64,000 bases of DNA, taken from positions 5,766,001-5,830,000 of the forward strand of contig NC_086097.1 of assembly GCF_963921235.1 (NCBI RefSeq). Reading direction: 5' to 3'. The notes under the pieces are model-generated. The model was given only the letters and a program-made list of their open reading frames with translations, did no database searches and had not been told where the DNA came from. This document shows positions 1 through 64,000 of this stretch, piece by piece (the first letter of the stretch is position 1; every line of letters starts with the position of its first letter). This DNA comes from Mobula hypostoma (taxonomy: Eukaryota). Both the position numbers and the translations under genes were made by a program.

Positions 1-600
1 ATGTGCTGAGCTGTGTCCAAAACACTTTGCAGTTTCTTGTGGTCGCATCCACAGCAGTTGTCATAGCAAGCTACTACGCACTCAGACAGAACACTTTCTA
101 TGGTGCATCAATAAAATATCCAAGCGTCAATGGGGAAATGCTAAATTTCTTTAGCCCCAAAGACCATGAGATGTAGGAGCATTATTAGGCCATTTGGCCC
201 ATTGAGTTTGCTCCACCATTCTATCATGCCTGATTTCAGAATCAGAATCAAATTCACATTTATTATCACCAGCATATGTCCTGCAGCAGACTCAGTGGGA
301 CGAATGACCTAATTCTGCTCCTTATACCTGACAGTCTTATGGTTTATTGGGACTACAACAATTGAGCAGAAGGAACTAGAGGAATTGCTTAGCTTTGTTG
401 GCCGTGACATCACATCAGCATAGATGGACCAGGACAGTCTATCAATGGTGTTCACACAAAGGGACCAGGAACTCTCAATCCTCTCAATGGCAATACCACT
501 GGTGCAGACAGGAGCATATGTACCCCTTTCTGAAGTCAATGACCAGCTTGTTGTGCTGATCACATTGAGGGAGGGTTTATTGTGATTTATGTTGCATGCC
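1..600 (-). mobile_element. Rex1/Babar LINE RT fragments (1-155 and 340-600) with short CR1 3' pieces between them
   Basis: Minus strand gives decayed FY.CTIESVL and SLNV...ERIES...LSWS motifs of the Rex1 RT C-terminus. Confidence 0.6.
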
Positions 601-681
601 CACAGTTTGATCATGGGACAGTGGGATGATGTAATGGTCTTGTAAGTGGGTTGATGTAATTGTCTCATGACCATGGGGTGA

Positions 682-1458
682 TGTTATTTCATGTGATGGC
701 ATGTTCCCTACAGTATTTAAGGAAGCCGCCAAAGTGTGACGCAGAATTGTACTTTCTATTTTAAGGTGCAAACACATTGAGCTGGCAGTTTCACCAATTG
801 CTGCCAGTTTTTGTTTGCTGCACCTTTGTTTTACCTTTACAGTCAAGTATTGGAGAGCGAAGGCCTTACTAAAGTACGAGAACCCATAAGTTTATGACGT
901 TTGGTATTGTGGAAGTGATCGACTGTTTGGAATTGGAATCGTCTGGGAAATTGTGGCAGGCTTGTCTGAGTTAAACGCCTGCAAGTTCAGGACGGTTTAT
1001 GCAGTGTCCACCCTCCCGAGAGGAAAGGTCAGTTACTTTATGACTTTATATTTGGCGTGACTCCTTTGGACAAGGCATCGCTCGACTGTGATCGACAGGT
1101 TCACCATTTTCTTCGGAGGAATTATTGCTGCAGTAAACTCTTTCCTTAAAGACTATGAAACTCACTTGGACTTTTCAACTTACTACTTTAAGACTGTGTT
1201 TGAATTTACCCTTTTATCTCCTTAAAGACTGTGAAACTCACTTGGACTTTTCAACTTACTACTTTAAGACTGTGTTTGAATTTACCCTTTTTCTGAAGTA
1301 TTTCTAAGTTCAACTGTTTGTTTGATATAGCCGTATAACAGTTAACTTCCAGTTAAACTAGTTTGTTTACTTTTCAATGTTTTTGAATAGAGGTTAATAA
1401 ATATTGCTGTTTGTTTATAAAACCTGACTCAATTTCCTATCCATTGTTGCTGGACGCG
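682..1458 (+). mobile_element. Probable solo or partial LTR
   Basis: Starts TGTT, is non-coding, has AATAAA near 1396 and an LTR-like U5 end (ccattgttgctggacgcg). No terminal CA or TSD found. Confidence 0.35.
1143..1292. repeat. Tandem direct duplication, 76-bp unit x2
   Basis: tccttaaagact(a/g)tgaaactcacttggacttttcaacttactactttaagactgtgtttgaatttacccttt starts at 1143 and again at 1219. Confidence 0.95.
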
Positions 1459-1569
1459 GTTTCTCTTCCCTTGCATGCAGCCTGACCTATTGAGGCAATA
1501 CAGAATTTTCTGTTATTTCAGATTTTCATCAGCAGCAGTTTTTCACATTTTCATCTGTCTAATGTCATC

Positions 1570-1695
1570 ATGTCCTGAGGAAGGGTCTTAACCCGAAAGG
1601 TTGACTGTTTATTCCTCTCCATAGATGCTGCCTGACCTGCTGAGATCCCCCAGCATTTTGTGAATTTCCAGCATCTGCAGAATCTCTTGTGTTTC
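1570..1695 (+). mobile_element. Penelope-like pLTR fragment with minimal hammerhead motif at 1570-1607
   Basis: gtc-CTGAGGA-a-gggt ctta accc-GAAA-ggtt-gactg, followed by the recurrent atagatgctgcctgacctgctgag...cagcatctgcag end. Confidence 0.75.
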
Positions 1696-1899
1696 TCATA
1701 AGTGGCAATCATTGGCATTCAACTTTGCTAGTTCAGATGCACAAGCTTCTGTAATTACCACAGAATTGAATCTACTTTACACTACATCTACTTTGCAACA
1801 TCAAGTAGTTATTTATTTACAGATACAGAACAGTAACAGACGATTCCAGGAACATCACTGAAGTCGTGTCCAGAAGCACCAATAGATGTATGTACACAG

Positions 1900-2145
1900 C
1901 ATTTACAGATACAGAACAGTATCAGACCCTCTGGCCCAGCGAACCTGTGCTGCCCGATTACATTCAAGTGACCAACTAGCCAACTAACCAGTATATCTTC
2001 GGGATGTGGGAGGAAAGCGGCGCACCCAGAGGAAATCCACGCAGTCACAGGGAGAATTTACAAACTCCTTGTACACAGCGCCAGATATTGAATCCAGGTC
2101 ACTGTCACTGTTAATAGTTATGCTAACCACTACGCTACCATGCAG
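1900..2145 (-). mobile_element. tRNA-derived V-SINE (HE1-like)
   Basis: Minus strand has A box tggtagcgtagtggttagc, B box ggattcaat, and the V-domain ttctccctgtgactgcgtggatttcctctgggtgcgccgctttcctcccac. Confidence 0.75.
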
Positions 2146-2169
2146 CTTCAAGTAGTTTCATTTCTAGCA

Positions 2170-2870
2170 CACAAGTGCATAAGAGATTGAAATTATTGGT
2201 ACACTGGATCTGATGCAGCATAAAAAAACACAACAAGATAAAGAACATAACAATAATAAAAAACACAATAAATATAAATACATAAGATAGCTTATATACA
2301 TAGATTGATTAATGTCCATAACGTGACACTGGAGTGTCTGCACATAAGATGAGGCTGACAGGAAATGATAGTGGTGGCTGGGGTTGTGGAGAGGTGGGTT
2401 AGCGGGTGGAGCTGTTGATCAGCCTTACTGCTTGAAGAAAGTAACTGAGTTTGGTGGTTCTGGCCGGGAAGCTATGTAGCTGCTTCACTGATGGGAGTGA
2501 GACAAACAGGTTGGGTGGGACTGCAACAAGAGGTCATTGGTTAAAGGTGAAAGGAGAAAAGTTTAAGGGAAACATGAGGGGAAACATCTTCACTCAGAGG
2601 GTCATGAGAGTGTGGAATGAGCTGATCGCGCAAGTGGTGCATGTGAGCTCAATTTCAACATTTAAGAGAAGTTTGGATAGGTACATGGATGGCAGGGATT
2701 TGAGGGCTGTGGTTCAGGTGAAGGGCAATGGGATTAGGCAGTTTAAATAGTTTGGCCATTTTGCTGCACCTTTCTGTATATATGTCCTTGATAGGTAGGC
2801 TGGTGCCAGTGCTGCGTGGGACAGTTTTGACTAGCCAGTTGTATGATTGGATTTTCCTGTGGATCTCTCA
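2170..2870 (-). mobile_element. Rex1 3' region interrupted by a plus-strand CR1 3' end (about 2510-2755)
   Basis: Same 3' UTR family as 27900-28425 and 36830-37250. The insert encodes CR1 TRGHWLKV...FTQRVMRVWNEL. Confidence 0.65.
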
Positions 2871-3744
2871 GTGATGTTTATAATGTTCCATTAGTTCCAC
2901 CTTGCACTGATTTCTTTTGCTCTATGAGAAGAGAACAAGACACCTAACTGGAGCTTGTAAATCCATTATGTGGGAATGATCTTCTGGATGATTAATGAGA
3001 TCTGGCTCACTCGAGACTATTTGGAAAGATTCATTGGCAAAATAAAAGGCTACCACTGTAGGTTATTCAGCAAAGGCTTGACAGTATTGTTAGTTCCAGG
3101 AAGCGTCTTGAAATCAATTTCAGAAGATGCACAATTTTTCTTTTTGGCTCAGTATTCCTGCTGGAGGTAGCTTTCAGGTGAAATGAGAAACTAATTTATT
3201 TTACAGAAAATGAAGGGCTCAACAAAATATAGTTTTTATTGACTGTCAATCAATTACAAAGCACCCTGATAGTATGAGGTACAGAATTCATTGCCATTTT
3301 ACAGCATAAAATAAGGCTTTCATACAAATCTTCTGGCTCGGTGATAGTGCAGTCAGCTGAGCTAAGCTGTCAAAAGCATACACATAAAGGTTTTAAACAG
3401 CGGCAAGATAATACAAAGTGTAGATAGAGCATTCTCTTCCAATAAAAAAAGTTTGCTGTACCTTACCATAACATAAGCAGCATTATGAAGTTACAATAAC
3501 GCATTATATTCGGCCCCTGAAATTCATTTCATTGACTTCACTGGAACTGAACTCATGAAGTAGAGTGCTGCACATGGATAAAATTATGTAGTGTAACTTG
3601 TCCAGAGCTTCTCTCGTATATAGTGCTATCTCTGATAGATATTCTGGGCAAGCACCCTTTTTCACTACCTTCAGGAAGGAGTATCAGGACATGACTGCCA
3701 GACTGGGAAATAGTTTCTTCCCTCAGGCGGCAAGATGGAGCACT

Positions 3745-4510
3745 ACAGGAGCACAGTGGTTGGCACATCGCTTTACAATGCCAGCGACCAGGGTTCAATT
3801 CCCACCACTGTCTCCTATCATCATCATTATGTGCTGAGTTGGATGATGTAGCCAGTCATGTTCTTTCCATAAGAAAGGCCCTTGTGGCTACAGGGGTCAG
3901 GGGGTATGGAGGGAAGGCTGGGTTCTGAGTTGGATGATCAGCCATGATCATAATAAATGGCGGTGCAGGCTCGAAGGGCCGAATGGCCTACTCCTGCACC
4001 TATTTTCTATGTTTCTATGTTTCTATAACCATGATTATTTTTGGCAACTTTTACTACAGAAGTGCTTTGCCATTGCCTTCTTCTGGGCAGTGTCTTGACA
4101 AGAAGGGTGACGCCAGCCATTATCAATATTCTGCAGAGATTGTCTGCCTGACATCAGGGGTGACATAACCAGGACTTATGATATGTATCAGCTGCTCATA
4201 CGACCATCCACCATCTGCTCCCATGGTTTTACTGACCCTGATCAGGAGGCTAAGAAGGTGCTACACCTTGCCCAATGATGACCTGCAGGCTAACCGAGGG
4301 AAGGAGCGCTTTGCACCTCCTTTAGTAGAGACATGTCTCTACCCTGCTGTCTGTAAGGAATTTGTGTGTTCTCCCCATGACTGTGTGGCTTTCTCTGGAT
4401 ACTCTAGTTTCCTCCCACAGTCCAAAGACATACAGGTTAATTGGGCACATGGGTGTAATTAGGCAGCGGGGGCTCGTTAGGCTGGAAGGAATGGTTACTG
4501 TACTGTAACA
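3745..4510 (+). mobile_element. V-SINE split just after its B box by a BovB/RTE-related short element (about 3813-4345, minus), itself holding a CR1 tail (about 3870-4025)
   Basis: A/B boxes at 3750-3803 and V-domain resuming at about 4348, with ctgtct on both sides of the insert. The insert carries tttgccattgccttcttctggg; the CR1 tail is (ttctatgt)n. Confidence 0.65.
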
Positions 4511-4844
4511 CTGGAATAACTTAAAATTAAAATTAATGAATACCTGATCACCACTGAGGTCTCATCACTATGACAGTGAGCTGTTTGCTGTTTACCTGTG
4601 ATGCACACCACATGCACTTTGTATTGTATTATATGAACTTAGTTGTGGTAATATTTAGTTTTTTTTGTGCAGAGCTTTGTGGGTGCACCATGGTGCAGAG
4701 GAACATTGTTTCATTTGGTTGTATACGTGCACAGTCAGATGACAATAAACTTCACCTTAACTTAAACTTAGCCTTACCAAACACTATATTTTCAATAAAA
4801 CAGTCATATTAAATAAATCCACTGTCGAACAACTGCAAAGCATA

Positions 4845-5905
4845 TTGGAGAGGGTCCAGAGGAGGTTCACGAAAATGATTCAGGGAATAAGAGGTTTAAT
4901 GTATGAGAGGTGCTTGATGGCTATGGGCGGGTACACATTCAAGTTTAGAAGAATGAGGGGGTATCTAATTGAAACAAATCAAATATTGTAAGGCCTAGCA
5001 TGGTCGCATTGTTTATTCCAGGGACCAGCTGCTTGCGCTTATGCCGGCCGGTTTAGCGAGCAGAGCGGCGGACATCCCTGGTGAAATCTGGAGGAAAACA
5101 CACAGAGGATGCAGAGGGGGATCACAAAGTCGAGAAAAGAGGACCAGGTGGAGACAACAGAGACTTATGGAGAAGGAGAGTTCGGTGGGTAATAAAATGG
5201 ACGAGTTCACGGCGCTAGCCAGGCATCAGAGAACATTTCGGGAGTGCAGTGTTATGTGTTTCACTGGAACGGGGCTGCACGAGGACATACCCGATCAAAA
5301 CTTTTCCATGGACGGCTTCCAGACTGTTCGGGCTGACCGGAAGTGCACTGAGTGCGGTAAGCGTAAAGGAGTTGGGTGATTACTTTTCTGGTTAACAACA
5401 GATGGTGCAATCCGGGTCATATTATGATCGAGGAACGTGTTTGTAGACCGGATATTGAACTTTTTACCGTTGGACTTCGGCTGTAAGCAGGGAGGTCGTT
5501 CCTGCTTGTGGCCATCGAACTTGCAGCTTCTCCCGTGCAGGGTCAGACATCCTGTGCCAATAGGCTGGTCCTGGACTTTTATCCATCTGGCATAGTTTGC
5601 ATTTTGTTGTTTGATTGTTTGTGGTTTTTGTATTGCTATATTTATGCTCTATTCTTTGTTGGTGTGGCTGTAACAAAACCCAATTTCCCTCGGGATCAAT
5701 AAAATATATATATCTACCTATCTATCTAAATAGAGTGGATGTGGAGTGGATTTTTCGTATAATGGGAGTAGTCTAGGACCAGAGGCCACATCCTCGGAAT
5801 AGAGGGATGTCTATTTAGAACAGAGATGAGGAGGAATTTCTTCAGCCAGAGGGCGTTGAAAGTGTAGAATTTATTGTCACAGATGGCTGTGGAGGCCAAG
5901 TCAAA
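4845..5905 (+). mobile_element. CR1 3' fragment interrupted at 4999-5728
   Basis: ERVQRRFTKMI motif; aggcctag (to 4998) continues as atagagtggatgtggag at about 5730. Confidence 0.75.
4999..5728 (+). mobile_element. Internally deleted Rex1/Babar element: 5' endonuclease part joined to the 3' end
   Basis: RGCRGG...NKMDE...CSVMCFT..LH...GFQTVRADR...GKRKG endonuclease motifs at 5041-5480, then aatttccctcgggatcaataaa and a (tatc)n tail with no RT. Confidence 0.75.
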
Positions 5906-6169
5906 GGTGCAATGGATAAAAGGTTCATGACATTGTCAAAGTATGTATGTATAATACAACTTTGATATTTGTCTTCTCCAGATAGCCATTAAATACACAA
6001 AGACCATGGGTGTTGAAAGAAAAAAACATCAACTCCCCCAGACCAGCACGAAAAAGTAATGTCAACTGTTTATTGTCCTCGCATCAATGCTGCCTGGTAT
6101 GCTGAGTTCTTCCAGCATTTTGTATGTGTTATTATAAGCTTTATTCTCCTACTTGTTCACAGGGCTTAA

Positions 6170-6690
6170 AATCAGAATCAGAATCAGATTTAATATCATA
6201 TCATCGGCATATATTGTGAAATTTGTTAACTTTCTGGCAGCAGTATAATGAAACACATGATAAATAAATATGGAGAAAAAATTGGTTACATTAAGTTTAT
6301 ATCTGTCTATTAAATAGACAAGTTGAAAATAAGAAGGTCAAAAACAAAATCACAGAAAAATAAAGGTCATGAGGTAGTGTTCATGGGTTGTGTCCATTAG
6401 GAAATCAGATATTTCCGTGTTGCTGAGTGTGCACCTTTAGGATTTTGTACCTCTTCCTGATGGTAACAGTGTGAAGAGGGCACGTCCTGGATGGTGGAGA
6501 CCCTTAATGATGGATGCCACCTTCCTAAAACACTACTCCTTGAAGATGTCTTGGATACTGCAGAGGCTACTACCCATTCTGGAGCTGACTAATTCTACAA
6601 GTTTCCGCAACTTATTTGATCTTCTGCAGTAGCCCCCACTCCCCATACCAGACAGTGATGCAGCCAGTCAGAATACTCTCTACAGTACAT
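6170..6690 (-). mobile_element. Rex1 3' end
   Basis: (atcaga)n tail; minus strand encodes CTVESILTGCITVWYG...KVASIIK..HHPG. Confidence 0.75.
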
Positions 6691-7589
6691 TTCTTTGCAC
6701 TGTAGGTCTTACAGTAATTTCAAATTAAAGGTTCAGAAGTTCAAATGTTCATCCATTATCAAAATATACAACTCTGAATTTCTTCTTTTCCAGCTAGCCA
6801 CAAAAGCAAGAAGGAAAAGAACAGCAGCACGGTCATCAAACTCCAAAACTCCCTCCCCACATAAAAAAAATGAACAAAAATGGTACAGGCAAGTCAACTC
6901 CCAAATTCCCCTCCCCACACACAAAAAAAGAGAATGATCAAGTGAAAGCAGAGAATATAAAACCACGAAGACTGATAAAAGTCCATATCCCAAAGGCAGA
7001 AAACCTAGCTAACATTCTCTGGGTACAGCGGCAGGCCTTAACCTCTTCGGTAGCAGAGCGACCACACCAGCGATCAAAAGGTAGTCTCTCCTCTCTGGCA
7101 GCAGAGCGATCCCACCAGCAAATTATTTACTATCTAGTGCAGTCAGCAATTGAAAATCGCTGCCACATAAATGTTGTTACCAATAACTGATAACTTACTG
7201 TTTAATCAACACCTGCTAAGAACATTTGAGAGTTAATGGTTTTTACAATGCATCAAGTTCAATTTTAATTGATATTGGAAATTTGAATTTCCAAATTAGC
7301 TTCAGGCATTCAAAGTGCTACATCTCTAGTGCACTCTGCAAAGATATTTTCAAACAAATTAAAATAATTATCAAAAATAATCATTTTTTAGGCAAGGACA
7401 TCCATGGATTACTTGATGTTATTCTTGCCCATCTTCCACTGTGAAAACCTTCTCAGAATCCGAATTAGGTTCAACATCACTGGCAAGTGTCATGAAATTT
7501 GTTGGTTTTTGGCAGCAGTACATTAACAATGCATAGTAATAAATACTATAAATCACAATAAGAAATATATAATTAAATTAAATAGCTTG

Positions 7590-7994
7590 TTGTTCCCTTA
7601 TTCAAGAAAGGGAGTAGAGATAGCCCAGGAAATTATAGACCAGTGAGTCTTACCTCAGTGGTTGGTAAGTTGATGGAGAAGATCCTGAGAGGCAGGATTT
7701 ATGAACATTTGGAGGAGCATAATATGATTAGGAATAGTCAGCATGGCTTTGTCAAAGGCTGGTCGTGCCTTATGAGCCTGATTGAATTTTTTGAGGATGT
7801 GACTAAATACATTGATGAAGGTAGAGCAGTGGATGTAGTGTATATGGATTACAGCAAAGCATTTGATAAGGTACCCCATGCAAGGCTTATTGAGAAAATA
7901 AGCAGGCATGGGATCCAAGGGTACTTTGCTTTGTGGATCCAGAACTGACTTGCCTACAGAAGGCAAAGAGTGGTAGTAGATGGGTCATATTCTT
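7590..7994 (+). mobile_element. CR1 RT fragment
   Basis: PLFKKGSRDSPGNYRPVSLTSVVGK...QHGF...MDYSKAFDKVPH. Confidence 0.9.
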
Positions 7995-8414
7995 GTTCAT
8001 TTGACTAATTCATTATGGGTAATATGTACAAAAGTTTGTAAAAAAAATCAGTTAATTGTATATGCCATCATGCTACCATGTGGTACGTGCGTGCTTCACT
8101 TAAAGTAAACTTGAAGTTAAACCCTTAATTTCAGACTCCTATGTTTTCGTTGAATTAATTTAATATTTTGACATTATAAAACATGACATTGGCAATGGAG
8201 TATTTCAAAAATGAACATGACACGGCTACCGACCTGTTAAAGTGGAGCAAGACTTTTGAAGTTTAAAAAACAACTTAATGCAGCAGAGCATGTGGAGACA
8301 CAGTCTTCAGAAGGGAAAACATGATCCAATATTTTTTTAAGTCTGAAGATGGAAGAATTCAGTGCTCATAAACTGTGAGTACTGGGTGATACTAGTCATT
8401 AAAAAAAATCAGAA

Positions 8415-9130
8415 ATGACAAGATAGATCAAAAAGATTGACGAGTTTGATTACACAATGAGTAATTGGCTCATGTATACTGAGCTATCTGAACAGTATTT
8501 TGAAGCAAATGACATGCGAGGACCAATTTTGTGAAGTGCATTAGGTTTTAATATATATAGTTTGATTTGAAGTTTGAATGCTCCAACCAGATCTGCAGAA
8601 GTGAGCCTTGGTGATTGTCAAAGCAATGCAGGAACATTCAGAACTAAAGCAATTGTTGGTGGCAAAATGTTTTAGATTTCAGAAGTGGAATCAAAAGGAA
8701 GGGGAGTCCACTTCAGCTTACATGGTTGAATTGAAGAAGTTGATTGAGCATTGCCAGTTCAGGGATGGGCTTAATGTTGCACTGAGAGATCATTTAGTTT
8801 GTGTAATCTTACAAGAAAGCATTCAAAAACAGCTCCTAACTGAGGGACAAAAAAAAATTTAAACAAGCAATGAAATCGCTATGTCAATGGAAATCAGAGA
8901 GACACATCTGAGTCACAGACAGGAATGAAAGTGAGCATGAACAAAATTTCAGCATTGAAACAGAAAGCTGCCTGGCCCAACAAATTGAGTTGCTGTTGTG
9001 GCAGGACCTCACATACTGTACACCAAATAAATGCAGATTTAAAATTGAAACTTGCAGAAAATGCAGCAAAGTAGATCACATACAGTACAAAGAGCATGTC
9101 AGGCACACAAATGTTACTGGACTGCACAGG
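8415..9130 (+). pseudogene. Gypsy gag, disrupted
   Basis: FRFQKWNQKEGES.SAY..ELKKL.EHCQF.DGLN.ALRD.LVC..LQESIQKQLLTE, plus two degenerate CCHC knuckles at about 8990-9090. Confidence 0.85.
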
Positions 9131-9179
9131 GAAGAGTAAAAGATAAAATCTGATACGGATGAGAGTAACACAGGATTGA

Positions 9180-9422
9180 AAACACAAAATACTCTGCAGA
9201 TGCTGGGGTCAAAGCAACACTCACAACACCCTGGAGGAACTCAGCAGGTTGGGCAGCCTACCAGCCTTCTCCTTCCCACCCTCCCCCCCATCTTCTTTAT
9301 AGGGCCTCTGCCCCTTCCCTCTTCCGTCCTGACGAAGGGTTCCGGCCCGAAACGTTGACTGATCATTTTCACGGATGCTGCCCGACCTGCTGAGTTCCTC
9401 CAGCGTGTTGTGAGTGTTGCTC
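9180..9422. mobile_element. Penelope-like insertion: inverted pLTR pair with 14-bp TSD
   Basis: taacacaggattga flanks both sides (9166-9179 and 9423-9436); about 9213-9258 is the reverse complement of about 9378-9422. Confidence 0.85.
9324..9361 (+). ncRNA. Minimal type I hammerhead ribozyme motif (Penelope-associated); best-preserved copy in the window
   Basis: ccgtc CTGACGA a gggt-tccg-gccc GAAA cg tt gactg: conserved core, stem II, palindromic ACGT stem III and stem I gtc/gac. Confidence 0.75.
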
Positions 9423-9479
9423 TAACACAGGATTGAGCAGCCTTGAGATTTACACTGTGAAAATTAACAATAGACAAGC

Positions 9480-9755
9480 AATTGGGTTACGGCAGACATG
9501 AATGACAAATTAACTAAAATGGAATACTGGGGATAAGATAACTCCTGTGGGAATGACATTTGTAACAGTGAAATACAACAACCAACAAGCCACACTGAGC
9601 TTGTATGTGGTAAAGTCAGAAGGGCCAGCATTGTGGGACATGATTGGCTGAGACAACTGCAACTTGATTGGAAATCCATCTGCAGTTTGCATGCCACATT
9701 CCCCACAATGAAGTCCACTGAAAGTGAACTATGAAAGTTACTGAATGATGCCACA
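9480..9755 (+). pseudogene. Gypsy protease region, disrupted
   Basis: ITPVGMTFVTVKYNNQQATLSLYVVK..GPALW...DWLRQLQLDWKSI. Confidence 0.7.
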
Positions 9756-9758
9756 AGC

Positions 9759-10475
9759 GTGCCCATGTCGAACACCATAAATTGTTGTCCAACAGAGGAC
9801 AAACAGTTAATGGTGCCAACCTCTGTGTCTCTGCTTGGGAAGCATATTGGACCAAGGAAGGACCATGCTGCTCAGAGGAAGCATGGAAGTGACAAAAGCA
9901 GTGGTCCGACTACAACAGTTTTTGTTGGCAACATATCTGAGAAAGCTTCTGATATGTTAATCAGGCAGTTATTTGCAAAATGTGGCTTTGTTTTATGCTG
10001 GAAGAGAATTCAAGGAGCTTCAGAAAAGTAGCAAGCTTTTGCCTTTTGTGAGATTAAAAAAGCAGAATCTATTCTGTGTGCATTAATGTTATCGTAGGAA
10101 CTTCAAGTCGGAGACAATAAACTAAACTGCTTGTAAAAGTAGAGGCAAGGACCAAAGTCCAGCTGGATGAATGGATGGTCAAAAAGACAGGAGTCAATGG
10201 AGAAACAAAAACAGAGGATTCTTCTGATGTCGTTGTGGATGAGGAAACCAAAATGAGAGATGAGTTTGTAAAGGGAGCAACAGAAGGATTAATAAGAGAA
10301 TACTCCGGTGAACTAAATAGACCTTACCAAGATCAGGATGCACAAACTAGAAGAAGAAAAAGTTGAGGGAAGTGATGGAGAGAAAGAATGGGAGTGAGTA
10401 AGAAAAAGGTGTGAAAGAGAGAAAAGATGTGAGAAAAGAAAGAAAGAGATCAAAGTAGATCCAGAAAGAGAATGG
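9759..10475 (+). pseudogene. RBM25: Processed RBM25 fragment (RRM plus part of the Arg/Glu-rich region) with stops and a frameshift
   Basis: GPTTTVFVGNISEKASDMLIRQLFAKCGFVLCWKRIQGASEK*QAFAFCE...LLVKVEARTKVQLDEW...VDEETKMRD...LIREYSGELN matches the RBM25 N-terminal RRM region as I recall it; no introns. Confidence 0.9.
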
Positions 10476-12094
10476 TTTCAAGAGCTGCCGGAACTACTTC
10501 CAGCAGTCTCGGAGTCAACTCTTACAACCACCACGGAGGCCCCAGAACCTGAAATTGTTTTCACAGCCACAAGTCTCACCTGCCAAGCAGAGTAATCCCC
10601 TTTGATAGGAACGACATTATCCCACAAGAGTAAGAATTCATTCACAGCGATTAAAACTTTAGATCTGAATAAGACCATTTAAAATTTACTATGTGTGGAT
10701 GCCAGTGTATAGTGGTTGTATTATAGATCCCAGTGTATAGTATTTCTATTATATAGTGTAGTGTGTATATAGTTGAGATGCATTCTATGTTGAGTTGGAG
10801 TTTGTAGCTAAGTAGGGAGGAGTGTTCCATATTTAATACTTTAGTAATATCTGAGTAATCTTGAGTATATATTGGTTAAGCATTCTTGATTGTTAAAATA
10901 ATTTATAACGGTTATATATAAAAAATATGTTAGTTGCATATGTCATCACGCTACCATGTGATACGTGCGCACCTCGCTTAGAGTAAACTAGATGTTACAT
11001 CCGTATTTTTGGACTCCTGTGTTTTTTTTGAATTAATTTAATGTTTTGAAGTTGCAAGACATAACACACCGCACCTGTAGAAATTTGTGAGAGATTTGGT
11101 GACATATCAAATACCTTCTATAACTTTATTATTAACTGCATTGAACCTTGTGAATATCGTTCGGATGACGGATGTGATAAGCTGCATTCAATTTGATCAA
11201 GTTTTATACAAAAAGCTTTAGTGAAAACTGGGGTCTTGGAGGTTACTATTTCAACAGTATTCAGATCCTGCAGAATGTCTGATTAAAACAGATCTGATTT
11301 GGATTCTGAACTCTCCATTTGATAGCAGGCTTTAGGTAAAGAAAGACTAACTGATCATTTATAACCCCCCAGATTTCATTTAAATATCAAAAAAAAGGTT
11401 TGCAAGTAGCAGATGCTCAAATATGCTCCAACTAAAAAGCAGTGAAGCAGTATTTTCCCCAAACATCCCAAATTTACATCAGTCCATCTTCCCTCCTTAC
11501 CCAAATGATTACTCTAACTACTTTCATTGAAAGATTCAGATGTCTCTTACTTTGATCAATGTAGACATTGTCCAGACTGTTAAAAAAGATTAAGATGAGA
11601 TTTTGTTTTGTTCCGTGTCTTCTGCCTTCCACCCATCTTGGATCTTTTATTCCATTGATCCTGAACCACGTTTTCTAGATCCAGTCATTCTGAGCACTGA
11701 TGAAAGATCAATAAACTGAAGTGTCAACACCGTTTCTTTCTTTGCAGGTGCTGCACAACCTCTTGAACAATTCATGCATTTACTATATTTTTATTGAGTG
11801 TCCAACAGCAATCATTCAAACCTTTTAAATACTGGAAACATGCACAGTGTGTAGAGTTCTGCAAATACAGTTAAGTAATTTTCGGTTGCCTTTTCCTTGC
11901 CTCATATGCCTGGATCATACTATCATAGATTTGACACAGCATAGAAGGACATTTGGTTAATGAAGTCTATGCTAGCTGCTAACAAAGCAATATCATCAGT
12001 TCTATTCTAACTCTGCCAAGGACGGTCCCAAGCCTGGCTGCTATAGGAGGAGGGTTAGACATTTAGCTTGCAACCCCATTCCATAAAAGATTTC

Positions 12095-12465
12095 CCCTCA
12101 AGGAAACTATACAGACTTTCATGTATTTTATCCTGTACCTCCAAGTACCCCGAAACCTTGATAATGGACTCAAACATCTTCCCAACAAACTGAAGTCAGG
12201 CAGACTAGCCTGTAATTTCATGCCTTTTGCTTTCCTTCTCCGTTCTTAGAGTGTAGAGTGACATTTGTGATTTTCTAGTTCTCTGGGACCATTCCAGAAT
12301 CGAGTGATTCTTGAAAGCTTATGGACGATGTCTCTACAATCTCTTCAGTCACCTCTTTCAGAAGTCTGGGGTGTAGTCTATCAGATGATTTATCCATATT
12401 CAGACCTTTCAGATTCCCAAGTACCTTCCTATTAGTAATAGCAACTGCACTTACTTCTGTCTCGG
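12095..12465 (-). mobile_element. CR1 RT fragment
   Basis: KVLGNLKGLNMDKS..RLHPRLLKEV.EEIVE....FQESLDSGMVPE. Confidence 0.85.
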
Positions 12466-13789
12466 CATATTGGATTCCATTCTGATTGCTGCAACACAGG
12501 ATGGATGTGGCAGCAACAAGGAGAGTGCATAACAGATTCAAGTTCAAGTGTGATTATTACTCAATCATACACATGAATGCAGACGAATGAAACTGTTCCT
12601 CCAAGGCCAAGGTGCTAAACACCGAACCAACAGCACATTGCACATTGCACATCTAGCACACATAGTTATGACAGCAGAAAAATATACAGTCACAAAGAAA
12701 TAATATGGCCCCAGACCTTGAGTAGATTGATGGTGCATGGGATGTTGTCCCACAGCCATATTTCTGCAAGAACAGGCCCATAGCTATTCCTCATCACACG
12801 CTAGTGCAGCCACAGATGAACACAATCCAGCTTGTCTTCCACCGAGCAAAGACTGGAGAGCAGCACCAATTGGCGGGCCAGTCCCAGACCCTGCATGAAC
12901 TCCTGATCCCTCCCACACAGCCTCTGGCATCTCTTTCCTGAGCAGCTGCAACAGGCGATACTGTGGCATGTGGACCTGGCCCGTGCAATAACTGGGGCAA
13001 CGCAGACCCCCCTCCCGCCATCAGTCTGACCAGTGAACCAGACTTGCAGCATTCTACACTACTAATGCTCATCAGGGACCTGCGATCACAAAAAGAAACA
13101 TCCAAGGCAATCACTTGCATCATCATCTGTTGGACTGCTAGGACGGAGCATGGAGTGGAGGGTTAACGAATACTTCAGACTGTATTGATAATATTTGTGT
13201 TTGTTGGCCCACTACACAATAGCCCATACTGAAGCCATTCTGCTTCCAGCCTGTGGTTCCCTTGGTTACAGCACAGGCATGTCATCGTTAGATGTATTCA
13301 GAAGCTCATTCACATTCTATTCCAGATGTGGCCTGACTGATAATTGCACCTCAATTGTGGAAAAAAAATGAGAACTGCTGGATTCTGATGGAAAAGCTAT
13401 AAGAGAAAAGAAAAGCACATAAAATCAAATCTCTGGCAAGTGAGTCTTCAAAGTTTTGTGTGTAAATCTGTAGTAAATGCACTGCCGCAATCATCAACAG
13501 TGCAATCAGTAGCCTGACCTTGCTAATGCCCAAATAAATCCTCCCTAAATGACATGCAGCATCTGCTGTTTTTCACGCCTTTTCCTACGCAAAATGACAA
13601 GATGAATTTCAGCATGCTTTACATTGCTTTACATAAAGTGCTCTCTGACTACATTTTACTTATGAATGAAGGAGGCTATTTAATTTTAAACAAGTCAGCA
13701 GCATCTGATGTAAAATTTTCCGGCATTTGACTATGCTCCGTTTGGGAATTTGGGGAAATCAGCATGACAGGAATAGGATTTCCTGTGGA

Positions 13790-13868
13790 CAGGGGTTCCC
13801 AATTTTTTTATGTTATGGAGCAATACCATTTAGCAAGAGGTCCATGCACCACAGATTGGGAACCCCTG
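13790..13868. mobile_element. hAT-type MITE, 79 bp
   Basis: Perfect 13-bp TIR caggggttcccaa / ttgggaacccctg, with a TCTAGA-like target on the right. Confidence 0.8.
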
Positions 13869-13879
13869 TTCTAGAGAGA

Positions 13880-14340
13880 GTCATTGATTCATAGAAAAGT
13901 ACAACACAAAAACAAGACCTTTGGCCCATCTGGTCTGTGCTGAGAGTCATTTAAACTGCCTGCTCTCACCGACCTGCATTAGGACCATATCCCTACTATC
14001 CATGTACCTATCCAAACTTCCCTTAAATGTTGAAATGGAGATCACATGCTCCACTTGTGCTGGTAGCTCATTCTACACTGTCATGACCCTTTGAGTGAAG
14101 AAGTTTCCCCTCATGTTCCCCTTAAAATTCTCACCTTTCACCTTTAACACATGACCTCTAGTTGTAGTCCCACTCAACCTCAGTGGAAAAATGCTGCTTG
14201 CATTTACCCTATCTGTACACCTCATAGTTTTTTTTTACCTCTATCAAATCTCCTCTCAATATTCTATGTTTCAAGGAATAAAGTTTTAACCTACTCAATC
14301 TTCCCTTATTACTGAGGTCCCTCACACCCAGCAACACCCT
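13880..14340 (-). mobile_element. CR1 3' end
   Basis: Reverse of RGH..KVKGE.F.GNMRGNFFTQRV plus the CR1 3' UTR. Confidence 0.8.
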
Positions 14341-14834
14341 CCAGAGGTTACAGAAGACCAGTTTATAATAGTCCTGGTAGGCAGAGTCAGATCCCTGCTC
14401 ACCGCAGGCAGCTGAAGGTTTTCTGTTCTTCCATTACTTTTTCTATTTTTATTAACTTTAGTGATCAATATGAACCACATAGGACCGAGGATAAATGGCA
14501 ACTCTCTCCCAAATAACAGTGAGATGATTTATCATATAATAAATGAAATGTCTCTCATGACAGTTCTCCAAAAATCAGATTATCTTCTTGAAGCTTGAGA
14601 TTCTGGTCCACTTGTTTAATTACACAAAATCTATTTCTGCCCACCAAGACTTTTTTTTAAAAAAATAACAACTATATTTACTGCAACATCCTTTCTGCAG
14701 CTCATAAGCTCTGTTTGGGTCGTAAGAAAGATGCAACGTTGAAATTGACCTTACTGAAAATAAAAGTGTTTTCTTTTTTGTCAGATCTCTTGGCTGTGGT
14801 ACTTCCTTTTAATCCTGTGCACATCCAGATTTCT

Positions 14835-15225
14835 CTGGCAAGGTCAGTATTCGATGCCTGGCCCTCACTGAGAAGATCGAAGTCAGCTGCTTACTTGAAC
14901 AATTTATAGTGAAGGTGTTTTCACCGTGTTATTTGGCAAGAAATTATATTGTTTCAACCTTTGACAGTTTTGAAATCAGGGGGTGTTCTAATCTGAAGGA
15001 AGTTTGTTGTAGTAATTGCTTCCATGAGCTGCAGGAGGCAAAGGTTTAGTCTGTAACGTGTAAGATGTTTGGTGAGGTGCGACTTTGCATTTTGCTGATG
15101 GTGAACACTGCAAACATTGTGCACTACTGGCGGCAAGAATGAATGTTTGGTGCAGTTGACAGCAATGCCACTGATGTCGAGGTCCTCAGAGCTGTTGGAA
15201 CGACATTCATCCAGGCACGCTCCTG
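14835..15225 (-). mobile_element. Old, highly diverged CR1/L2-group LINE 3' fragment
   Basis: Resembles from memory a shark LINE 3' segment (ggcaaggccagcattt...gagctgcactcatccaggca). Confidence 0.4.
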
Positions 15226-15364
15226 ATTTAAACCTGGAGGCTGCTGGAAGGGTTTTGATGAGATAGGAGATAAGTCTATGAAGGTGACTATTTTGGTTCA
15301 CTCTCTTCGTCTTGCCCTATTGTTATTCATCTTGTATATATATATATATGTGTAATTTATGTTA

Positions 15365-15925
15365 GGATGTATGGGGTGTCACGGAGGGGTAGCACCTCTG
15401 GTGGGGGAACATGTCGCATCCTTTTCAAGGCGGTTAGTCCACCTTTGGTCCCCACCTGGCACTCAGCTCTCACCTGTGGCTCCCCGTAGCTGTTTGCATG
15501 CGACAGCAGTCACACCCCAGGCAACAGCTTCGACAAGCCGGCTAAACCAGGTGAGGGTAGCCGACGGGTCTCAAACCCTCGGTGAGATAGGGAGTTGTCT
15601 ATCCCAGCATGTGAAGACAGACTCCGGCGGATTGAGCGGACGAGACCAATGGAAGGTCCAACGGTCAAGAAGGCGGTCTCTGCAAGCGTCGTGGAACGTG
15701 TAGAGCAGGATAAGACACAGAGACATCCTGGTCATCCACTGCGCCTAGTCCCATCTCCAGCCATCTAGACTCTGTCTTGCCACTGGATCCAGATGGGAAT
15801 TGGGAATAAAGAGTGAGGCTGACGCTGCGCAACTCTCCCTCACTTAAATCCAAATCACGCGCTAGTCTCGACACCATCATAATGGTGTCGAGGTCCTCAT
15901 CGACGTCAATGATGGATGAACAAGA
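15365..15925 (+). mobile_element. Non-coding retroposon, probably RTE-mobilised, with 12-bp TSD
   Basis: TSD taatttatgtta at 15353-15364 and 15926-15937; 3' hairpin ctcgacaccat-cata-atggtgtcgag; second copy at 37630-37797. Confidence 0.75.
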
Positions 15926-16544
15926 TAATTTATGTTAATTTAAGTTTTAAGATAGCACTGGTGAATCTCTATGGCTTCTGGCTAGTGGCTAACAAAATAA
16001 GGAAATCAACTAAATACTTTGTTAATCACTCTTTTTCTGGCAAGCAATCATCACAAGCAATAGTCTGTAACTTTTCTTTGGGCTTGACAGCAATTCAATG
16101 TGGCAGAACTGAGGTGAGGTGAGGCAGTGGGCCCATCACCAGGGGCAAGGAAGAGCCAAAGTTCGATCAATTGAAGAGTCAGGTCGAATTGGAAAGGTGG
16201 GAATTGAATTGTGGGGGGTGGGGTGAAGTCCAGGCCCCATAGCTAGATTGAAAAGATCAGGGTGTCAGGACTCGAGGCAAGGGACAGGCTGGTTCAGCTC
16301 ACTGCTCCACTCTGCGCTGAGCTAAGGATCTGGGGACGGATTCTTTGTGGACTTCAGTTCAGAACACTATTTGCTTTCTTTTATTGTTTCCAGGATTTGT
16401 GTTTTCTCTCCGCACATTAGGTATTCGATGGTCTTTTTTTTAATGAGTTCCTTGTTTTGTGGCTACCTGTAAGGAGACAAATCTCAAGCACCCAATAATG
16501 TCAAAGTACTTTGAACTTTAAAGTTCAAATTAACTTCTGTTATT

Positions 16545-16990
16545 TTAATAATAATAGTGATAATAATAAATTCTTTATAGAGCACTTTTTATACAGATAG
16601 AACTGTGCTTTACAATGGGATAAAGTGAAAACATAAAAAATTTTTTAAAAGATGTTAAGAAAAGGTTAAATAAATAGGTTTTGATCTGGAGTTTAGAAGT
16701 GTCAATTGAGTCTGCATCCCTTATAGTTTTAGGTATTGAGTTCCACAGTTTAGGAGCATAGCTCAAAATAAGTTGAACTGCCAATTATCTTTTGAGGGAG
16801 ATTGTTTAAATTTAAGAGACCAACAGAAGAAGACTTGAGAGATCAAGCAGGATTTTCAGACAAAAACGATTTTGTGACGTACTCTAGTCCCAGACCATTG
16901 AGAGCTTTAAAAACAAGTAAGCAAACTTTAAAATCAATTTTAAAAGAAACAGAAAGCCAATGCACAGTAGTTAGCATGGGAGTAATATTC
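16545..16990 (-). mobile_element. L2 LINE 3' end
   Basis: ITPMLTTVHWLSVSFKIDFKVCLLVFKALNGL, SYAPKLWNSIP, KLQIKTYLF; (att)n tail. Confidence 0.85.
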
Positions 16991-18200
16991 AGTATGCAGC
17001 CCTGAGGTGCTCCTGTATTGAGAGTCAGAGAGTTGGAGGAGAGGGAGCCCACTCTTACAACCTACCGGCAATCTGACAGAAAGTCCAGAATCCAGCTGCA
17101 CGAGGCAGGGTCAAGGCCAACGGCTCTGAGCTTCTTGCTGAGCCTGGATAGAACTATGGTGATGAATGCTGAACAGTAGTCCAAGAACAGCATTCTCACA
17201 TAAGCATCCTTCTTCTCCAGATGTGTAAGGACGGTGTGTAGAACAGTGGCTATTGCATCATCTCTCGATCGGTTGTGTCAGTAGGTTAATTGTAGGGGGT
17301 CAAATTGGGTGGTAGCAAACAGCAGATATAACCCTTGACCAGCCTCTCAAAGCATTTGTTTATTATTGAGGTGAGTGTGACAGGACACCAGTCATTCTGA
17401 CATGTTACCTTGGTCTTTTTTGATACAGGGACAATGGTGGATAATTTGAAGCCGGAGAGCACTGTACATTGGGAGAGAGAGAGAGAGAGAGAGATTAAAA
17501 ATGTCTGTAAACACACCTGCCAGTTGTGCTGTGCACATCCTGAGCACTCGGCCTAGGATGCCGTCCGGTCCCTCAGCCTCGTTGGAAGCATCTGCGTACC
17601 TCAGCCTCAGAGACGACCAGGCTGCAGGCTGTAGTGGGGGCTTTCCTTGGTGGTTCAGAGTCAGTGACATCAAACCCACTATAAAAGCGATTGAGCTCAT
17701 CTGGGAGAGGGGCCACGATGTTGGCGGCACCACAATGTTTGGCTTTGAAGTCTGCGATGGTATGCAGCCCTCGCCACAAGTCACGTGTATTATTTGTTGT
17801 AAATCTTGACTCAATATTCTCCTTATATTGTTGTTTTACAGCCTTATAGCTTTTTGCAGATCATAGCTGCTTTTCTTGAGCTCTAGTTGATCGCCAGCGA
17901 TGTAAGCTCAATGTCCCACTGTAAGTGTTGCTCGCCCGGAACTATTGATCCAGGGTCTCTGTTTTGGGAAGACATCGACTGTCTGATTGCTGGGATTGCT
18001 GGATGCAAGGGAAGGATCACTGACAACGCTAAGGGAACAGTGTATGCAGCGCTCCAGATAAAAATCTCTAATGGGTGGAATAAAGACCACCCAAGTGCAC
18101 CAGTTAACGCAATAATGGCAAGAGCAATGGTTGTGTAAAATTTCTGAAGGTGATCTTGTCTCCACATTGGGATAGTCTGTTGTGTAGCAGAATCATCATG
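16991..18200 (-). mobile_element. Rex1/Babar RT region, with (GA)n at 17472-17493
   Basis: FPKQRPWIN, LPDELNRFY..FD, GPDGI.GRVLR, CFERLV, LTLNTGAPQGC. Confidence 0.9.
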
Positions 18201-18539
18201 CTAAGTGAGATAGACTCAGAACAGATTGAGTATCACAAAATGGATGTCCGTGAAGCAGTCTAGATCATTAACAGTGGCTTCAAGCACTTTACAATGTATT
18301 TTAAGAATTAATTTGTACATTCAATGCTCACACTTATTCTCCAGTGCTAATTGTCCTAGGATTGAGTGACTTACTGGGCCATCTCTGAGTGCAATTAAAA
18401 AGCTGTTTGGTCTGGAGGGAAATGAAGTCAGAATGACAGATTCCCCTCCCAAAGGACAGACATTTTCGTTCCCTGCAGTGATCCAGTAAGTTTAGATACC
18501 ATGTTAAGGAACCGGAGCCGCAGCTTGATGACCTTCAGT

Positions 18540-19180
18540 TCATATGGGACAATGAGGAGGAGATAGTTAGGGGGCACAGGGAGACAGGAGTCAGATTCCT
18601 GGGTGACTGTCAGGAAAGGGCAAGGGTCAAAGCGGTCAGTGCAGAGGACCCCCGTGGCCATTTCCCTCAATAATGAGTACACTGTTTTGGATACTGTTGG
18701 GAGGAAACAACTTACCAGAGAGAAGCCCACAGTAACTGGTTCTCTGCACTGAGTCTAAATCTGTGGCTCAGTAGGGAAGGGGGGAGAAGACGAGTGCAGT
18801 AGTGTCAGAGCAGAGGAGCAGAAAGAAGATTCTGCGGATGTGAAGGAGACGCCAGGATGGTATGTTGCCTCCCAGGTTCCAGGATAAGGGACATCTACGA
18901 CTGGGTCCACGTCATTCTAAAGGGTAAAAGGTGAAAATTTTAATGGGATGGTGAGGGAAAACTTCTTCATTCAGAGGGTGGTGAAAGCATGGAATGAGCT
19001 GCCTGCACAAGTGGTGCATGCAAGCTCGATTGCAATGTTTCAGAGACGTACATGGACAGTAGGGGTATGGAGGGCTATGGTCCATCGGCCAGTCGATGGC
19101 AGTAGGCAGTTTAAATGGTTCAGCACTGACTAGATGGGACAAAGGGCCTGTTTCTGTACTGTATTTTCCTATGACTCTAT
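18540..19180 (+). mobile_element. CR1 ORF1 piece joined to a CR1 3' end
   Basis: WVTVRKGQGSK...IS(P)LNN.Y..LDT and MVCCLPGSRIRD of ORF1, then FFIQRVVKAWNELP. Confidence 0.7.
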
Positions 19181-19864
19181 TGCAAAGTATTTGCTGCTGA
19201 AAAACAACAAATTTCAGTGTGCCAGTGATACTAAACCTGATTCAGATTATGATTTTGATTATGATCTGGGGTAACAATATATTTGTTCTCCTTTACACTT
19301 GTGTACTAGAAATGACATTAAACAATCTTGAATCTTTGCAGCTTACATTGATTCTGTTAATTGATTTAGTGGTGTTCAGTAGTAATGAGCAGCAATAAAT
19401 GAATGGAAACTATACAAACTATTGTTAATTTTGTTCTCCAGCCATTCTTATCTCCTGGGTATTGATGGAATCCTGTAGATGCCTGATCGGATTGTAAATT
19501 TCCTTTATCCTTTGCTTGTGGAATATTAAACATATTATAATTCCCTATTCTCTCTCATCATTCCACTCCACAATGTTGAGCCTGTGTGGCACAGGAATAG
19601 ATCACTCTGAATTTTACTATCGAGGGCCTCCTTCTTCAATTGCCTGATGTTCCTTGTGGAGAGAAATGTGTGAGCAGAGCATCCAGCCAGTAAACCTTTA
19701 AAGGAAGAATTCCAAAGGGGAGATGGACAAGTGGAGAATGCTAATGCAAGGGTAATGTGGTGCTTCTGTTGCAGAATAAGAACTTCAGAATTGAACGATA
19801 AACATTCAAATAGTATTGTGAAAGAGGCAGAAACCTATACTTAGTTCAATAAATAGTCAATGGG

Positions 19865-20232
19865 CGGTGGGGTGAAGATACATTTCTACCAAAGAAGGTG
19901 TAGTGCGCTCCTTCCCGCTGTTAGCCTGCAGGTCACCCTTAATCAATGTGTAACACCTGCTTAGTGCCACCACCCCCCCCCCCCAATCAGATGGTGGATG
20001 GTCGTATGAGCAGCAGGTACATATCACAATTCCTGGTTATGCGACCACTGACGCCAGGCAGACAACAATCTCTGAAGAGTATTGATAATGGCTGGGGTTA
20101 CCCATCTTGCAAAGACACTGCCCAGAAGGAGGCAATGGCAAACCACTTCTGTCGAAAAATTTCCCAATAACGATCGTTGTCATGGAGACGATAATCACCC
20201 ACATCACATGACAAACATGATGATGATGATGA
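19865..20232 (+). mobile_element. BovB/RTE-related short element; other copies at 3813-4345 (-), 46757-47100 (-) and 55150-55396 (+)
   Basis: Shared cccagaagRaggcaatggcaaaccacttct motif like Bov-A and Sauria SINE; (tga)n tail. Confidence 0.65.
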
Positions 20233-20551
20233 AACTGTCAAGTTTGAGGCCACAGAAGCACAGTAATTTAAGTGCCTGAATTAGCATAGAGACTGAAATG
20301 TGATTTTATAAAGGTGCATTAGATTATGGAGTGTGGCATAGATGGGGTAAATTCACACAGTCTTTGTCACTGGGAAAGGGAAATTATTTATTTATTTGTT
20401 TGTTTAGCGATACCATGCCCTTCTATCTCAATGAGCCTCCCAGTAACCTACATATTCAACCTTAGCCTAACCACAGAACAATTTAAAATGATCAAATCAA
20501 ACACCAGAGGCCATAAGTTTAAGGTGAGAGGGGAAAATATTAAAAGTGACC

Positions 20552-22357
20552 TGCATAAACCTACATAAAAGTGAATTTTTCCCTTTGAACAATTTGGTAC
20601 TAATAAATTCTAACCTTTCTTTTAAAATTGTAAGAAACCAATTTACTTATTTAGGTGTAACAATTGCTAAAAATTATGTGTCTATTTCAAGAAAATTTTC
20701 TTACTCTATTGAATCATGTAAAAAGAATATTAAATTGGTCGGCTCTTTCTTTATTGTTAATTGGTCGAATAATCTCTATCAAAATGAATATATTACCTAA
20801 ATTTATATATCTTTTTCAGGCATCGCCGGTTTTCATTCCTAAATCCTTTTTTGGTTTTCTGGACTCTATTGTATTTTCTTATATATGGAAGAATAAGCAT
20901 TCTAGATTAAATAAAATTCATCTTCAGAAAGATGAGAAAAATGGAGGATTAGTTTTACCAAATTTTAGATTTTATTATTGGGTAGTTAATATAAGAAATC
21001 TTACATTTTGGTTATATTGTATAAACCGTGAGGATTCCCCGAAGTGGATTTTTTAGAAGCTAATTCTATTAATAAATTCTCTATTATTTATCTTCTTGGA
21101 TCCTCACTTCCTTTGTTTTTAAGTAAGTTAACTGATAATCTGGTAGTTAAGCACACTATGAAGATTTGGATACAATTCCGAAAATATTTTGGCTTATTGA
21201 GATTTTCTCTTTTGAGTCCCATTTTTTCTAATTATTTTTTTTAAACCCTCTATGATTGATGTGGCTTTTAAAGAATGGGATAGATTAGGTATGAAATGCT
21301 TTCAGCACTTGTTTGTAGAGGGAAGTCTTTTTTCATTTGAACAATTGTCAACTAAATATCGCTTACCCAAAACTCATTTTTTTTTGATATCTACAAACAA
21401 GAGGTTTTTTACGGTCTCAAATAAGTACATTTCCTAAAAGTCCTGATAAGAATCTACTAGATGTAATTTTTAATCTGAAACCTTTTTATAATGGATCTAT
21501 ATCTAATGGAGTATTTATAATATGCTGTTGGGAATGAGAAGTGTTCCTTTGGATGAAATTAAAAATCTTTGGCAACAAGATTTACAGACTTCATTTCATG
21601 AGGAAACTTGGAATCAAATGTTTGCACTGGTCAACACTTCATCGTTATGTGCCCATCACTCTCTCCTTCAATTTAAAGTAGTCCATAGGGCCCATATGAC
21701 CAAGGATAAGTTGCCTCTTTTTTATTTAGTTATATCTCCGTATTATGATAAATGTAATAATGGAGAAGCTTCACTCATTCATATGTTTTGGACATGTCTG
21801 AGTCTTGAAAAATATTGGAAAGAAGTATTTCAAACCTTTTCGATACTTTTTAAAGTAAATTTCAAGCCTAATCCTTTGACTGCTTTATTTGGTATTGTTG
21901 GAGGAAAGGATATTACTTTGGAGCCATCTGATTAGCACACTTTGGCTTTTATGTCTCTTATGGCCAGTAGGACACTCCCGCTTAAATGGAAAGATATGGC
22001 CCCTCCTATTCACGCCCAATGGTTACGTGATGTGATGTCATGTTTAAATTTAGAGAAGATTTGATGTTCAATCTTTGAATCTAATCAAGACTTTCAAACA
22101 TTGTGGGGACCTTTTCTGAATTATTTTAAAAATGTTTGATTTGCTATTGAAGCACAGATGATGACTAACAATCTTTTTTTCTTTTTTTTCTACTAATCAG
22201 CTTTGGTCTTGGTAGCGGGTTAGATTTTTTTAATATAATAAAATTATTATTTTTCAATGTTGTGAACTAATTGACTTGTACGGATATAGGGTAAGGAGTC
22301 TTTATATGCAATTCAGCTTAATGTATTGGCATATATATTTGTTTCCTGTATTCTGTA

Positions 22358-22392
<35 letters not shown>

Positions 22393-22434
22393 TAATAAAA
22401 ATATTGAAAGAGATAAAACATGCCATTGTAAAAA
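20552..22434 (+). mobile_element. 5'-truncated L1 (ORF2 C-terminus, 3' UTR, poly-A) inserted in a CR1 3' fragment
   Basis: FTYLGV, GRIISIKMNILPKFIYLFQ, GGLVLPNF..YYW, LQFKVVHR...C...HMFWTC; AATAAA at 22394; TSD aaaagtgacc at 20542-20551 and 22435-22444. Confidence 0.92.
22361..22389. repeat. (AT)n microsatellite
   Basis: About 14 AT units in the L1 3' UTR. Confidence 0.95.
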
Positions 22435-23224
22435 AAAAGTGACCGGGGTGGATTTCTTCATGTGGAGGATGGTGTATTTATAGAACAAGCTGCCAGAGCA
22501 AACAGTTGAGGTAGGTACATTATAACATTTAGAAGACATTTGGTTAGTATGTGGATATGGCGTGATGCATATTCATTTCTTGACCACTAAGATTCTTTCT
22601 CTTTCTTGGTTGTTTACCAGTCTTGATTTCTAAACACAGCATCTGCCACTTGTAAGATCACAAACAGATGTAAGTAAACTTCCAACAAACAGTTTTCAAA
22701 CTTTTGTTGTAAAGGGAAGTCTGTCTTCAGTTTTTGAAATGTAAGTGGAAAGCTCTAATCACCTTGAGGTTAAAACAAGTATTGTCTACAGACCAACTTT
22801 GCAAACAAGCTTTGTGAACATTGGATGTTCTGCCTAAGAGAAGTAAGGTTTAAATCACTACACCTGCTTTATTGCTGCTCAAAATGCAGTATAAATCAAT
22901 GGGTTGCTTACTTAGGGTTGTCTCAAACAGACAAGCTGACTCTTAACTTGCTTGGGTCAAGGAATCTTGTAGAACAGATGAGGCCTATATATTGATAGAC
23001 TATTATTTATGCTATCAATAGCTTTGACATGTTTACTGTTGGAAGGTTTTATGTGCTCACAGCATTAATGATATCTAGATAAGATCCATGTCTCAAATGC
23101 TTTTAGACCATTTGTGACAAAAGGATTTCTGAGAAACTATCACAGGCTTGTGAAGTCACTTAAGTGAGAGAAAAAAGGTATAAATGTGAGGAAGAATTCA
23201 GGCTTATTAGGAATGAGGTAAGGA

Positions 23225-23495
23225 ACATAGTAACATAGAAACATAGAAAATAGGTGCAGGAGTAGGCCATTCGGCCCTTTGAGCCTGCACCACCATTCAG
23301 TATGATCATGGCTGATCATCCAACTCAGAACCCTGCACCAGCCTTCCCTCTATACCCCCTGATCCCTTTAGCCACAAGGGCCATATCTAACTCCCTCTTA
23401 AATATAGCCAATGGACTGGCCTCAACTGTTTGCTGTGGTAGAGAATTCCACAGATTCACCACTCTCTGTGTGAAGAAGTTTTTCCTAATCTCGGT
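23225..23495 (-). mobile_element. CR1 3' end
   Basis: (acatagaa)n tail; reverse of FFTQRVVNLWNSLPQ. Confidence 0.85.
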
Positions 23496-24379
23496 CCAAC
23501 ATCAAGAAACATGGAAGAACTACAAACGTAGAATCTATTTCTCCAGCTGTGGTTTCTGCTACACACAAATGTTTGACTGTATCTTTGGTATTTCTTTTTA
23601 GATTATAGGAACTTTACCCATGTTTTGGAAATCCTTAATTATTTATGCTTCAGAAAAGCTTTGATGCTTGTGCTTTAGAAATGGTTGGTGCCTTAGAAAT
23701 AGCTTGTATTTGGGAAATGTTTTAGATAGAAATCCTTTGTGAGTTTCCAGTGTTTAAGAGTGTTGTGTGAACTTGAATGTGTATCACTGTAAATAAATGA
23801 ATAGTGTTAGTTGGATGTAGCTTCTCCTCGGTAGCGAGAGGGGACTCACCACTCGAATAGCAGCTATACTCACCATGGAGATTAAACAGGGAAGTAAACT
23901 GGTCTTTGAAGATTAAGTAGCTACAGTATAATCTCCCTTTAGTGAGAGTACTCAAAGAGGATAACTACTACTCATTTAAAGAATCTTTTATCTTGTTATT
24001 TCATGCTCGTTATTTATTGTTATTTACTTATTATCTGTATTTGCACAGTTTTTTTTACAGTTTGCAGTTCCTAATGTTTATAGTTGACAGTTACTGCTAT
24101 ACAGATTTGCTAAGTATGCCCTGCAGAAGAAGAATCTGAGGCTTGTATGTACTCTGATAATAAACTTTATTTCGAATTTTGAAATTTGTACTTGTGACTA
24201 TTTTTATCTGAAAGGGTTTGAAGGTGTTATTTGAGTTTAGAACTTTGTGGTCAGCAAAGCCAACACCATCGCAAAGGTTTAAGTGATATGGAGTAAACAA
24301 TGAAGGCATCACAGTATAGCGGTTAGCATGAATCTGTTACTGCTCAGAGCATCAGAGTCTGGAGTTTAATTCCAATCTC

Positions 24380-24755
24380 CTCTCCTCCAAGAGGACCACA
24401 ACCTTGTCATTGGGGTTGGCAGCTCGTTTCCAGCCCTGGCTTGAGCCAGGGCTTTATGCTTTGGCTCTTGGTAGCGTCACTTATGCCAAACAGGTCAAAG
24501 GGTAGAAGCCAACTAAGACTGGTCCACTGGTTCTCCAGGTTTGGGGTTTCAGCTCAGAGCTAACAACCCTGGCTGATGAAACAAAACTGTTACATCTGAG
24601 TGTAACGGTATTCTTGAGTGACCACTTGAAACTTGTGTGACTATCAGCAGTGAAAACCGAGCTTCTGACACGATGAAGGAAGCCCTGAACAATGCCAGAG
24701 ATGGAGGACCTTCATTGCTTTCCTGAAAGCCAGTGGCATAACAAGTAGGAGGTAG
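24380..24755 (+). mobile_element. RTE (Expander/Rex3-like) bipartite non-autonomous element inside a V-SINE (24310-24830)
   Basis: RTE 5' UTR-like cacaaccttgtc...ttggtagcgtcac...aacaaccctg joined to a 3' end reading RWRTFIAFLKASG. Confidence 0.6.
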
Positions 24756-25009
24756 ATCTGATGTCCACGGTAAAAGGTTTATACATTCTCCCCGTGAATC
24801 ATGTGCATTTCCTTTGGGTGCTCTGCTTTCATTTATGAGTTAGACTGAAGTGTCTGTTTCTGTACAATATTATCCTCTGACCCTATGACCTTGGTTACAA
24901 ATCCAGAGACCTGACATCAAATTCTACCAGAGTTACAGGGCAACTTAAACATAATTAATGAAATAAATCAAGAATATAATGGCAATATCAGCAATGGTGA
25001 CTAAGAAAT

Positions 25010-27690
25010 AAGACCATAAGACATAGGAGGAGAATTATCCCATTCAGCCCATTGAGAAGTTCCTCCATTCTATCATGGCTGATCCCTCTCAACCGCATTT
25101 TCCTGCCTTCTCCCTGTAGCCTTTGACACCCTGATTAATCAAGAATCTATCAATTACCACCCTCTGGCTAAAGAAATTTTTCCTCTTCTCTGACCTAAGT
25201 AGACGTGCCTCAATTCTAGTCTCTCTGGTTCTAGACTCCCCACTATAGAAAACATTCTCTCCACATTCATTCTATCCAGACCTTTCAATAGATTTCAACG
25301 AGATCCCCCATCATCCTTCTAAACTCCAATGCCAGAGTCGTCAAACACTTGACATCTGTTAACCCTTTCATCATGGGATCACTCTCATGAACTTCCTCTG
25401 GATTTTCTTCAGTTCCAGCACATCCTTTCTTAAATAAGGTGCACAAAACCGCTCACAGTACTCCGACACCAGTCTGACCAATGCTTTATAAAGCTGTAAT
25501 ACTACCTCCTTGCTTTTCTATTCTAGTCCTCTTGAAATGAATGCTAACATTGCATTTGCCTTCCTTACCACTGACTCAGCCTGCAAATTAAAATCCTGCA
25601 TGAAGACTCCCAAGTCTCTCTACAGTTCTGATTTTAGAATTTTCTCCTCACTTACAAAATAGTCCTCACCCTTATTCCTTCCGTAATAGTGCATGACCAT
25701 GTACTTCCCTACACTATATTCCATCTGGCACTTCCTTTGTCTAAGTCCTTGTGCAGACACCCTACTTACTCAACACATGCCCTTCCACCTATCTTTGTAT
25801 TGTCTGCAAACGTAGCCACAAAGCCATCAGTTTCTTCATCCGAATCATTGACATACAACATGAAGATAGCAGGGCAAATTAAAATCCTCTGTGGCTATTG
25901 TAACAATGCCCTTTTCACATGCCTTCTTCATATTCCATTGTAATTTGTAGCCCCCATCCTGACTATTGTTTGGAGGCCCATATATAACTTTCCATCAGGG
26001 TTTTTTCACCCTTGCAGTTTCTTGACACTACACACAAAGATTCCGTTTGTACATTTTCCAAACCTTTCCACCTCTTTCTAAGGATTTGATTTCATTTTTT
26101 ACCAACAAAGCCACCCCAACCCCTCTGCATACCTCCCTGTCCTTTCGACACAACGTTTGTCCATGGATGTTAAGTTCCCAACCATAATCTTCCTTCAGCT
26201 GTGACTCAGTGACGCCCACATCGTCATACCTGCCAATCTCTAACTGCACTACAAGGTCATCTACCTTATTCCATATGCTGCATGCATTCATATACATCAC
26301 TTTCAGTCTTGTATTCATCACCCTTTTATCTTTTGTCACCTTGTTGCATTTCAGCTCCCACTGATTACCTTGCCCTATCATCTGCCTGTCCTTTCTCACA
26401 ATCTCAGTACACACTCATCTAGCTGTAAATGAATTGCCCCACCCTTACCCTGCCCTATCACTCCAGTTTCCATCCCCCTGCCAAATTGGTTTAAACTCTC
26501 CCCAGCAGTTTTAGTAAACCTGCCTCCAAGGATATTGGGTTCATTCATAACCCCGTCTTTTTTGTACAGGTCATAACTTCCCTGGAAAATATCCCAATGA
26601 TCCAGAAATCTGAACCCTTTCTCCCTGCACCAAATCCTCAGCCACACATTCATCTGCCATATCATCCAATTCTTGCCCTCAGTGGCTCGTGGCACAGGCA
26701 GCAATCCAAAGACCACTACCCTGGAGGTCCTGCTTTTTAGCATTCTGACTAACACCTTATATTTTTGTCTCCGGACCTCCTCCCTTTTCCCACCTATGTC
26801 ATTGGTATCAATATTTCCCACAGCTTCCAGTGATTCACCCAACCTCAGTGGAAAAAGTCTGGTTGCATTTACCCTATCTATACTTTTGTATACCTCTATC
26901 AAATCTCCTCTCAATATTCTACATTTCAAGGAATATCGTCCTGACCTATTCAATATTTCCTTATCACTCAGGTTCTCTGGACCCGGCAACATCCCTGTAA
27001 ATTTTCTCTGCACTCTTTCAACCTTATTTACAACTTTCCTGCAGGTGGGTGACCAAAACTGCACAAATACTCCAAATTAGGCCTCACCAACGTCTTATAC
27101 AACTTCAACATAGCATCCCATCTACTGTATCAATACTTCGATTTATGAAGGTCAATGCACGAAAGGATTTCTTTACAACCCTATCTACCTGTGGCACCAC
27201 TTTCAATGGATTATGTTCCTGCATTTCCAGATCCCTTTGTTCTACAGCACTCCTCAGTGCCCTGCAGTTCACTGTTTAAGACCCAATCCAGTTGGTCCTA
27301 CTGAAGTGCAACACCTCATACTGATCCAGATCCCTGTGCAAGCCATGATCGCCTTCCTCGCTGTCCACTACACCCCCATCCTCGGTGTCAACTGTAAAAT
27401 TGCTGATCCAGTTAACATTGTCACCAGGATCATTGATATGGATGACAAACAATAAAGGACCCATCATCAATCCATTTGGCACTCGACTAGTCACAGGCCT
27501 TCTGCCAGACGGGCAACCCTCTACTACCACTGACTGGCTTCTCCCACAAATCCAATACCACTGAACCTTCTTGACCAACCTCCCATGTGGGACCTTATCA
27601 AATGTCTTCCTGAAGTCCATGAAGACAATAAACACTGCCTTACTTTCATCAACTTTCCTGGTAACTTCCTCGAAATATATCAGATTGGTT
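25010..27690 (-). mobile_element. CR1 cluster: 3' end, endonuclease, ORF1 esterase and a second RT piece
   Basis: TND.G...LKSRTSRVVV.GLLPVPRA...W..NVWL..WC...GFRFLDHW (SGNH esterase); MNACSIWNK...VGVTES (endonuclease); MDFRKTFDKVPH (RT). Confidence 0.9.
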
Positions 27691-27699
27691 AGATGTATA

Positions 27700-28425
27700 T
27701 AATTTTTTAAAACTACAAATTTCAATAAAATATATATAAATTAAATAAATATTGCAAAAAGAGATCAAAAAAAAGAAAAAGAAAATAGTGTACAAAGATT
27801 CCTTGTCCATTCAGAAATCTGATGGTGGGTGGAGAAGAAGCTGTATCTAAACTGTTGTGTCAACACAGCAGAAAAAAGAAGATAGAGATCATAATAGTAA
27901 AGAAACAATAAATAAATATATATACATAAGATAGTATGTGTACATAGATTGATCTTATGTCGATAAAGTGACACTAGACATAGGAGAGGTGATTGACAAG
28001 AAATTATAAAGTAGTGGTGGTTGAAGATGTGGAGGGGTGGGTGAGTGGGTGGAGGTGTTGATCAGCCTTACTGCTTGGGAAGGTAACTACTTTTAAGTCA
28101 GGTAGTCCTGGCGTGGATGCTACGAGCCTGAACCCTGTTGGGACTGGGTCAAACAGTCCATGAGCAAGGTGGGTGGGATCTTTCATGATGTTACTGGCCA
28201 CTTTTTAGCATCTTTCTGTATATATGTCCTTGATAGTGGGTAGGCTGGTGCTGCTGATGCTTTGGGAGTTCTGGCTATTCATTGAAGAGCCTTCTTGTCC
28301 ACCACAGTGCAATTTCCATATCACGTAGTGATGTATCATGTTAGGATGCTCTCTACTGCGCAACTGCAGAAAGAAGTGAGTATAAATTTGCGTGATCCAG
28401 ATTTATTTAACCTTCTTAGAAAGTA
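27700..28425 (-). mobile_element. Rex1 3' regions
   Basis: ASNIMKDPTHLAHGLF and AVESILT.YITT motifs. Confidence 0.7.
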
Positions 28426-28706
28426 GCGAGGAAAGAACTTGATAAACTTTCCTTTGAAGTTATTCAGAGGTAGGACAATGTTAAAATCCCAGAGCTTAAA
28501 GAGACTTACAATTTTTGATTGACTGAGTGGGGAAGTAAATATCCCTCTGCAAAATTATTACAAATCAACACTCCTGAGATTGGTGACTAATGCTTTCAAT
28601 ATCATTAATGTTACTATGGCTTTGTTTTATTTTGATTCAATTTTGTTTCACATAAACCTTTAGCTGCCAAAATAATATATAGCTCTCACGGTACGTTACA
28701 GCCATA

Positions 28707-28763
28707 CAGTGCTGTGCACTTTAGCTATAAATATATGTGCCTAAGACTTTTTGCACAGTACTG
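28707..28763. mobile_element. Tiny Tc1-type MITE
   Basis: TA-cagtgctgtgca...ttttgcacagtactg-TA. Confidence 0.7.
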
Positions 28764-29196
28764 TAGTAATTTCATGTATTGCACTGTACCACTGCCATAA
28801 AAATAACCCAATTTTTTGACACCGTGTGATCTATTGTGGAATGAGAGGGGGAAGGGGGTAGGGAGAGGGAACTTAAGATTGGGAAAAGTGGAAAGGAATG
28901 GGGAGGGAGCAGCAAACACCAGCGAGACATTCTGGAATGATGAATGAACCAATTGATTGGAACCCATTGACCTTGCCTTGGTGTGTCTGTACCCATACCA
29001 CACCTGTCCCCTACCCTGGCCACCTGTCCCACACCCCCTCTGTGGCACACCACCCTCGCCATTCTCAACATCCTTTGCTCCTGCCAGATCTGCTGCTGCT
29101 TGGCAACAAATTTCATGCCATGTGCTTTTGAGAATAAACCCGATCTGATTCTGAATCTGTTTTACAAACTTGGTCTCCGCTCCACATTGACAAATG

Positions 29197-29268
29197 CGGT
29201 ACTGTGCAAAAGTCTTAGGCACCCTAGCTACATATTTTACATGTGCAGAAGACTTTTGCACAGTACTG
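29197..29268. mobile_element. Tiny Tc1-type MITE, 72 bp
   Basis: cggtactgtgcaaaagtctt...aagacttttgcacagtactg-TA, about 20-bp TIR. Confidence 0.8.
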
Positions 29269-29729
29269 TAGAATGTAAAAAGATTGAACTAAGACCATAT
29301 ATGAGTTCAACATGTTTATTTCATGTCATTTGGATAGAATTTCTGTTTTACTTTGAAGTTTAGGACCTGGTTGCAAATAATCCTGCACTGCACAATTACT
29401 GAAAAGAAGTGATTGTAAGACGAAGGTTGATCGTAAGCTTTTAAGAGAGCTATTATTATTTTATGTTCATCTCCTGCCTCTCTTTACTCCCAAGAAATTG
29501 ATTTTTTAATTATCTTTAAGCAGTAATGGGAAGAAATATTACATGTAGCCATTAAACAAACTGGTTTTGTATCTGATGTTTATAAATTATGAAATAACTA
29601 ACATTTCTCAAGAGTCAGAGCACTATTTGCAGTCTGTTGTAATTTCTCCATAATTTAAGCAGCTGATATAGTGGATAGTCAAAGCTGCGCAATGAATCAC
29701 CAGCACTAGACTAATTGCCATCAAGGACA

Positions 29730-32700
29730 TAGAAAACTGTAAGACATTGGAGCAGAATTTGGCCATTCAGTCCATCGAGTCTGCTCCTCCATTCCATTGT
29801 GGCTGATCCTGGATCCCACTCCATCCCAAACACCTGCCTTCTCGCCATATCCTTTGATGCCCTGACTGATCAGGAAACAATCAACTTCTGCCTTAAGTAT
29901 ACACACGGATTTGGCTTTCCTCGTAGTCAGTGGCAGAGCACTCCACAGATTCACTACTCTCTGGCTAAAAAAATTCCCCCTTACCTCTGTTCTAAAGGGT
30001 CACCCCTCAATTCTGAGGCTGTGCCCTCTAGTTCTGGATACCCTCACCACAGGAAACATCCTCTCCACATCCACCCTATCTAGTCCTTTCAACATTCGGT
30101 AGGTTTCAATGAGATCCCCAAGCATTCTTCTACATTCCAGTGAGTACAGGCCCAAAGCTGTCAAACACTCCTCATATGGTAACCTCTTCATTCCCAGAAT
30201 CATCCTCGTGAACCTTCTCTGGACTCTCTCCAATGACAACACATCCTTTCTGAGTTATGGAGCCCAAAACTATAGACAATACTCCAAGTGCTGCCTGACT
30301 AGTGTCTTATAAAGCCTCAGCATTATCTCCTTGCTTTTAAATTCTACTTCCCTTGAAATAACTGCCAGCATTGCATTTGCCTTCTTTACCATAGACTCAA
30401 CCTGTAAATTAATCTTCTAGGAGTCTTAAACAAGGACTCCAAAGTCCCTCTACACCTCTGATGTTTGAATCTTCTCTCCATTTAGGTAATAGTCTGCACT
30501 ATCATACACTTCCCAACACTGTATTCCATCTGCCTTCTTTTTTGCCCATTCTTCCAATTTGTCTAAGTCCTCTTACAATTACATTGCTCCCTCAGACTTA
30601 CCTATCCCTCCACCTATCTTCGTATCATCCACAAACTTTGCCAAAGAGCCATCAATTCCATTATCCAAATAACTGACGAACAATGTGAAAATAGCGATCC
30701 AAATATCGACCCCTGAGAGACACCACCAGTCACTGGCAGCCAACCAGAAAAGGCTCCCATTATTCCCACTCACTGTCTCCTGCCTGTCAGCCATTCCTCA
30801 ATCAATGCCAGTATTTTTCCTGTAATGCCAGGATTTTATCTTGTTACGCAGCCTCATGTGTGGCATTTTATCAAATGCCTTCTGAAAATCCAAGTAAATG
30901 ACATCCACTGCCTCTCCTTTGTCCACCCTGCTTGCTATTTCCTCAATGAACTCTAAGTCTTCACGTATGTGAAGGATGTAAGTAATAAAGTCAATTCAAT
31001 TCAATTCAATTTAATTCCACGGATTTGCAGGCAAGATTTCCCTTCAGAATCAAGTATATTATCACTAGCATGTGTCATGAAATTTGTTAACAGCAGCAGC
31101 AGTTCAATGCCAAACATAATATGGAATAGAAAATAAATAAATAAATCAGTAAATCAATTACAGTACATGTATATTGAATAGATTAAAAATTGTGCAAAAA
31201 CAGAAATAATATATATTAAAAAATGAGGTAGTGTTCACAGTTTCAATGACCATTTAAGAATCGGATGGCAGAGGGGAAAAAGCTGTTCCTGAATCACTGA
31301 GTGTGTGTCTTCAGGCTTCTGTACCTTCAACCAAATGACAACAGGGAGAAAAGAGCATGCCTTGAGTGCTGGGGGTTCTTAATAATGGACGCTGCCTTTC
31401 TAAGACACTGCTTCTTGAAGATTTGTAGGCTAGTACTCAAGATGGAGCCAACCAAATTTATGACCCTCTGCAGCTTCTTTCTGTCCTGTGCAGTAGCACA
31501 CACTCCACCCACTCCACACCCCCCCCACCCCCCACCGGCCGTATCAGACAGTGATGCAGCCTGTCAGAATGCTCTCTATGGTACATCTATAGTAGCTTTT
31601 GAGTATTTTTGTTGATGCACCAAATCTCTTCAAACTCCTAATAAAGTATAGTCACTGTCTTGCCTTCTTTATAGGTGAATTAATATGTTGGGACCAGGTT
31701 AGGTCCTCAGAGATCTTGGCACCCAGGAAATTGAAACTGCTCACTCTCTCCACTTCTCTTCCCTCTATGAGGATTGGTATGTGTTCCTTTATTGTACCCT
31801 TCCTGAAATCCACAATCAGCTTTTTCATCTTACTGACGTTGAGTGCCAGGTTGTTGCTGTGACACCACTCCACTAGTTGGCATATCTCACTCCTGTACAC
31901 CCTCTCATCTCCATCTGAGATTCTGCCAACAATGGTTGTATCATCAGCAAATTTATAGATGGTATTAGAGCTGTACCCAGTGATACAGTCATGGGTATCG
32001 AGAGAGTAGAGCAGTGGGCTAAGCACACACCCCTGAGGTGCACCAGTGTTGATCATCAGCGAGGAGGAGATGCTATCACCAATCCACACAGATTGTGGGC
32101 TTCCAGTTAGGAAGTCGAGGATCCAATTGCAGAGGGAGGTACAGAGGCCCAGGTTCTGTAACTTCTCAATCAGGATTGTGGGAATGATGGTGTTAGATGC
32201 TGAGCTATAGTTAATGAACCGCATCCTGACAAAGGTGTTTGTGTTGTCCAGGTGGTCTAAAGCCAAGTGAAGAGCCATTGAGTTTGTGTCTGCCATTGAC
32301 CTATTGTGGCGATAGGCAAATTGCAGTGGGTCCCGGTCCTTGCTGAAGCAGGAGTTCAGTCTAGTCATGACCAACCTCTCAAAGCATTTCATCATTGTAA
32401 ATATGAGTGCTACCAGGCGATAGTCATTAAAGCAGTTCATATTATTCTTCTTAGGCATTGATATAATTGTTGCTTTTTTGAAGCAAGTGAGAACTTCCAC
32501 CCATAGCAGTGAGAGGTTGAAAATGCCTGTGAATACTTCCACCAGTTGGTTGGCAAAACTTTTCAGAGCCTTGCCAGGCCTTCCGCCTTGCAAGGATTCA
32601 CTCTCTTTAAAGACAGCCTAACACTGAGACAGAAATCACAGGGTCACCGGGTGCAGCAGGGATCTTCACAGTTGTATTTATGTTCTCTCTTTCAAAGTGG

Positions 32701-35700
32701 GCATAGAAGGCATTGAGTTCATCTAGTAGTGAAGCACCACTGCCATTCATGCTATTGGGTTTCACTTTGTAGAAAGTAATGACTTGCAAACCCTTGCAGA
32801 GTTGTCATACATCCGATCTCACCTCTAACCCCATTCGAAATTGGCTCCTTGCCCTTGAAATAGCCCTCTGCAAGCCATACCTGGTTTTCTGGTACAGGCC
32901 TGGGTCGCCAGCCTTGAATGCCACAGATCTAGCTTTCAACAGATGATGTACCTCTTGGTTCATCCACGGCTTTTGGTTTGGGAATGTATAGTAAGTCTTT
33001 GTAGGCACACACTCATCCACACAGGTTTTATTGAAGTCATTAACAAATACAGCATACTCATCTAGATTCGAAGATAAATCCTTGAATGCAGTCCTATCCA
33101 CTGATTCAAATCAGTCCTGTAAGCGCTCCTGTGCTTCCCTTGTCCATACATTTTTGGTCCTCACTGCTGATGCTGCAGTCTTCAGTCTCTGCCTATCCTC
33201 AGGGAGTAGAAGTACAGCCGGGTGATCAGACTTCCCAATGTAAGGATGTGGAATAGCATAGTAGGCATTCTTGATGGTGGTGTAACACTGGTCCAGTGTG
33301 TTGTTTTCTCTGGTATTGCAAGTGATCTGTTGATGGTAAATACTTCTGATTTTTTCAGACTGGCCTTGTTAAAGTCCCCAAAAATGATGGTGAAGGTGTT
33401 AGGGTGTGCTGTATTGTGCATTTTGTTCCCATTGCTCAGATCATCTAAAGCCTGATTGACATTGGTCTGAGGTGGAATGTGTGCTGCTGCCAAAATGATC
33501 ACGGAAATCTCCCGTGGTAGGTAAAATGGATGGCACTTAACTGCGAGATATTTCAGGTCTGTTGAGCAGAATTGGGACAGCACTGATACATTTGTGCACC
33601 AAGAGGAGTTGATCATGAGCATGCAAATACCATGCTGACTTTGACTTATTTTATCATTAGTCTCCAAGTACCCCAAAACCTCATTCTTAATAATAGACTC
33701 CAACACGTTCCCAAACACTGAGATTAGGTTAACAGACCTATAATTTCCGTTCTTTTGCCTTCCTCCCTTCTTAAAGAGTGGAGTGACATTTTCAATCTTC
33801 CAGTCCTCCAGGATTATGGATGAATCAAGTGAGTCTTGAAAGATCATTAAAACTGCATCCATTAGCTCTTCAGCAACCACCCTCAGGACTCTGGGATGTA
33901 GTTCATCTGGTCCAGGTGACTTATCCACCTTAGGACATTTGAGTTTGCCTTGCACTTTTTCCTTTGCAATAGCAAAGACACTCACTCCTGCACCCTGACA
34001 CTCACAGACTTCTGGCACTCTGGTAGTGTCTTCCACAGCAAAGACTGATTCAAAGTTCCCATCAAGCTCATCTTCCATTTCTTTGTCTCCATTACTACCT
34101 CACCAGCATCATTCTTCCATGGCCCAATATCAACTCTCATCCCCCTTTTACTCTTTATGTAACTGAAAAAAAAGTCTAGTATCCTGTTTTATATTATTGG
34201 CTAGTTTGCCCAAATATTTCATCTTTTCCCTTCTTACAGCTTTTTTAGTTGCCTTTTTGGGTTTTAAAAGCTTCCCAATCATTCAACTTCCCGCTCACTT
34301 TTGCTACCTTATTTGCCCTTTTCTTGGCCTTTATGCAGTCCTTAACTTCCTTTATCGGCCACGGTTGCCTACCCCCGCAATTTGAGAACTTCTTCTTCTG
34401 TGGGACATAACTATTTTGCCTTGTGAACTATTCCCAGAAAATTCAGCCATCTCTTCCATCATTCCCATAATCACCCTCCTCCTCCAATCCACCTTGGCAA
34501 GCTTCTCTCTCATGCCTCTGTAATTCCCTTTATTCCATTGCGATACTGATACAGGTGAGTTATGCTTCTCCCTCTCAGATTGTAGTACGAATTCAATCAC
34601 ATTACGATTGAATTCTGTGTCCAGTTCTGGTCGCCTCACTATAGGAAGGACGTGGAAGCATTGGAAAGGATACAGAGGAGGTTTACCAGGATGCTGCCTA
34701 ACTGAGAGAGTATGCATTATGATCAGAGATTAAGGGAGCTAGGGCTTTACTCTTTGGAGAGAAGGAGGATGAGATGAGACATGACAGAGGAGTACAAGAT
34801 AATAAGAGGAATAGATAGAGTGGATAGCCAGCGCCTCTTCCCCAGGGCACCACTGCTCAATACAAGAGGACATGGCTTTTAGGTAAGGGGTGGGAAGTTC
34901 AAGGGGGATATTAGAGGAAGGTATTTTACTCAGAGAGTGGTTGATGCGTGGAATGCACTGCCTGAGTCAGTGGTGGAGGCAGATACACTATTGAAGTTTA
35001 AGAGACTACTAGACAGGTATATGGAGGAATTTAAGGTGGGGGCTTGTATGGGAGGCAGGGTTTGAGAGTCGGCACAACATTGTGGGCCGAAGGGCCTGTA
35101 CTGTGCTATACTCTTCTATGTGCTATGTTCTATGATCACTGCCTCCTAAGGGCTCCTTTACATTAAGCTCCATAATAAGATCTGGTTTATTACACAATAC
35201 CCAAACTAAGATAGCCTTTTCCTGACTAGGCTCAAGCACAAGCTGCTCTAAAAAGCCATCTCGTATGCATTCCACAAATTCCTTCTCTTACAATCCGACA
35301 CCAACCTGATTTTCCCAATCCCTTTACATATTGAGGTTCCTTATTACAGTTGTGTCATTATCCTTATTACATGCCTTTTCCAGCTCCCTTTGCAATCTCA
35401 ACCCCACATCTTGGCGACTTATTTGGAGGTCTATATATGATCCCCATAACTTGTTTTTCCTCTTGTAGTTTCTTAACTGCACCCATAAAGATTTAACATT
35501 CTCTGACCCTATGTCTCTTCTTTCTATAGATGTAATTCCATCTCTTACTAACAGAGCCACACCACTGCCTGTGCCTTCATGCCTGTCCTTTCAATGCAGA
35601 GTATATCCTTTGATGTTAAGCTCCCAACAGTGGCCATCACCTACCCATGACTCAGTGATGCCCACAATGTCATTCCGACCAATTGCGTCATGGTTCACCC

Positions 35701-35925
35701 ACCTTATTCTGAATGCTATGTGCATTTCTAAATACAGCATCTTCAGTCCTGCATTCTTCGCTCTTTTGAATTTTGCTCTGTGATACAATTTAACTCTTTG
35801 TTCTGTCTGCATTTGTGCTCAGTCATTGGCTTGTCCTTCCTTACATTCATGTTACATCCATCATCTACTTGTAAACCTGCTGGCTCATCCTCAGCTCTAT
35901 CATACTGGTTCCCATCCCCCTGTCA
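29730..35925 (-). mobile_element. Long CR1 ORF2 (endonuclease to 3' UTR), interrupted by Rex1 (31045-33620) and a plus-strand CR1 3' end (about 34610-35135)
   Basis: DIVGITESW, KSPGPDELHPRVL, KGGRQKNGNYR, SQHG | KGKSC junction split by the Rex1, KFVDDTKIGG, ERVQRRFTRMI. Confidence 0.85.
31045..33620 (-). mobile_element. Near-complete Rex1/Babar LINE (partial endonuclease, RT, 3' UTR), degenerate
   Basis: PFYLPRE, GDFN, FPNQKPW, NDYRLVAL, CFERLV, DPLQFAY, GAPQGCVLSPLL, KFADDTTIVG. Confidence 0.95.
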
Positions 35926-35929
35926 TATA

Positions 35930-36512
35930 TTAGATTATAAGGACATTCAGTCCTTGTTTGTTGTCATTTAGAAATGCATGCATTGAGAAATGATACTATG
36001 TTCCTCCAGAGTGATATCACAAAAAAAAGGACAAACCAAAGACTAACACTGATAAGACCACATAATTATAACATATAGTTACAGCAGTGCAAAGCAATAC
36101 CGTAATTTGATAAAGAGCAGACCATGGGCACGGTAAAACAAAGTCTCAAAGTTCCGGTCTACTCCCGATAGTCCCGATAGCAGGTGGCAAAAGGGAGAAA
36201 CTCTCCCTGCCATAAACCTCCAGGCGCCGACAACTGCCGATGCATTGGAAGCACCAACCACAGCCAACTCTGAATCCGTCCGAAACCTTCGAGCCTCCGA
36301 CCAGCCCCTCCGATACAGCCTCCAAAGCACCATCCTCTGCCGAGCGCTTTGACCCCTTCCCGGCCGCCGAGCAACAAGCAAAGTCAAGGACTCAGGGCCT
36401 TCTCCTCCAGAGATTCTGGATCACACAGTAGCAGTGGCAGCAAAGAAGGCATTTCAAAAGTTTCACCAGATGTTCCTCTGTGCCCTCACATCTGTCTCCA
36501 TCAAATCAGGAT
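35930..36512 (-). mobile_element. About 580-bp non-coding retroposon with a Rex1-like 3' end; sister copy at 54348-54935
   Basis: Colinear reverse-complement match to the 54 kb copy over its whole length. Confidence 0.8.
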
Positions 36513-36519
36513 TGTGCAG

Positions 36520-37250
36520 ATTGTGCAGATATATGTACAGAAAGGTGCCGGAAAAAGATCTGTAACATCATGATGAATCTCACCCACCCTGCACATGGAC
36601 TGTCTGTCCCACTTGTGGACCCAGGTGAGGGAACTGGGGAGGAGGACCAATGGAAACTCACATCATTCCACAGATGCATGTAGAGAGCATCCTAACAAGT
36701 TACATCACTTCATGATATGGAAACTGCATTGTTACAGGCACAAAGGCGTTACAATAGGTATTCAGAACTTTTCAATGTATCACCAAAACAGGTCTACCCG
36801 CCTTCAAGGACATATGTGCTGGAAAAGGGCCAGTGGCATCATGAAGGATCCCACCTACCCTGCTAACGTACTGTTTGTCCCACTCCCACAGGGAGGGGGC
36901 CACGTAGCATCTGCACCAGGATTACCAGACTCAAAAACAGTTACTTTTCCCAAACAGTAAGGCTGGTCAAATCCTCCACCCACTAACCAATCTCTCCGCA
37001 CCCCCAAGCACCACCACTTTATTATTTCCTGTCAAAGTCTCCATATGTACAGACACCCCTGTGCCTCACGTCACTTTATGGACATATAATCAACCTATGT
37101 ATATAAGCTAACTTATGTATTTATATTTATTGTGTCTTTATCTTATTGTGTTTTTTCTGAGCTGCATCAGATCCAGGGTAACAATGACTCAGTTCTCCTT
37201 TATATTTGTATACTGGGAATGTCATTAAACAATCTTGAATCTTGAATCCA
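36520..37250 (+). mobile_element. Rex1 3' end
   Basis: KRASGIMKDPT.PA..LFVPL; (aatcttg)n tail. Confidence 0.75.
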
Positions 37251-37629
37251 GAATGTTGAATTTCTTTTACCTCATGACTGTATTACAGAGACCATTCAGT
37301 AAGTGTTACCTTCATTTATATCGGCTGGCTTTTAATTGGTGCACACATGGCACAAATAATATCGCAAACAATGATAGGGATTCCTAGACTAGGGACAGCC
37401 CATCAGCTCTAAGATAACAAGTCCCTTTGCTTCTAGCCAACACACACCACACCTATTTGCAAACATCTATAGATCTGATCTCCCCCATGAGAGCTGCTGA
37501 TGTCTTTGCCAAGAATTTAACTGACACTTCGTTGTTTATTCATTACTCATAGATCAGTCAGAACCTACAGGCTGGCTTTTGATATTCAGATCTGTGTGCT
37601 GAACACTCAACTTGGAGACATATATATAT

Positions 37630-37797
37630 ATGTTCGTCCATTGTCATCGTCGATGAAGACCTGGACACCATTGATGGTGTCGAGACTAGCGTATGATTTG
37701 GAGTGAGGGAGAGTTGCGCAGCATCAGTCTCACTCTCTCTTCCCAATTCCCATCTGGATCCAATGGCAAGACAGAGTTGAGATGGCTGGAGATGGGA
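37630..37797 (-). mobile_element. 5'-truncated copy of the 15365 element
   Basis: Reverse-complement match including the gacaccat/atggtgtc hairpin; flanked by acttggaga(c/t)at. Confidence 0.8.
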
Positions 37798-38044
37798 CTT
37801 GGAGATATCTTTCCCATCATTATACAGTAAATTAGGATATGTTTTCCAGAAAAATAACCTCAGTAAAACCCAATCTCTGATCCTGGGAATTTCACTGGTG
37901 TCTTGCAGAATGCCACCTACATTTGTTTTAGCTGGGTTTATGCAGTCAACAGTAAGGACTTTATTTTCATGGTGCTCCTAGCATCTTGATCGTGCAGTAC
38001 GGACAGCCTAGCTAAATAGCACATGTGGCAAGGGGATGTTTGAT

Positions 38045-38640
38045 GTTCAAATTTCAAAGTATGTTTTCCTTTACCAAAGTACATATAATACCTTGAGATG
38101 CATTTTCTTGCCGACATTCACAGTAAATACAAAGAAACACAATAGAATCAATGAAATACAACACACAACAAAGACGAACAAACAATCAATGTGCAAAGGA
38201 CAACCAAATGTGTAAATAGAAAAAGAAAAAAAACAAACAAAATAATGATAATAAATAAACAAGAAATAAATATTGGAAATATCAGAGGAAGGGTTCTTGA
38301 AAGTGAGTCCATAGTTTGGGGAATCGGTTCAGTGATGGAGTGAGTGAAGATGAGTGAAGTTATCTCCACTGGTTCAAGCTCCTGATGGTTGAGGGGTAAT
38401 AACTGTCCCTGAAACTGGTGGTGTAGGTCTTAATGCTCTTGTACCTCCTTCCAGATGTCAGCAGGGAGAAAAGAGCATGGCCTGGATCGTGTGGGTCCTT
38501 GATAATATATGCTGGTTTTCAGCGGTAGTGCTCCCTGCAGACATGCTCAATGGTGGGGAAGACTTTTCCCATGATGGACTGGGCCTACTTTTTGTAGTTT
38601 TTTTCCATTCAAGCACATTGATGTTTCCATATCAGGCCAT
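38045..38640 (-). mobile_element. Rex1 3' end
   Basis: IIKDPHDPGHALFSLL motif and (tttgaa) tail. Confidence 0.7.
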
Positions 38641-39384
38641 ATATGACCAGAGTTTTAAGAAAAATAATTTAAAAGATCTTCCGAATGCGCCCCACTACCA
38701 ATGACAGTCTTGTGCATGGCATTTTTATCCCTTGACCTTTTCCAAGAGGCCTACAATGTTCTATCCTGAAATGTACTTGCTTTAAAGCATGTGGAGTTAC
38801 ATGTGCACTATTAAAAGTTACTCATTGAAGTGTGAATCAGAGGTGGTGACTGATGAATCAGCACATAGGTAAGAGATCGAAAATCTGCTTAAGTGGTACC
38901 ACAACAACATGTTGCAATGAGCGAATGAAACGAACCCAAGTGCAGGACACAGGCACGGAGATTGAGTTAGGATGCTTACGCGGATGTGAACGTTGGACAG
39001 CAAACAGGAGGGATCTTGACGTGGAGCCTTGACACAGAGAGACGGGGTTTCATAGGTAAACCCTGAAACTGGAGCAAAACTTAGAACACATGGTCCTAAG
39101 CGGCCGGGAAACGTTAATCACCACACAGGCAAAACCAACGATCTGGCGACTAGTGGCTGTAACGCCAGGGTTCTTATGCTGCAGGACTTGATGGAATCCA
39201 GCTGTGCCATCATCAGAGAAAATTAGAAGCAGATGGGAAATTAATGGTCGGAACCATAGCACAATCAAAGGAAATTAGTAGCAAGATAGGGAATTAACAA
39301 TTGGGACCATGACAATACCGCCCCCCCCCCCCCACACACTCAACGGGAGCCTCCAGGCAAACCACCAGGCTTGTCTGAATTGTC

Positions 39385-42300
39385 TCAATTGAAATCACGG
39401 ATGAGGGAAGGGTCCAGAATGAAAGAGCAGGGAATCCAGGAGCATTTCTCTGGGTCATATCCCTCCCAATCGACCAGGTACTGGAGGCCTCTGCCTCGGT
39501 GGTGCACATCCAGTATTCGCCAGACGGTGTATGCTAGGTGGTCGTCAATGATCCGGGTGGGTGGAGGGGGTTCAGCAGGAAGGCACAAAGGGCTGACAGA
39601 TACAGGTTTCAATTGGGAGACGTGGAATGTGGGATGAATGTGCATGGATCCAGGCAGTTTGAGTCTGACCACCGAGGGGTTGATGACACTCTCAATCTCG
39701 AATGGTCCCAGGTAGCGAGGGGCAAGATTCTTGGGTTCATTCTTGAGGGGGATGTCTTTTGACGAGAGCCAAACCTTCTGTCCAGGCCAATAATTTGGTG
39801 CAGGAATTTGATAGCAATCGGCAATCCTCCAGTTGCGGTCAGCTGAGCGGAGTAGGGCCACGTGTGCATCCTTCCAGATCTTGCAGCACTGGTGGAGATG
39901 GGCCGGAACTGAAGGCACAGCAATGTCATGATTATGTGCGGGAAACAGAGGGGATTGGTAACCGAGGGAGCATTCCAAGGGAGACTTTCCGGTGGTGGTG
40001 CTGACCAGGGAGTTGTGGGCGTACTCGACCCAAACGAGGTGGGTGCTCCAGGATGACAGGTTGTTGGTGGTTATGCAGCGCAGTGCTGCTTCCAAATCCT
40101 GGTTTTCTCATTCTGTTTGACCATTAGTTTGCGGATGGAAGCCGGAAGACAGGTTTACTGAGACTCCAAGGGCTTGACAAAAGGATCTCCAGACTTGAGA
40201 GATGAATTGGGGGCCCCAATCAGAAATGATGTCAGAGGGAACTCCATGGAGGCGGAAGGCATGACGGACAAGGAGGTCGACTGTCTCACAGGCTGTAGGG
40301 AGTTTGGGAAGGGCTACGAAGTGCACAGCTTTGGAGAAACGGTCCACCACGGTGAGTACGGCAGTGGTCCGATGAGAAGGGGGTAGTCCAGTGACGAAAT
40401 CGAGAGCAATGTGGGACCAAGGTTGGCCAGAGACAGGTAGGGGATGAAGCAGCCCAACCGGTGGTCAATGGGAGGCTTTTCCATGGGCACACGCACAGTA
40501 CAGGCAGAGACGAAGGAACGGGTGTCAGCGTCCATAGAGGCTACAGGAAATGTCTCTTCAGAAGGGACAGAGTCCGGTTGATTCCGGGATGGCAGGTGAA
40601 ATGAGAAGTATGCCCCACTGGAGAACCTGAGACTGAACAGAGTCAGGCACGAAGAGGAGATTGGAGCGTCCATTGCCTGAGTCGGGTTGAGTCCGTTGGG
40701 CCTCATTGACTATGGAATCAATCTCCCAGGGGAGGGCAGCCACTACACAGGATGGTAGAAGGATGATCTCGGAGTTGGGAAGGCCCTCCTCGGAAACATA
40801 TTGATGGGAGAGAGCATCCGGCCTCCCGTTCTTGAACTCCGGATGATAGGTGAGTGTGAATCTGAAACGGCCAAAAAATAATGCCCAACGGGCTTGGCGG
40901 GAATTCAGGCGTTTGGCGGTTTGGATGTACACGAGGTTCTTGTGATCTGTCCAGACGATAAATGGATGTTCCGCTCCCTCCAGCCAGTACCTCCACTCCT
41001 CCAAAGCAAGTCTGACGGCCAGTAACTCCCGGTTCCCTATGTTGTAGTTCCGTTCGGCGGTGGACAGCCAGCGAGAAAAGAAGGCACAGGGATGGAGTTT
41101 TTCGTCAGGGCCGGAATGTTGGGACAGGACCGCTCCCACCCCAGAGTCAGAGGCGTCATCTTCCACAATGAATTGACGAGAGAGGTCAGGTTGGACCAGG
41201 ATGGGAGCGGAGGTGATACGCTTCTTCAGCTCTGAGAAGGCTGAGTCCGCTTCGGGATCCCAGTGAAAAGGGGTCACAGGAGAGGTGAGTTGAGTAAAGG
41301 GCACTGCCACATGGCTGTAATCCCTGATGAAGTGGTGATAGAAGTTAGCAAACCTCAGAAATCGCTGGCGTTGCTTGAGTGTCGAGGGTTTTGGCCACTC
41401 CGTCACCGCCCGGATCTTTTCAGGATCCACCCTCACTCACCCACTCTCAAAGATGTATCCTAAGAAGCTGTCTGAAGGGACATGAAACTCGCACTTCTCA
41501 GCTTTAATGAATAGTTTGTTCTCCCAAAACCTCTGCAGAACCTGACGGACATGGTGGGTGTGTTCCTGAAAACTGCAGGAGAAGATTAAGATGTCATCCA
41601 AATAAACAAAAACAAAATGGTTAATAAAATCCCTAAGGACATCGTTTTATCAGGGCTTGGAAGATGGCAGGGGCATTGGTGAGACCAAATGGCATGACCA
41701 AGTATTCAAAGTGACCAAGCGAGGTGTTAAAAGCTGTTTTCCACTCATCTCCCTCTCTTATCCTGACCAGATGGTAGGCACTTTGTATGTCCAACTTGGA
41801 GGAGAGGGTGGCTCCGTGAAGTGGTTCGAAAGCAGAGTTGATAAGGGGCAGTGGATACTTGTTCTTTATGGTGATGCTATTTAGGCCTTGGTAGTCGATG
41901 CAGGGGTGCAGTGAGCCGTCTTTCTTCCCCACAAAGAAGAAACCTGCACCTATAGAGGAGGATGAGGGTCGGATAATGCCTGGCGCGCGAGAGTCATTTA
42001 GGTAAGCCTCCATTGCTTCCCTTTCTGTCCAGGACAGGTTATACAGCCGACTGGTGGGTAGAGGGGCTCTGGGGAGAAGGTCAATAGCACAATTGTAAGG
42101 TCAGTGTGGAGGCAGGGAAAGAGCCAGTTGTTTGCTGAACACTTCTCCCAGGTCGTGATACTCTGCTGGAACCTTGGATAAGTTGGGGGTTTCAGAGGCA
42201 GACGAGGTCGCGGTGACTTTCGCAGGGTACAGGGCCGATTGTAGACAAGTGTAGTGACAGAACGGTCTCCAGCTGGCTATCTTCCTGGTGGACCAGTCAA

Positions 42301-43600
42301 TGTGGGGATTATGGCGGCTTAACCAGTGGTACCCAAGAACTGTAGGAGCTCGAGGAGAGGAATTTAAGTTAAATCGTACCTGCTCCCATAGAATCATAGA
42401 ACACTACAGCACAGAAAACAGGCTATTCGGCCCTTCTAGTCTATGCCGAAACTTTATACCGCTAGTCCCATTGACCTGCACCCAGTCCATAACCCTCCAG
42501 ATCTCTCCCGTCCATGTACCTATCCAATTTATTCTTAAAATTTAAGAGTGAGCCCGCATTTACCATGTCAGATGGCAGCTCGTTCCACACTCCCACCACT
42601 CTCTGAGTGAAGAAATTCCCCCTAATGTTCCCCCTAAGCCTTTCCCCTTTCACCGGAAAGCCATGTCATCTCGTATTTATCTCACCTAATCTAAGTGGAA
42701 AGAGTCTACTCACATTTACTCTGTCTATACCCCTCATAATTGTGCAAACCTCTATCAAGTCTCCCCTCATTCTTCTACGCTCCAAGGAATTAAGTCTTAA
42801 CCTGTTCAATCTTTCCCTGTAACTCAACTCCTGAAGGCCCGGCAACATCCTTGTAAATCTTCTCTGAGTTCATTCAATCTTACTGATATCCTTCCTATAG
42901 TTAGGTTACCAGAAATACACGCAATACTCCAAATTTGGCCTCACCAATGTCTTATACAACCTCACCATAACATCCCAACTCCTATACTCAATGCTTTGAT
43001 ATATGAATGCCGGGATGCCAAAAGCCTTCTTTACAACCCTGTCTACCTATGACGCCACTTTCAGGGAATTATGTATCTGAACTCCCAGACCCCTTTGTTC
43101 CTCCACACTCCTCAGTGCCCTACCATTTACTGTGTATGTCCTACCTTGATTTGTCCTTCCAAAATGCAACATCTCACACTTGTCTGCATTAAATTCCATC
43201 TGCCATTTTCTGGCCCATTTTTCCAGTTGGTCCAGATCCCTCTGCAAGCCTTGAAAGCCTTCCTCGCTGTCCACAATGCCTCCAATCTTAGTGTCATCAG
43301 CAAACTTGCTGATCCAATATACCACGTTATCATCTAGATGGATCCCAGAGAGAATAAGATTCAGGGGTGGCGTGCAGTGTGCGACTCGGGCCAGAAGTCT
43401 ACTGTCCAGTGCCCGGGTTTCCAGAGGGGTACTTAACAGCTCCTGAGGAATTCCCGCCCAAGAAGCTATGTCTTCATCCAGAAGGTTTCCCTTAGCACCA
43501 AAGTCCACTAGAGCTGACAGAGGCAGGGACTGTTAGTTGTAACATAAAGTAGCTGGGATCTGCATTCGGGTTCGGGGGACGGAAGGGAATGTTGTCTGGC
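39385..43600 (-). pseudogene. pol: Chromovirus pol (PR, RT, RNaseH, IN, chromodomain) with stops, frameshifts and a CR1 insertion
   Basis: [85 protein letters not shown]...SW. Confidence 0.95.
42389..43337 (-). mobile_element. 5'-truncated CR1 nested in the chromovirus protease
   Basis: ISKFADDTKIGG...FFTQRVVGVWNELP with a (ttctatga) tail; splits LILSGIH | WEQVRFNL. Confidence 0.93.
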
Positions 43601-43618
43601 TCACCAGGGTCCCCCTTT

Positions 43619-44656
43619 CTACTGGTCAGCCTTCCCTTTTGGCTGAAGGGGACAGCTAGCACGGAAGTGGCTGGACTGGCCGCAATAGAGACAATCCCCC
43701 ACCCTTAATCTCCAGAGTCGCTCTGTGGGAGAAAGACGGTTCCATCCCAGTTGCATGGGTTCCTCTCCCAGGGTGGTAGAAATGGTGGGACTGGGAGCTA
43801 TTCTAGGAGCAGAAGGAGAAGAGAGGCTTGTACTGGTGGGAGACGGTAATGAGTGCCGTGGAGTGGTCAAAGGTGGTGGATGACCAGTTCTCTCCCTATG
43901 GCGTTCTCGAAAACGATTGTCCAACCTGGTGGCTAGAGAGATCAGGAAATCCAGACTGTCGGTGTCATCTCTTGCTGCCAATTCATCTTTTACTATGTCG
44001 CTGAGACCATTCCAAAATACCTCTTGGAGTGTCTCGTCATTCCACCCCGAGTCGGCCACTAACGTCCGAAACTCCACAGAATATTCGGCAACACTGTGTG
44101 AGCCTTGACAGAGAATGAGTAAACGCTTAGCAGCATCTTTACCAGAGACTGCGGGGTCAAAGGTCTTTCTCATTTTCGCGATAAAGGTGGGGAAAGAAGA
44201 GCAGATATCCGGTTGATTCTCCCAAACAGCTGGAGCCCACGCTAGGGCACTTCCCCGCAACAACCCCATGGTATAAACTATCTTTGACTTATCTGTGGAG
44301 TACGTGGATGACTGTTGTTCGAACAGCAAAGTGCATTGCAGAAGGAAGACCCGGCACTTCCCTAAATCCCCAGCGTAGTGTTCTGGTTCAGGAACGTGAG
44401 TTTCTCTCGGGAGGGGTGTTGCCGACACATAGGGGGTTGCCACTACAGGCTCTCTGGGCTGGTTAGACAGAGTTCCAGGAGTGGATGGGGTAAAATGAGT
44501 GGATACACAGTCCACCTGGTCACTGATCTTTGTTACATTAGCCGACAGGGAACGGAGGTTCTCCATGACATCCCGGAGAAGTCGATCATGCAGACCCAGT
44601 GGGGATCCCTGGTTGGTGAGGGCTTGTTGCAGGGTATTCATGTCCGCTGGGTCCAT
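43619..44656 (-). CDS. gag: Chromovirus gag, still an open frame (345 aa from MDPAD)
   Basis: PEHYAGD..KCR.FL.QC, LL.G.AL.WA, QG..SVAEY..EFR, EEPMQLG, CLYCGQSSHFRASC knuckle. Confidence 0.9.
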   Translation of the reverse strand: MDPADMNTLQQALTNQGSPLGLHDRLLRDVMENLRSLSANVTKISDQVDCVSTHFTPSTPGTLSNQPREPVVATPYVSATPLPRETHVPEPEHYAGDLGKCRVFLLQCTLLFEQQSSTYSTDKSKIVYTMGLLRGSALAWAPAVWENQPDICSSFPTFIAKMRKTFDPAVSGKDAAKRLLILCQGSHSVAEYSVEFRTLVADSGWNDETLQEVFWNGLSDIVKDELAARDDTDSLDFLISLATRLDNRFRERHRERTGHPPPLTTPRHSLPSPTSTSLSSPSAPRIAPSPTISTTLGEEPMQLGWNRLSPTERLWRLRVGDCLYCGQSSHFRASCPLQPKGKADQ

Positions 44657-45577
44657 TGTGGCCAGACTGTTCTGTTGCACTGAGTGAATGAAGCAAACCC
44701 AAGTGCAGGACACAGGCACAGTGATTGAGTTAGGATACTTACGTGGCCGTGAACGTTGGGCAGCAAACAGGAGGGACCTTGACAGGGAGCCTTGACACAG
44801 AGAGACGGGGTTTGATGGGCAAACCCTAAAACTGGAGCAAAACTTAGAACACACGGTCCTAAGCAGCCGGGAAACGTTAATCACCACATAGACAAAACCA
44901 ACGATCTGGCGACTAGTGGCTGTAATGCTGGGGTTCTTATGCTGTAGGTCTTGATGGGAACCAGGTGTGCCGTCGTCAGAGCGAATTAGAAGCAAATGGG
45001 AAATTAACGGTCGGAACCATGGCACAATCAAAGGAAATTAAGAGCAAGACATGGAATTAACGATCAGGACCATGACACAACAACCTCACACTCAACGTCA
45101 ACAAATTAAAAGAGATAATTATTAACTTCAGGAGGCGAAGCCAGAGGTCCATACGCCAATCTGCACCAGGGCATCAGAGGTAGAGGGAGTCAGCAACTTT
45201 AAATTCCTCAGCGTTATCATTTCAGAGGATCTGTCCTGGGTTCAGCACTGAAGTGCCAGTACAAACAAGACACAGAGGCGCCTCTACCTTTTTAGAAGTT
45301 TGCGAAGATTTGCCATGTCATCTAAAGTTTTGAGAAACTTCTCTAGATGTGCAGTGGAGGGTATACTAACCAGTTGCACCGTGGCCTGAATGCCATCGAA
45401 TGGAAAAGCCTACAATCCATCACAGGCAAAGCCCACTGCACCACTGAACATATTCACAAGGAGTGCTGTCGCAGGAAAGCAACATCCATCATCAAGGACC
45501 CCTAACAACCAGTCCATGCTCTTTTCTCACTGCTGCCATCAGGAAAGGGGTACAGGAGCCTCAGGTCCCATACCACC

Positions 45578-46452
45578 TGTCACATGATCGGCAACAATGA
45601 ATTATCAATTGAGGCAAGTTTCATTAACAAACGTAAACATTTATTAAACTCTACTCAACAATAGTGAAAAGTATTCAAACGACTAACTTAACCGGAAGTT
45701 AACTGGTATACGGCAACTCTGGAACAGTTCTTAAAAGGGTAAATGCGAAAACAGTTCTTAAAGTGGTAAATTCGAACCCAGTCTTGAAATGGTAAATTCA
45801 GAAGTCCAACTGATTTACAGTCACTAAGGAGAGACTTCTCTGGAAACGGATTTCTTCGAAGACGTGACGTTACTGCTGATTCTGTCCAAAGGATTCACGA
45901 CGAAGGAAATAAAACGGCTTAAAGGAACTGAACTTTTTTTCTGGCGAGTGGACACTGCTCAACTTCCCTGCTCTTGCAAGAATTATCTCAGATACAGGTC
46001 ACCATATTCTGAACGAATCCTCGATTGGGTCAATCCTCTATAAAACCGCCTAACGACTCCAACTTTATTCTGATCCTTCAGGTTCCCATCTTTTAATACG
46101 GTCTTCACTCTCCAATACTACTGTAAAGGTAAATCAAAGATACACCAACAAAGCTGGCAGCGATTGGTGAAACTGCCGGCACAACTATTTTACCTTACAA
46201 TAGAAAGGAAAACTCAGTTTTAAAATGAAACTGCGTTATGAAACCAATACGCAGCATAACGGAGTAACTAACGAAGCAAACAACAACTCAACTGAAAACT
46301 AACTGTGTCACACCAAGGGTCTCCTTTATACCTGTTGAGAACAGGTCATCAGGTGACCTCATACTGGTGGGAAAATTACATCATGTGACCTCCACAAGAC
46401 CATTACATCATGCTCATAAGACAGTCACAAGATACCCACGAGGTATGTAACA
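45578..46452 (-). mobile_element. Solo LTR, 875 bp, with 4-bp TSD
   Basis: TGT...ACA termini; CACC at 45574-45577 and 46453-46456; minus-strand AATAAA at about 45640. Confidence 0.85.
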
Positions 46453-47569
46453 CACCAAGTTCAAGACCAGGCTCCTGAACCAGACATAATAACTTCACTC
46501 GTCCGAACACTGAACTGATTCCACAAACTATGGACTAACTTTTAAGAACTCTACAACTCATGTTCTCAATATTTTTTCATGTTTATTAATTATTATTATT
46601 CAGTTTTCTTTTCTTTTTGTATTTGCACAGTTTGTTATCTTTTGCGTATTGGCTGTTTGTTCATCTTTGTGGAACGCAGTTTTTCATTGCTTCTGTTGTG
46701 TTCCTTTACTGTGAATGCCTGCTAGAAAATGAACCTCAGGGTACGATGTGGTAACATCATCATCATCCTCATCATTATGTGCTGTGTCGTAAGGTGTGGG
46801 TGGTCATGGTCTCATGACCATGATTGTTCTTGGCAAATCTTTCTACAGAAGAGGTTTGCTGTTGCCTTCTTCTGGGCAGTGTCTATAGAAGACAGGTGAC
46901 CCCAGCCATTATCAACTCTTCAGAGATTGTCGGTAGTCGTATAACCAGGATTTGTGATGTGCACCAGCAGCTCTCATGGCTCCACGTGACCCTGATCGGG
47001 ATCTAAACAGATGTTACACCTTGCCCAATGGTGACCTGCAGGCTAGTGGAGGGAAGCAGTGCCTTACACCTCCTTTGGTAGAGAACTATCACCATCCTCC
47101 CTCCAAGTAGTGACATATATATACTTTAATAATAAATTTACTTTCAACTTTGATGAGTTGTAGGAGATTAGAATTATTACTTCACTGGGCTCATTAATCC
47201 TATGACAGCTCTCTACAAGAATATTCAGTCAGTGACAATTTTTATCCTGTAGTCCTACAATCTTTCTCACTCAAACATTTATTGAAGTGCTTTTGAAAGT
47301 GACAATTGAATTTGCTTCTAACAACCTTACATCCAATAAATTCCAGAGCATAACTTTTTGTGTCAAGTGTTCTACCTTACATTATGCTTGCTGTCTAGGA
47401 AATCATTTTAACTCTTATTTTCTATGGCACTTGGCTTTTTCATCTCAGCACTTCATGACTTCAGACACATTAAACTTCGAACAAAAAATAAATGGATTTT
47501 CCTGGGGACTCCCTGCTTTCACGTTGAGAGATAGGTCACATATCAAATGTTACTTGGAATACTCACTCA

Positions 47570-49950
47570 CCCTTAAATATCTGGGAACACAGGTTCAAAA
47601 TTCATTGAAAATGGCATTGCAGGTTGATTGGTTTGGAAAGAAATCTTTTGGCATATAGGCCTTCACAAATCAAAGTACTGAGGACAGGAGATGGGATGTT
47701 ATGTTGAAGCTGTATAAGACATTAATGAGGTGCAAGACCGTAAGATATAGGAGCAGATTTAGCCATTTGGTCCATTGAGTCTTCACCGACATTCCATCTG
47801 AACTGACCCTTTTCTCCCCTCCTCAACCCCATTCACCAGCCTCCTCCCCGTAACCTTTGCTGCCATGTCTAATCAAGAACCTTTAAATCTCTGCCTTAAA
47901 TACACCAAACAACCTGCCCTCCACAGCTGTCTGTGGTAACAAATTCCACAAATTCACCATCTTCTGGCTAAAGAAATTTCTCTGCACCTCTGTTTTAAAT
48001 GGACGCCCCTGTATCCTGAGGCTGTGCTCTCATGTCCTAGAATCCCCCACCATGGGAAATATCCTTCCACATCTACTCTGTCTAGGCTTTTCAACATTCA
48101 AACGATTTCAATAAGATCGCCTCTCATCCTTCTAGGTTCAAAAGAATACGGACCCAGAGCTATCCAAAGTTCCTCGTATGATATCCCTTTCATTCCCATA
48201 ATCATCCTTGTGAACTGTCTCTGGACCCTCTCCAATACCAGCACATCTTTTCCTGCATGAGGAGCTCAAAACTGTCCACAATACTCAAGGTGAGGCATCA
48301 CCAGTGCCTCATAAAGCCTCAGCATCACATCCCTGCTCTTGTATTCTAGACACCCTGAAATGAATGCTAACATTGCATTTGCCTTCCTCACCACTGACTC
48401 AACTTACAAGTTAACCTTTAGGGCGTTCTGCACAAGGATTCCCAAGTCCTTTTGCATCTCAGATTTTTGGATTTTCTCCCCATTAAAAAAAATAGATTGC
48501 ACATTTAATTCTACTAGCGAAGTGCATGACCATGCATTTTCCAACTTTGTATCTCATTTGCCACCTTCTCCTAATCTGTTTAAGTACTCTGCAGCTGATC
48601 TGTTTCCTTAACACTACCTACCCATCCACCGATCTTCATATCATCTGCAAATTTGCCAACAAAGCCATTTATTTCATCACCTAAATCATTGATACGCAGC
48701 ATAAAAAGAAGCGGTCCCAACACCAACCCCTGCGGAACACCACTAGTCAATGGCGGCCAACCAGCAAGGATCCTTTTATTCCTACTTGCTGCCTTCTACC
48801 AATCAGCCAATGCTCTAACCATCTCAGTAACTTTCCTGTAATACCATGGTAACTTAACTTGGTAAGCAACCTCATATGTGGCACCTTGTCAAATATACAA
48901 CATTCACTGCATCCTCTTTATCTTTCCTACATGTAATCTCCTCAAAGAATTCTTGCAGGTTCATCAGGCAAGATTTTCCCTTAAGGAAACCATGCTGGCT
49001 TTGTCCTACCTTGTCCTCTGTCACCAAGTACTCCATCACCTCATCCTTAACAATTGACTCCAACATCTTCCTAACCTCTGAGGTCAGGCTAACTGGTCTA
49101 TAATTTCCTTTTTACTGCTTTCCTCCTTTCTTAAGAGAGTGGAGTGATATTTGTAATTTTCCAGTCCTCTGGCTTCATGCCAGAATCTAATGATTTTTGA
49201 AACATCATATCTAATGCCACCACAATCTCTACCACTACCTCTTTCAGAACCCCTAGGGTGCAGTTCAACTGGTCCAGATGACTTATGTAACCTTAGGTCT
49301 TTCAGTTTTTTGAGCACCATCTCCCTTGTAATAATAACTGCACTCACTTCTCTTCCTTCATGCCCTTCAGCATCTGGCACACTGCTAGTGTCTTTCATAT
49401 TGAAGACTGATACAGAATCCTTATTTAGTTCATCTGCCATCTCCTTGTCCCCTGTTACTATTTCTTGTGTTCTTCTACTCACTTCTATCTCTCTTTTATT
49501 TTTTACATACTTGAAAAAGCTTTTTCTATCCACTTTGATATTGTTCACTAGCTTGCTTTCATATTCCATCTTTTCACTTCTAACAATACTTTTAGTTGCT
49601 CTCTGTAGGTTTTTAACAGTTCCCAATCCTCTATCTCCCTGCTAATTTTTGCTTTGTTGTATGCATAATTTGGAGTACTGCGTGCAGTGTTGTTTATCTA
49701 CCTGTCGGAAACATGTAAATAATGTTGAAAGAGTACATAGAAAATTCACAAGGATATTGCAGGGTCTTGAGCACCTGAATTATAAGGAAAGATTGAATAG
49801 ATTAGAACTGTATTCTATAGAATATAGAAGATTGAGAGGAGAGTTGATGGAGGAATACAAAATTACGAGTGGTAGAGATAGGGCATATGCAAGCCGGCTT
49901 TTTCTACTGACATTGGGTGGGACTACAAATAGAGGTCATAAGTTAAGGCT
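47570..49950. mobile_element. CR1 cluster: plus-strand piece (47570-47730 and 49650-49950) around a minus-strand CR1 (about 47735-49650)
   Basis: KSFFKYVKNKR, GQSQHGFLKGKSC, HNLEYCVQC...ERVHRKFTR. Confidence 0.85.
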
Positions 49951-49953
49951 GAT

Positions 49954-50310
49954 TGTTGTTGAGTGAATGAGGTCACTGGAGAAAAGAACTGGTAGATACA
50001 AAGCAGCTATTTTATTTGACAGAACAAGGCATTATACAGAGACGTTTTCTGTCGAAAGGTCTGCTGGCCCAACGTGGGACTCAATATTTTATATGCTAAA
50101 CATCAAAGGATAATTCCATATTTACAAGGTTATGGAGAATGCTTTCTTTGAAACTACACACAAACTTCACACCTCCCGACTCACACACACACCAGACATC
50201 CAAATGAATTTTAATTAGCATTGACTGGTCTGAGCTTCACGGCTTTCAGGGACCCATTGTTCAGAGCTGCTCTCCAAATTAAATCCACAATCCATGTTCA
50301 GATGTGAAGA
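49954..50310 (-). mobile_element. Possible LTR fragment
   Basis: Starts TGTTG, with minus-strand AATAAA and TATA-like (ttttatatg) motifs; other end not defined. Confidence 0.3.
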
Positions 50311-50311
50311 T

Positions 50312-50845
50312 ATCTATGGGAAGAAATAAACAGTCGATGCTTTGGGGTGAGGACCTTCATTAAGATTGGAAAGGAAGTGAGAAGATTCCACAATAAAGTA
50401 GTGGTGAGAGGGGAAGGAATACAAGCTGGAAGGTGATTGGTGAAGCCAGCTAGGTTGGGGAGCGCAGATGAAGAGAGAAGTTGGGGTTGATAACTGGAAA
50501 GGTAAAAGGGCTGAAGGAGAAGGAATCTGATGGGAGATGAGAGTAGACCATGAGAAACATGGAAGGAAGAGAGGAGGGGAACCAGGGGGAGGTGATGGGC
50601 AGGTAAAAACTGATAAGAGTTGGTTTAGAGTGAGGAATTGAGGAAGAGGGAATGGGGAGGGGAAATTACCACAAGGTGGAAAACTTGATGTTCATGCTAT
50701 CTGGTTGGAAGCTACCTAGATGGAATGAATATAAGGTGTTGCTCCACCAACATGAGAGTGCCCTCATCATGGCAGAAGAGAAGGCCAAGGACCAAGATAT
50801 CAGAATGGGAATGGGCATTGGAATTAAGATGCTTGGCGACTAGGA
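50312..50845 (-). mobile_element. Penelope 3' part (ORF C-terminus and pLTR, degenerate hammerhead at about 50331-50368)
   Basis: Minus strand VAKHLNS..HSHSD...CHDE...EQHL.F.LGSFQPDSMNI.FS. Confidence 0.75.
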
Positions 50846-51467
50846 AAACGTATGCTTTTGTACATATAGATTTTTTCCCTGTTTACCTTCCTGGGTATAG
50901 CTGATGCTGATAATGAAATGAGAGTGGAATGGTGGTGAAAGTGGTTATACAATCTTTAGCAATAACCTTGTACTGAAGTATGTGATAAAAATGGAAATTA
51001 TTGGAAATACATAGCAGGTCAATCATCCACGAAATGGAAAAAACAAATTAACTCATTCTGTTGGATATGCCATCGTACTGCGGAAGAGTCTTGTTAGAGA
51101 GCAAGTCAACTGCATAAATACTTAAAAACTGCCTGCTCTTTCATATCTCAATGTACTTTTGCATTAAGTCTAGAATAAATTTGGTTTATTCAATCATCTT
51201 GCCGTTTCTATTTTATTTCTTTCAGCACAGCGCAACAAATCACTTTGATTTTGAAAGCAGATAACTTACTCACATATTTCTGAAGCACAATTCACAAAGC
51301 ATGTGGTTGAAGGAGAAAGCCTGGTTTGGCTTCTCTTCAAATATTTACCCTTCCCTGTGATGTCTATGTTGCAGGGGAGAGAATAATGAGGACTGATAAT
51401 TGGTAAATAGAGATGCAGATTGTTCTAAGATAGTAACAGGGAACAGCAGATAAATGTGGAGACATGG

Positions 51468-52290
51468 GACACAAGAGATGCAGGAGATCAAAAGCTACAC
51501 ACACAAAATGCTGGAGGAACTCAGCAGGTCAGGCAGCATCTATGGAGAGGAATAAAGAGTCCATGCTTTGGTCTGAGACCCTTCATCAGAACTGGAAAAG
51601 GAAGGGGAAAGATGCCAGAATGAAAAAGAATGCAGAGTTCAGAAACTTCACTAAAATTGTGTTATGCAGGCAGCTTTCACCCATTGTTGTAATAGAATAT
51701 TGGATTTATTGTTAGATAAACATTTAGTGTATACTTTTATTTCTATAATCAGGACCTAGTCTATTACTTAAGTCTGAGAAAGTCTGCAGATGCTGGAAAT
51801 CCAGAGCAAGAGACTCAAAATGCTGGAGGAACTCAGCGGGTCAGGCAGCATCGATGGAAATTAATAAACAGGTGACATTTTGGGCTGAGACTCCTCATCA
51901 GGACTGGAAAGGAGGGGGGAAGATGCCAGAATAAAAAAGTGGGGGGAGAGGATGGAAAATATCTGGAAGATGATGGGTGAAACCAGGTAGGTGGGAAAGA
52001 TAAAAGGCTGGAGAGGAAGGAATCTGATAGAAGAGGAGAGTGGACCATAGGAGAAAGGGAAGGAGGAGGGAACCCACAGGAAGGTGAGAAGTGGTAAAGG
52101 CCAGAGTGGAGAAGAGAAGAAGAGGGGAGGGTGGAGGGGAAAAATTACCAGAAGGAGAGATCCATATTCACGCCATCAGATTGGAGGCTACTCAGGCAGA
52201 ATATAAGTTGTTGTTCCTCCACCCGGAGAGTGGCCTCATCTTGACAAAAGAAAAGGCCATGGACCAACATTTTGGAACAGGAATGGGAAT
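51468..52290 (-). mobile_element. Two Penelope pLTR fragments (51468-51625; 51772-52290 with ORF C-terminus)
   Basis: Minus-strand CTGATGA cores at about 51557-51594 and 51869-51906; CQDEATLRVEEQQLIFCLSSLQSDGVNMD. Confidence 0.8.
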
Positions 52291-54228
52291 CTATATAATT
52301 TTATATACCTCCATCAAATCTCCCCTCATTCTTCTACACTCCAGGGAATAAAGTCCTAACCTATTCAACCTTTCTCTGTAACTGAGTTTCTCAAATTCTA
52401 GCAACATCCTTGTAAACCTTCTCTGCACTCTTTCAACCTTCTTAATATCCTTCCTGTAATTTGGTGACCAAAACTGAACACAATACTCCAAATTCGGCCT
52501 CACCAATGCCTTATACAACCTCATCATAACATTCCAGCTCTTATACTCAATACTTTGATTAATAAAGGCCAATGTACCAAAAGCTCTCTTTACGGCCCTA
52601 TCTTCCTGTGACGCCACTTTTAGGGAATTTTGTATCTGTATTCCCAGATCCTTCTGATCTACTTCACTCCTCAGTGCCTTACCATTAACCCTGTATGTTC
52701 TACCTTGGTTTGTCCTTCCAAGGTGCAATACTGAAATTGAGGCAGTGAGGGCCAGAGAATGGAAAGTTACTGAGAAGATCAAGAGCTTAATTAAGAACTG
52801 TTTGTTAGTCTTCTTTCTCGCTGTGGAAGGAATGATAACTCTCTCTCCCTTGTTCATGAGACAGACAGCCTGAAGGATGTTGAACTGTTGGGATAAACAG
52901 TAGTTTGGGATGGACCATGGTCTCTCTTAGAGGTTTTGCTATTGCTTGCATGGTGAGTGGTGGGAGTGCTGATGCTTTCTGCTGGAATAAGTGGGGAGAG
53001 GTTGTGTGGGGTGGGGGTTAATGCTGCTTGCCACTGCTGGTGCTTGGGAGGGGGACAGGGGGCTTTGGGGTTCTTAAGTTTTTTCTGTCATTTTGAGGAT
53101 GTCTGCGGAGAGCAAGAATTTCAGGGTATAGGCCTTTCAGCCCACAAAGCCGTGCTGAACATATCCTTACCTTAGAAATTACCTAGGCTTACCCATAGCC
53201 CTCTATTTTTCAAAGTTCCATGTACCTATCCAGGAGTCTCTTAAAAGACCCTATTGTATCCACCTCTATCACCGTTGCCTGCAGTCCATTTCACGCACTC
53301 ACCGCTCTCTGTGTTAAAAACTTAGCCCTGACATCTCCTCTGTACCTACTTCCAAGCACCTTAAAACTGTGCCCTCTTGTGCTAGCCATGCCAGCCCTGG
53401 GATAAAGCCTCTAACTATCCACACAATCAAAGCCTCTAATCATCTTATACTCCTCTATCAGGTCACCTTTCATCCTCCGTCGCTCCAAGGAAAAATGGCC
53501 GAGTTCACTCAACCTACTCTCATAAGGCATGCTCCCCAATCCAGGCAACATCTTTGTAAATCTGCTCTGCACCCTTTCTATGGTTTCCACATCCTTCCTG
53601 TAGTGAGGCGACCAGAACTGAGCACAGTACTCCAAGTGGGGTCTGACCAGGGTCCTATATAGCTGCAACATTACCTCTCGACTCCTAAATTCAATCCCAC
53701 GATTGATGAAGGCCAATGTACCGTACTCCTTCTTAACCACAGAGTCAACCTGCACAGCAGCTTTGAGTGTCCTAGGGACTTGGACTCCAAGATCCCTCTG
53801 ATCCTCCACACTGCCAAAAGTCTTACCGTTAATACTATATTTTGCAAACATAGTTGGCCTACCAAAATGAACCACTTCACACTTACCTGGGTTGAACACC
53901 ATCTGCCACTTCTCAACCTAGTTTTGCATCCTATCAATATCCCGCTGTAACATCTGACAGCCCTCCACACTATCCAGAACAGCCCCAACCTTTGAGTCAT
54001 CAGCAAATTTACTAACCCATCCCTCCACTTGCTCATCCAGGTCATTTATAAAAATCATAAAGAGTAGTGGTTCCAAAACAGATCCATGAGGCACACCACT
54101 GGTCACCGACCTCCATGCAGAATATGACCCGTCTACAACCACTCTTTGCCTTCTGTGGGCAAGCCAGTTCTGGATCCACAAAGCAATGTCCCCTTGGATC
54201 CCATGTCTCCTTACTTTCTCAATGAGCA
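52291..54228 (-). mobile_element. CR1 RT and 3' fragments (52291-52730; 53125-54228)
   Basis: LVRPNLEYCVQFWSP, SGVPHGSVL.P, KFADDSKVG. Confidence 0.92.
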
Positions 54229-54347
54229 TTCTGTGTGCACATTCTCTGATATTATATGGAACCTTTGGAGTCTTCCTGTCATCATCATTCTATTATCAAA
54301 TTGTGATTTTGCTGCTGATCTCATCAACTCATGATCTCATTCTGATT

Positions 54348-54935
54348 CTGATTTGATGGAGACGGATGTGAGAGTACGGAGGAACATCTAGAGAAACTTC
54401 TGAAATGCCCGATTCGCTGCCACTGCTACTGTGTGGTAACCGGAATCTCCGGAGCAGAAGGCCCCGAATCCTTGGCTTTGCTTGTTTCGGCCGCCGGGGT
54501 GAGGTCGAAGGCGCTCGGCAGAGGATGGTGCTTGGGAGGCTGCATCGGAGGGGTTGGTCGGAGGCTTCAAGTTTTTGGACGGACGGACTCAGTGTTGGCT
54601 GTGGTCGGGTGCTTCCAATGCATCAGCAGTTGTCAGTGCCTGGAGGTTTATGGCAGGGAGTTTCTCCCTTTTGCCGCCTGCTATCGAGGACCTTGGAGTC
54701 GATCGGGACTTGAGACTTTTTTTTTACTGTGCCCATGGTCTGTTCTTTATCAAATTGTGGTATTGCTTTGCACTGCTGTAACTATATGTTATAATTATGT
54801 GGTTCTGTCAGTATTAGTCTTTGGTTTGTCCTGTTTTTCTGAGATATCACTCTGGAGGAACATTGTATCATTTCTTAATGCATGTATGCATTTCTAAATG
54901 ACAATAAAAGAGGACTGAGTGTTCTCGTAATCTAA
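54348..54935 (+). mobile_element. About 580-bp non-coding retroposon, sister of 35930-36512
   Basis: Colinear match; ends aaatgacaataaa...taatcta. Confidence 0.8.
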
Positions 54936-55396
54936 AACTGAGAATGTAAAAGCTCTACCAAGTTCATACTCTGGTACGTCAGCTGTGACCGGTTTCCTGG
55001 TACACACTAGTCTTAAATAAATCACCCGTCATTTGAACACCAACTCTGTGTGGTCCCTCAGTTTGCTCCTGCGTCTATCCACTATTCTGGGATGTATGGC
55101 ACCATGTTCAAATTTAAATGTAATGTCAAAATAGAGTGGACAGTTAAGGGTCATGTGAAGCCAAAGGAACAGGATGGTCGTATGAATAACTGGTGCAGAT
55201 CACAAGACTTGGTTATGTGATTACTGATGCCAGACTGACAATCTCCAAAGACTATTGATAATGTCTGGGGTCACCCATCTTTTAGAGGCATTGCCCAGAA
55301 GAAGGCAATGGCAAAGGACTTCTGTTGAAAAATTTGCCAAGAGCAATCATGGTCGTGGAAATATCATGATCACCCAGATCATGTGACACGGCACCT

Positions 55397-55863
55397 CTCT
55401 GACTATCCATCCCATAGGATGATGATGGTTCCTTTCAGTCAGTTAGTGGGGTGGTAGGGGTACCCCACACCTCAGAAAGGAACAGCATGTGCGTGAGTGG
55501 ATTTTAGGTGAGTAGGGGGTTGCACAGGTCCAGACCCACCCTCTCGACATCCCCTCCCGGATCCAGTGGCATGGTGGGGTCCAAGACGGCTGGGGGAAGT
55601 TCTGTTGCAGTGAGTGGCCAGACCAAGCTTCGATGCAAGGGATGCCCTTTCCGCGCTTCACGGCACGTGCTTGCTAGATGGCCATTGACCCTATGAAAGA
55701 GTTCATCCGCCCTTTGACAGGTCTTGTTTTTCATCCTGCAGGGTGTCTAGCCACCCTCCTCACCAGGCAAGCCTGGTGGGGGAGCCAGTTTAGTCGCCGA
55801 CCACCAGACCATGTGACAGGTAGTACTGGGTTCCATGGTACCAGTAGCACTCAGACCAGTGAT
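55397..55863 (-). mobile_element. Non-coding RTE-like retroposon nested in the tail of a BovB-like element
   Basis: TSD ggcacct at 55390-55396 and 55864-55870; the host resumes with (aacg)n. Confidence 0.6.
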
Positions 55864-56124
55864 GGCACCTAACGAACGAACAAAGGGTAGATTGATTATG
55901 GAGAAGCGTTAACGTTTAGTGCTTGTACTGTGCTGTTTGACCTATACCCTTTGAGCGAAGACAATAGAAATTAAACAACTAAAGTGCATTCACCAATCGG
56001 CTACTTCCGTATGGCCTACCACAGGACAGACACAGAAGCCCTTTTACCGTGCTGACGGCAACCTACAATGCAAGTAGATCTCACATTTAATATTTTAACA
56101 ATTAATTATAAACATATTATGTGG

Positions 56125-56685
56125 AATTTTGTTCACCCCTGTTATGAGAAGGATGTAAAGGTTTTGGGAAGGGGGCAACAGAGGTTTACCAGAATGCTGC
56201 CTGAATTAGAGTTCAAGGTTCAAAGATAATTATTATCAAAGTACATAGACACCACACTCTGACTAAAGAAGTTGTTCCTCATCTCTTTTCTAAAGGGATT
56301 TATTTCAATTCTGTGACTACACCCCCTGGTTCTAGACTCCCCCCACTATTGAAAGCAACCTCTCCACATCCATTCTATCGAGCCCTTTCAATCTTTGGTA
56401 GGTTTCAATGAGATTCATTTTTCATTCTTCTAGACTCCAGAGCGTACAGCCCCAGAGCCATCAAACACTCCTCATACATTAGCCCTTTGATTCCCAGATT
56501 CATTCCATGACCTCCTCTGGATCTTTTCCAATGCTAGCATATGCTTTCTGATATATGGGGCCCTAAACTGCTCACAATACTCCATGTGTGGTCTGACCAA
56601 TGCCTTATAAAGCCTTAGCATTACATTCTTGCTCTTATATTCTAGTCCTCTTGAAACCAGTACTAAAATTGCACTTGCATTCTGC
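56125..56685. mobile_element. CR1 fragments on both strands
   Basis: MLRLYKALVRPHMEYCEQF. Confidence 0.8.
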
Positions 56686-56699
56686 ATTCCTACATCTTA

Positions 56700-57085
56700 A
56701 CCGCCACGTCCACCCCCTGCCCCATCTTGGCTTTCTGCTGGGATCTCTCCCTCCATGACTCCATTGTCCATTTTCCCTTCCTCACTAATCTCCCTCTGAG
56801 TACTTATTCCTCCAAGTGGAACAAGTGCAACACATGTCCATTCGCCTCCTCCCTCACATTGATTCAAGGCCTTAAACACTCCCTCCAGGTGAGATAACAC
56901 TTCACCTGCGAATCTGTTGGGGTCGTCAACTTTATCCAGTGCTCCTGATGCGGCCTCCTCAACGTTGGTTAGGACTGACATAGATTGGGGGATTGATTTC
57001 TCGTGCACCTTCTTTCCATCTGCAAAAAGCAGGACTTTGCAGTGGCCAACCATTTTAACTTCAATCCTCTTCGCATTCCAACATC
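56700..57085 (+). mobile_element. Penelope GIY-YIG endonuclease remnant
   Basis: C...KCNTCP...FTCESVGVVNFIQCS*CGLLNVG*(T)..RLGD*F..HL...VANHFN. Confidence 0.85.
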
Positions 57086-57204
57086 TTTTACCATGATGAG
57101 GAAATTTTGCAGAGTACTGTAAATAGATATTTAATCATCTGCCACAACTGTGGATACTGCTGCGGAGCCTGGGCGCTCTCGCAGGTGGGCAGCTGAAAGA
57201 GGAC

Positions 57205-57942
57205 ATGTTGAATCTGTTTCTTCTTGTGCATTTGGAAGACATTCTTATCTATTCCTGCTCTCAGCAGGAATATACCCAGCATATCTGGAAGGTTCCTGGG
57301 TGGTTCCTCAAGAACAACCTTTATGCCAAGTCAGAGAAGTGTGAGTTGCAAAAAGCACAGGTGTCATTATTGGGCAACATCCTCATCCCTTTCAGTGTTC
57401 AAATTGACCTGTGTAAGGTTCAGGCAGTTTTAGTGTGGCCCAAACCATCCACGGGCAAACAGGAGAGGCGCTTAATGGTATTTGCAGACTTTTATCACTG
57501 CTTCATCAGAAACTTCAGTTCCATCCTGGCTCCCATAAATGCCATCACCAAGCAGACATCTGCAGGACAAGTGAAGCAAACCAAGAATTCTCAGAAGGTG
57601 ACAATTCACCACGGCCCCAATGCTGCAACATCTAGACCCATCCCACCCATTCATTGCCAAGCTTGATGCATCTGGTGTCAACACTGGAGTTGAATTCTCC
57701 AAGCATCCTTCAGTAGACAACCAGCTGCATCCCTGTGCTTTTCTTTCTTGCACCGTGCAATTATAATGTCGGGAGCCAAGAGCTTCTCAATGTCAAGGAA
57801 GCTCTGGAGGCATGTCGTTACTGGCTCAAGGATGCAGCGTTATTCTTTCTCTACGGACAGAGCACAAAAAATCTTTCCTACATTCATGACGTCAAGAGAC
57901 TCAATTCCCGTCAAGCCTGTTGGACTCTCTTCTTCACTCAGT
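57205..57942 (+). mobile_element. Degenerate sushi-type Gypsy RT-RNaseH fragment
   Basis: [56 protein letters not shown]. Confidence 0.85.
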
Positions 57943-58779
57943 TGAGGAGGAGGGGCACCCCAGGAGGAGGTGATAGGTAGATGAGAAGAGGTAAGAGGCC
58001 AGTGTGGGGAATAGACAAAGACGGAAGGGTGAGGGAAAATACTGTATAATAAAGAAAGATCCAAAAAATAATAAGTTTGCTGCTTGCATATAAGCACAAT
58101 GATATTATGTGTTTCACTGTTCTATATATCATCCCTTTCTGTTCATCCAATTTAGTTGTAATATTCTTGGCACAATGTGGCTTATATTACAAGGACTTAA
58201 AATAAGGCAGTGAATCATAAACAGAACAAATTATCTTTTGCAAACGTCATTTCTGAATCTTAGAACTGAAGTCAATGAGAAAGCAAATTCTGATGTCTAC
58301 AGTTAATATACAATAGGAAACTACCTAGCTGATATAAGTTGGTAATATTGCTATTGTATTCTAACAGTAAAAATACAATCACATGATTATTAAGATTGCC
58401 ATATGGCTATTGAAACCTGGAACGTAGATTGTGTCAAGTATCTCTCCGCTAAGTCTCACAAATCATAACACCAACACAGAGTGGATCTTTACCAAGCACC
58501 TTTATTCTTTATTATTTGCAAGGGGAAAGTTCACCTCCACTCCCACCAGGGATGGCAGGGGACTTCCAACACAGGATCAACAATTCACCTTCCAGTCTAT
58601 GAGTGCCTACACAGAAACAGACTGGTTTTGTGCTTCTCTGTACTTATCACAGCTCCACATCCTCAGTCTACCCTGTTCTCATAACTGCTTATCCATGGCT
58701 ACAACAACCAGGTGTCAGCCTTCGCTGGCTCCATATGTATTTATTTATTTTATTTATTTTGCAATACACCTTCCTGCTC

Positions 58780-59025
58780 TTCAAGCTGTGCTGCCCCAGC
58801 AAACCCACACAAACCCAATTAAGCCCAACCTAATCACGGGACAATTTACAAAAACCCATTAACCTACTTGGTGCATCTTTCAACTGTAATCTCCCAGAAA
58901 AAAACGCACCCATTCCACTGGGAGAACGTACAGAGATTTCTTACAGAGGGTGCTGAGATTGAACTCTGAGATCTGGCAGCCTGAGCTGCAGTAGTGTTGT
59001 ACTAAGCATTACGCTACCATGCTGC
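58780..59025 (-). mobile_element. tRNA-derived V-SINE
   Basis: Minus-strand ggcagcatggtagcgtaatgcttag A box and gagttcaat B box. Confidence 0.65.
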
Positions 59026-59129
59026 CAAAACGGCCCTTACATTTATGTTTCTTTCAGTAATTTACACAGGGTGTCTTATAAGATTTATCCAAGTGTCTGC
59101 TATCCAGATCATTATCCCATTATAAACTC

Positions 59130-59420
59130 CATTCAAACAACATAAAAGCACAATCCTTCTTCTCCAATCTATCATCTCCCAGCTTCTCACTTCATTCACC
59201 TTCTCCCACCACCTTATCTCACCTATCACCTGCCAGCTAGCCCCCTCACCTTCTTATTCTGGTATCTTCCTTCTTCCTTTCCAGTCCTGATGAAGGGTCT
59301 CGGCCCCGAAATGCCAACTGCTTATTCATTTCCATAGATGCTACCTGGCCTGCCCAGTTTCTCCAGCATTTTGTGTGTGTTGTTCTGGATTTACACCATC
59401 TGCAGAACCTCTTGTGTATT
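59130..59420 (+). mobile_element. Penelope pLTR with hammerhead motif at 59282-59320; another degenerate copy at 59752-59885
   Basis: cagtc CTGATGA a gggt ctcg gcccc GAAA tgcc aactg. Confidence 0.8.
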
Positions 59421-60414
59421 TGTGTATATGGTATTTTGTGTTGGAGAGTGCAGTTTTTGTCAGTGATAGAGGATTCCCATTCCTTGTTTGCCATGAGTTG
59501 AGTCGAAATCTGTTCTCCATGCTACATGCTTCTTATAGTGGGGGAGTCTGTGACCAGAGGGCACAGCCTCAAAATAGAGGAGCATCCATTTAGAACAGAG
59601 ATGAGGAGGAATTTGTTCAGGCAGAGGATGGTGAATCTGCGGAATGCATTGCCATAGAGGAAGCCAGGCTATTGGGAAAATAAAGTGGTGGTTGATATGT
59701 TCTGGATTAGCCAGGGTGTCAAAGGCTTCAGGGAGAAGACAGCATAATGGGGTTTTATTCTGGTATCTGACCCTCTTCCCCTCCAGTCTTAATGAAGAGT
59801 CTCGACCAAAACATTAACTGCTTATTCATTTCCACAGATGCTACCTGACCTGCTGAGTTCCTCCAGAATTTTGTGTGTGTTACACATAAGATCCTGGATT
59901 TTCTCTCAAGCTCAATCCTGGATTGAAATTCTTTTATCCCAGTGTCAAGAAATAGTATTTTTGTTTTGGAAGCCTGTTCCGAAACAAGTTGTACGGCATT
60001 CGCAGATGATCTCTCCTTTAAAAACACTGCTTGCACATGCAGTGAGGAACCAGCAGGGGTCACCAGAATGCAGTTGGGAACCAAAGTTGCAGACAGTCAG
60101 TTCTCTCTAATCTTCAGCAGTAAGGAAACTGACAGAACTAAATCATTCATCCAAGTATCTGACAATGCGCCATAGCAGGTATCATCATAGATTATGTGCT
60201 TGTTCATTTAATAGCGAGAGAAAAATGATTTGGTGCAATGAGAGGGCAAAAGAGTTTCACTATCTTATTGTTCCATCTTTCTGCCTTGCTTCTTTCAGTG
60301 GAGAGCCTGACAAGTACAGACATTCACATCTACGCTTACACATTGCAGATTAAATTTGTGAGAAAGGTATACAAGTCAATGTTTTGTTTGCTCCACACAA
60401 AATTCATTCTCTCT

Positions 60415-60865
60415 GGCAAAGTCTTTGGGAAGCTGAAAGGTGTGAAGGTAGATAAGTCATGTGGACTAGATGGACTACACCCCAGGGTTCTGAACAAGAT
60501 AGCTGAACAGGTTGTGAAGGCATTAGTAATGATCTTTCAAGAATCGTCAGAATGGTTCCGCAGGACTGGAAAAATGCAAATGTCACTCCACTCTTCAAGA
60601 AAGGAGGGAGGCAGAAGAAAGGAAACTATAGGCCAGTTAGTCTGATCTCTGTGATTGGGAAGATTTTGCAGTCAAATATTGAGGATATGGCTTCGGAGTA
60701 CTTAGATGCACATGATAAAAATAAGCTATAGTCAGCATGGTTTCCTTAAGGAGAAACTGTGCCTAACAGTTATGTTGGAATTCTTTGAATACCAGAAGGG
60801 ATAGACAAAGAAGAGTCAGGGATGTTGTTTACTTGGATTTTCAGAAGACCTATGACAAGGTGTCG
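60415..60865 (+). mobile_element. CR1 RT fragment
   Basis: KVFGKLKGVKVDKSCGLDGLHPRVL. Confidence 0.85.
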
Positions 60866-61292
60866 AAGGTGAGAATCAGAGTCAGGCTCATGGAGAATTA
60901 ATCCATGAGCACTTTCTCAGAATTTTTTTCCTCTCTTTTTATTGAATTATATTTTATTTTATATATGTTTATTCTAATTTTTTTAGGTTTTGTTATTATG
61001 TATTGCGAAGTACTGCTGCAGCAAGACTGCAAACTTCACGACATATGCCAGTGATATTAAACCTGTTTCTGATTCTGATTCTGAAGATGAGAAGTTGTCC
61101 AGTGTTAGGAGGTAAAGAATCTCTTTTTGGATTAGTATCATGCCTACGTGATAGGAGACAGAGCTGCCGTCAAGCCAGGCCAAAGTATCACCAAGAGAAC
61201 ACAGAGTCAAAGAAGTCTGTGGCACTGCAAGTGGGTACTAACGGTTCGCCAGAATTCCTACTGTACCTGTTCCCAGTTAATACTAAAAACTA

Positions 61293-61878
61293 CACTTAGT
61301 GGCCACATAATTAGCTTCCTGCTTATTAATGCAATATTTAATCAGCCAGTCATGTGGCAACAACTCAATGCATAAAAGCATGCAGACATCATCAAGAGCT
61401 TCAGTTGTTATCCAGATCAAACATCAGAATAGGGAAAAAAAAAGTGATTTAAATGACTTTGACCATGGACTGATTCTTGCTGCCAGACGGGGTGGTTTGA
61501 GTATCTCAGAAGCTGCTGATATCCTGGGATTTTCACACACAACTGCCTCTCGAGTAGGGATTCCCAACCCTGGGACTATGGCGTCCTTGCCAAACGGTAC
61601 TGCTCTATGGCATTAAAAAAAACTTTGGGAACCCCGCTCTGCAGTTTACAGAGAATGGTATGGAAAACCCAAAGCAGCCAGTGAGCAGCCGTTTGGTGGG
61701 CAAAAGTGCCTTGTTAATGAGAGATATCAGAGGAGAATGGCCAGATGGTTCAGGATGACAGGAAGGTGACATTAACTCAAATGATCATGTGTTACAACAG
61801 TGGTGTGCAGAAGAGCATCTCTGAATGCACAACACATTGAACCTTAAAGTGGATGGGCTACAGCAGCAGAAGACCAAA
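61293..61878 (+). mobile_element. Tc1-like transposon remnant (left end and paired-like DNA-binding domain)
   Basis: TA-cacttagtggccac end; DLNDFDHGLILAARRGGLSISEAADILGFSHTT.SR | VYREW...QKSISECTT..TLKWMGYSSRRP. Confidence 0.85.
61555..61636. mobile_element. hAT MITE, same family as 13790, nested in the Tc1 remnant
   Basis: tagggattcccaa...ttgggaaccccg; imperfect 8-bp TSD ctctcgag / ctctgcag. Confidence 0.75.
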
Positions 61879-61883
61879 ACGTA

Positions 61884-61951
61884 CAGTACTGTGCAAATGC
61901 CTTCGGTTCGTATATATAGCTAAGGTACCAAAGACATTTTGCACATTACTG
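61884..61951. mobile_element. Tiny Tc1-type MITE
   Basis: TA-cagtactgtgcaaat...ttttgcacattactg-TA. Confidence 0.75.
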
Positions 61952-62381
61952 TAGATCAGGAAGTTCCACTGTTGAGAACTTGCCAGGAGTAGATCTTAAG
62001 CCTTTCTGATGCAGTGGGGTATGAACATGGCAAAATAGAGAAAAGTAAGTCGGGGCATATTTTGCATTCTGATGGAGTTTCTGCATTGGTATTCTGAAAG
62101 AAGGCTCCTTTGGCTGGGAATTTATCCCTGCTTGGTAGCAATAAACATAATATATGGTCATTTGAGAGGCAGAGCACAATGTACTGACATTATTGCTTAG
62201 TACATCTTATATTACTGACCAGAGATGAATTTCTAGGCACTTGAATCTACTTAGCATCATGAACATTTTTCACCAGATATTTTAGAGAAAAATTATACAA
62301 ATGGACTGCTTGAATTATCACGGAATGTTAAGCAGCGATCCTGCATTGAGAGAACATCATAGAATATGTACAGGAGCCGTG

Positions 62382-62600
62382 AAGACAAGAGATTCTGCAG
62401 ATGTTGGAAATGCGGAGCAGCACACACAAGATGCTGGAGGAACTCAACGGGTCAGGCTCCAGCTGGGGGGGGGAAGGAGTCAATGTTTCAGGCAGTACTT
62501 CAGCTGTCCTGACGAAGGATATCAACACAAAATGTTGATTCTTTAGTCCTTTCAACAGATGTTGCCTGACCTGCTGAGTTCCTCCGGCATTTTGTGTGCT
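62382..62600. mobile_element. Penelope inverted pLTR pair, degenerate
   Basis: gcacacacaagatgctggaggaactca is inverted to tgagttcctccggcattttgtgtgc; CTGACGA core at about 62509. Confidence 0.75.
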
Positions 62601-62634
62601 CACTTCCATAAGAAAGAGAAGTGTTCACAGAAAC

Positions 62635-63785
62635 TCAGAATCAGGTTTAATCAGGCATATCTCAGAATCAGATTTATTATCACCAGAATGTGTCCTGCAA
62701 TTTGTGAACTTAGGAGCAGCAGTTTGGTGCAATACATAATATAGAAGAGAAAGAAACAGTAAATAAATAAGTAAATCAATTACAGTATATGTATATTGAA
62801 TAGATTAAAAATTGTGCAAAAAAAACAGAAATAATATATATAAAAAAAGTGAGGTAGTTTTCAAGAGTTCAAAGTCCATTCAGAAATCAGATGGCAGAGG
62901 GGAAGAAGTTCTTCCTGAATCACTTGGTGTCTAACTTCATACTCTGGTGCTTCCTTCCTGATGGTAGCAATAAGAAGAGGGCATGCATTTGCACAGCCAC
63001 CTTCCAAGTAAAAAGACTAGATAGTTTCAAAGTTCAAAGTTCAAGGTAAAGTTATTATTGAAGTAAATATATATCACCAAGTACAACCCTGAGATTAATT
63101 TTCTTGCAGGCATACTCAATAAGTCCAAGAACCATAATACAACCAGTGAAAGACCACACTGAACAGGACAGGCAAATAACCAAAGTGCAAAGGGCAACCA
63201 ACTGTGCAAATATGAAAGAGAGAAAAAAATGATGACAAATAAATGATCAATAAATATCAAGAACATGAGATGAAGAGTCCTTGAACCTAGTCCATAGGCT
63301 GTGGGAACAGTTCAGTGATGGGGCAGGTGAAGCTGAGTGAAATTATTCCTTCTGGTTCAAGAGCCTGATACTAAGAGGTAATAACTGTTCCTGAACGTGG
63401 TGGTGTGAGTCCTGAGGCTCCTGTTCCTTCTTCCTGATGTCAGCAGCGAGAAGAGAGCATGACCTGGTTGGTAGGGGTGCTGCTTTCCTGTGACAATGCT
63501 CCATGTAGATGTGTTCAACGGTGGGGAGGGCTTTAGCCATGATAGATAGGGCCATATCCTCTACTATTTTGTCGAATTTTCCCATCAAGGATATTGATGT
63601 TTCCATACCAGAATGTGATGCAGCCAGTCAATATACCCTTCTCCACACATCTATAGAAATTTCTCAAAGTTTTAGATGTCATCCCTCATGTCAAAAGTTG
63701 CAAACGTCTAATGAAGTGGAGGTGCTGTCATGCTTTCTTCATAATTACACTTACATGCTGTGCCTAGGGCAAGTCCTCTGACAGC
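62635..63785 (-). mobile_element. Rex1 3' fragments
   Basis: (tcagaa)n and (ttcaaag)n tails; FYRCVEKGILTGCITFWYGN motif. Confidence 0.75.
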
Positions 63786-64000
63786 TTGTTGGAGTTAAAT
63801 TGTCTAAGGGTTTGATTATTTGTTTAAATACGTAGCATTTTTTTTGGCTCATATTAAAATTTTATTTTGAGTTTTGGCTTGGTTGTAGAACCGTGATGAA
63901 ATGGATGAGTACAGTGGTGTTGTAGTTCAGCTATTCAGCCAATACCTTTTTGAATTAATAAAAAGGAACACAAATTTCATGCTTGTATTTCTGTTGGGTC

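Follow-up and report, generated by a model that had tools for sequence, protein, structure and literature searches.

How did coding sequence of the host gene RBM25 come to lie inside an LTR retrotransposon, in the place where pol would be expected, and did the resulting chimera multiply? We addressed these questions for a locus in a stretch of 64,000 nucleotides of the Mobula hypostoma genome (contig NC_086097.1, positions 5,766,001 to 5,830,000 of the forward strand), hereafter called the window, in whose coordinates all positions are given. The original prediction, made from the letters alone, had described this locus as an LTR element that carries a captured piece of spliced RBM25 mRNA instead of its pol core.

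Architecture of the element

The stretch 7994-11066 of the forward strand is a decayed copy of an LTR retrotransposon (Table 1). Two direct terminal repeats, each beginning with TG and closing with CA, bound it; they are 79% identical over a 150-nt core and show 80% column identity in the full alignment. The sites resembling a PBS and a polypurine tract as well as a gag and protease region were found between the repeats, as had been predicted. The Gypsy label of the original prediction is not supported, as the copy offers gag-like and retropepsin-like leads only and no pol on which a superfamily could be based.

Table 1. Features of the element and its upstream flank, in window coordinates.
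Feature	Position	Strand	Remarks
LINE reverse-transcriptase fragment (upstream flank)	7586-7993	+	Pfam RVT_1, E 8.3e-15; outside the element
5' LTR	7994-8188	+	195 nt; TGTTC start, ACA end; indels of 21 and 27 nt close to the start
Putative PBS-like site	8190-8206	+	TGG start, 1 base past the 5' LTR; read by eye
Decayed gag	8605-9139	+	85-aa core ORF 8605-8862, then pieces in other frames
Very high-copy repeat, later insertion	9180-9422	.	243 nt; 50-nt inverted arms; at the gag/protease boundary
Protease remnant	9437-9734	+	two frames (9514-9651, 9537-9734); Atlas RVP match
RBM25 coding sequence, intronless	9738-10360	+	623 nt; phmmer, tblastn; sense
Purine-rich tract	10363-10480	+	80-88% A+G; possibly a decayed Glu/Arg-rich piece of RBM25
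3' internal region	10481-10809	+	depth 11,000-29,000, of the same order as gag/protease; holds RHYPTRVR
Polypurine-tract-like run	10810-10822	+	directly 5' of the 3' LTR; read by eye
3' LTR	10823-11066	+	244 nt; TGTTC start, ACA end

The upstream edge is sharp. Homology between the flanking LINE and a second LINE copy (54230-54119) stops exactly at 7993, and in contigs other LINE copies continue beyond this position with unrelated letters. A target-site duplication is absent at this copy, as the five bases before 7994 and those after 11066 do not match, and the flanking LINE was not found again within 9 kb downstream of 11066. Together, the missing duplication and the failure of the LINE to resume point either to rearrangement after insertion or to sequence exchange with another copy. 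Searches with blastn and tblastx revealed no further copy of the element in the window, where the inserted short repeat alone recurs. Rfam returned nothing for 7900-11200 at E ≤ 1. The window holds 114 ORFs of at least 90 aa; 108 of these were submitted to Pfam, and the other six, all of which overlap with the element or with the LINE beside it, were scanned separately. LINE reverse transcriptases are plentiful among the ORFs of the window according to Pfam.

The gag region retains a remnant of a zinc knuckle (CX2CX4H, 9053-9079) that was read from the ORF. For the core ORF 8605-8862, the Pfam family PNMA was under the cut-off (E 0.043), and Retrotrans_gag clusters made up 28 of the 30 Atlas matches (score 0.94), which we treat as a lead only. 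None of 99 candidate gag homologues in longer proteins reached E ≤ 0.001, and the PDB sequence search gave matches at chance level (best TOPLESS, E 0.048). The top Atlas match of ORF 9514-9651 was RVP (0.95, 188 shared features). No Pfam match was obtained for the protease remnant and no catalytic motif is visible in it; when 23 bases of it were used to scan metagenomes, 0 matches were returned. Protease frame 9537-9734 terminates at a TGA (9732-9734) and is the frame of the RBM25 piece. Gag and protease are now separated by the 243-nt repeat, on whose two sides 14 nt of target sequence (9166-9179 and 9423-9436) are perfectly duplicated. Its summed depth rises up to 2.4 million versus about 13 on unique flank, more copies are present in the window, and Rfam gave no match for it.

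The captured RBM25 piece

We searched for relatives of the piece at the protein level. In a phmmer search, 208 of 347 candidates reached E ≤ 0.001 (best 3.1e-37), and the matches were named RBM25 or were unnamed RRM proteins; the overall best phmmer match was an RBM25-like protein of the shark Heptranchias perlo (E 6.0e-45). By tblastn, this protein (P0227) aligned with E 3e-76 and without gaps save for one frameshift, residues 1-120 covering 9765-10124 (72% identity) and residues 119-197 covering 10124-10360 (76% identity). The alignment of a second protein, P0228, starts at 9738, and the piece corresponds approximately to residues 8-217 of this 268-aa partial protein; it is thus a fragment and no copy of a whole gene. 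Pfam recognised RRM_1 in it right at the cut-off (20.7 bits), and no PWI domain was found in six frames.

In one contiguous stretch, the piece comprises a lineage-specific insert, the complete RRM and a linker portion of about 90 residues. The insert is an extra segment of about 16-20 residues (..CPTE[GD]KQ..) that only 3 of 228 compared proteins share with the element. The splice form seen in the element is that of isoform X2 (P0227), in which 4 residues of isoform X1 are missing. An alternative promoter or an RBM25 intron was considered as the source of the start of the piece and rejected, as P0228 shows the extra residues to be ordinary coding sequence in this lineage. The 5' junction with RBM25 lies at about 9735-9738 and not at 9760-9860. 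Likewise, the proposed jump from the RRM to the Arg/Glu-rich tract was not borne out, as the RRM is followed contiguously by linker and the likeness to the Glu/Arg-rich region was reached by 2-23 of 500 shuffles.

Intron positions were inferred from the single-exon ORFs of real RBM25 genes. In these, similarity is lost after RQLLA in 10 of 12 proteins, breaks around KCGLVLSWKRVQGASGKLQ (P0192) and before AFGFCEY (P0122), and breaks before NARPE and after KKEKKE[ED] in 15 of 18 proteins. The element runs unbroken across the corresponding positions (around 9806/9807, 9977/9978, 10034/10035 and around 10200). Being unbroken across at least four inferred intron positions, the piece points to a spliced mRNA origin, and the prediction of an intronless sense fragment of RBM25 stands. 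The hallmarks of a processed pseudogene made by LINE machinery are absent. The piece ends in the middle of coding sequence with the mRNA 3' end missing, no A-run of seven or more is present on its 3' side, in agreement with the poly(A) lack noted before, and no flanking target duplication surrounds it.

Missing pol, 3' region and decay

Pfam searches of all six frames gave RRM_1 as the only family and neither RT nor RNase H nor integrase, which argues that pol has been replaced, as had been proposed, and not interrupted. The purine-rich tract that follows the RBM25 piece may originate from the Glu/Arg-rich region of RBM25. When the tract was scored against this region of four references, shuffled sequences reached the score in 2, 13, 16 and 23 of 500 cases, so that the likeness cannot be told from an effect of composition, and the references did not agree in their best frame. 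A match to KLEEEK in frame 3 was rejected because its nucleotides fit better as the frame-2 end of the contiguous RBM25 stretch. No Pfam family was detected in the 3' internal region. RHYPTRVR is located there at 10611-10634, consistent with its expected position near 10610-10640, but its original label as a pol C-terminal tail is unsupported, since no search linked the motif to integrase.

The 7994-11066 copy is dead. Two TAG stops (10029, 10095) and a frameshift near 10124 disrupt the RBM25 piece, the 243-nt repeat has been inserted, and the two LTRs are only about 80% alike, in line with what had been claimed of it. A single TGA separates the protease remnant from the RBM25 piece, with both in one frame, so that the suggestion of a possible former in-frame fusion is supported.

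Amplification in three organisms

We compared contigs of three related organisms (X1, X5 and X9) with the element; the summed contig depth used here does not equal copy number. At 7 of the 11 listed sites of the RBM25 piece, at least 99-122 distinct contigs of X1 carry a letter other than that of the 7994-11066 copy, and at the remaining four sites at least 46-61 distinct contigs do so. Counts of variant contigs in X5 and X9 were similar. Over the RBM25 piece, the summed depth amounts to 3,000-26,000, compared with about 13 for the unique sequence 3' of the element, a difference of about 1000-fold. Among the contigs listed, the protease-RBM25 junction is bridged at 80-85% identity by records 3 and 4 of X1, records 18-20 of X5 and records 26 and 27 of X9, and variants on either side of the junction (9716 and 9782) occur in at least 57-75 contigs. 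Of the 11 variant sites with the best support in the piece, 8 show the residue of the parent-like protein P0227 in most other contigs, indicating common descent of the copies. The remaining three sites are synonymous, and the 7994-11066 copy is parent-like at none.

The depth profile is uneven. Depth is about 2,600 in the bin with the junction (9672-9788), compared with about 74,000 for protease and about 19,000 for RBM25, so the exact junction is perhaps common to only part of the copies at a likeness of at least 80%. A depth of 555 was recorded for 10374-10490, versus about 16,000 and 25,000 in the adjoining bins, and several contigs connect 10362 directly to 10535 or 10559. We do not read the thin contig cover at 10374-10490, or that at 8151-8384, as absence. 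Within 130 nt past 11066, the depth drops to about 14 from about 24,000, meaning that the repeat unit ends at the LTR edges as it does in a mobile element. From a further data set, X19, taken to be RNA by guess alone, we draw no conclusion on expression, as its low-depth cover extends to the unique flank.

The many diverged copies and the bridged junction in three organisms indicate that the RBM25 chimera itself multiplied, as presumably a non-autonomous family, and the idea that the chimera had spread as a family is thereby upheld. The loss of pol and the LTR pair are features read from the 7994-11066 copy alone.

Origin of the chimera

The arrangement found, with gag and protease upstream of an intronless host piece, a 3' internal region and LTR downstream of it and no pol, is that of a chimeric retrocopy. 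We consider it likely that the 7994-11066 copy belongs, in a decayed state, to a presumably non-autonomous LTR family founded by template switching of RT onto spliced RBM25 mRNA, such switching being the most likely origin of the chimera. Within a virus-like particle, an RT at work on the RNA of a gag-protease-pol element would have switched to a co-packaged spliced RBM25 mRNA and then back. About 0.62 kb of RBM25 (RRM and linker) would thereby have taken the place of everything from the end of protease to the internal 3' end; orientation and frame of the piece are those of protease. The chimera would have retained the LTRs, the PBS, the polypurine tract and the gag region, and these parts would have made it mobilisable by the proteins of an autonomous relative. 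By the time the three organisms diverged, it would have reached hundreds of copies or more. We infer the joining by template switching, the mobilisation in trans and the timing.

Three other histories were weighed. It is unlikely, in our judgement, that an autonomous LTR lineage gained the RBM25 RRM between protease and RT and that the present copy later lost RT, RNase H and integrase by deletion. Such an extra domain would explain why the RBM25 piece and protease are in frame, and host fragments within consensus proteins of transposable elements are on record (Abrusan et al., 2013, NAR, PMC3597677). Moreover, given the depth of only 555 at 10374-10490 and the contigs that depart at 10362, other copies may continue differently from here. 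However, the contigs leaving 10362 land at 10535 or 10559 in the 3' region and not in unfamiliar sequence of the length of RT, those that skip from 10362 are just a few hundred bases long, and traces of pol are present in zero frames. A double switch that returns to the exact point of departure is also unlikely, whereas replacement is the reported outcome (Tan et al., 2016, Genome Res, PMC5131818).

Less probable still is the spread of a chimera of single origin by tandem or segmental duplication of DNA instead of retrotransposition. The lack of a target duplication at the 7994-11066 copy would be compatible with such a course, the flanks having been seen for this copy alone, but the copy sits between a LINE fragment and single-copy DNA, with a depth of about 14 past the 3' LTR. 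In addition, the other copies differ from it by 15-20%, and, by the variants listed, its departures from the parent are private. We strongly disfavour, as the least probable history, a LINE-driven processed pseudogene of RBM25 inside an LTR element from which deletions took pol, poly(A) and target duplication: LINE reverse transcriptases do occur in abundance in the window and the copy is old enough for its hallmarks to have eroded, but the piece has neither the mRNA 3' end nor poly(A), its orientation is sense and its frame that of protease, and the junction is repeated in many contigs of 80-85% identity from three organisms, implying that the whole chimera was copied. Of the two observations named beforehand as speaking against the original prediction, a single locus with poly(A) and a best match other than RBM25, neither was found.

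Discussion

Our data favour a template-switching origin of the RBM25 element, and comparable chimeras have been described. LTR-mediated retroposition is reported to yield chimeras that can act as non-autonomous elements and go through further cycles, in a model defined by short microsimilarity between mRNA and element where the switches occur (Tan et al., 2016, PMC5131818). In the cases described there, as in our element, a truncated intronless host mRNA replaces the internal ORF region, both LTRs are present and no poly(A) or target duplication surrounds the piece, and sense orientation and in-frame products are common. Those cases, from fly, mosquito, zebrafish, chicken and mouse as well as human, are young and have one or few copies (Tan et al., 2016, PMC5131818), whereas the RBM25 element is old, with LTRs about 20% diverged, occurs in three organisms and shows more than 100 distinct variants per site. 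The mechanism of LTR-mediated retroposition is already known. What appears to be undescribed is RBM25 as a cargo and amplification on this scale.

Replication-defective transducing retroviruses with gag-onc fusions likewise captured mRNA by template switching, lost pol, carry their cargo in frame with gag-side sequence and depend on a helper. They are exogenous, somatic and selected for cell transformation. In contrast, the RBM25 element is a genomic repeat of the germ line, has no envelope gene and gives no sign of a present function. Maize Bs1 is an element of low copy number. In Bs1 and in LTR elements of rice, fragments of host genes replace pol and a helper is needed, as here; these, however, are plant elements, and Bs1 combines three genes, unlike the single animal gene fragment of the high-copy RBM25 element (Tan et al., 2016, PMC5131818). 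Families of transposable elements that carry fragments of host proteins, with examples from Gypsy and BEL, are comparable in this respect too, although the terms 'RRM' and 'RNA-binding' do not occur in the main text of that work (Abrusan et al., 2013, PMC3597677).

There is a slim chance that an in-frame Gag-protease-RRM fusion was expressed and that the RBM25 module gave the defective element an edge. If so, the RRM might bind the element's own RNA and deliver it into helper particles, or keep this RNA unspliced. The cargo, beyond the small size of the chimera, would then account for an abundance that is comparable with that of the gag and protease parts shared with the presumed helper.

Capture of host mRNA by LTR elements of animals is known mostly from young chimeras with a single or few copies, whereas the RBM25 element represents an ancient and large amplification in at least three organisms. 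It thus offers a natural test of whether a host cargo can aid the spread of a defective retroelement. Hundreds of RBM25-like RRM pseudo-exons in a genome also lead to confused "RBM25-like" gene models and bear on repeat masking. Finally, the RBM25 piece is an old snapshot of a splice form of the host RBM25 gene.

An LTR element carrying a fragment of RBM25

The plus-strand element at 7994-11066 is an LTR retroelement in outline. A 150-nt core of its LTRs (8039-8188 versus 10917-11066) is 79% identical, and the full LTR alignment gives 80% column identity with two indels close to the LTR starts, in keeping with the strong divergence originally predicted. Upstream, the element is flanked by a fragment of a LINE reverse transcriptase (Pfam RVT_1, E 8.3e-15), whose similarity to a second LINE copy breaks off exactly at 7993. 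No continuation of this LINE was found in the 9 kb past 11066, and bases 7989-7993 and 11067-11071 form no target duplication. The copy was therefore either rearranged after insertion or formed by recombination between two copies; on the second view the 20% LTR divergence need not reflect its age. Complete TG..CA LTRs yet no target duplication may reflect exchange between two copies or a deletion at the 3' flank.

Features of the RBM25-bearing element and of other elements in the window
Feature	Position	Strand	Remark
5' LTR	7994-8188	+	starts TGTTC, ends ACA
PBS-like site	one base past 5' LTR	+	begins TGG, read from sequence
Gag-like ORF, 85 aa	8605-8862	+	weak evidence
CX2CX4H remnant	9053-9079	+	read from ORF
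Repeat, 243 nt	9180-9422		perfect 14-nt target duplications at 9166-9179 and 9423-9436
RBM25 piece, 623 nt	9738-10360	+	
Purine run, 13 nt	10810-10822	+	directly 5' of 3' LTR
3' LTR	10823-11066	+	starts TGTTC, ends ACA
ORF with GDSL-lipase/esterase domain	26399-27740	-	E 9.9e-08; directly downstream of same-strand RVT_1 ORF
Open ORF, 321 aa, complete RVT_1	31655-32617	-	E 1.3e-21; fairly intact non-LTR reverse transcriptase
Chromovirus-type Ty3/Gypsy element, mostly open	39388-45037	-	Pfam domains

For the gag-like ORF, Retrotrans_gag clusters made up 28 of the 30 named Atlas matches (0.94); Pfam PNMA (E 0.043) lay under the cut-off, none of 99 candidates in a word-indexed search of longer proteins reached E<=0.001, and PDB sequences matched at chance level only. 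The ORF at 9514-9651, whose first Atlas match was RVP (0.95, 188 shared features), is a candidate lead to a retropepsin; Pfam found no protease in the element, nor did inspection of this ORF reveal a catalytic motif. The Gypsy label is putative, given by resemblance in an element that lacks pol, and so is the reading of RHYPTRVR at 10611-10634 as an integrase tail.

The inserted 243-nt repeat has 50-nt inverted arms (92% complementary), and further copies lie near 1572-1694, 51476-51958, 59226-59881 and 62368-62612. It is by far the commonest sequence of the window, with summed depth reaching 2.4 million where unique DNA has about 13, and has no Rfam match. Hairpin arms with a long target duplication are an odd blend of MITE-like and SINE-like traits.

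Elsewhere in the window, the chromovirus-type element encodes gag (472-aa ORF; Retrotrans_gag, Ty3_capsid), RT, RNase H, an integrase core, SH3_Tf2-1 and a chromodomain; tblastx found no relation between it and the RBM25-bearing element. The ORF with the GDSL domain may belong to an esterase-bearing LINE.

The captured piece derives from a spliced RBM25 mRNA

The read-through translation of 9735-10133 matched 208 of 347 candidate proteins at E<=0.001 (best E 3.1e-37, 61% identity); among the 120 of these that were listed, the named ones were RBM25 or unnamed RRM proteins. With 9537-10133 as query, the best of 101 matches was P0159, 'RNA-binding protein 25-like isoform X1' from the shark Heptranchias perlo (E 6.0e-45, 69%), which upholds the proposed identity. 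Isoform X2 (P0227) and P0228, a Logan protein of 268 aa that carries no name, fall in the same cluster as P0159. By tblastn, P0227 residues 1-120 fall on 9765-10124 (frame 3, 72%, gapless; whole match E 3e-76) and residues 119-197 on 10124-10360 (frame 2, 76%), while the P0228 alignment begins at 9738; the piece is thus a single contiguous stretch. Its reading frame shifts once, near 10124, and is broken by TAG stops at 10029 and 10095, in agreement with the view that this copy is dead.

The piece contains an extra segment of about 16-20 residues (..CPTE[GD]KQ..) seen in three of 228 proteins compared. It widens the gap between two conserved motifs, which is 66 residues in P0228 but 41-50 in 136 of 138 proteins with both motifs. 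As the piece also follows the X2 form in being without four residues of X1, its parent was an RBM25 mRNA of the host lineage, in line with the chondrichthyan host supposed at first. RBM25 of this fish lineage, represented by P0159, P0227 and P0228, has the extra residues ahead of the RRM and two acceptor forms four residues apart. Their short annotated or assembled forms run into intron past the KKEKKEE exon or past FRDTHK; similar read-through ends, which also occur in unnamed proteins from other vertebrates (P0143), hint at a conserved truncated RBM25 isoform.

Many database matches are single-exon ORFs on genomic contigs of real RBM25 genes, where similarity ends at fixed residues and gives way to unrelated sequence, mostly with V first, as expected for a GT donor. 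Similarity ends past RQLLA in 10 of 12 RBM25-gene proteins compared and past FRDTHK in P0143 and P0228; P0122 starts at AFGFCEY, the exon KCGLVLSWKRVQGASGKLQ stands alone in P0192 with similarity lost on both sides, and 15 of 18 proteins compared are confined to the exon that spans about NARPE to KKEKKE[ED]. Judged from these protein ends, RBM25 probably has introns at four points where the element runs on uninterrupted: ~9806/9807 (an alternative acceptor), 9977/9978, 10034/10035 and ~10200. The piece thus appears intronless, as had been claimed.

The RBM25 alignment ends after 10360, near the end of the KKEKKE exon. A further jump to the Arg/Glu-rich tract, part of the original prediction, is possible but fared less well: 10363-10480 is 80-88% purine and resembles the Glu/Arg-rich region weakly (tblastn E 0.002 with composition correction off), and against four references 2, 13, 16 and 23 of 500 shuffles matched the observed score, with the best frame varying.

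The chimera belongs to a probably old family

We aligned Logan contigs of four public runs to 7800-11300 at 80% likeness: X1 and X19 (organism A, X19 being guessed RNA), X5 (organism B) and X9 (organism C). In the three DNA runs the unique 3' flank (11193-11300) had summed depths of 14, 13 and 10. For X1 the depth was 12,700-58,000 over gag, 26,000-74,000 over the protease remnant, 3,200-26,600 over the RBM25 piece, 11,000-29,000 over the 3' internal region and up to 24,000 over the 3' LTR, similar to X5 and X9; summed contig depth is not copy number, and we read these values as about three orders of magnitude over single copy. Distinct-contig counts are more telling. Among the 11 variant sites listed in the RBM25 piece, another letter occurs in at least 99-122 distinct X1 contigs at seven and in 46-61 at the remaining four (a site can count 128 contigs at most), with similar counts in X5 and X9.

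In each of the three organisms the protease-RBM25 junction is bridged by contigs that share 80-85% identity with this copy (among the longest listed, X1 records 3 and 4, X5 records 18-20 and X9 records 26 and 27), and variants on either side of it, at 9716 and 9782, occur in 57-75 contigs. This bears out the suggestion that the chimera amplified as a family. At eight of the 11 best-supported sites in the piece the majority letter of the other contigs gives the P0227 residue; the other three are synonymous, and this copy is parent-like at none. Its private changes include one of its two in-frame stops. The copies therefore share one RBM25-bearing ancestor, and the damage here is mostly this copy's own. 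Other copies are known from contig pieces, none spanning a whole element. Depth is just ~2,600 in the junction bin (9672-9788), so perhaps only a fraction of copies have precisely this junction; it is 555 over 10374-10490, and the few contigs linking 10362 to 10535 or 10559 indicate that the 3' junction varies between copies.

Organism B has an orthologous copy (records 17, 23 and 24, 1.5-3% different), with record 24 spanning the 3' LTR into unique flank. In organism C the flank is present at ~10% divergence, but its 28 letters on the LTR side are too few to prove the insertion there. The remaining copies are 15-20% different from this one. Taken together with comparable depths across the three organisms, these data suggest an old burst before their divergence.

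Discussion

The element's architecture agrees with LTR-mediated retroposition through a double template switch. The host RBM25 piece is truncated, spliced and in sense, lacks poly(A) and stands in place of pol between kept parts of one element, and the chimera was subsequently copied as a unit. This mechanism has been described, and such chimeras are also reported to act as non-autonomous elements (Tan et al., 2016; PMC5131818). The RBM25 piece is in the same frame as the final ORF of the protease remnant (9537-9734), with a lone TGA at 9732 between them. This fits a former protease-RBM25 fusion, along the lines of the Gag-PR-RRM fusion originally envisaged; chance would give the same outcome one time in three.

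It is unlikely that an autonomous lineage merely added an RRM domain and that this copy is its deletion derivative. Pfam on the six-frame translation of the whole element (E<=1) returned RRM_1 as sole family, in one frame; RT, RNase H, integrase and PWI are absent from all six, as foreseen for the pol core. Multiplication of the chimera by DNA-level duplication seems less probable still. A nested LINE-driven retrocopy is very improbable: no A-run of at least 7 is present close to the 3' end of the piece, consistent with the predicted lack of poly-A.

Among the papers listed by a full-text search for RBM25, retrotransposon and LTR, none concerned a captured RBM25, judged by title and abstract. 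A catalogue of 51 incorporations of host fragments into TE consensus sequences has neither 'RRM' nor 'RNA-binding' in its main text (Abrusan et al., 2013; PMC3597677). Literature on gene capture by LTR elements also includes plant reviews. The mechanism itself is known; the unusual features are the scale and age that the amplification reached in a vertebrate, together with an in-frame RRM cargo.

Follow-up and report, generated by a model that had tools for sequence, protein, structure and literature searches.

The window, the 64,000-nucleotide stretch of Mobula hypostoma DNA analysed here, contains a decayed Ty3/Gypsy-type LTR element in which the pol enzymes are replaced by a spliced fragment of host RBM25 mRNA. 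This copy is a dead fossil of an RBM25-carrying family, which very probably arose by LTR-mediated retroposition through double template switching, with later amplification of the enzyme-less chimera. The first-pass annotation had listed LTRs, a PBS, gag, protease, an RBM25 piece, a pol tail and a PPT, and all of these parts were located within a few bases of the positions it gave. The features are as follows (positions in the window).

7994-11066, + strand: Ty3/Gypsy-type LTR element, decayed and non-autonomous.
7994..8188, + strand: 5' LTR, lacking about 49 nt of its 5' end and adjoining a truncated LINE fragment.
8189..8205, + strand: PBS-like site (T TGGCAATGGAG, where better-kept copies read TTGGTGACAAGG), adjoining the LTR end in 9/9 copies shown.
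8206..9177, + strand: leader and decayed gag (capsid-like part, CCHC zinc-knuckle remnants), by DNA homology to family copies.
9178..9436, + strand: nested insertion at this locus alone, comprising a hairpin-forming interspersed repeat (9178-9422) and the second copy of a 14-nt duplication.
9164-9177 and 9423-9436, + strand: 14-nt target duplication TAACACAGGATTGA around the nested repeat, read directly.
9437..9749, + strand: NC end, protease remnant and first pol-linker codons, by homology to family copies.
9750..9756, + strand: 5' junction microhomology TGCCACA, common to parental pol and the host RBM25 exon end.
9757..10472, + strand: captured spliced sense RBM25 mRNA fragment, by blastn and tblastn against the host gene, protein matches and partial RRM_1 matches.
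First pieces of the RBM25 part: 3 nt of exon '2b', then the 48-nt cassette exon (9760-9806).
RRM and linker exons of the RBM25 part: 9807-9977, 9978-10035, 10036-10201 and 10202 to ~10345.
Last pieces of the RBM25 part: RE-rich exon with internal deletions to 10464, then the start of the next exon (10465-10472).
10473..10662, + strand: pol C-terminal tail (integrase C-terminal extension) and stop codon, contiguous with integrase in parental fragments.
10663..10809, + strand: 3' untranslated internal region, homologous in RBM25-type copies and the parental locus L086.
10810..10822, + strand: polypurine tract AAGTAGGGAGGAG, directly 5' of the LTR start TGTT..
10823..11066, + strand: 3' LTR, 244 nt, TG..CA, by LTR-LTR alignment and family LTR ends.

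The 5' LTR aligns with 10870-11066 at 77% identity over 181 aligned nt. In family copies, the LTR termini are TG..CA and the LTR end reads ..ACATAACA; in the window copy, a PBS-like TGG motif lies 1 base past the 5' LTR. The polypurine tract adjoins the LTR start in five of the seven 3' LTR starts shown, the other two being blurred by indels, and the window sequence is identical. A 5-bp duplication, AATAT, brackets copy L021, the one copy for which the sequence on either outer side was available (the window LTR is truncated). LINE fragments are plentiful in the window, one lying at 7586-7993.

The window copy is homologous at the DNA level to better-kept copies over 8054-9148 and again from 9425 onward. 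Family copies match the gag-NC-PR part of the polyproteins P0125 and P0126 with E values down to 4e-34; L006, for example, aligns to this part of the Gypsy polyprotein P0125 (aa 11-403) with an E value of 5e-28. Protease identity is 47% to P0125 and 41% to P0126. In the window, the C-terminal half of the protease alone is detectable as protein (tblastn to P0125/P0126, E 1e-9), and the D-T/S-G active site has been lost in a ~100-nt deletion at 9524/9525. This site is intact in L014 (MELDTGSAVSVIP), and variants of it occur in L005 and L003. The gag region shows a weak PNMA match (E 0.012), and the Pfam matches of the family-copy protease fall below the cut-off (E 0.026); a Pfam search of the window ORFs yielded nothing above threshold, just sub-threshold RRM_1 and PNMA.

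Downstream of the RBM25 piece, the last ~60 pol codons are kept in the window element. The tail ends ..RHYPTRVR..QRLKL*, with the stop at 10660-10662, and resembles the C-terminus of P0126 (..RRYPVRSRRPPDRLNL). As the first-pass annotation had stated, RT, RNase H and the integrase core are absent from the window element, and neither poly-A, a target-site duplication nor a bracketing direct repeat was seen around the RBM25 piece in the window sequence. Its judgement that the copy is dead is likewise borne out by two stops in the RBM25 frame, a frameshift, the protease deletion, the truncated LTR, the divergence of the two LTRs and the nested insertion, which is missing from every other family copy. 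Repeats related to the nested repeat are common in the host RBM25 gene region, and a solo-LTR-like match in that region begins at the equivalent of position 10821.

RBM25 family proteins contain an RRM, then an RE/RD-rich region and a C-terminal PWI domain, and are encoded by an intron-bearing gene. The captured piece, approximately 0.72 kb on the sense strand and without introns, spans about residue 60 to the RE region and lacks the PWI domain. It is colinear with eight exons, joined in order and including a 48-nt cassette exon; in the host gene, which lies on the same contig, these exons extend over ~29 kb. The gene was matched by blastn and tblastn at G000:C1 99.809-99.838 Mb on the minus strand, within the true RBM25 gene with its PWI exons (G000:C1 99.79-99.84 Mb), and exon-by-exon DNA identity between the element and the gene is 79-92%. 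Because eight exons that introns separate in the host gene are joined in the element, we conclude that a spliced mRNA was captured.

The protein matches agree with this identification. Among the 120 listed, every named one is RBM25, RBM25-like or an unnamed RRM-domain protein, and the best of them has 76% identity (E 2e-30). The best match is P0002, a shark protein model named 'RBM25-like', which maps to the intron-bearing host gene and not to an element; it alone among the 120 contains the cassette-exon motif. The protease-end and pol-tail motifs are in none of the 120, no junction-spanning ORFs were found in other species by protein search, and a PDB sequence search with the RRM and linker pieces returned generic RRM matches or nothing. 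The earlier identification of an intronless, sense-strand RBM25 sequence stands. The description of its layout as an RRM followed by a jump to the RE tract was correct in that both are present, but the jump proved to be an internal deletion between purine-rich repeats and not a clean exon skip. This deletion, whose breakpoints in the purine-rich part are ambiguous, takes the end of one exon, all 84 nt of the exon after it and some of the RE exon, and the RE-derived stretch lies out of the RBM25 frame.

Comparison with fragments of the parental element defined both junctions. On the 5' side, homology between RBM25-type and parental sequences ends exactly at TGCCACA (36 fragments: 11 parental and 25 RBM25-type); the parent reads ..GATGATGCCACA|GCAGTGTTC.. 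in 11 fragments, and the host exon ends ..ACTCCTGCCACAACT|GTAAGT. On the 3' side, homology returns at ..GAGAAGAAAGGTGTCC.., and the integrase C-terminus is contiguous with the tail in 14 of 39 fragments. Host mRNA and parental pol thus have in common 7 nt at the 5' junction (TGCCACA) and 9 nt at the 3' junction (GAGAAGAAA), in line with the template switching suggested earlier. Both junctions lie inside exons, the 3' one in coding exon 8. Together with the lack of poly-A, these features are the mark of LTR-mediated retroposition by double template switching.

The best homologues, P0125 and P0126, contain PF13975, PF00078, PF17917/17919, PF17921 and PF00665 in this order, in agreement with a parental lineage of Gypsy type with the order PR-RT-RNaseH-IN. 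Ten parental 5' fragments run from PR into RT, and one more jumps deeper into RT. The parent is known only from 341-nt and ~500-nt fragments and the 5'-truncated locus L086. The protease regions of parental and RBM25-type fragments are equally similar to L005 (82-85%). Two loci were considered as the full-length parent and rejected: L046 is a younger K02A2.6-like Gypsy element with an 858-aa ORF that belongs to a different lineage (67-73% identity in short patches), and L086 is truncated at its 5' end.

The first-pass annotation had proposed that the element may have amplified as a non-autonomous family, and a genome-wide junction search revealed such a family. A 27-mer spanning the 5' junction, counted without sampling bias and with up to three mismatches allowed, has 1,054 matches in the genome, a lower bound on the number of junction-bearing copies, and its reversed control has none, so that chance can be discounted. 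All of the 25 sampled RBM25-type copies have the identical 5' junction. The parental protease-to-RT 27-mer at the same point has 2,600 matches (control, 0). An apparent excess of RBM25-type over parental fragments (25 versus 11) in a similarity-ranked sample was thereby reversed. The family is also present on contigs from four other organisms, two of which carry the same insertion as the window.

The tree of the copies is star-like, with a median terminal branch of 0.096 and 23 of 28 inner branches unsupported, and the copies are ~10% from their common origin. Private differences among the copies are even across the three codon positions (0.095, 0.093 and 0.098 per position), and the copies decay neutrally. 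A subtype, B, lacks the equivalent of 10363-10468, in what looks like a deletion between GAAAAGGAG repeats; the RBM25-region tree does not resolve it as a clade.

The suggestion that gag, protease and RRM may once have formed a single reading frame was supported. Because the protease frame runs open into RBM25 in 11 of the 25 copies, with neither other frame open in any of the 25, a Gag-PR-RRM fusion ORF was likely ancestral. At the 3' junction, open frames are weakly enriched in the pol frame (2/15, versus 1 and 0 in the others).

The origin that we favour would have run as follows. A Ty3/Gypsy-type element with the order gag-PR-RT-RNaseH-IN, closest to proteins named 'K02A2.6-like' by NCBI, would have co-packaged a spliced RBM25 mRNA. 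During minus-strand synthesis, RT would have started with the 3' LTR, the PPT and the final ~60 codons of pol before jumping at the 9-nt match into RBM25 exon 8; on the mRNA it would have moved towards the 5' end by way of the RE-rich exon, the RRM exons and the 48-nt cassette exon. It would then have returned at the 7-nt match into pol just past the protease and completed gag to the PBS. The product would have kept all cis signals, gag and PR, lost RT, RNase H and integrase, and gained RBM25 codons in frame behind the protease. We infer that, beyond these switches during reverse transcription, a fusion protein was made and the parental family mobilised the chimera in trans, giving rise to at least ~1000 copies in one old burst. 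Neutral decay of all copies followed, and the window copy also lost part of its 5' LTR and its protease active site and gained the nested repeat.

Alternatively, the chimera may have been assembled as DNA: microhomology-mediated end joining or ectopic recombination in the chromosome would have linked an RBM25 cDNA or retrocopy to a deleted element, with transcription and amplification coming only later. The 7-nt and 9-nt microhomologies fit end joining too, and other internal-deletion derivatives among the 39 fragments (RT-tail in two and RNaseH/IN-N-tail in six) indicate that internal rearrangement is common in the family. However, this route requires a separate intronless RBM25 DNA and two precise sense-oriented joins replacing pol, whereas template switching, documented experimentally and comparatively in the cases that PMC5131818 describes, achieves everything in a single step. 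RT template jumps would produce these deletion derivatives just as readily. We consider an origin at the DNA level unlikely.

Acutely transforming retroviruses of the gag-onc type are defective and helper-dependent, with spliced host exons replacing pol in frame behind gag; they originate from proviral insertion beside a gene and read-through, and are exogenous and short-lived. The RBM25 element resembles them in being defective and in having spliced host exons in frame in place of pol, and differs in its microhomology switches at both junctions and its spread through the germ line. The read-through model for these viruses is cited as Swain and Coffin 1992 in PMC5131818. A comparable capture, in which the element resided in an RBM25 intron, a donor site in it was spliced onto RBM25 exons in a chimeric transcript, and a single later recombination restored its 3' end, would be in keeping with the RBM25 homology as it appeared at first sight, spanning from the first base of the cassette exon to the last of the RE exon. 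However, the element also holds part of the exon that precedes the cassette exon, namely three bases (ACT) plus the overlap TGCCACA, and ~30 nt of the exon that follows the RE exon (clearest in copy L077), which places both junctions inside exons and not at splice sites; splice-site junctions were therefore dropped. The parental breakpoint (..CCACA|GCAGTG..) also lacks a GT. Splice capture, contradicted at the 5' junction, is very improbable.

It is equally improbable that all or some of the RBM25-derived copies are functional host genes encoding domesticated RBM25-like RRM proteins. Of the 22 differences from the host CDS that are common to at least 60% of copies, 20 are synonymous, and the name of P0002 might point the same way. 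However, a synonymous excess is predicted by the host gene's own constrained evolution since the capture, and at 19 of 192 third positions it is close to the neutral decay of a single copy (~9.5%). In addition, private changes are neutral, 29 of 30 copies have in-frame stops, the remaining one has a 3-base deletion, and P0002 corresponds to the intron-bearing gene. An ordinary LINE-driven RBM25 processed pseudogene that landed in one LTR element is practically excluded, by the first-pass annotation's own criteria, despite the LINE fragments abundant here (e.g. 7586-7993), the fragment having no poly-A or target duplication, ending inside coding exons on both sides, replacing pol instead of interrupting it, and recurring with the same junction 1,054 times.

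LTR-mediated retroposition by double template switching has close precedents. The model published by Tan et al. 2016 (Genome Res, PMC5131818) features a chimeric structure, pol replacement, microsimilarity with a median of 6 bp and no poly-A. As in those cases, an intronless partial mRNA replaces part of an element ORF with LTRs on both sides, microsimilarity, 7 and 9 nt long in the RBM25 family, is present at both switch points, the retrocopy has neither poly-A nor its own target duplication, and secondary retroposition is possible. Unlike the cases described there, which are young single- or few-copy retrocopies in fly, mosquito, zebrafish, chicken and mammals, the RBM25 family has at least 1,054 copies, is old (~10% decay) and keeps the captured domain in the reading frame of gag-PR. 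Maize Bs1, as described in PMC5131818, is likewise a non-autonomous LTR element with captured host exons in a hybrid ORF; in contrast to Bs1, with 1-5 copies per Zea species and three donor genes, the RBM25 family has one donor, a vertebrate host and ~1000 copies. The ERVs of crocodilians with KIT-ligand or nectin3 as cargo (Chong et al. 2014, PMC4299795) are also vertebrate retroelements that multiplied with a captured mRNA. By that account they have nine and six copies and a whole ORF under purifying selection, one without loss of viral domains, whereas the RBM25 family is Gypsy-type, with a partial gene, pol replaced and neutral copies. Maize LTR retrotransposons also carry host gene fragments genome-wide (Baucom et al. 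2009, PMC2774510), the figures given being 425 elements from at least 189 captures, or ~2 copies each, compared with ~1000 from one capture here.

A search of the published literature found no report of this RBM25 element. Capture of this kind is an established mechanism; it is unusual for one capture to have so many copies. The captures described in the cited portions of PMC5131818, PMC4299795 and PMC2774510 have 1-9 copies each, and here a single capture in a vertebrate led to at least a thousand, showing that a transduced chimera that lacks enzymes can compete successfully with the rest of its family. With template-switch points at base resolution and both parental and donor sequences available, the family is a clean natural example of the mechanism. 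For the annotation of shark and ray genomes, hundreds of RRM-coding fragments will pass for genes or pseudogenes of the 'RBM25-like' kind. The old RBM25 transcript frozen in the element includes the 48-nt cassette exon and is therefore direct evidence of the age of this isoform.

It is conceivable, though rather unlikely in our estimation, that the captured sequence had effects of its own, the putative Gag-PR-RRM fusion aiding the element and/or the sense RBM25 copies feeding small-RNA or decoy effects. A putative fusion polyprotein, read without interruption between gag and the natural stop of pol, may have bound the element RNA in cis or engaged the splicing machinery, which could have been the advantage that let a defective element reach about a third of the copies in its family. 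A thousand sense copies of RBM25 exons, including the 16-codon cassette, could have acted through small RNAs or as decoys on a splicing regulator that is sensitive to dosage. Under either version, the family would preserve a splice isoform of elasmobranch RBM25 as a dated molecular fossil.

Direct reading of 7500-11600, repeat finding and alignment defined the LTR pair of the window copy (7994-8188 and 10823-11066; 77% identity over 181 aligned bases). The pair encloses the layout proposed in the first-pass annotation, namely gag and protease, RBM25, pol tail and polypurine tract (PPT), which was borne out as follows.

Internal features of the window copy (location, strand, description)
First internal part after the left LTR, +: decayed gag (family homology)
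9178-9422, +: private nested repeat flanked by a 14-nt duplication
~100-nt deletion at 9524/9525, +: C-terminal half of protease, active site taken by the deletion (comparison with family copies)
After the protease remnant, about 0.72 kb, +: RBM25 sequence (protein and host-gene matches)
Ending at the stop 10660-10662, +: pol tail, about 60 codons, ..RHYPTRVR..QRLKL (direct reading)
Between the pol stop and the 3' LTR, +: short untranslated stretch, then PPT (direct reading)

The full-length family LTR is ~244 nt long, begins with TGTTGTG and ends with ACATAACA; the PPT AAGCAGGGAGGAG lies immediately before it and a PBS-like sequence (TTGGTGACAAGG) downstream. The left LTR of the window copy lacks ~49 nt and adjoins a truncated LINE reverse-transcriptase (RT) fragment (7586-7993, +; RVT_1 match, E 1e-14) whose abrupt end at 7993 coincides with the start of the truncated LTR. 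Because contigs of other organisms carry on with more LINE sequence past 7993, a deletion or rearrangement removed the remainder of the LINE together with ~49 nt from the start of the LTR, and the truncation accounts for the lack of a target duplication at this copy; family copy L021 is flanked by the 5-bp duplication AATAT. The nested repeat landed in gag, duplicating 14 nt of target (direct repeats 9164-9177 and 9423-9436), contains a ~44-nt inverted repeat that can fold as a long hairpin, and belongs to a very abundant interspersed repeat. With its protease active site deleted, a nested insertion, a truncated LTR and LTRs that are only 77% identical, the window copy is dead, as had been supposed.

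A 31-mer look-up found the stretch in coded organisms A to G, with shares falling in that order. When contigs of organisms B, C, D and E were compared with 7800-11300 at a likeness of at least 88%, 30 of 30 bins were covered in each. The contigs of organism B (97-98% identity) cover 7991-8700 and bridge both the end of the nested insertion (9388-9553) and the boundary between 3' LTR and flank (11036-11300); the same insertion, nested repeat included, is therefore common to organism B and the window. In organism D, one contig connects the 3' LTR with the flank and a second spans the protease-RBM25 junction (9585-9864), both at ~92%.

The 76-residue translation of 9801-10028 yielded 237 protein matches at E<=0.001, and the names among the 120 listed are exclusively RBM25, RBM25-like or unnamed RRM-domain protein; the top match is a shark 'RBM25-like' protein (P0002; 76% identity, E 2e-30). 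The host RBM25 gene, located with the end of a full-length RBM25 (P0021) that carries the PWI domain, lies ~94 Mb distant on the minus strand of the window's own contig. Using 120 kb around this gene, tblastn and blastn assigned window 9763-10442 to six separate exons in gene order (79-92% identity). The element additionally carries 3-10 nt of the preceding exon, 10448-10464 is the final 17 nt of the RE-rich exon, and better copies, such as L077, contain ~30 nt from the exon following it. The captured piece thus comprises eight host exons over ~29 kb with zero introns kept, which upholds both the RBM25 identity and the spliced-mRNA origin first read from the sequence. The 'jump' to the Arg/Glu-rich tract is a loss of the end of the ..SQDQD exon, of all of the 84-nt exon that follows and of some of the RE exon, with breakpoints in purine-rich repeats that cannot be fixed exactly.

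The captured piece includes a 48-nt in-frame cassette exon of the host gene (16 codons; VSMLYTMNRCPTEGKQ) with canonical splice sites (G000:C1:99832633-99832586, minus; loci L038-L039; C1 is the window's contig). This exon also occurs in P0002, at the start of the model (100% identity over 14 residues), and was not found in the remaining 119 RBM25 proteins listed. Its presence in the retrotransposon family indicates that it was already spliced in at the time of capture. The RBM25 gene region also holds many relatives of the nested repeat, and a solo-LTR-like family match (L043, G000:C1:99876648-99876890) is located upstream of the first coding exon identified for RBM25, which is probably a coincidence given the abundance of the family.

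The protease part of family copy L005 matches the Gypsy-type polyproteins P0125 (47% identity, E 1e-34) and P0126 (41%, E 2e-30), and the alignment of longer family copies to such polyproteins spans gag, NC and PR. Among 36 protease-region matches, from each of which 260 nt downstream was read, 25 run on into RBM25 through an identical junction. The other 11 continue as GATGATGCCACA/GCAGTGTTCAAGGATGG or a close variant: nine continuations are the RT N-terminus (P0126 aa 243-379; tblastn), that of L092 is deeper RT (aa 431-500; tblastn), and L090 has the same parental sequence without a tblastn match. On the 3' side, where 420 nt upstream was read from each of 39 tail-matching places, RBM25 precedes the tail in 17 and integrase C-terminal sequence runs directly into it in 14 (..WRRHIDQL..VREKKGVQSCQNHFLQS..). 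RNase H or the integrase N-terminus is joined to the tail in six places (L050, L065, L069, L073, L084 and L085) and RT in two (L049 and L078), all without host sequence. The tail is therefore the true pol end, and several internal-deletion derivatives arose in the family.

The sequences over the 5' junction are GATGA-TGCCACA-GCAGTG in the parent, ACTCC-TGCCACA-ACT and then the cassette exon in the host mRNA, and GATGA-TGCCACA-ACTGTCTCC in the chimera. On the 3' side, host exon 8 contains GAAAAG-GAGAAGAAA-AGGG where the parent has TTA-GAGAAGAAA-GGTGTCCAG, and the chimera crosses from host to parental sequence at GAGAAGAAA. The parental sequence is known from fragments. Since the short strings common to host exons and parent at both breakpoints place both junctions inside exons, formation of the junctions by splicing is rejected. 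The genome also contains a separate Gypsy lineage of K02A2.6-like type (L046, G000:C45:27883900-27890100), which is younger and has a pol frame open over 858 codons, and a PR-RT query from P0125 matched 74 places at E<=1e-157, several of them free of stops.

The amplification as a family suggested by the first-pass annotation is evident. The junction-spanning segment 9700-10560 has 3544 first-look candidates in the genome, all 40 scored places match (77-83% identity), and the 29 fetched loci share one layout of gag, PR, RBM25, tail and LTR; the nested insertion of the window copy is present in 0 of the 29. Two chimera forms exist, with or without window 10363-10468. A 27-nt string over the 5' junction (<=3 mismatches) occurs 1054 times in the genome, 62 of them exact, against 0 for its reversed control, and the parental 27-mer at the same point occurs 2600 times (control 0). 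Of the copies in which this part of the element survives, roughly 29% are thus chimeras, a share that similarity-ranked samples exaggerate relative to these pattern counts. Two copy pairs, L007/L011 (G000:C96, about 1.2 Mb apart) and G000:C15 285406/137631, are 95-99% identical, well over the family norm, and are probably later segmental duplications; L011 contains two RBM25 parts in tandem.

A Gag-PR-RRM fusion had also been proposed. Read from individual copies, the open protease frame (MELDTGSAVSVIP in L014, MELDTSSAVSVIP in L005 and MQFDTGSAVSVIP in L003) passes ..KVLDDATTVSMLNTMNRCPTEDKQ.. into the RBM25 frame, with 206, 197 and 170 aa open in L005, L007 and L003, respectively.

Frame openness over the 5' junction (201 nt)
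Pol frame: open in 11/25 copies, mean stops 1.08
Second frame: open in 0/25 copies, mean stops 3.68
Third frame: open in 0/25 copies, mean stops 3.04

The signal is weaker at the 3' junction, where the pol frame is open in 2 of 15 copies versus 1 and 0 in the other frames (mean stops 2.2 versus 4.5 and 3.6). In several copies, the RE-derived stretch, whose frame differs from the RBM25 frame, reads through to ..QERHYPARVRKPP. These frames make it likely, but do not prove, that the founder had one gag-PR-RBM25-tail ORF.

An alignment of 30 copies with 576 nt of the host coding sequence gave a mean identity of 87.3% to the host and 83.5% among the copies. Copy-private differences are even over codon positions (0.095, 0.093 and 0.098 per base), indicating neutral decay. 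There are 22 sites at which a non-host base is shared by at least 60% of the copies; of these unpolarised differences, 20 are synonymous, 19 of them lying at third positions, and two are nonsynonymous. Because the third-position count (19 of 192) roughly equals the silent host-gene change expected over the time of ~9.5% copy decay, amplification soon after capture is the simplest reading, and it is compatible with either state of selection on the RRM of the element. The copy tree is a star (median terminal branch 0.096, host branch 0.038, 23 of 28 inner branches unsupported) in which the local duplication L007/L011 is the sole tight pair. The two LTRs of a single copy share 77-91% identity (K2P 0.10-0.28), the 91% value coming from only 45 aligned nt. 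On uncertain figures for the slow substitution rates of elasmobranchs, the divergence would suggest a family age on the scale of 100 million years.

In LTR-mediated retroposition, a partial intronless mRNA replaces internal ORFs between two LTRs, and the switch points are marked by microsimilarity (25 of 29 junctions, median 6 bp); in the model, poly-A is absent and secondary retroposition is possible (Tan et al. 2016, PMC5131818). The RBM25-type element fits the features described there. The RBM25 mRNA would have been captured by template switches at both microhomologies, with the timing of the switches inferred. The element kept every cis signal, gag and PR and lost RT, RNase H and integrase; it would therefore have spread in trans on enzymes supplied by the parent. 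The protease regions of parent and chimera are equally similar to L005 (82-85%), which fits simultaneous activity of the two.

Capture of host mRNA by LTR elements is already known, and the RBM25 family is a further case. A literature search pairing RBM25 with sharks or with retrotransposons, Gypsy or transposable elements turned up no description of this element; a repeat-library entry may exist. In the figures available from the respective reports, fragments captured by Bs1 have 1-5 copies (PMC5131818), KIT-ligand and nectin3 in crocodilian ERVs have 9 and 6 copies (PMC4299795), and 425 maize elements derive from at least 189 captures, about 2 elements each (PMC2774510), compared with the 1054 junction matches counted here. 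The RBM25 family is notable for this copy number, for how cleanly both switch points are recorded and for its preservation of an old RBM25 isoform.
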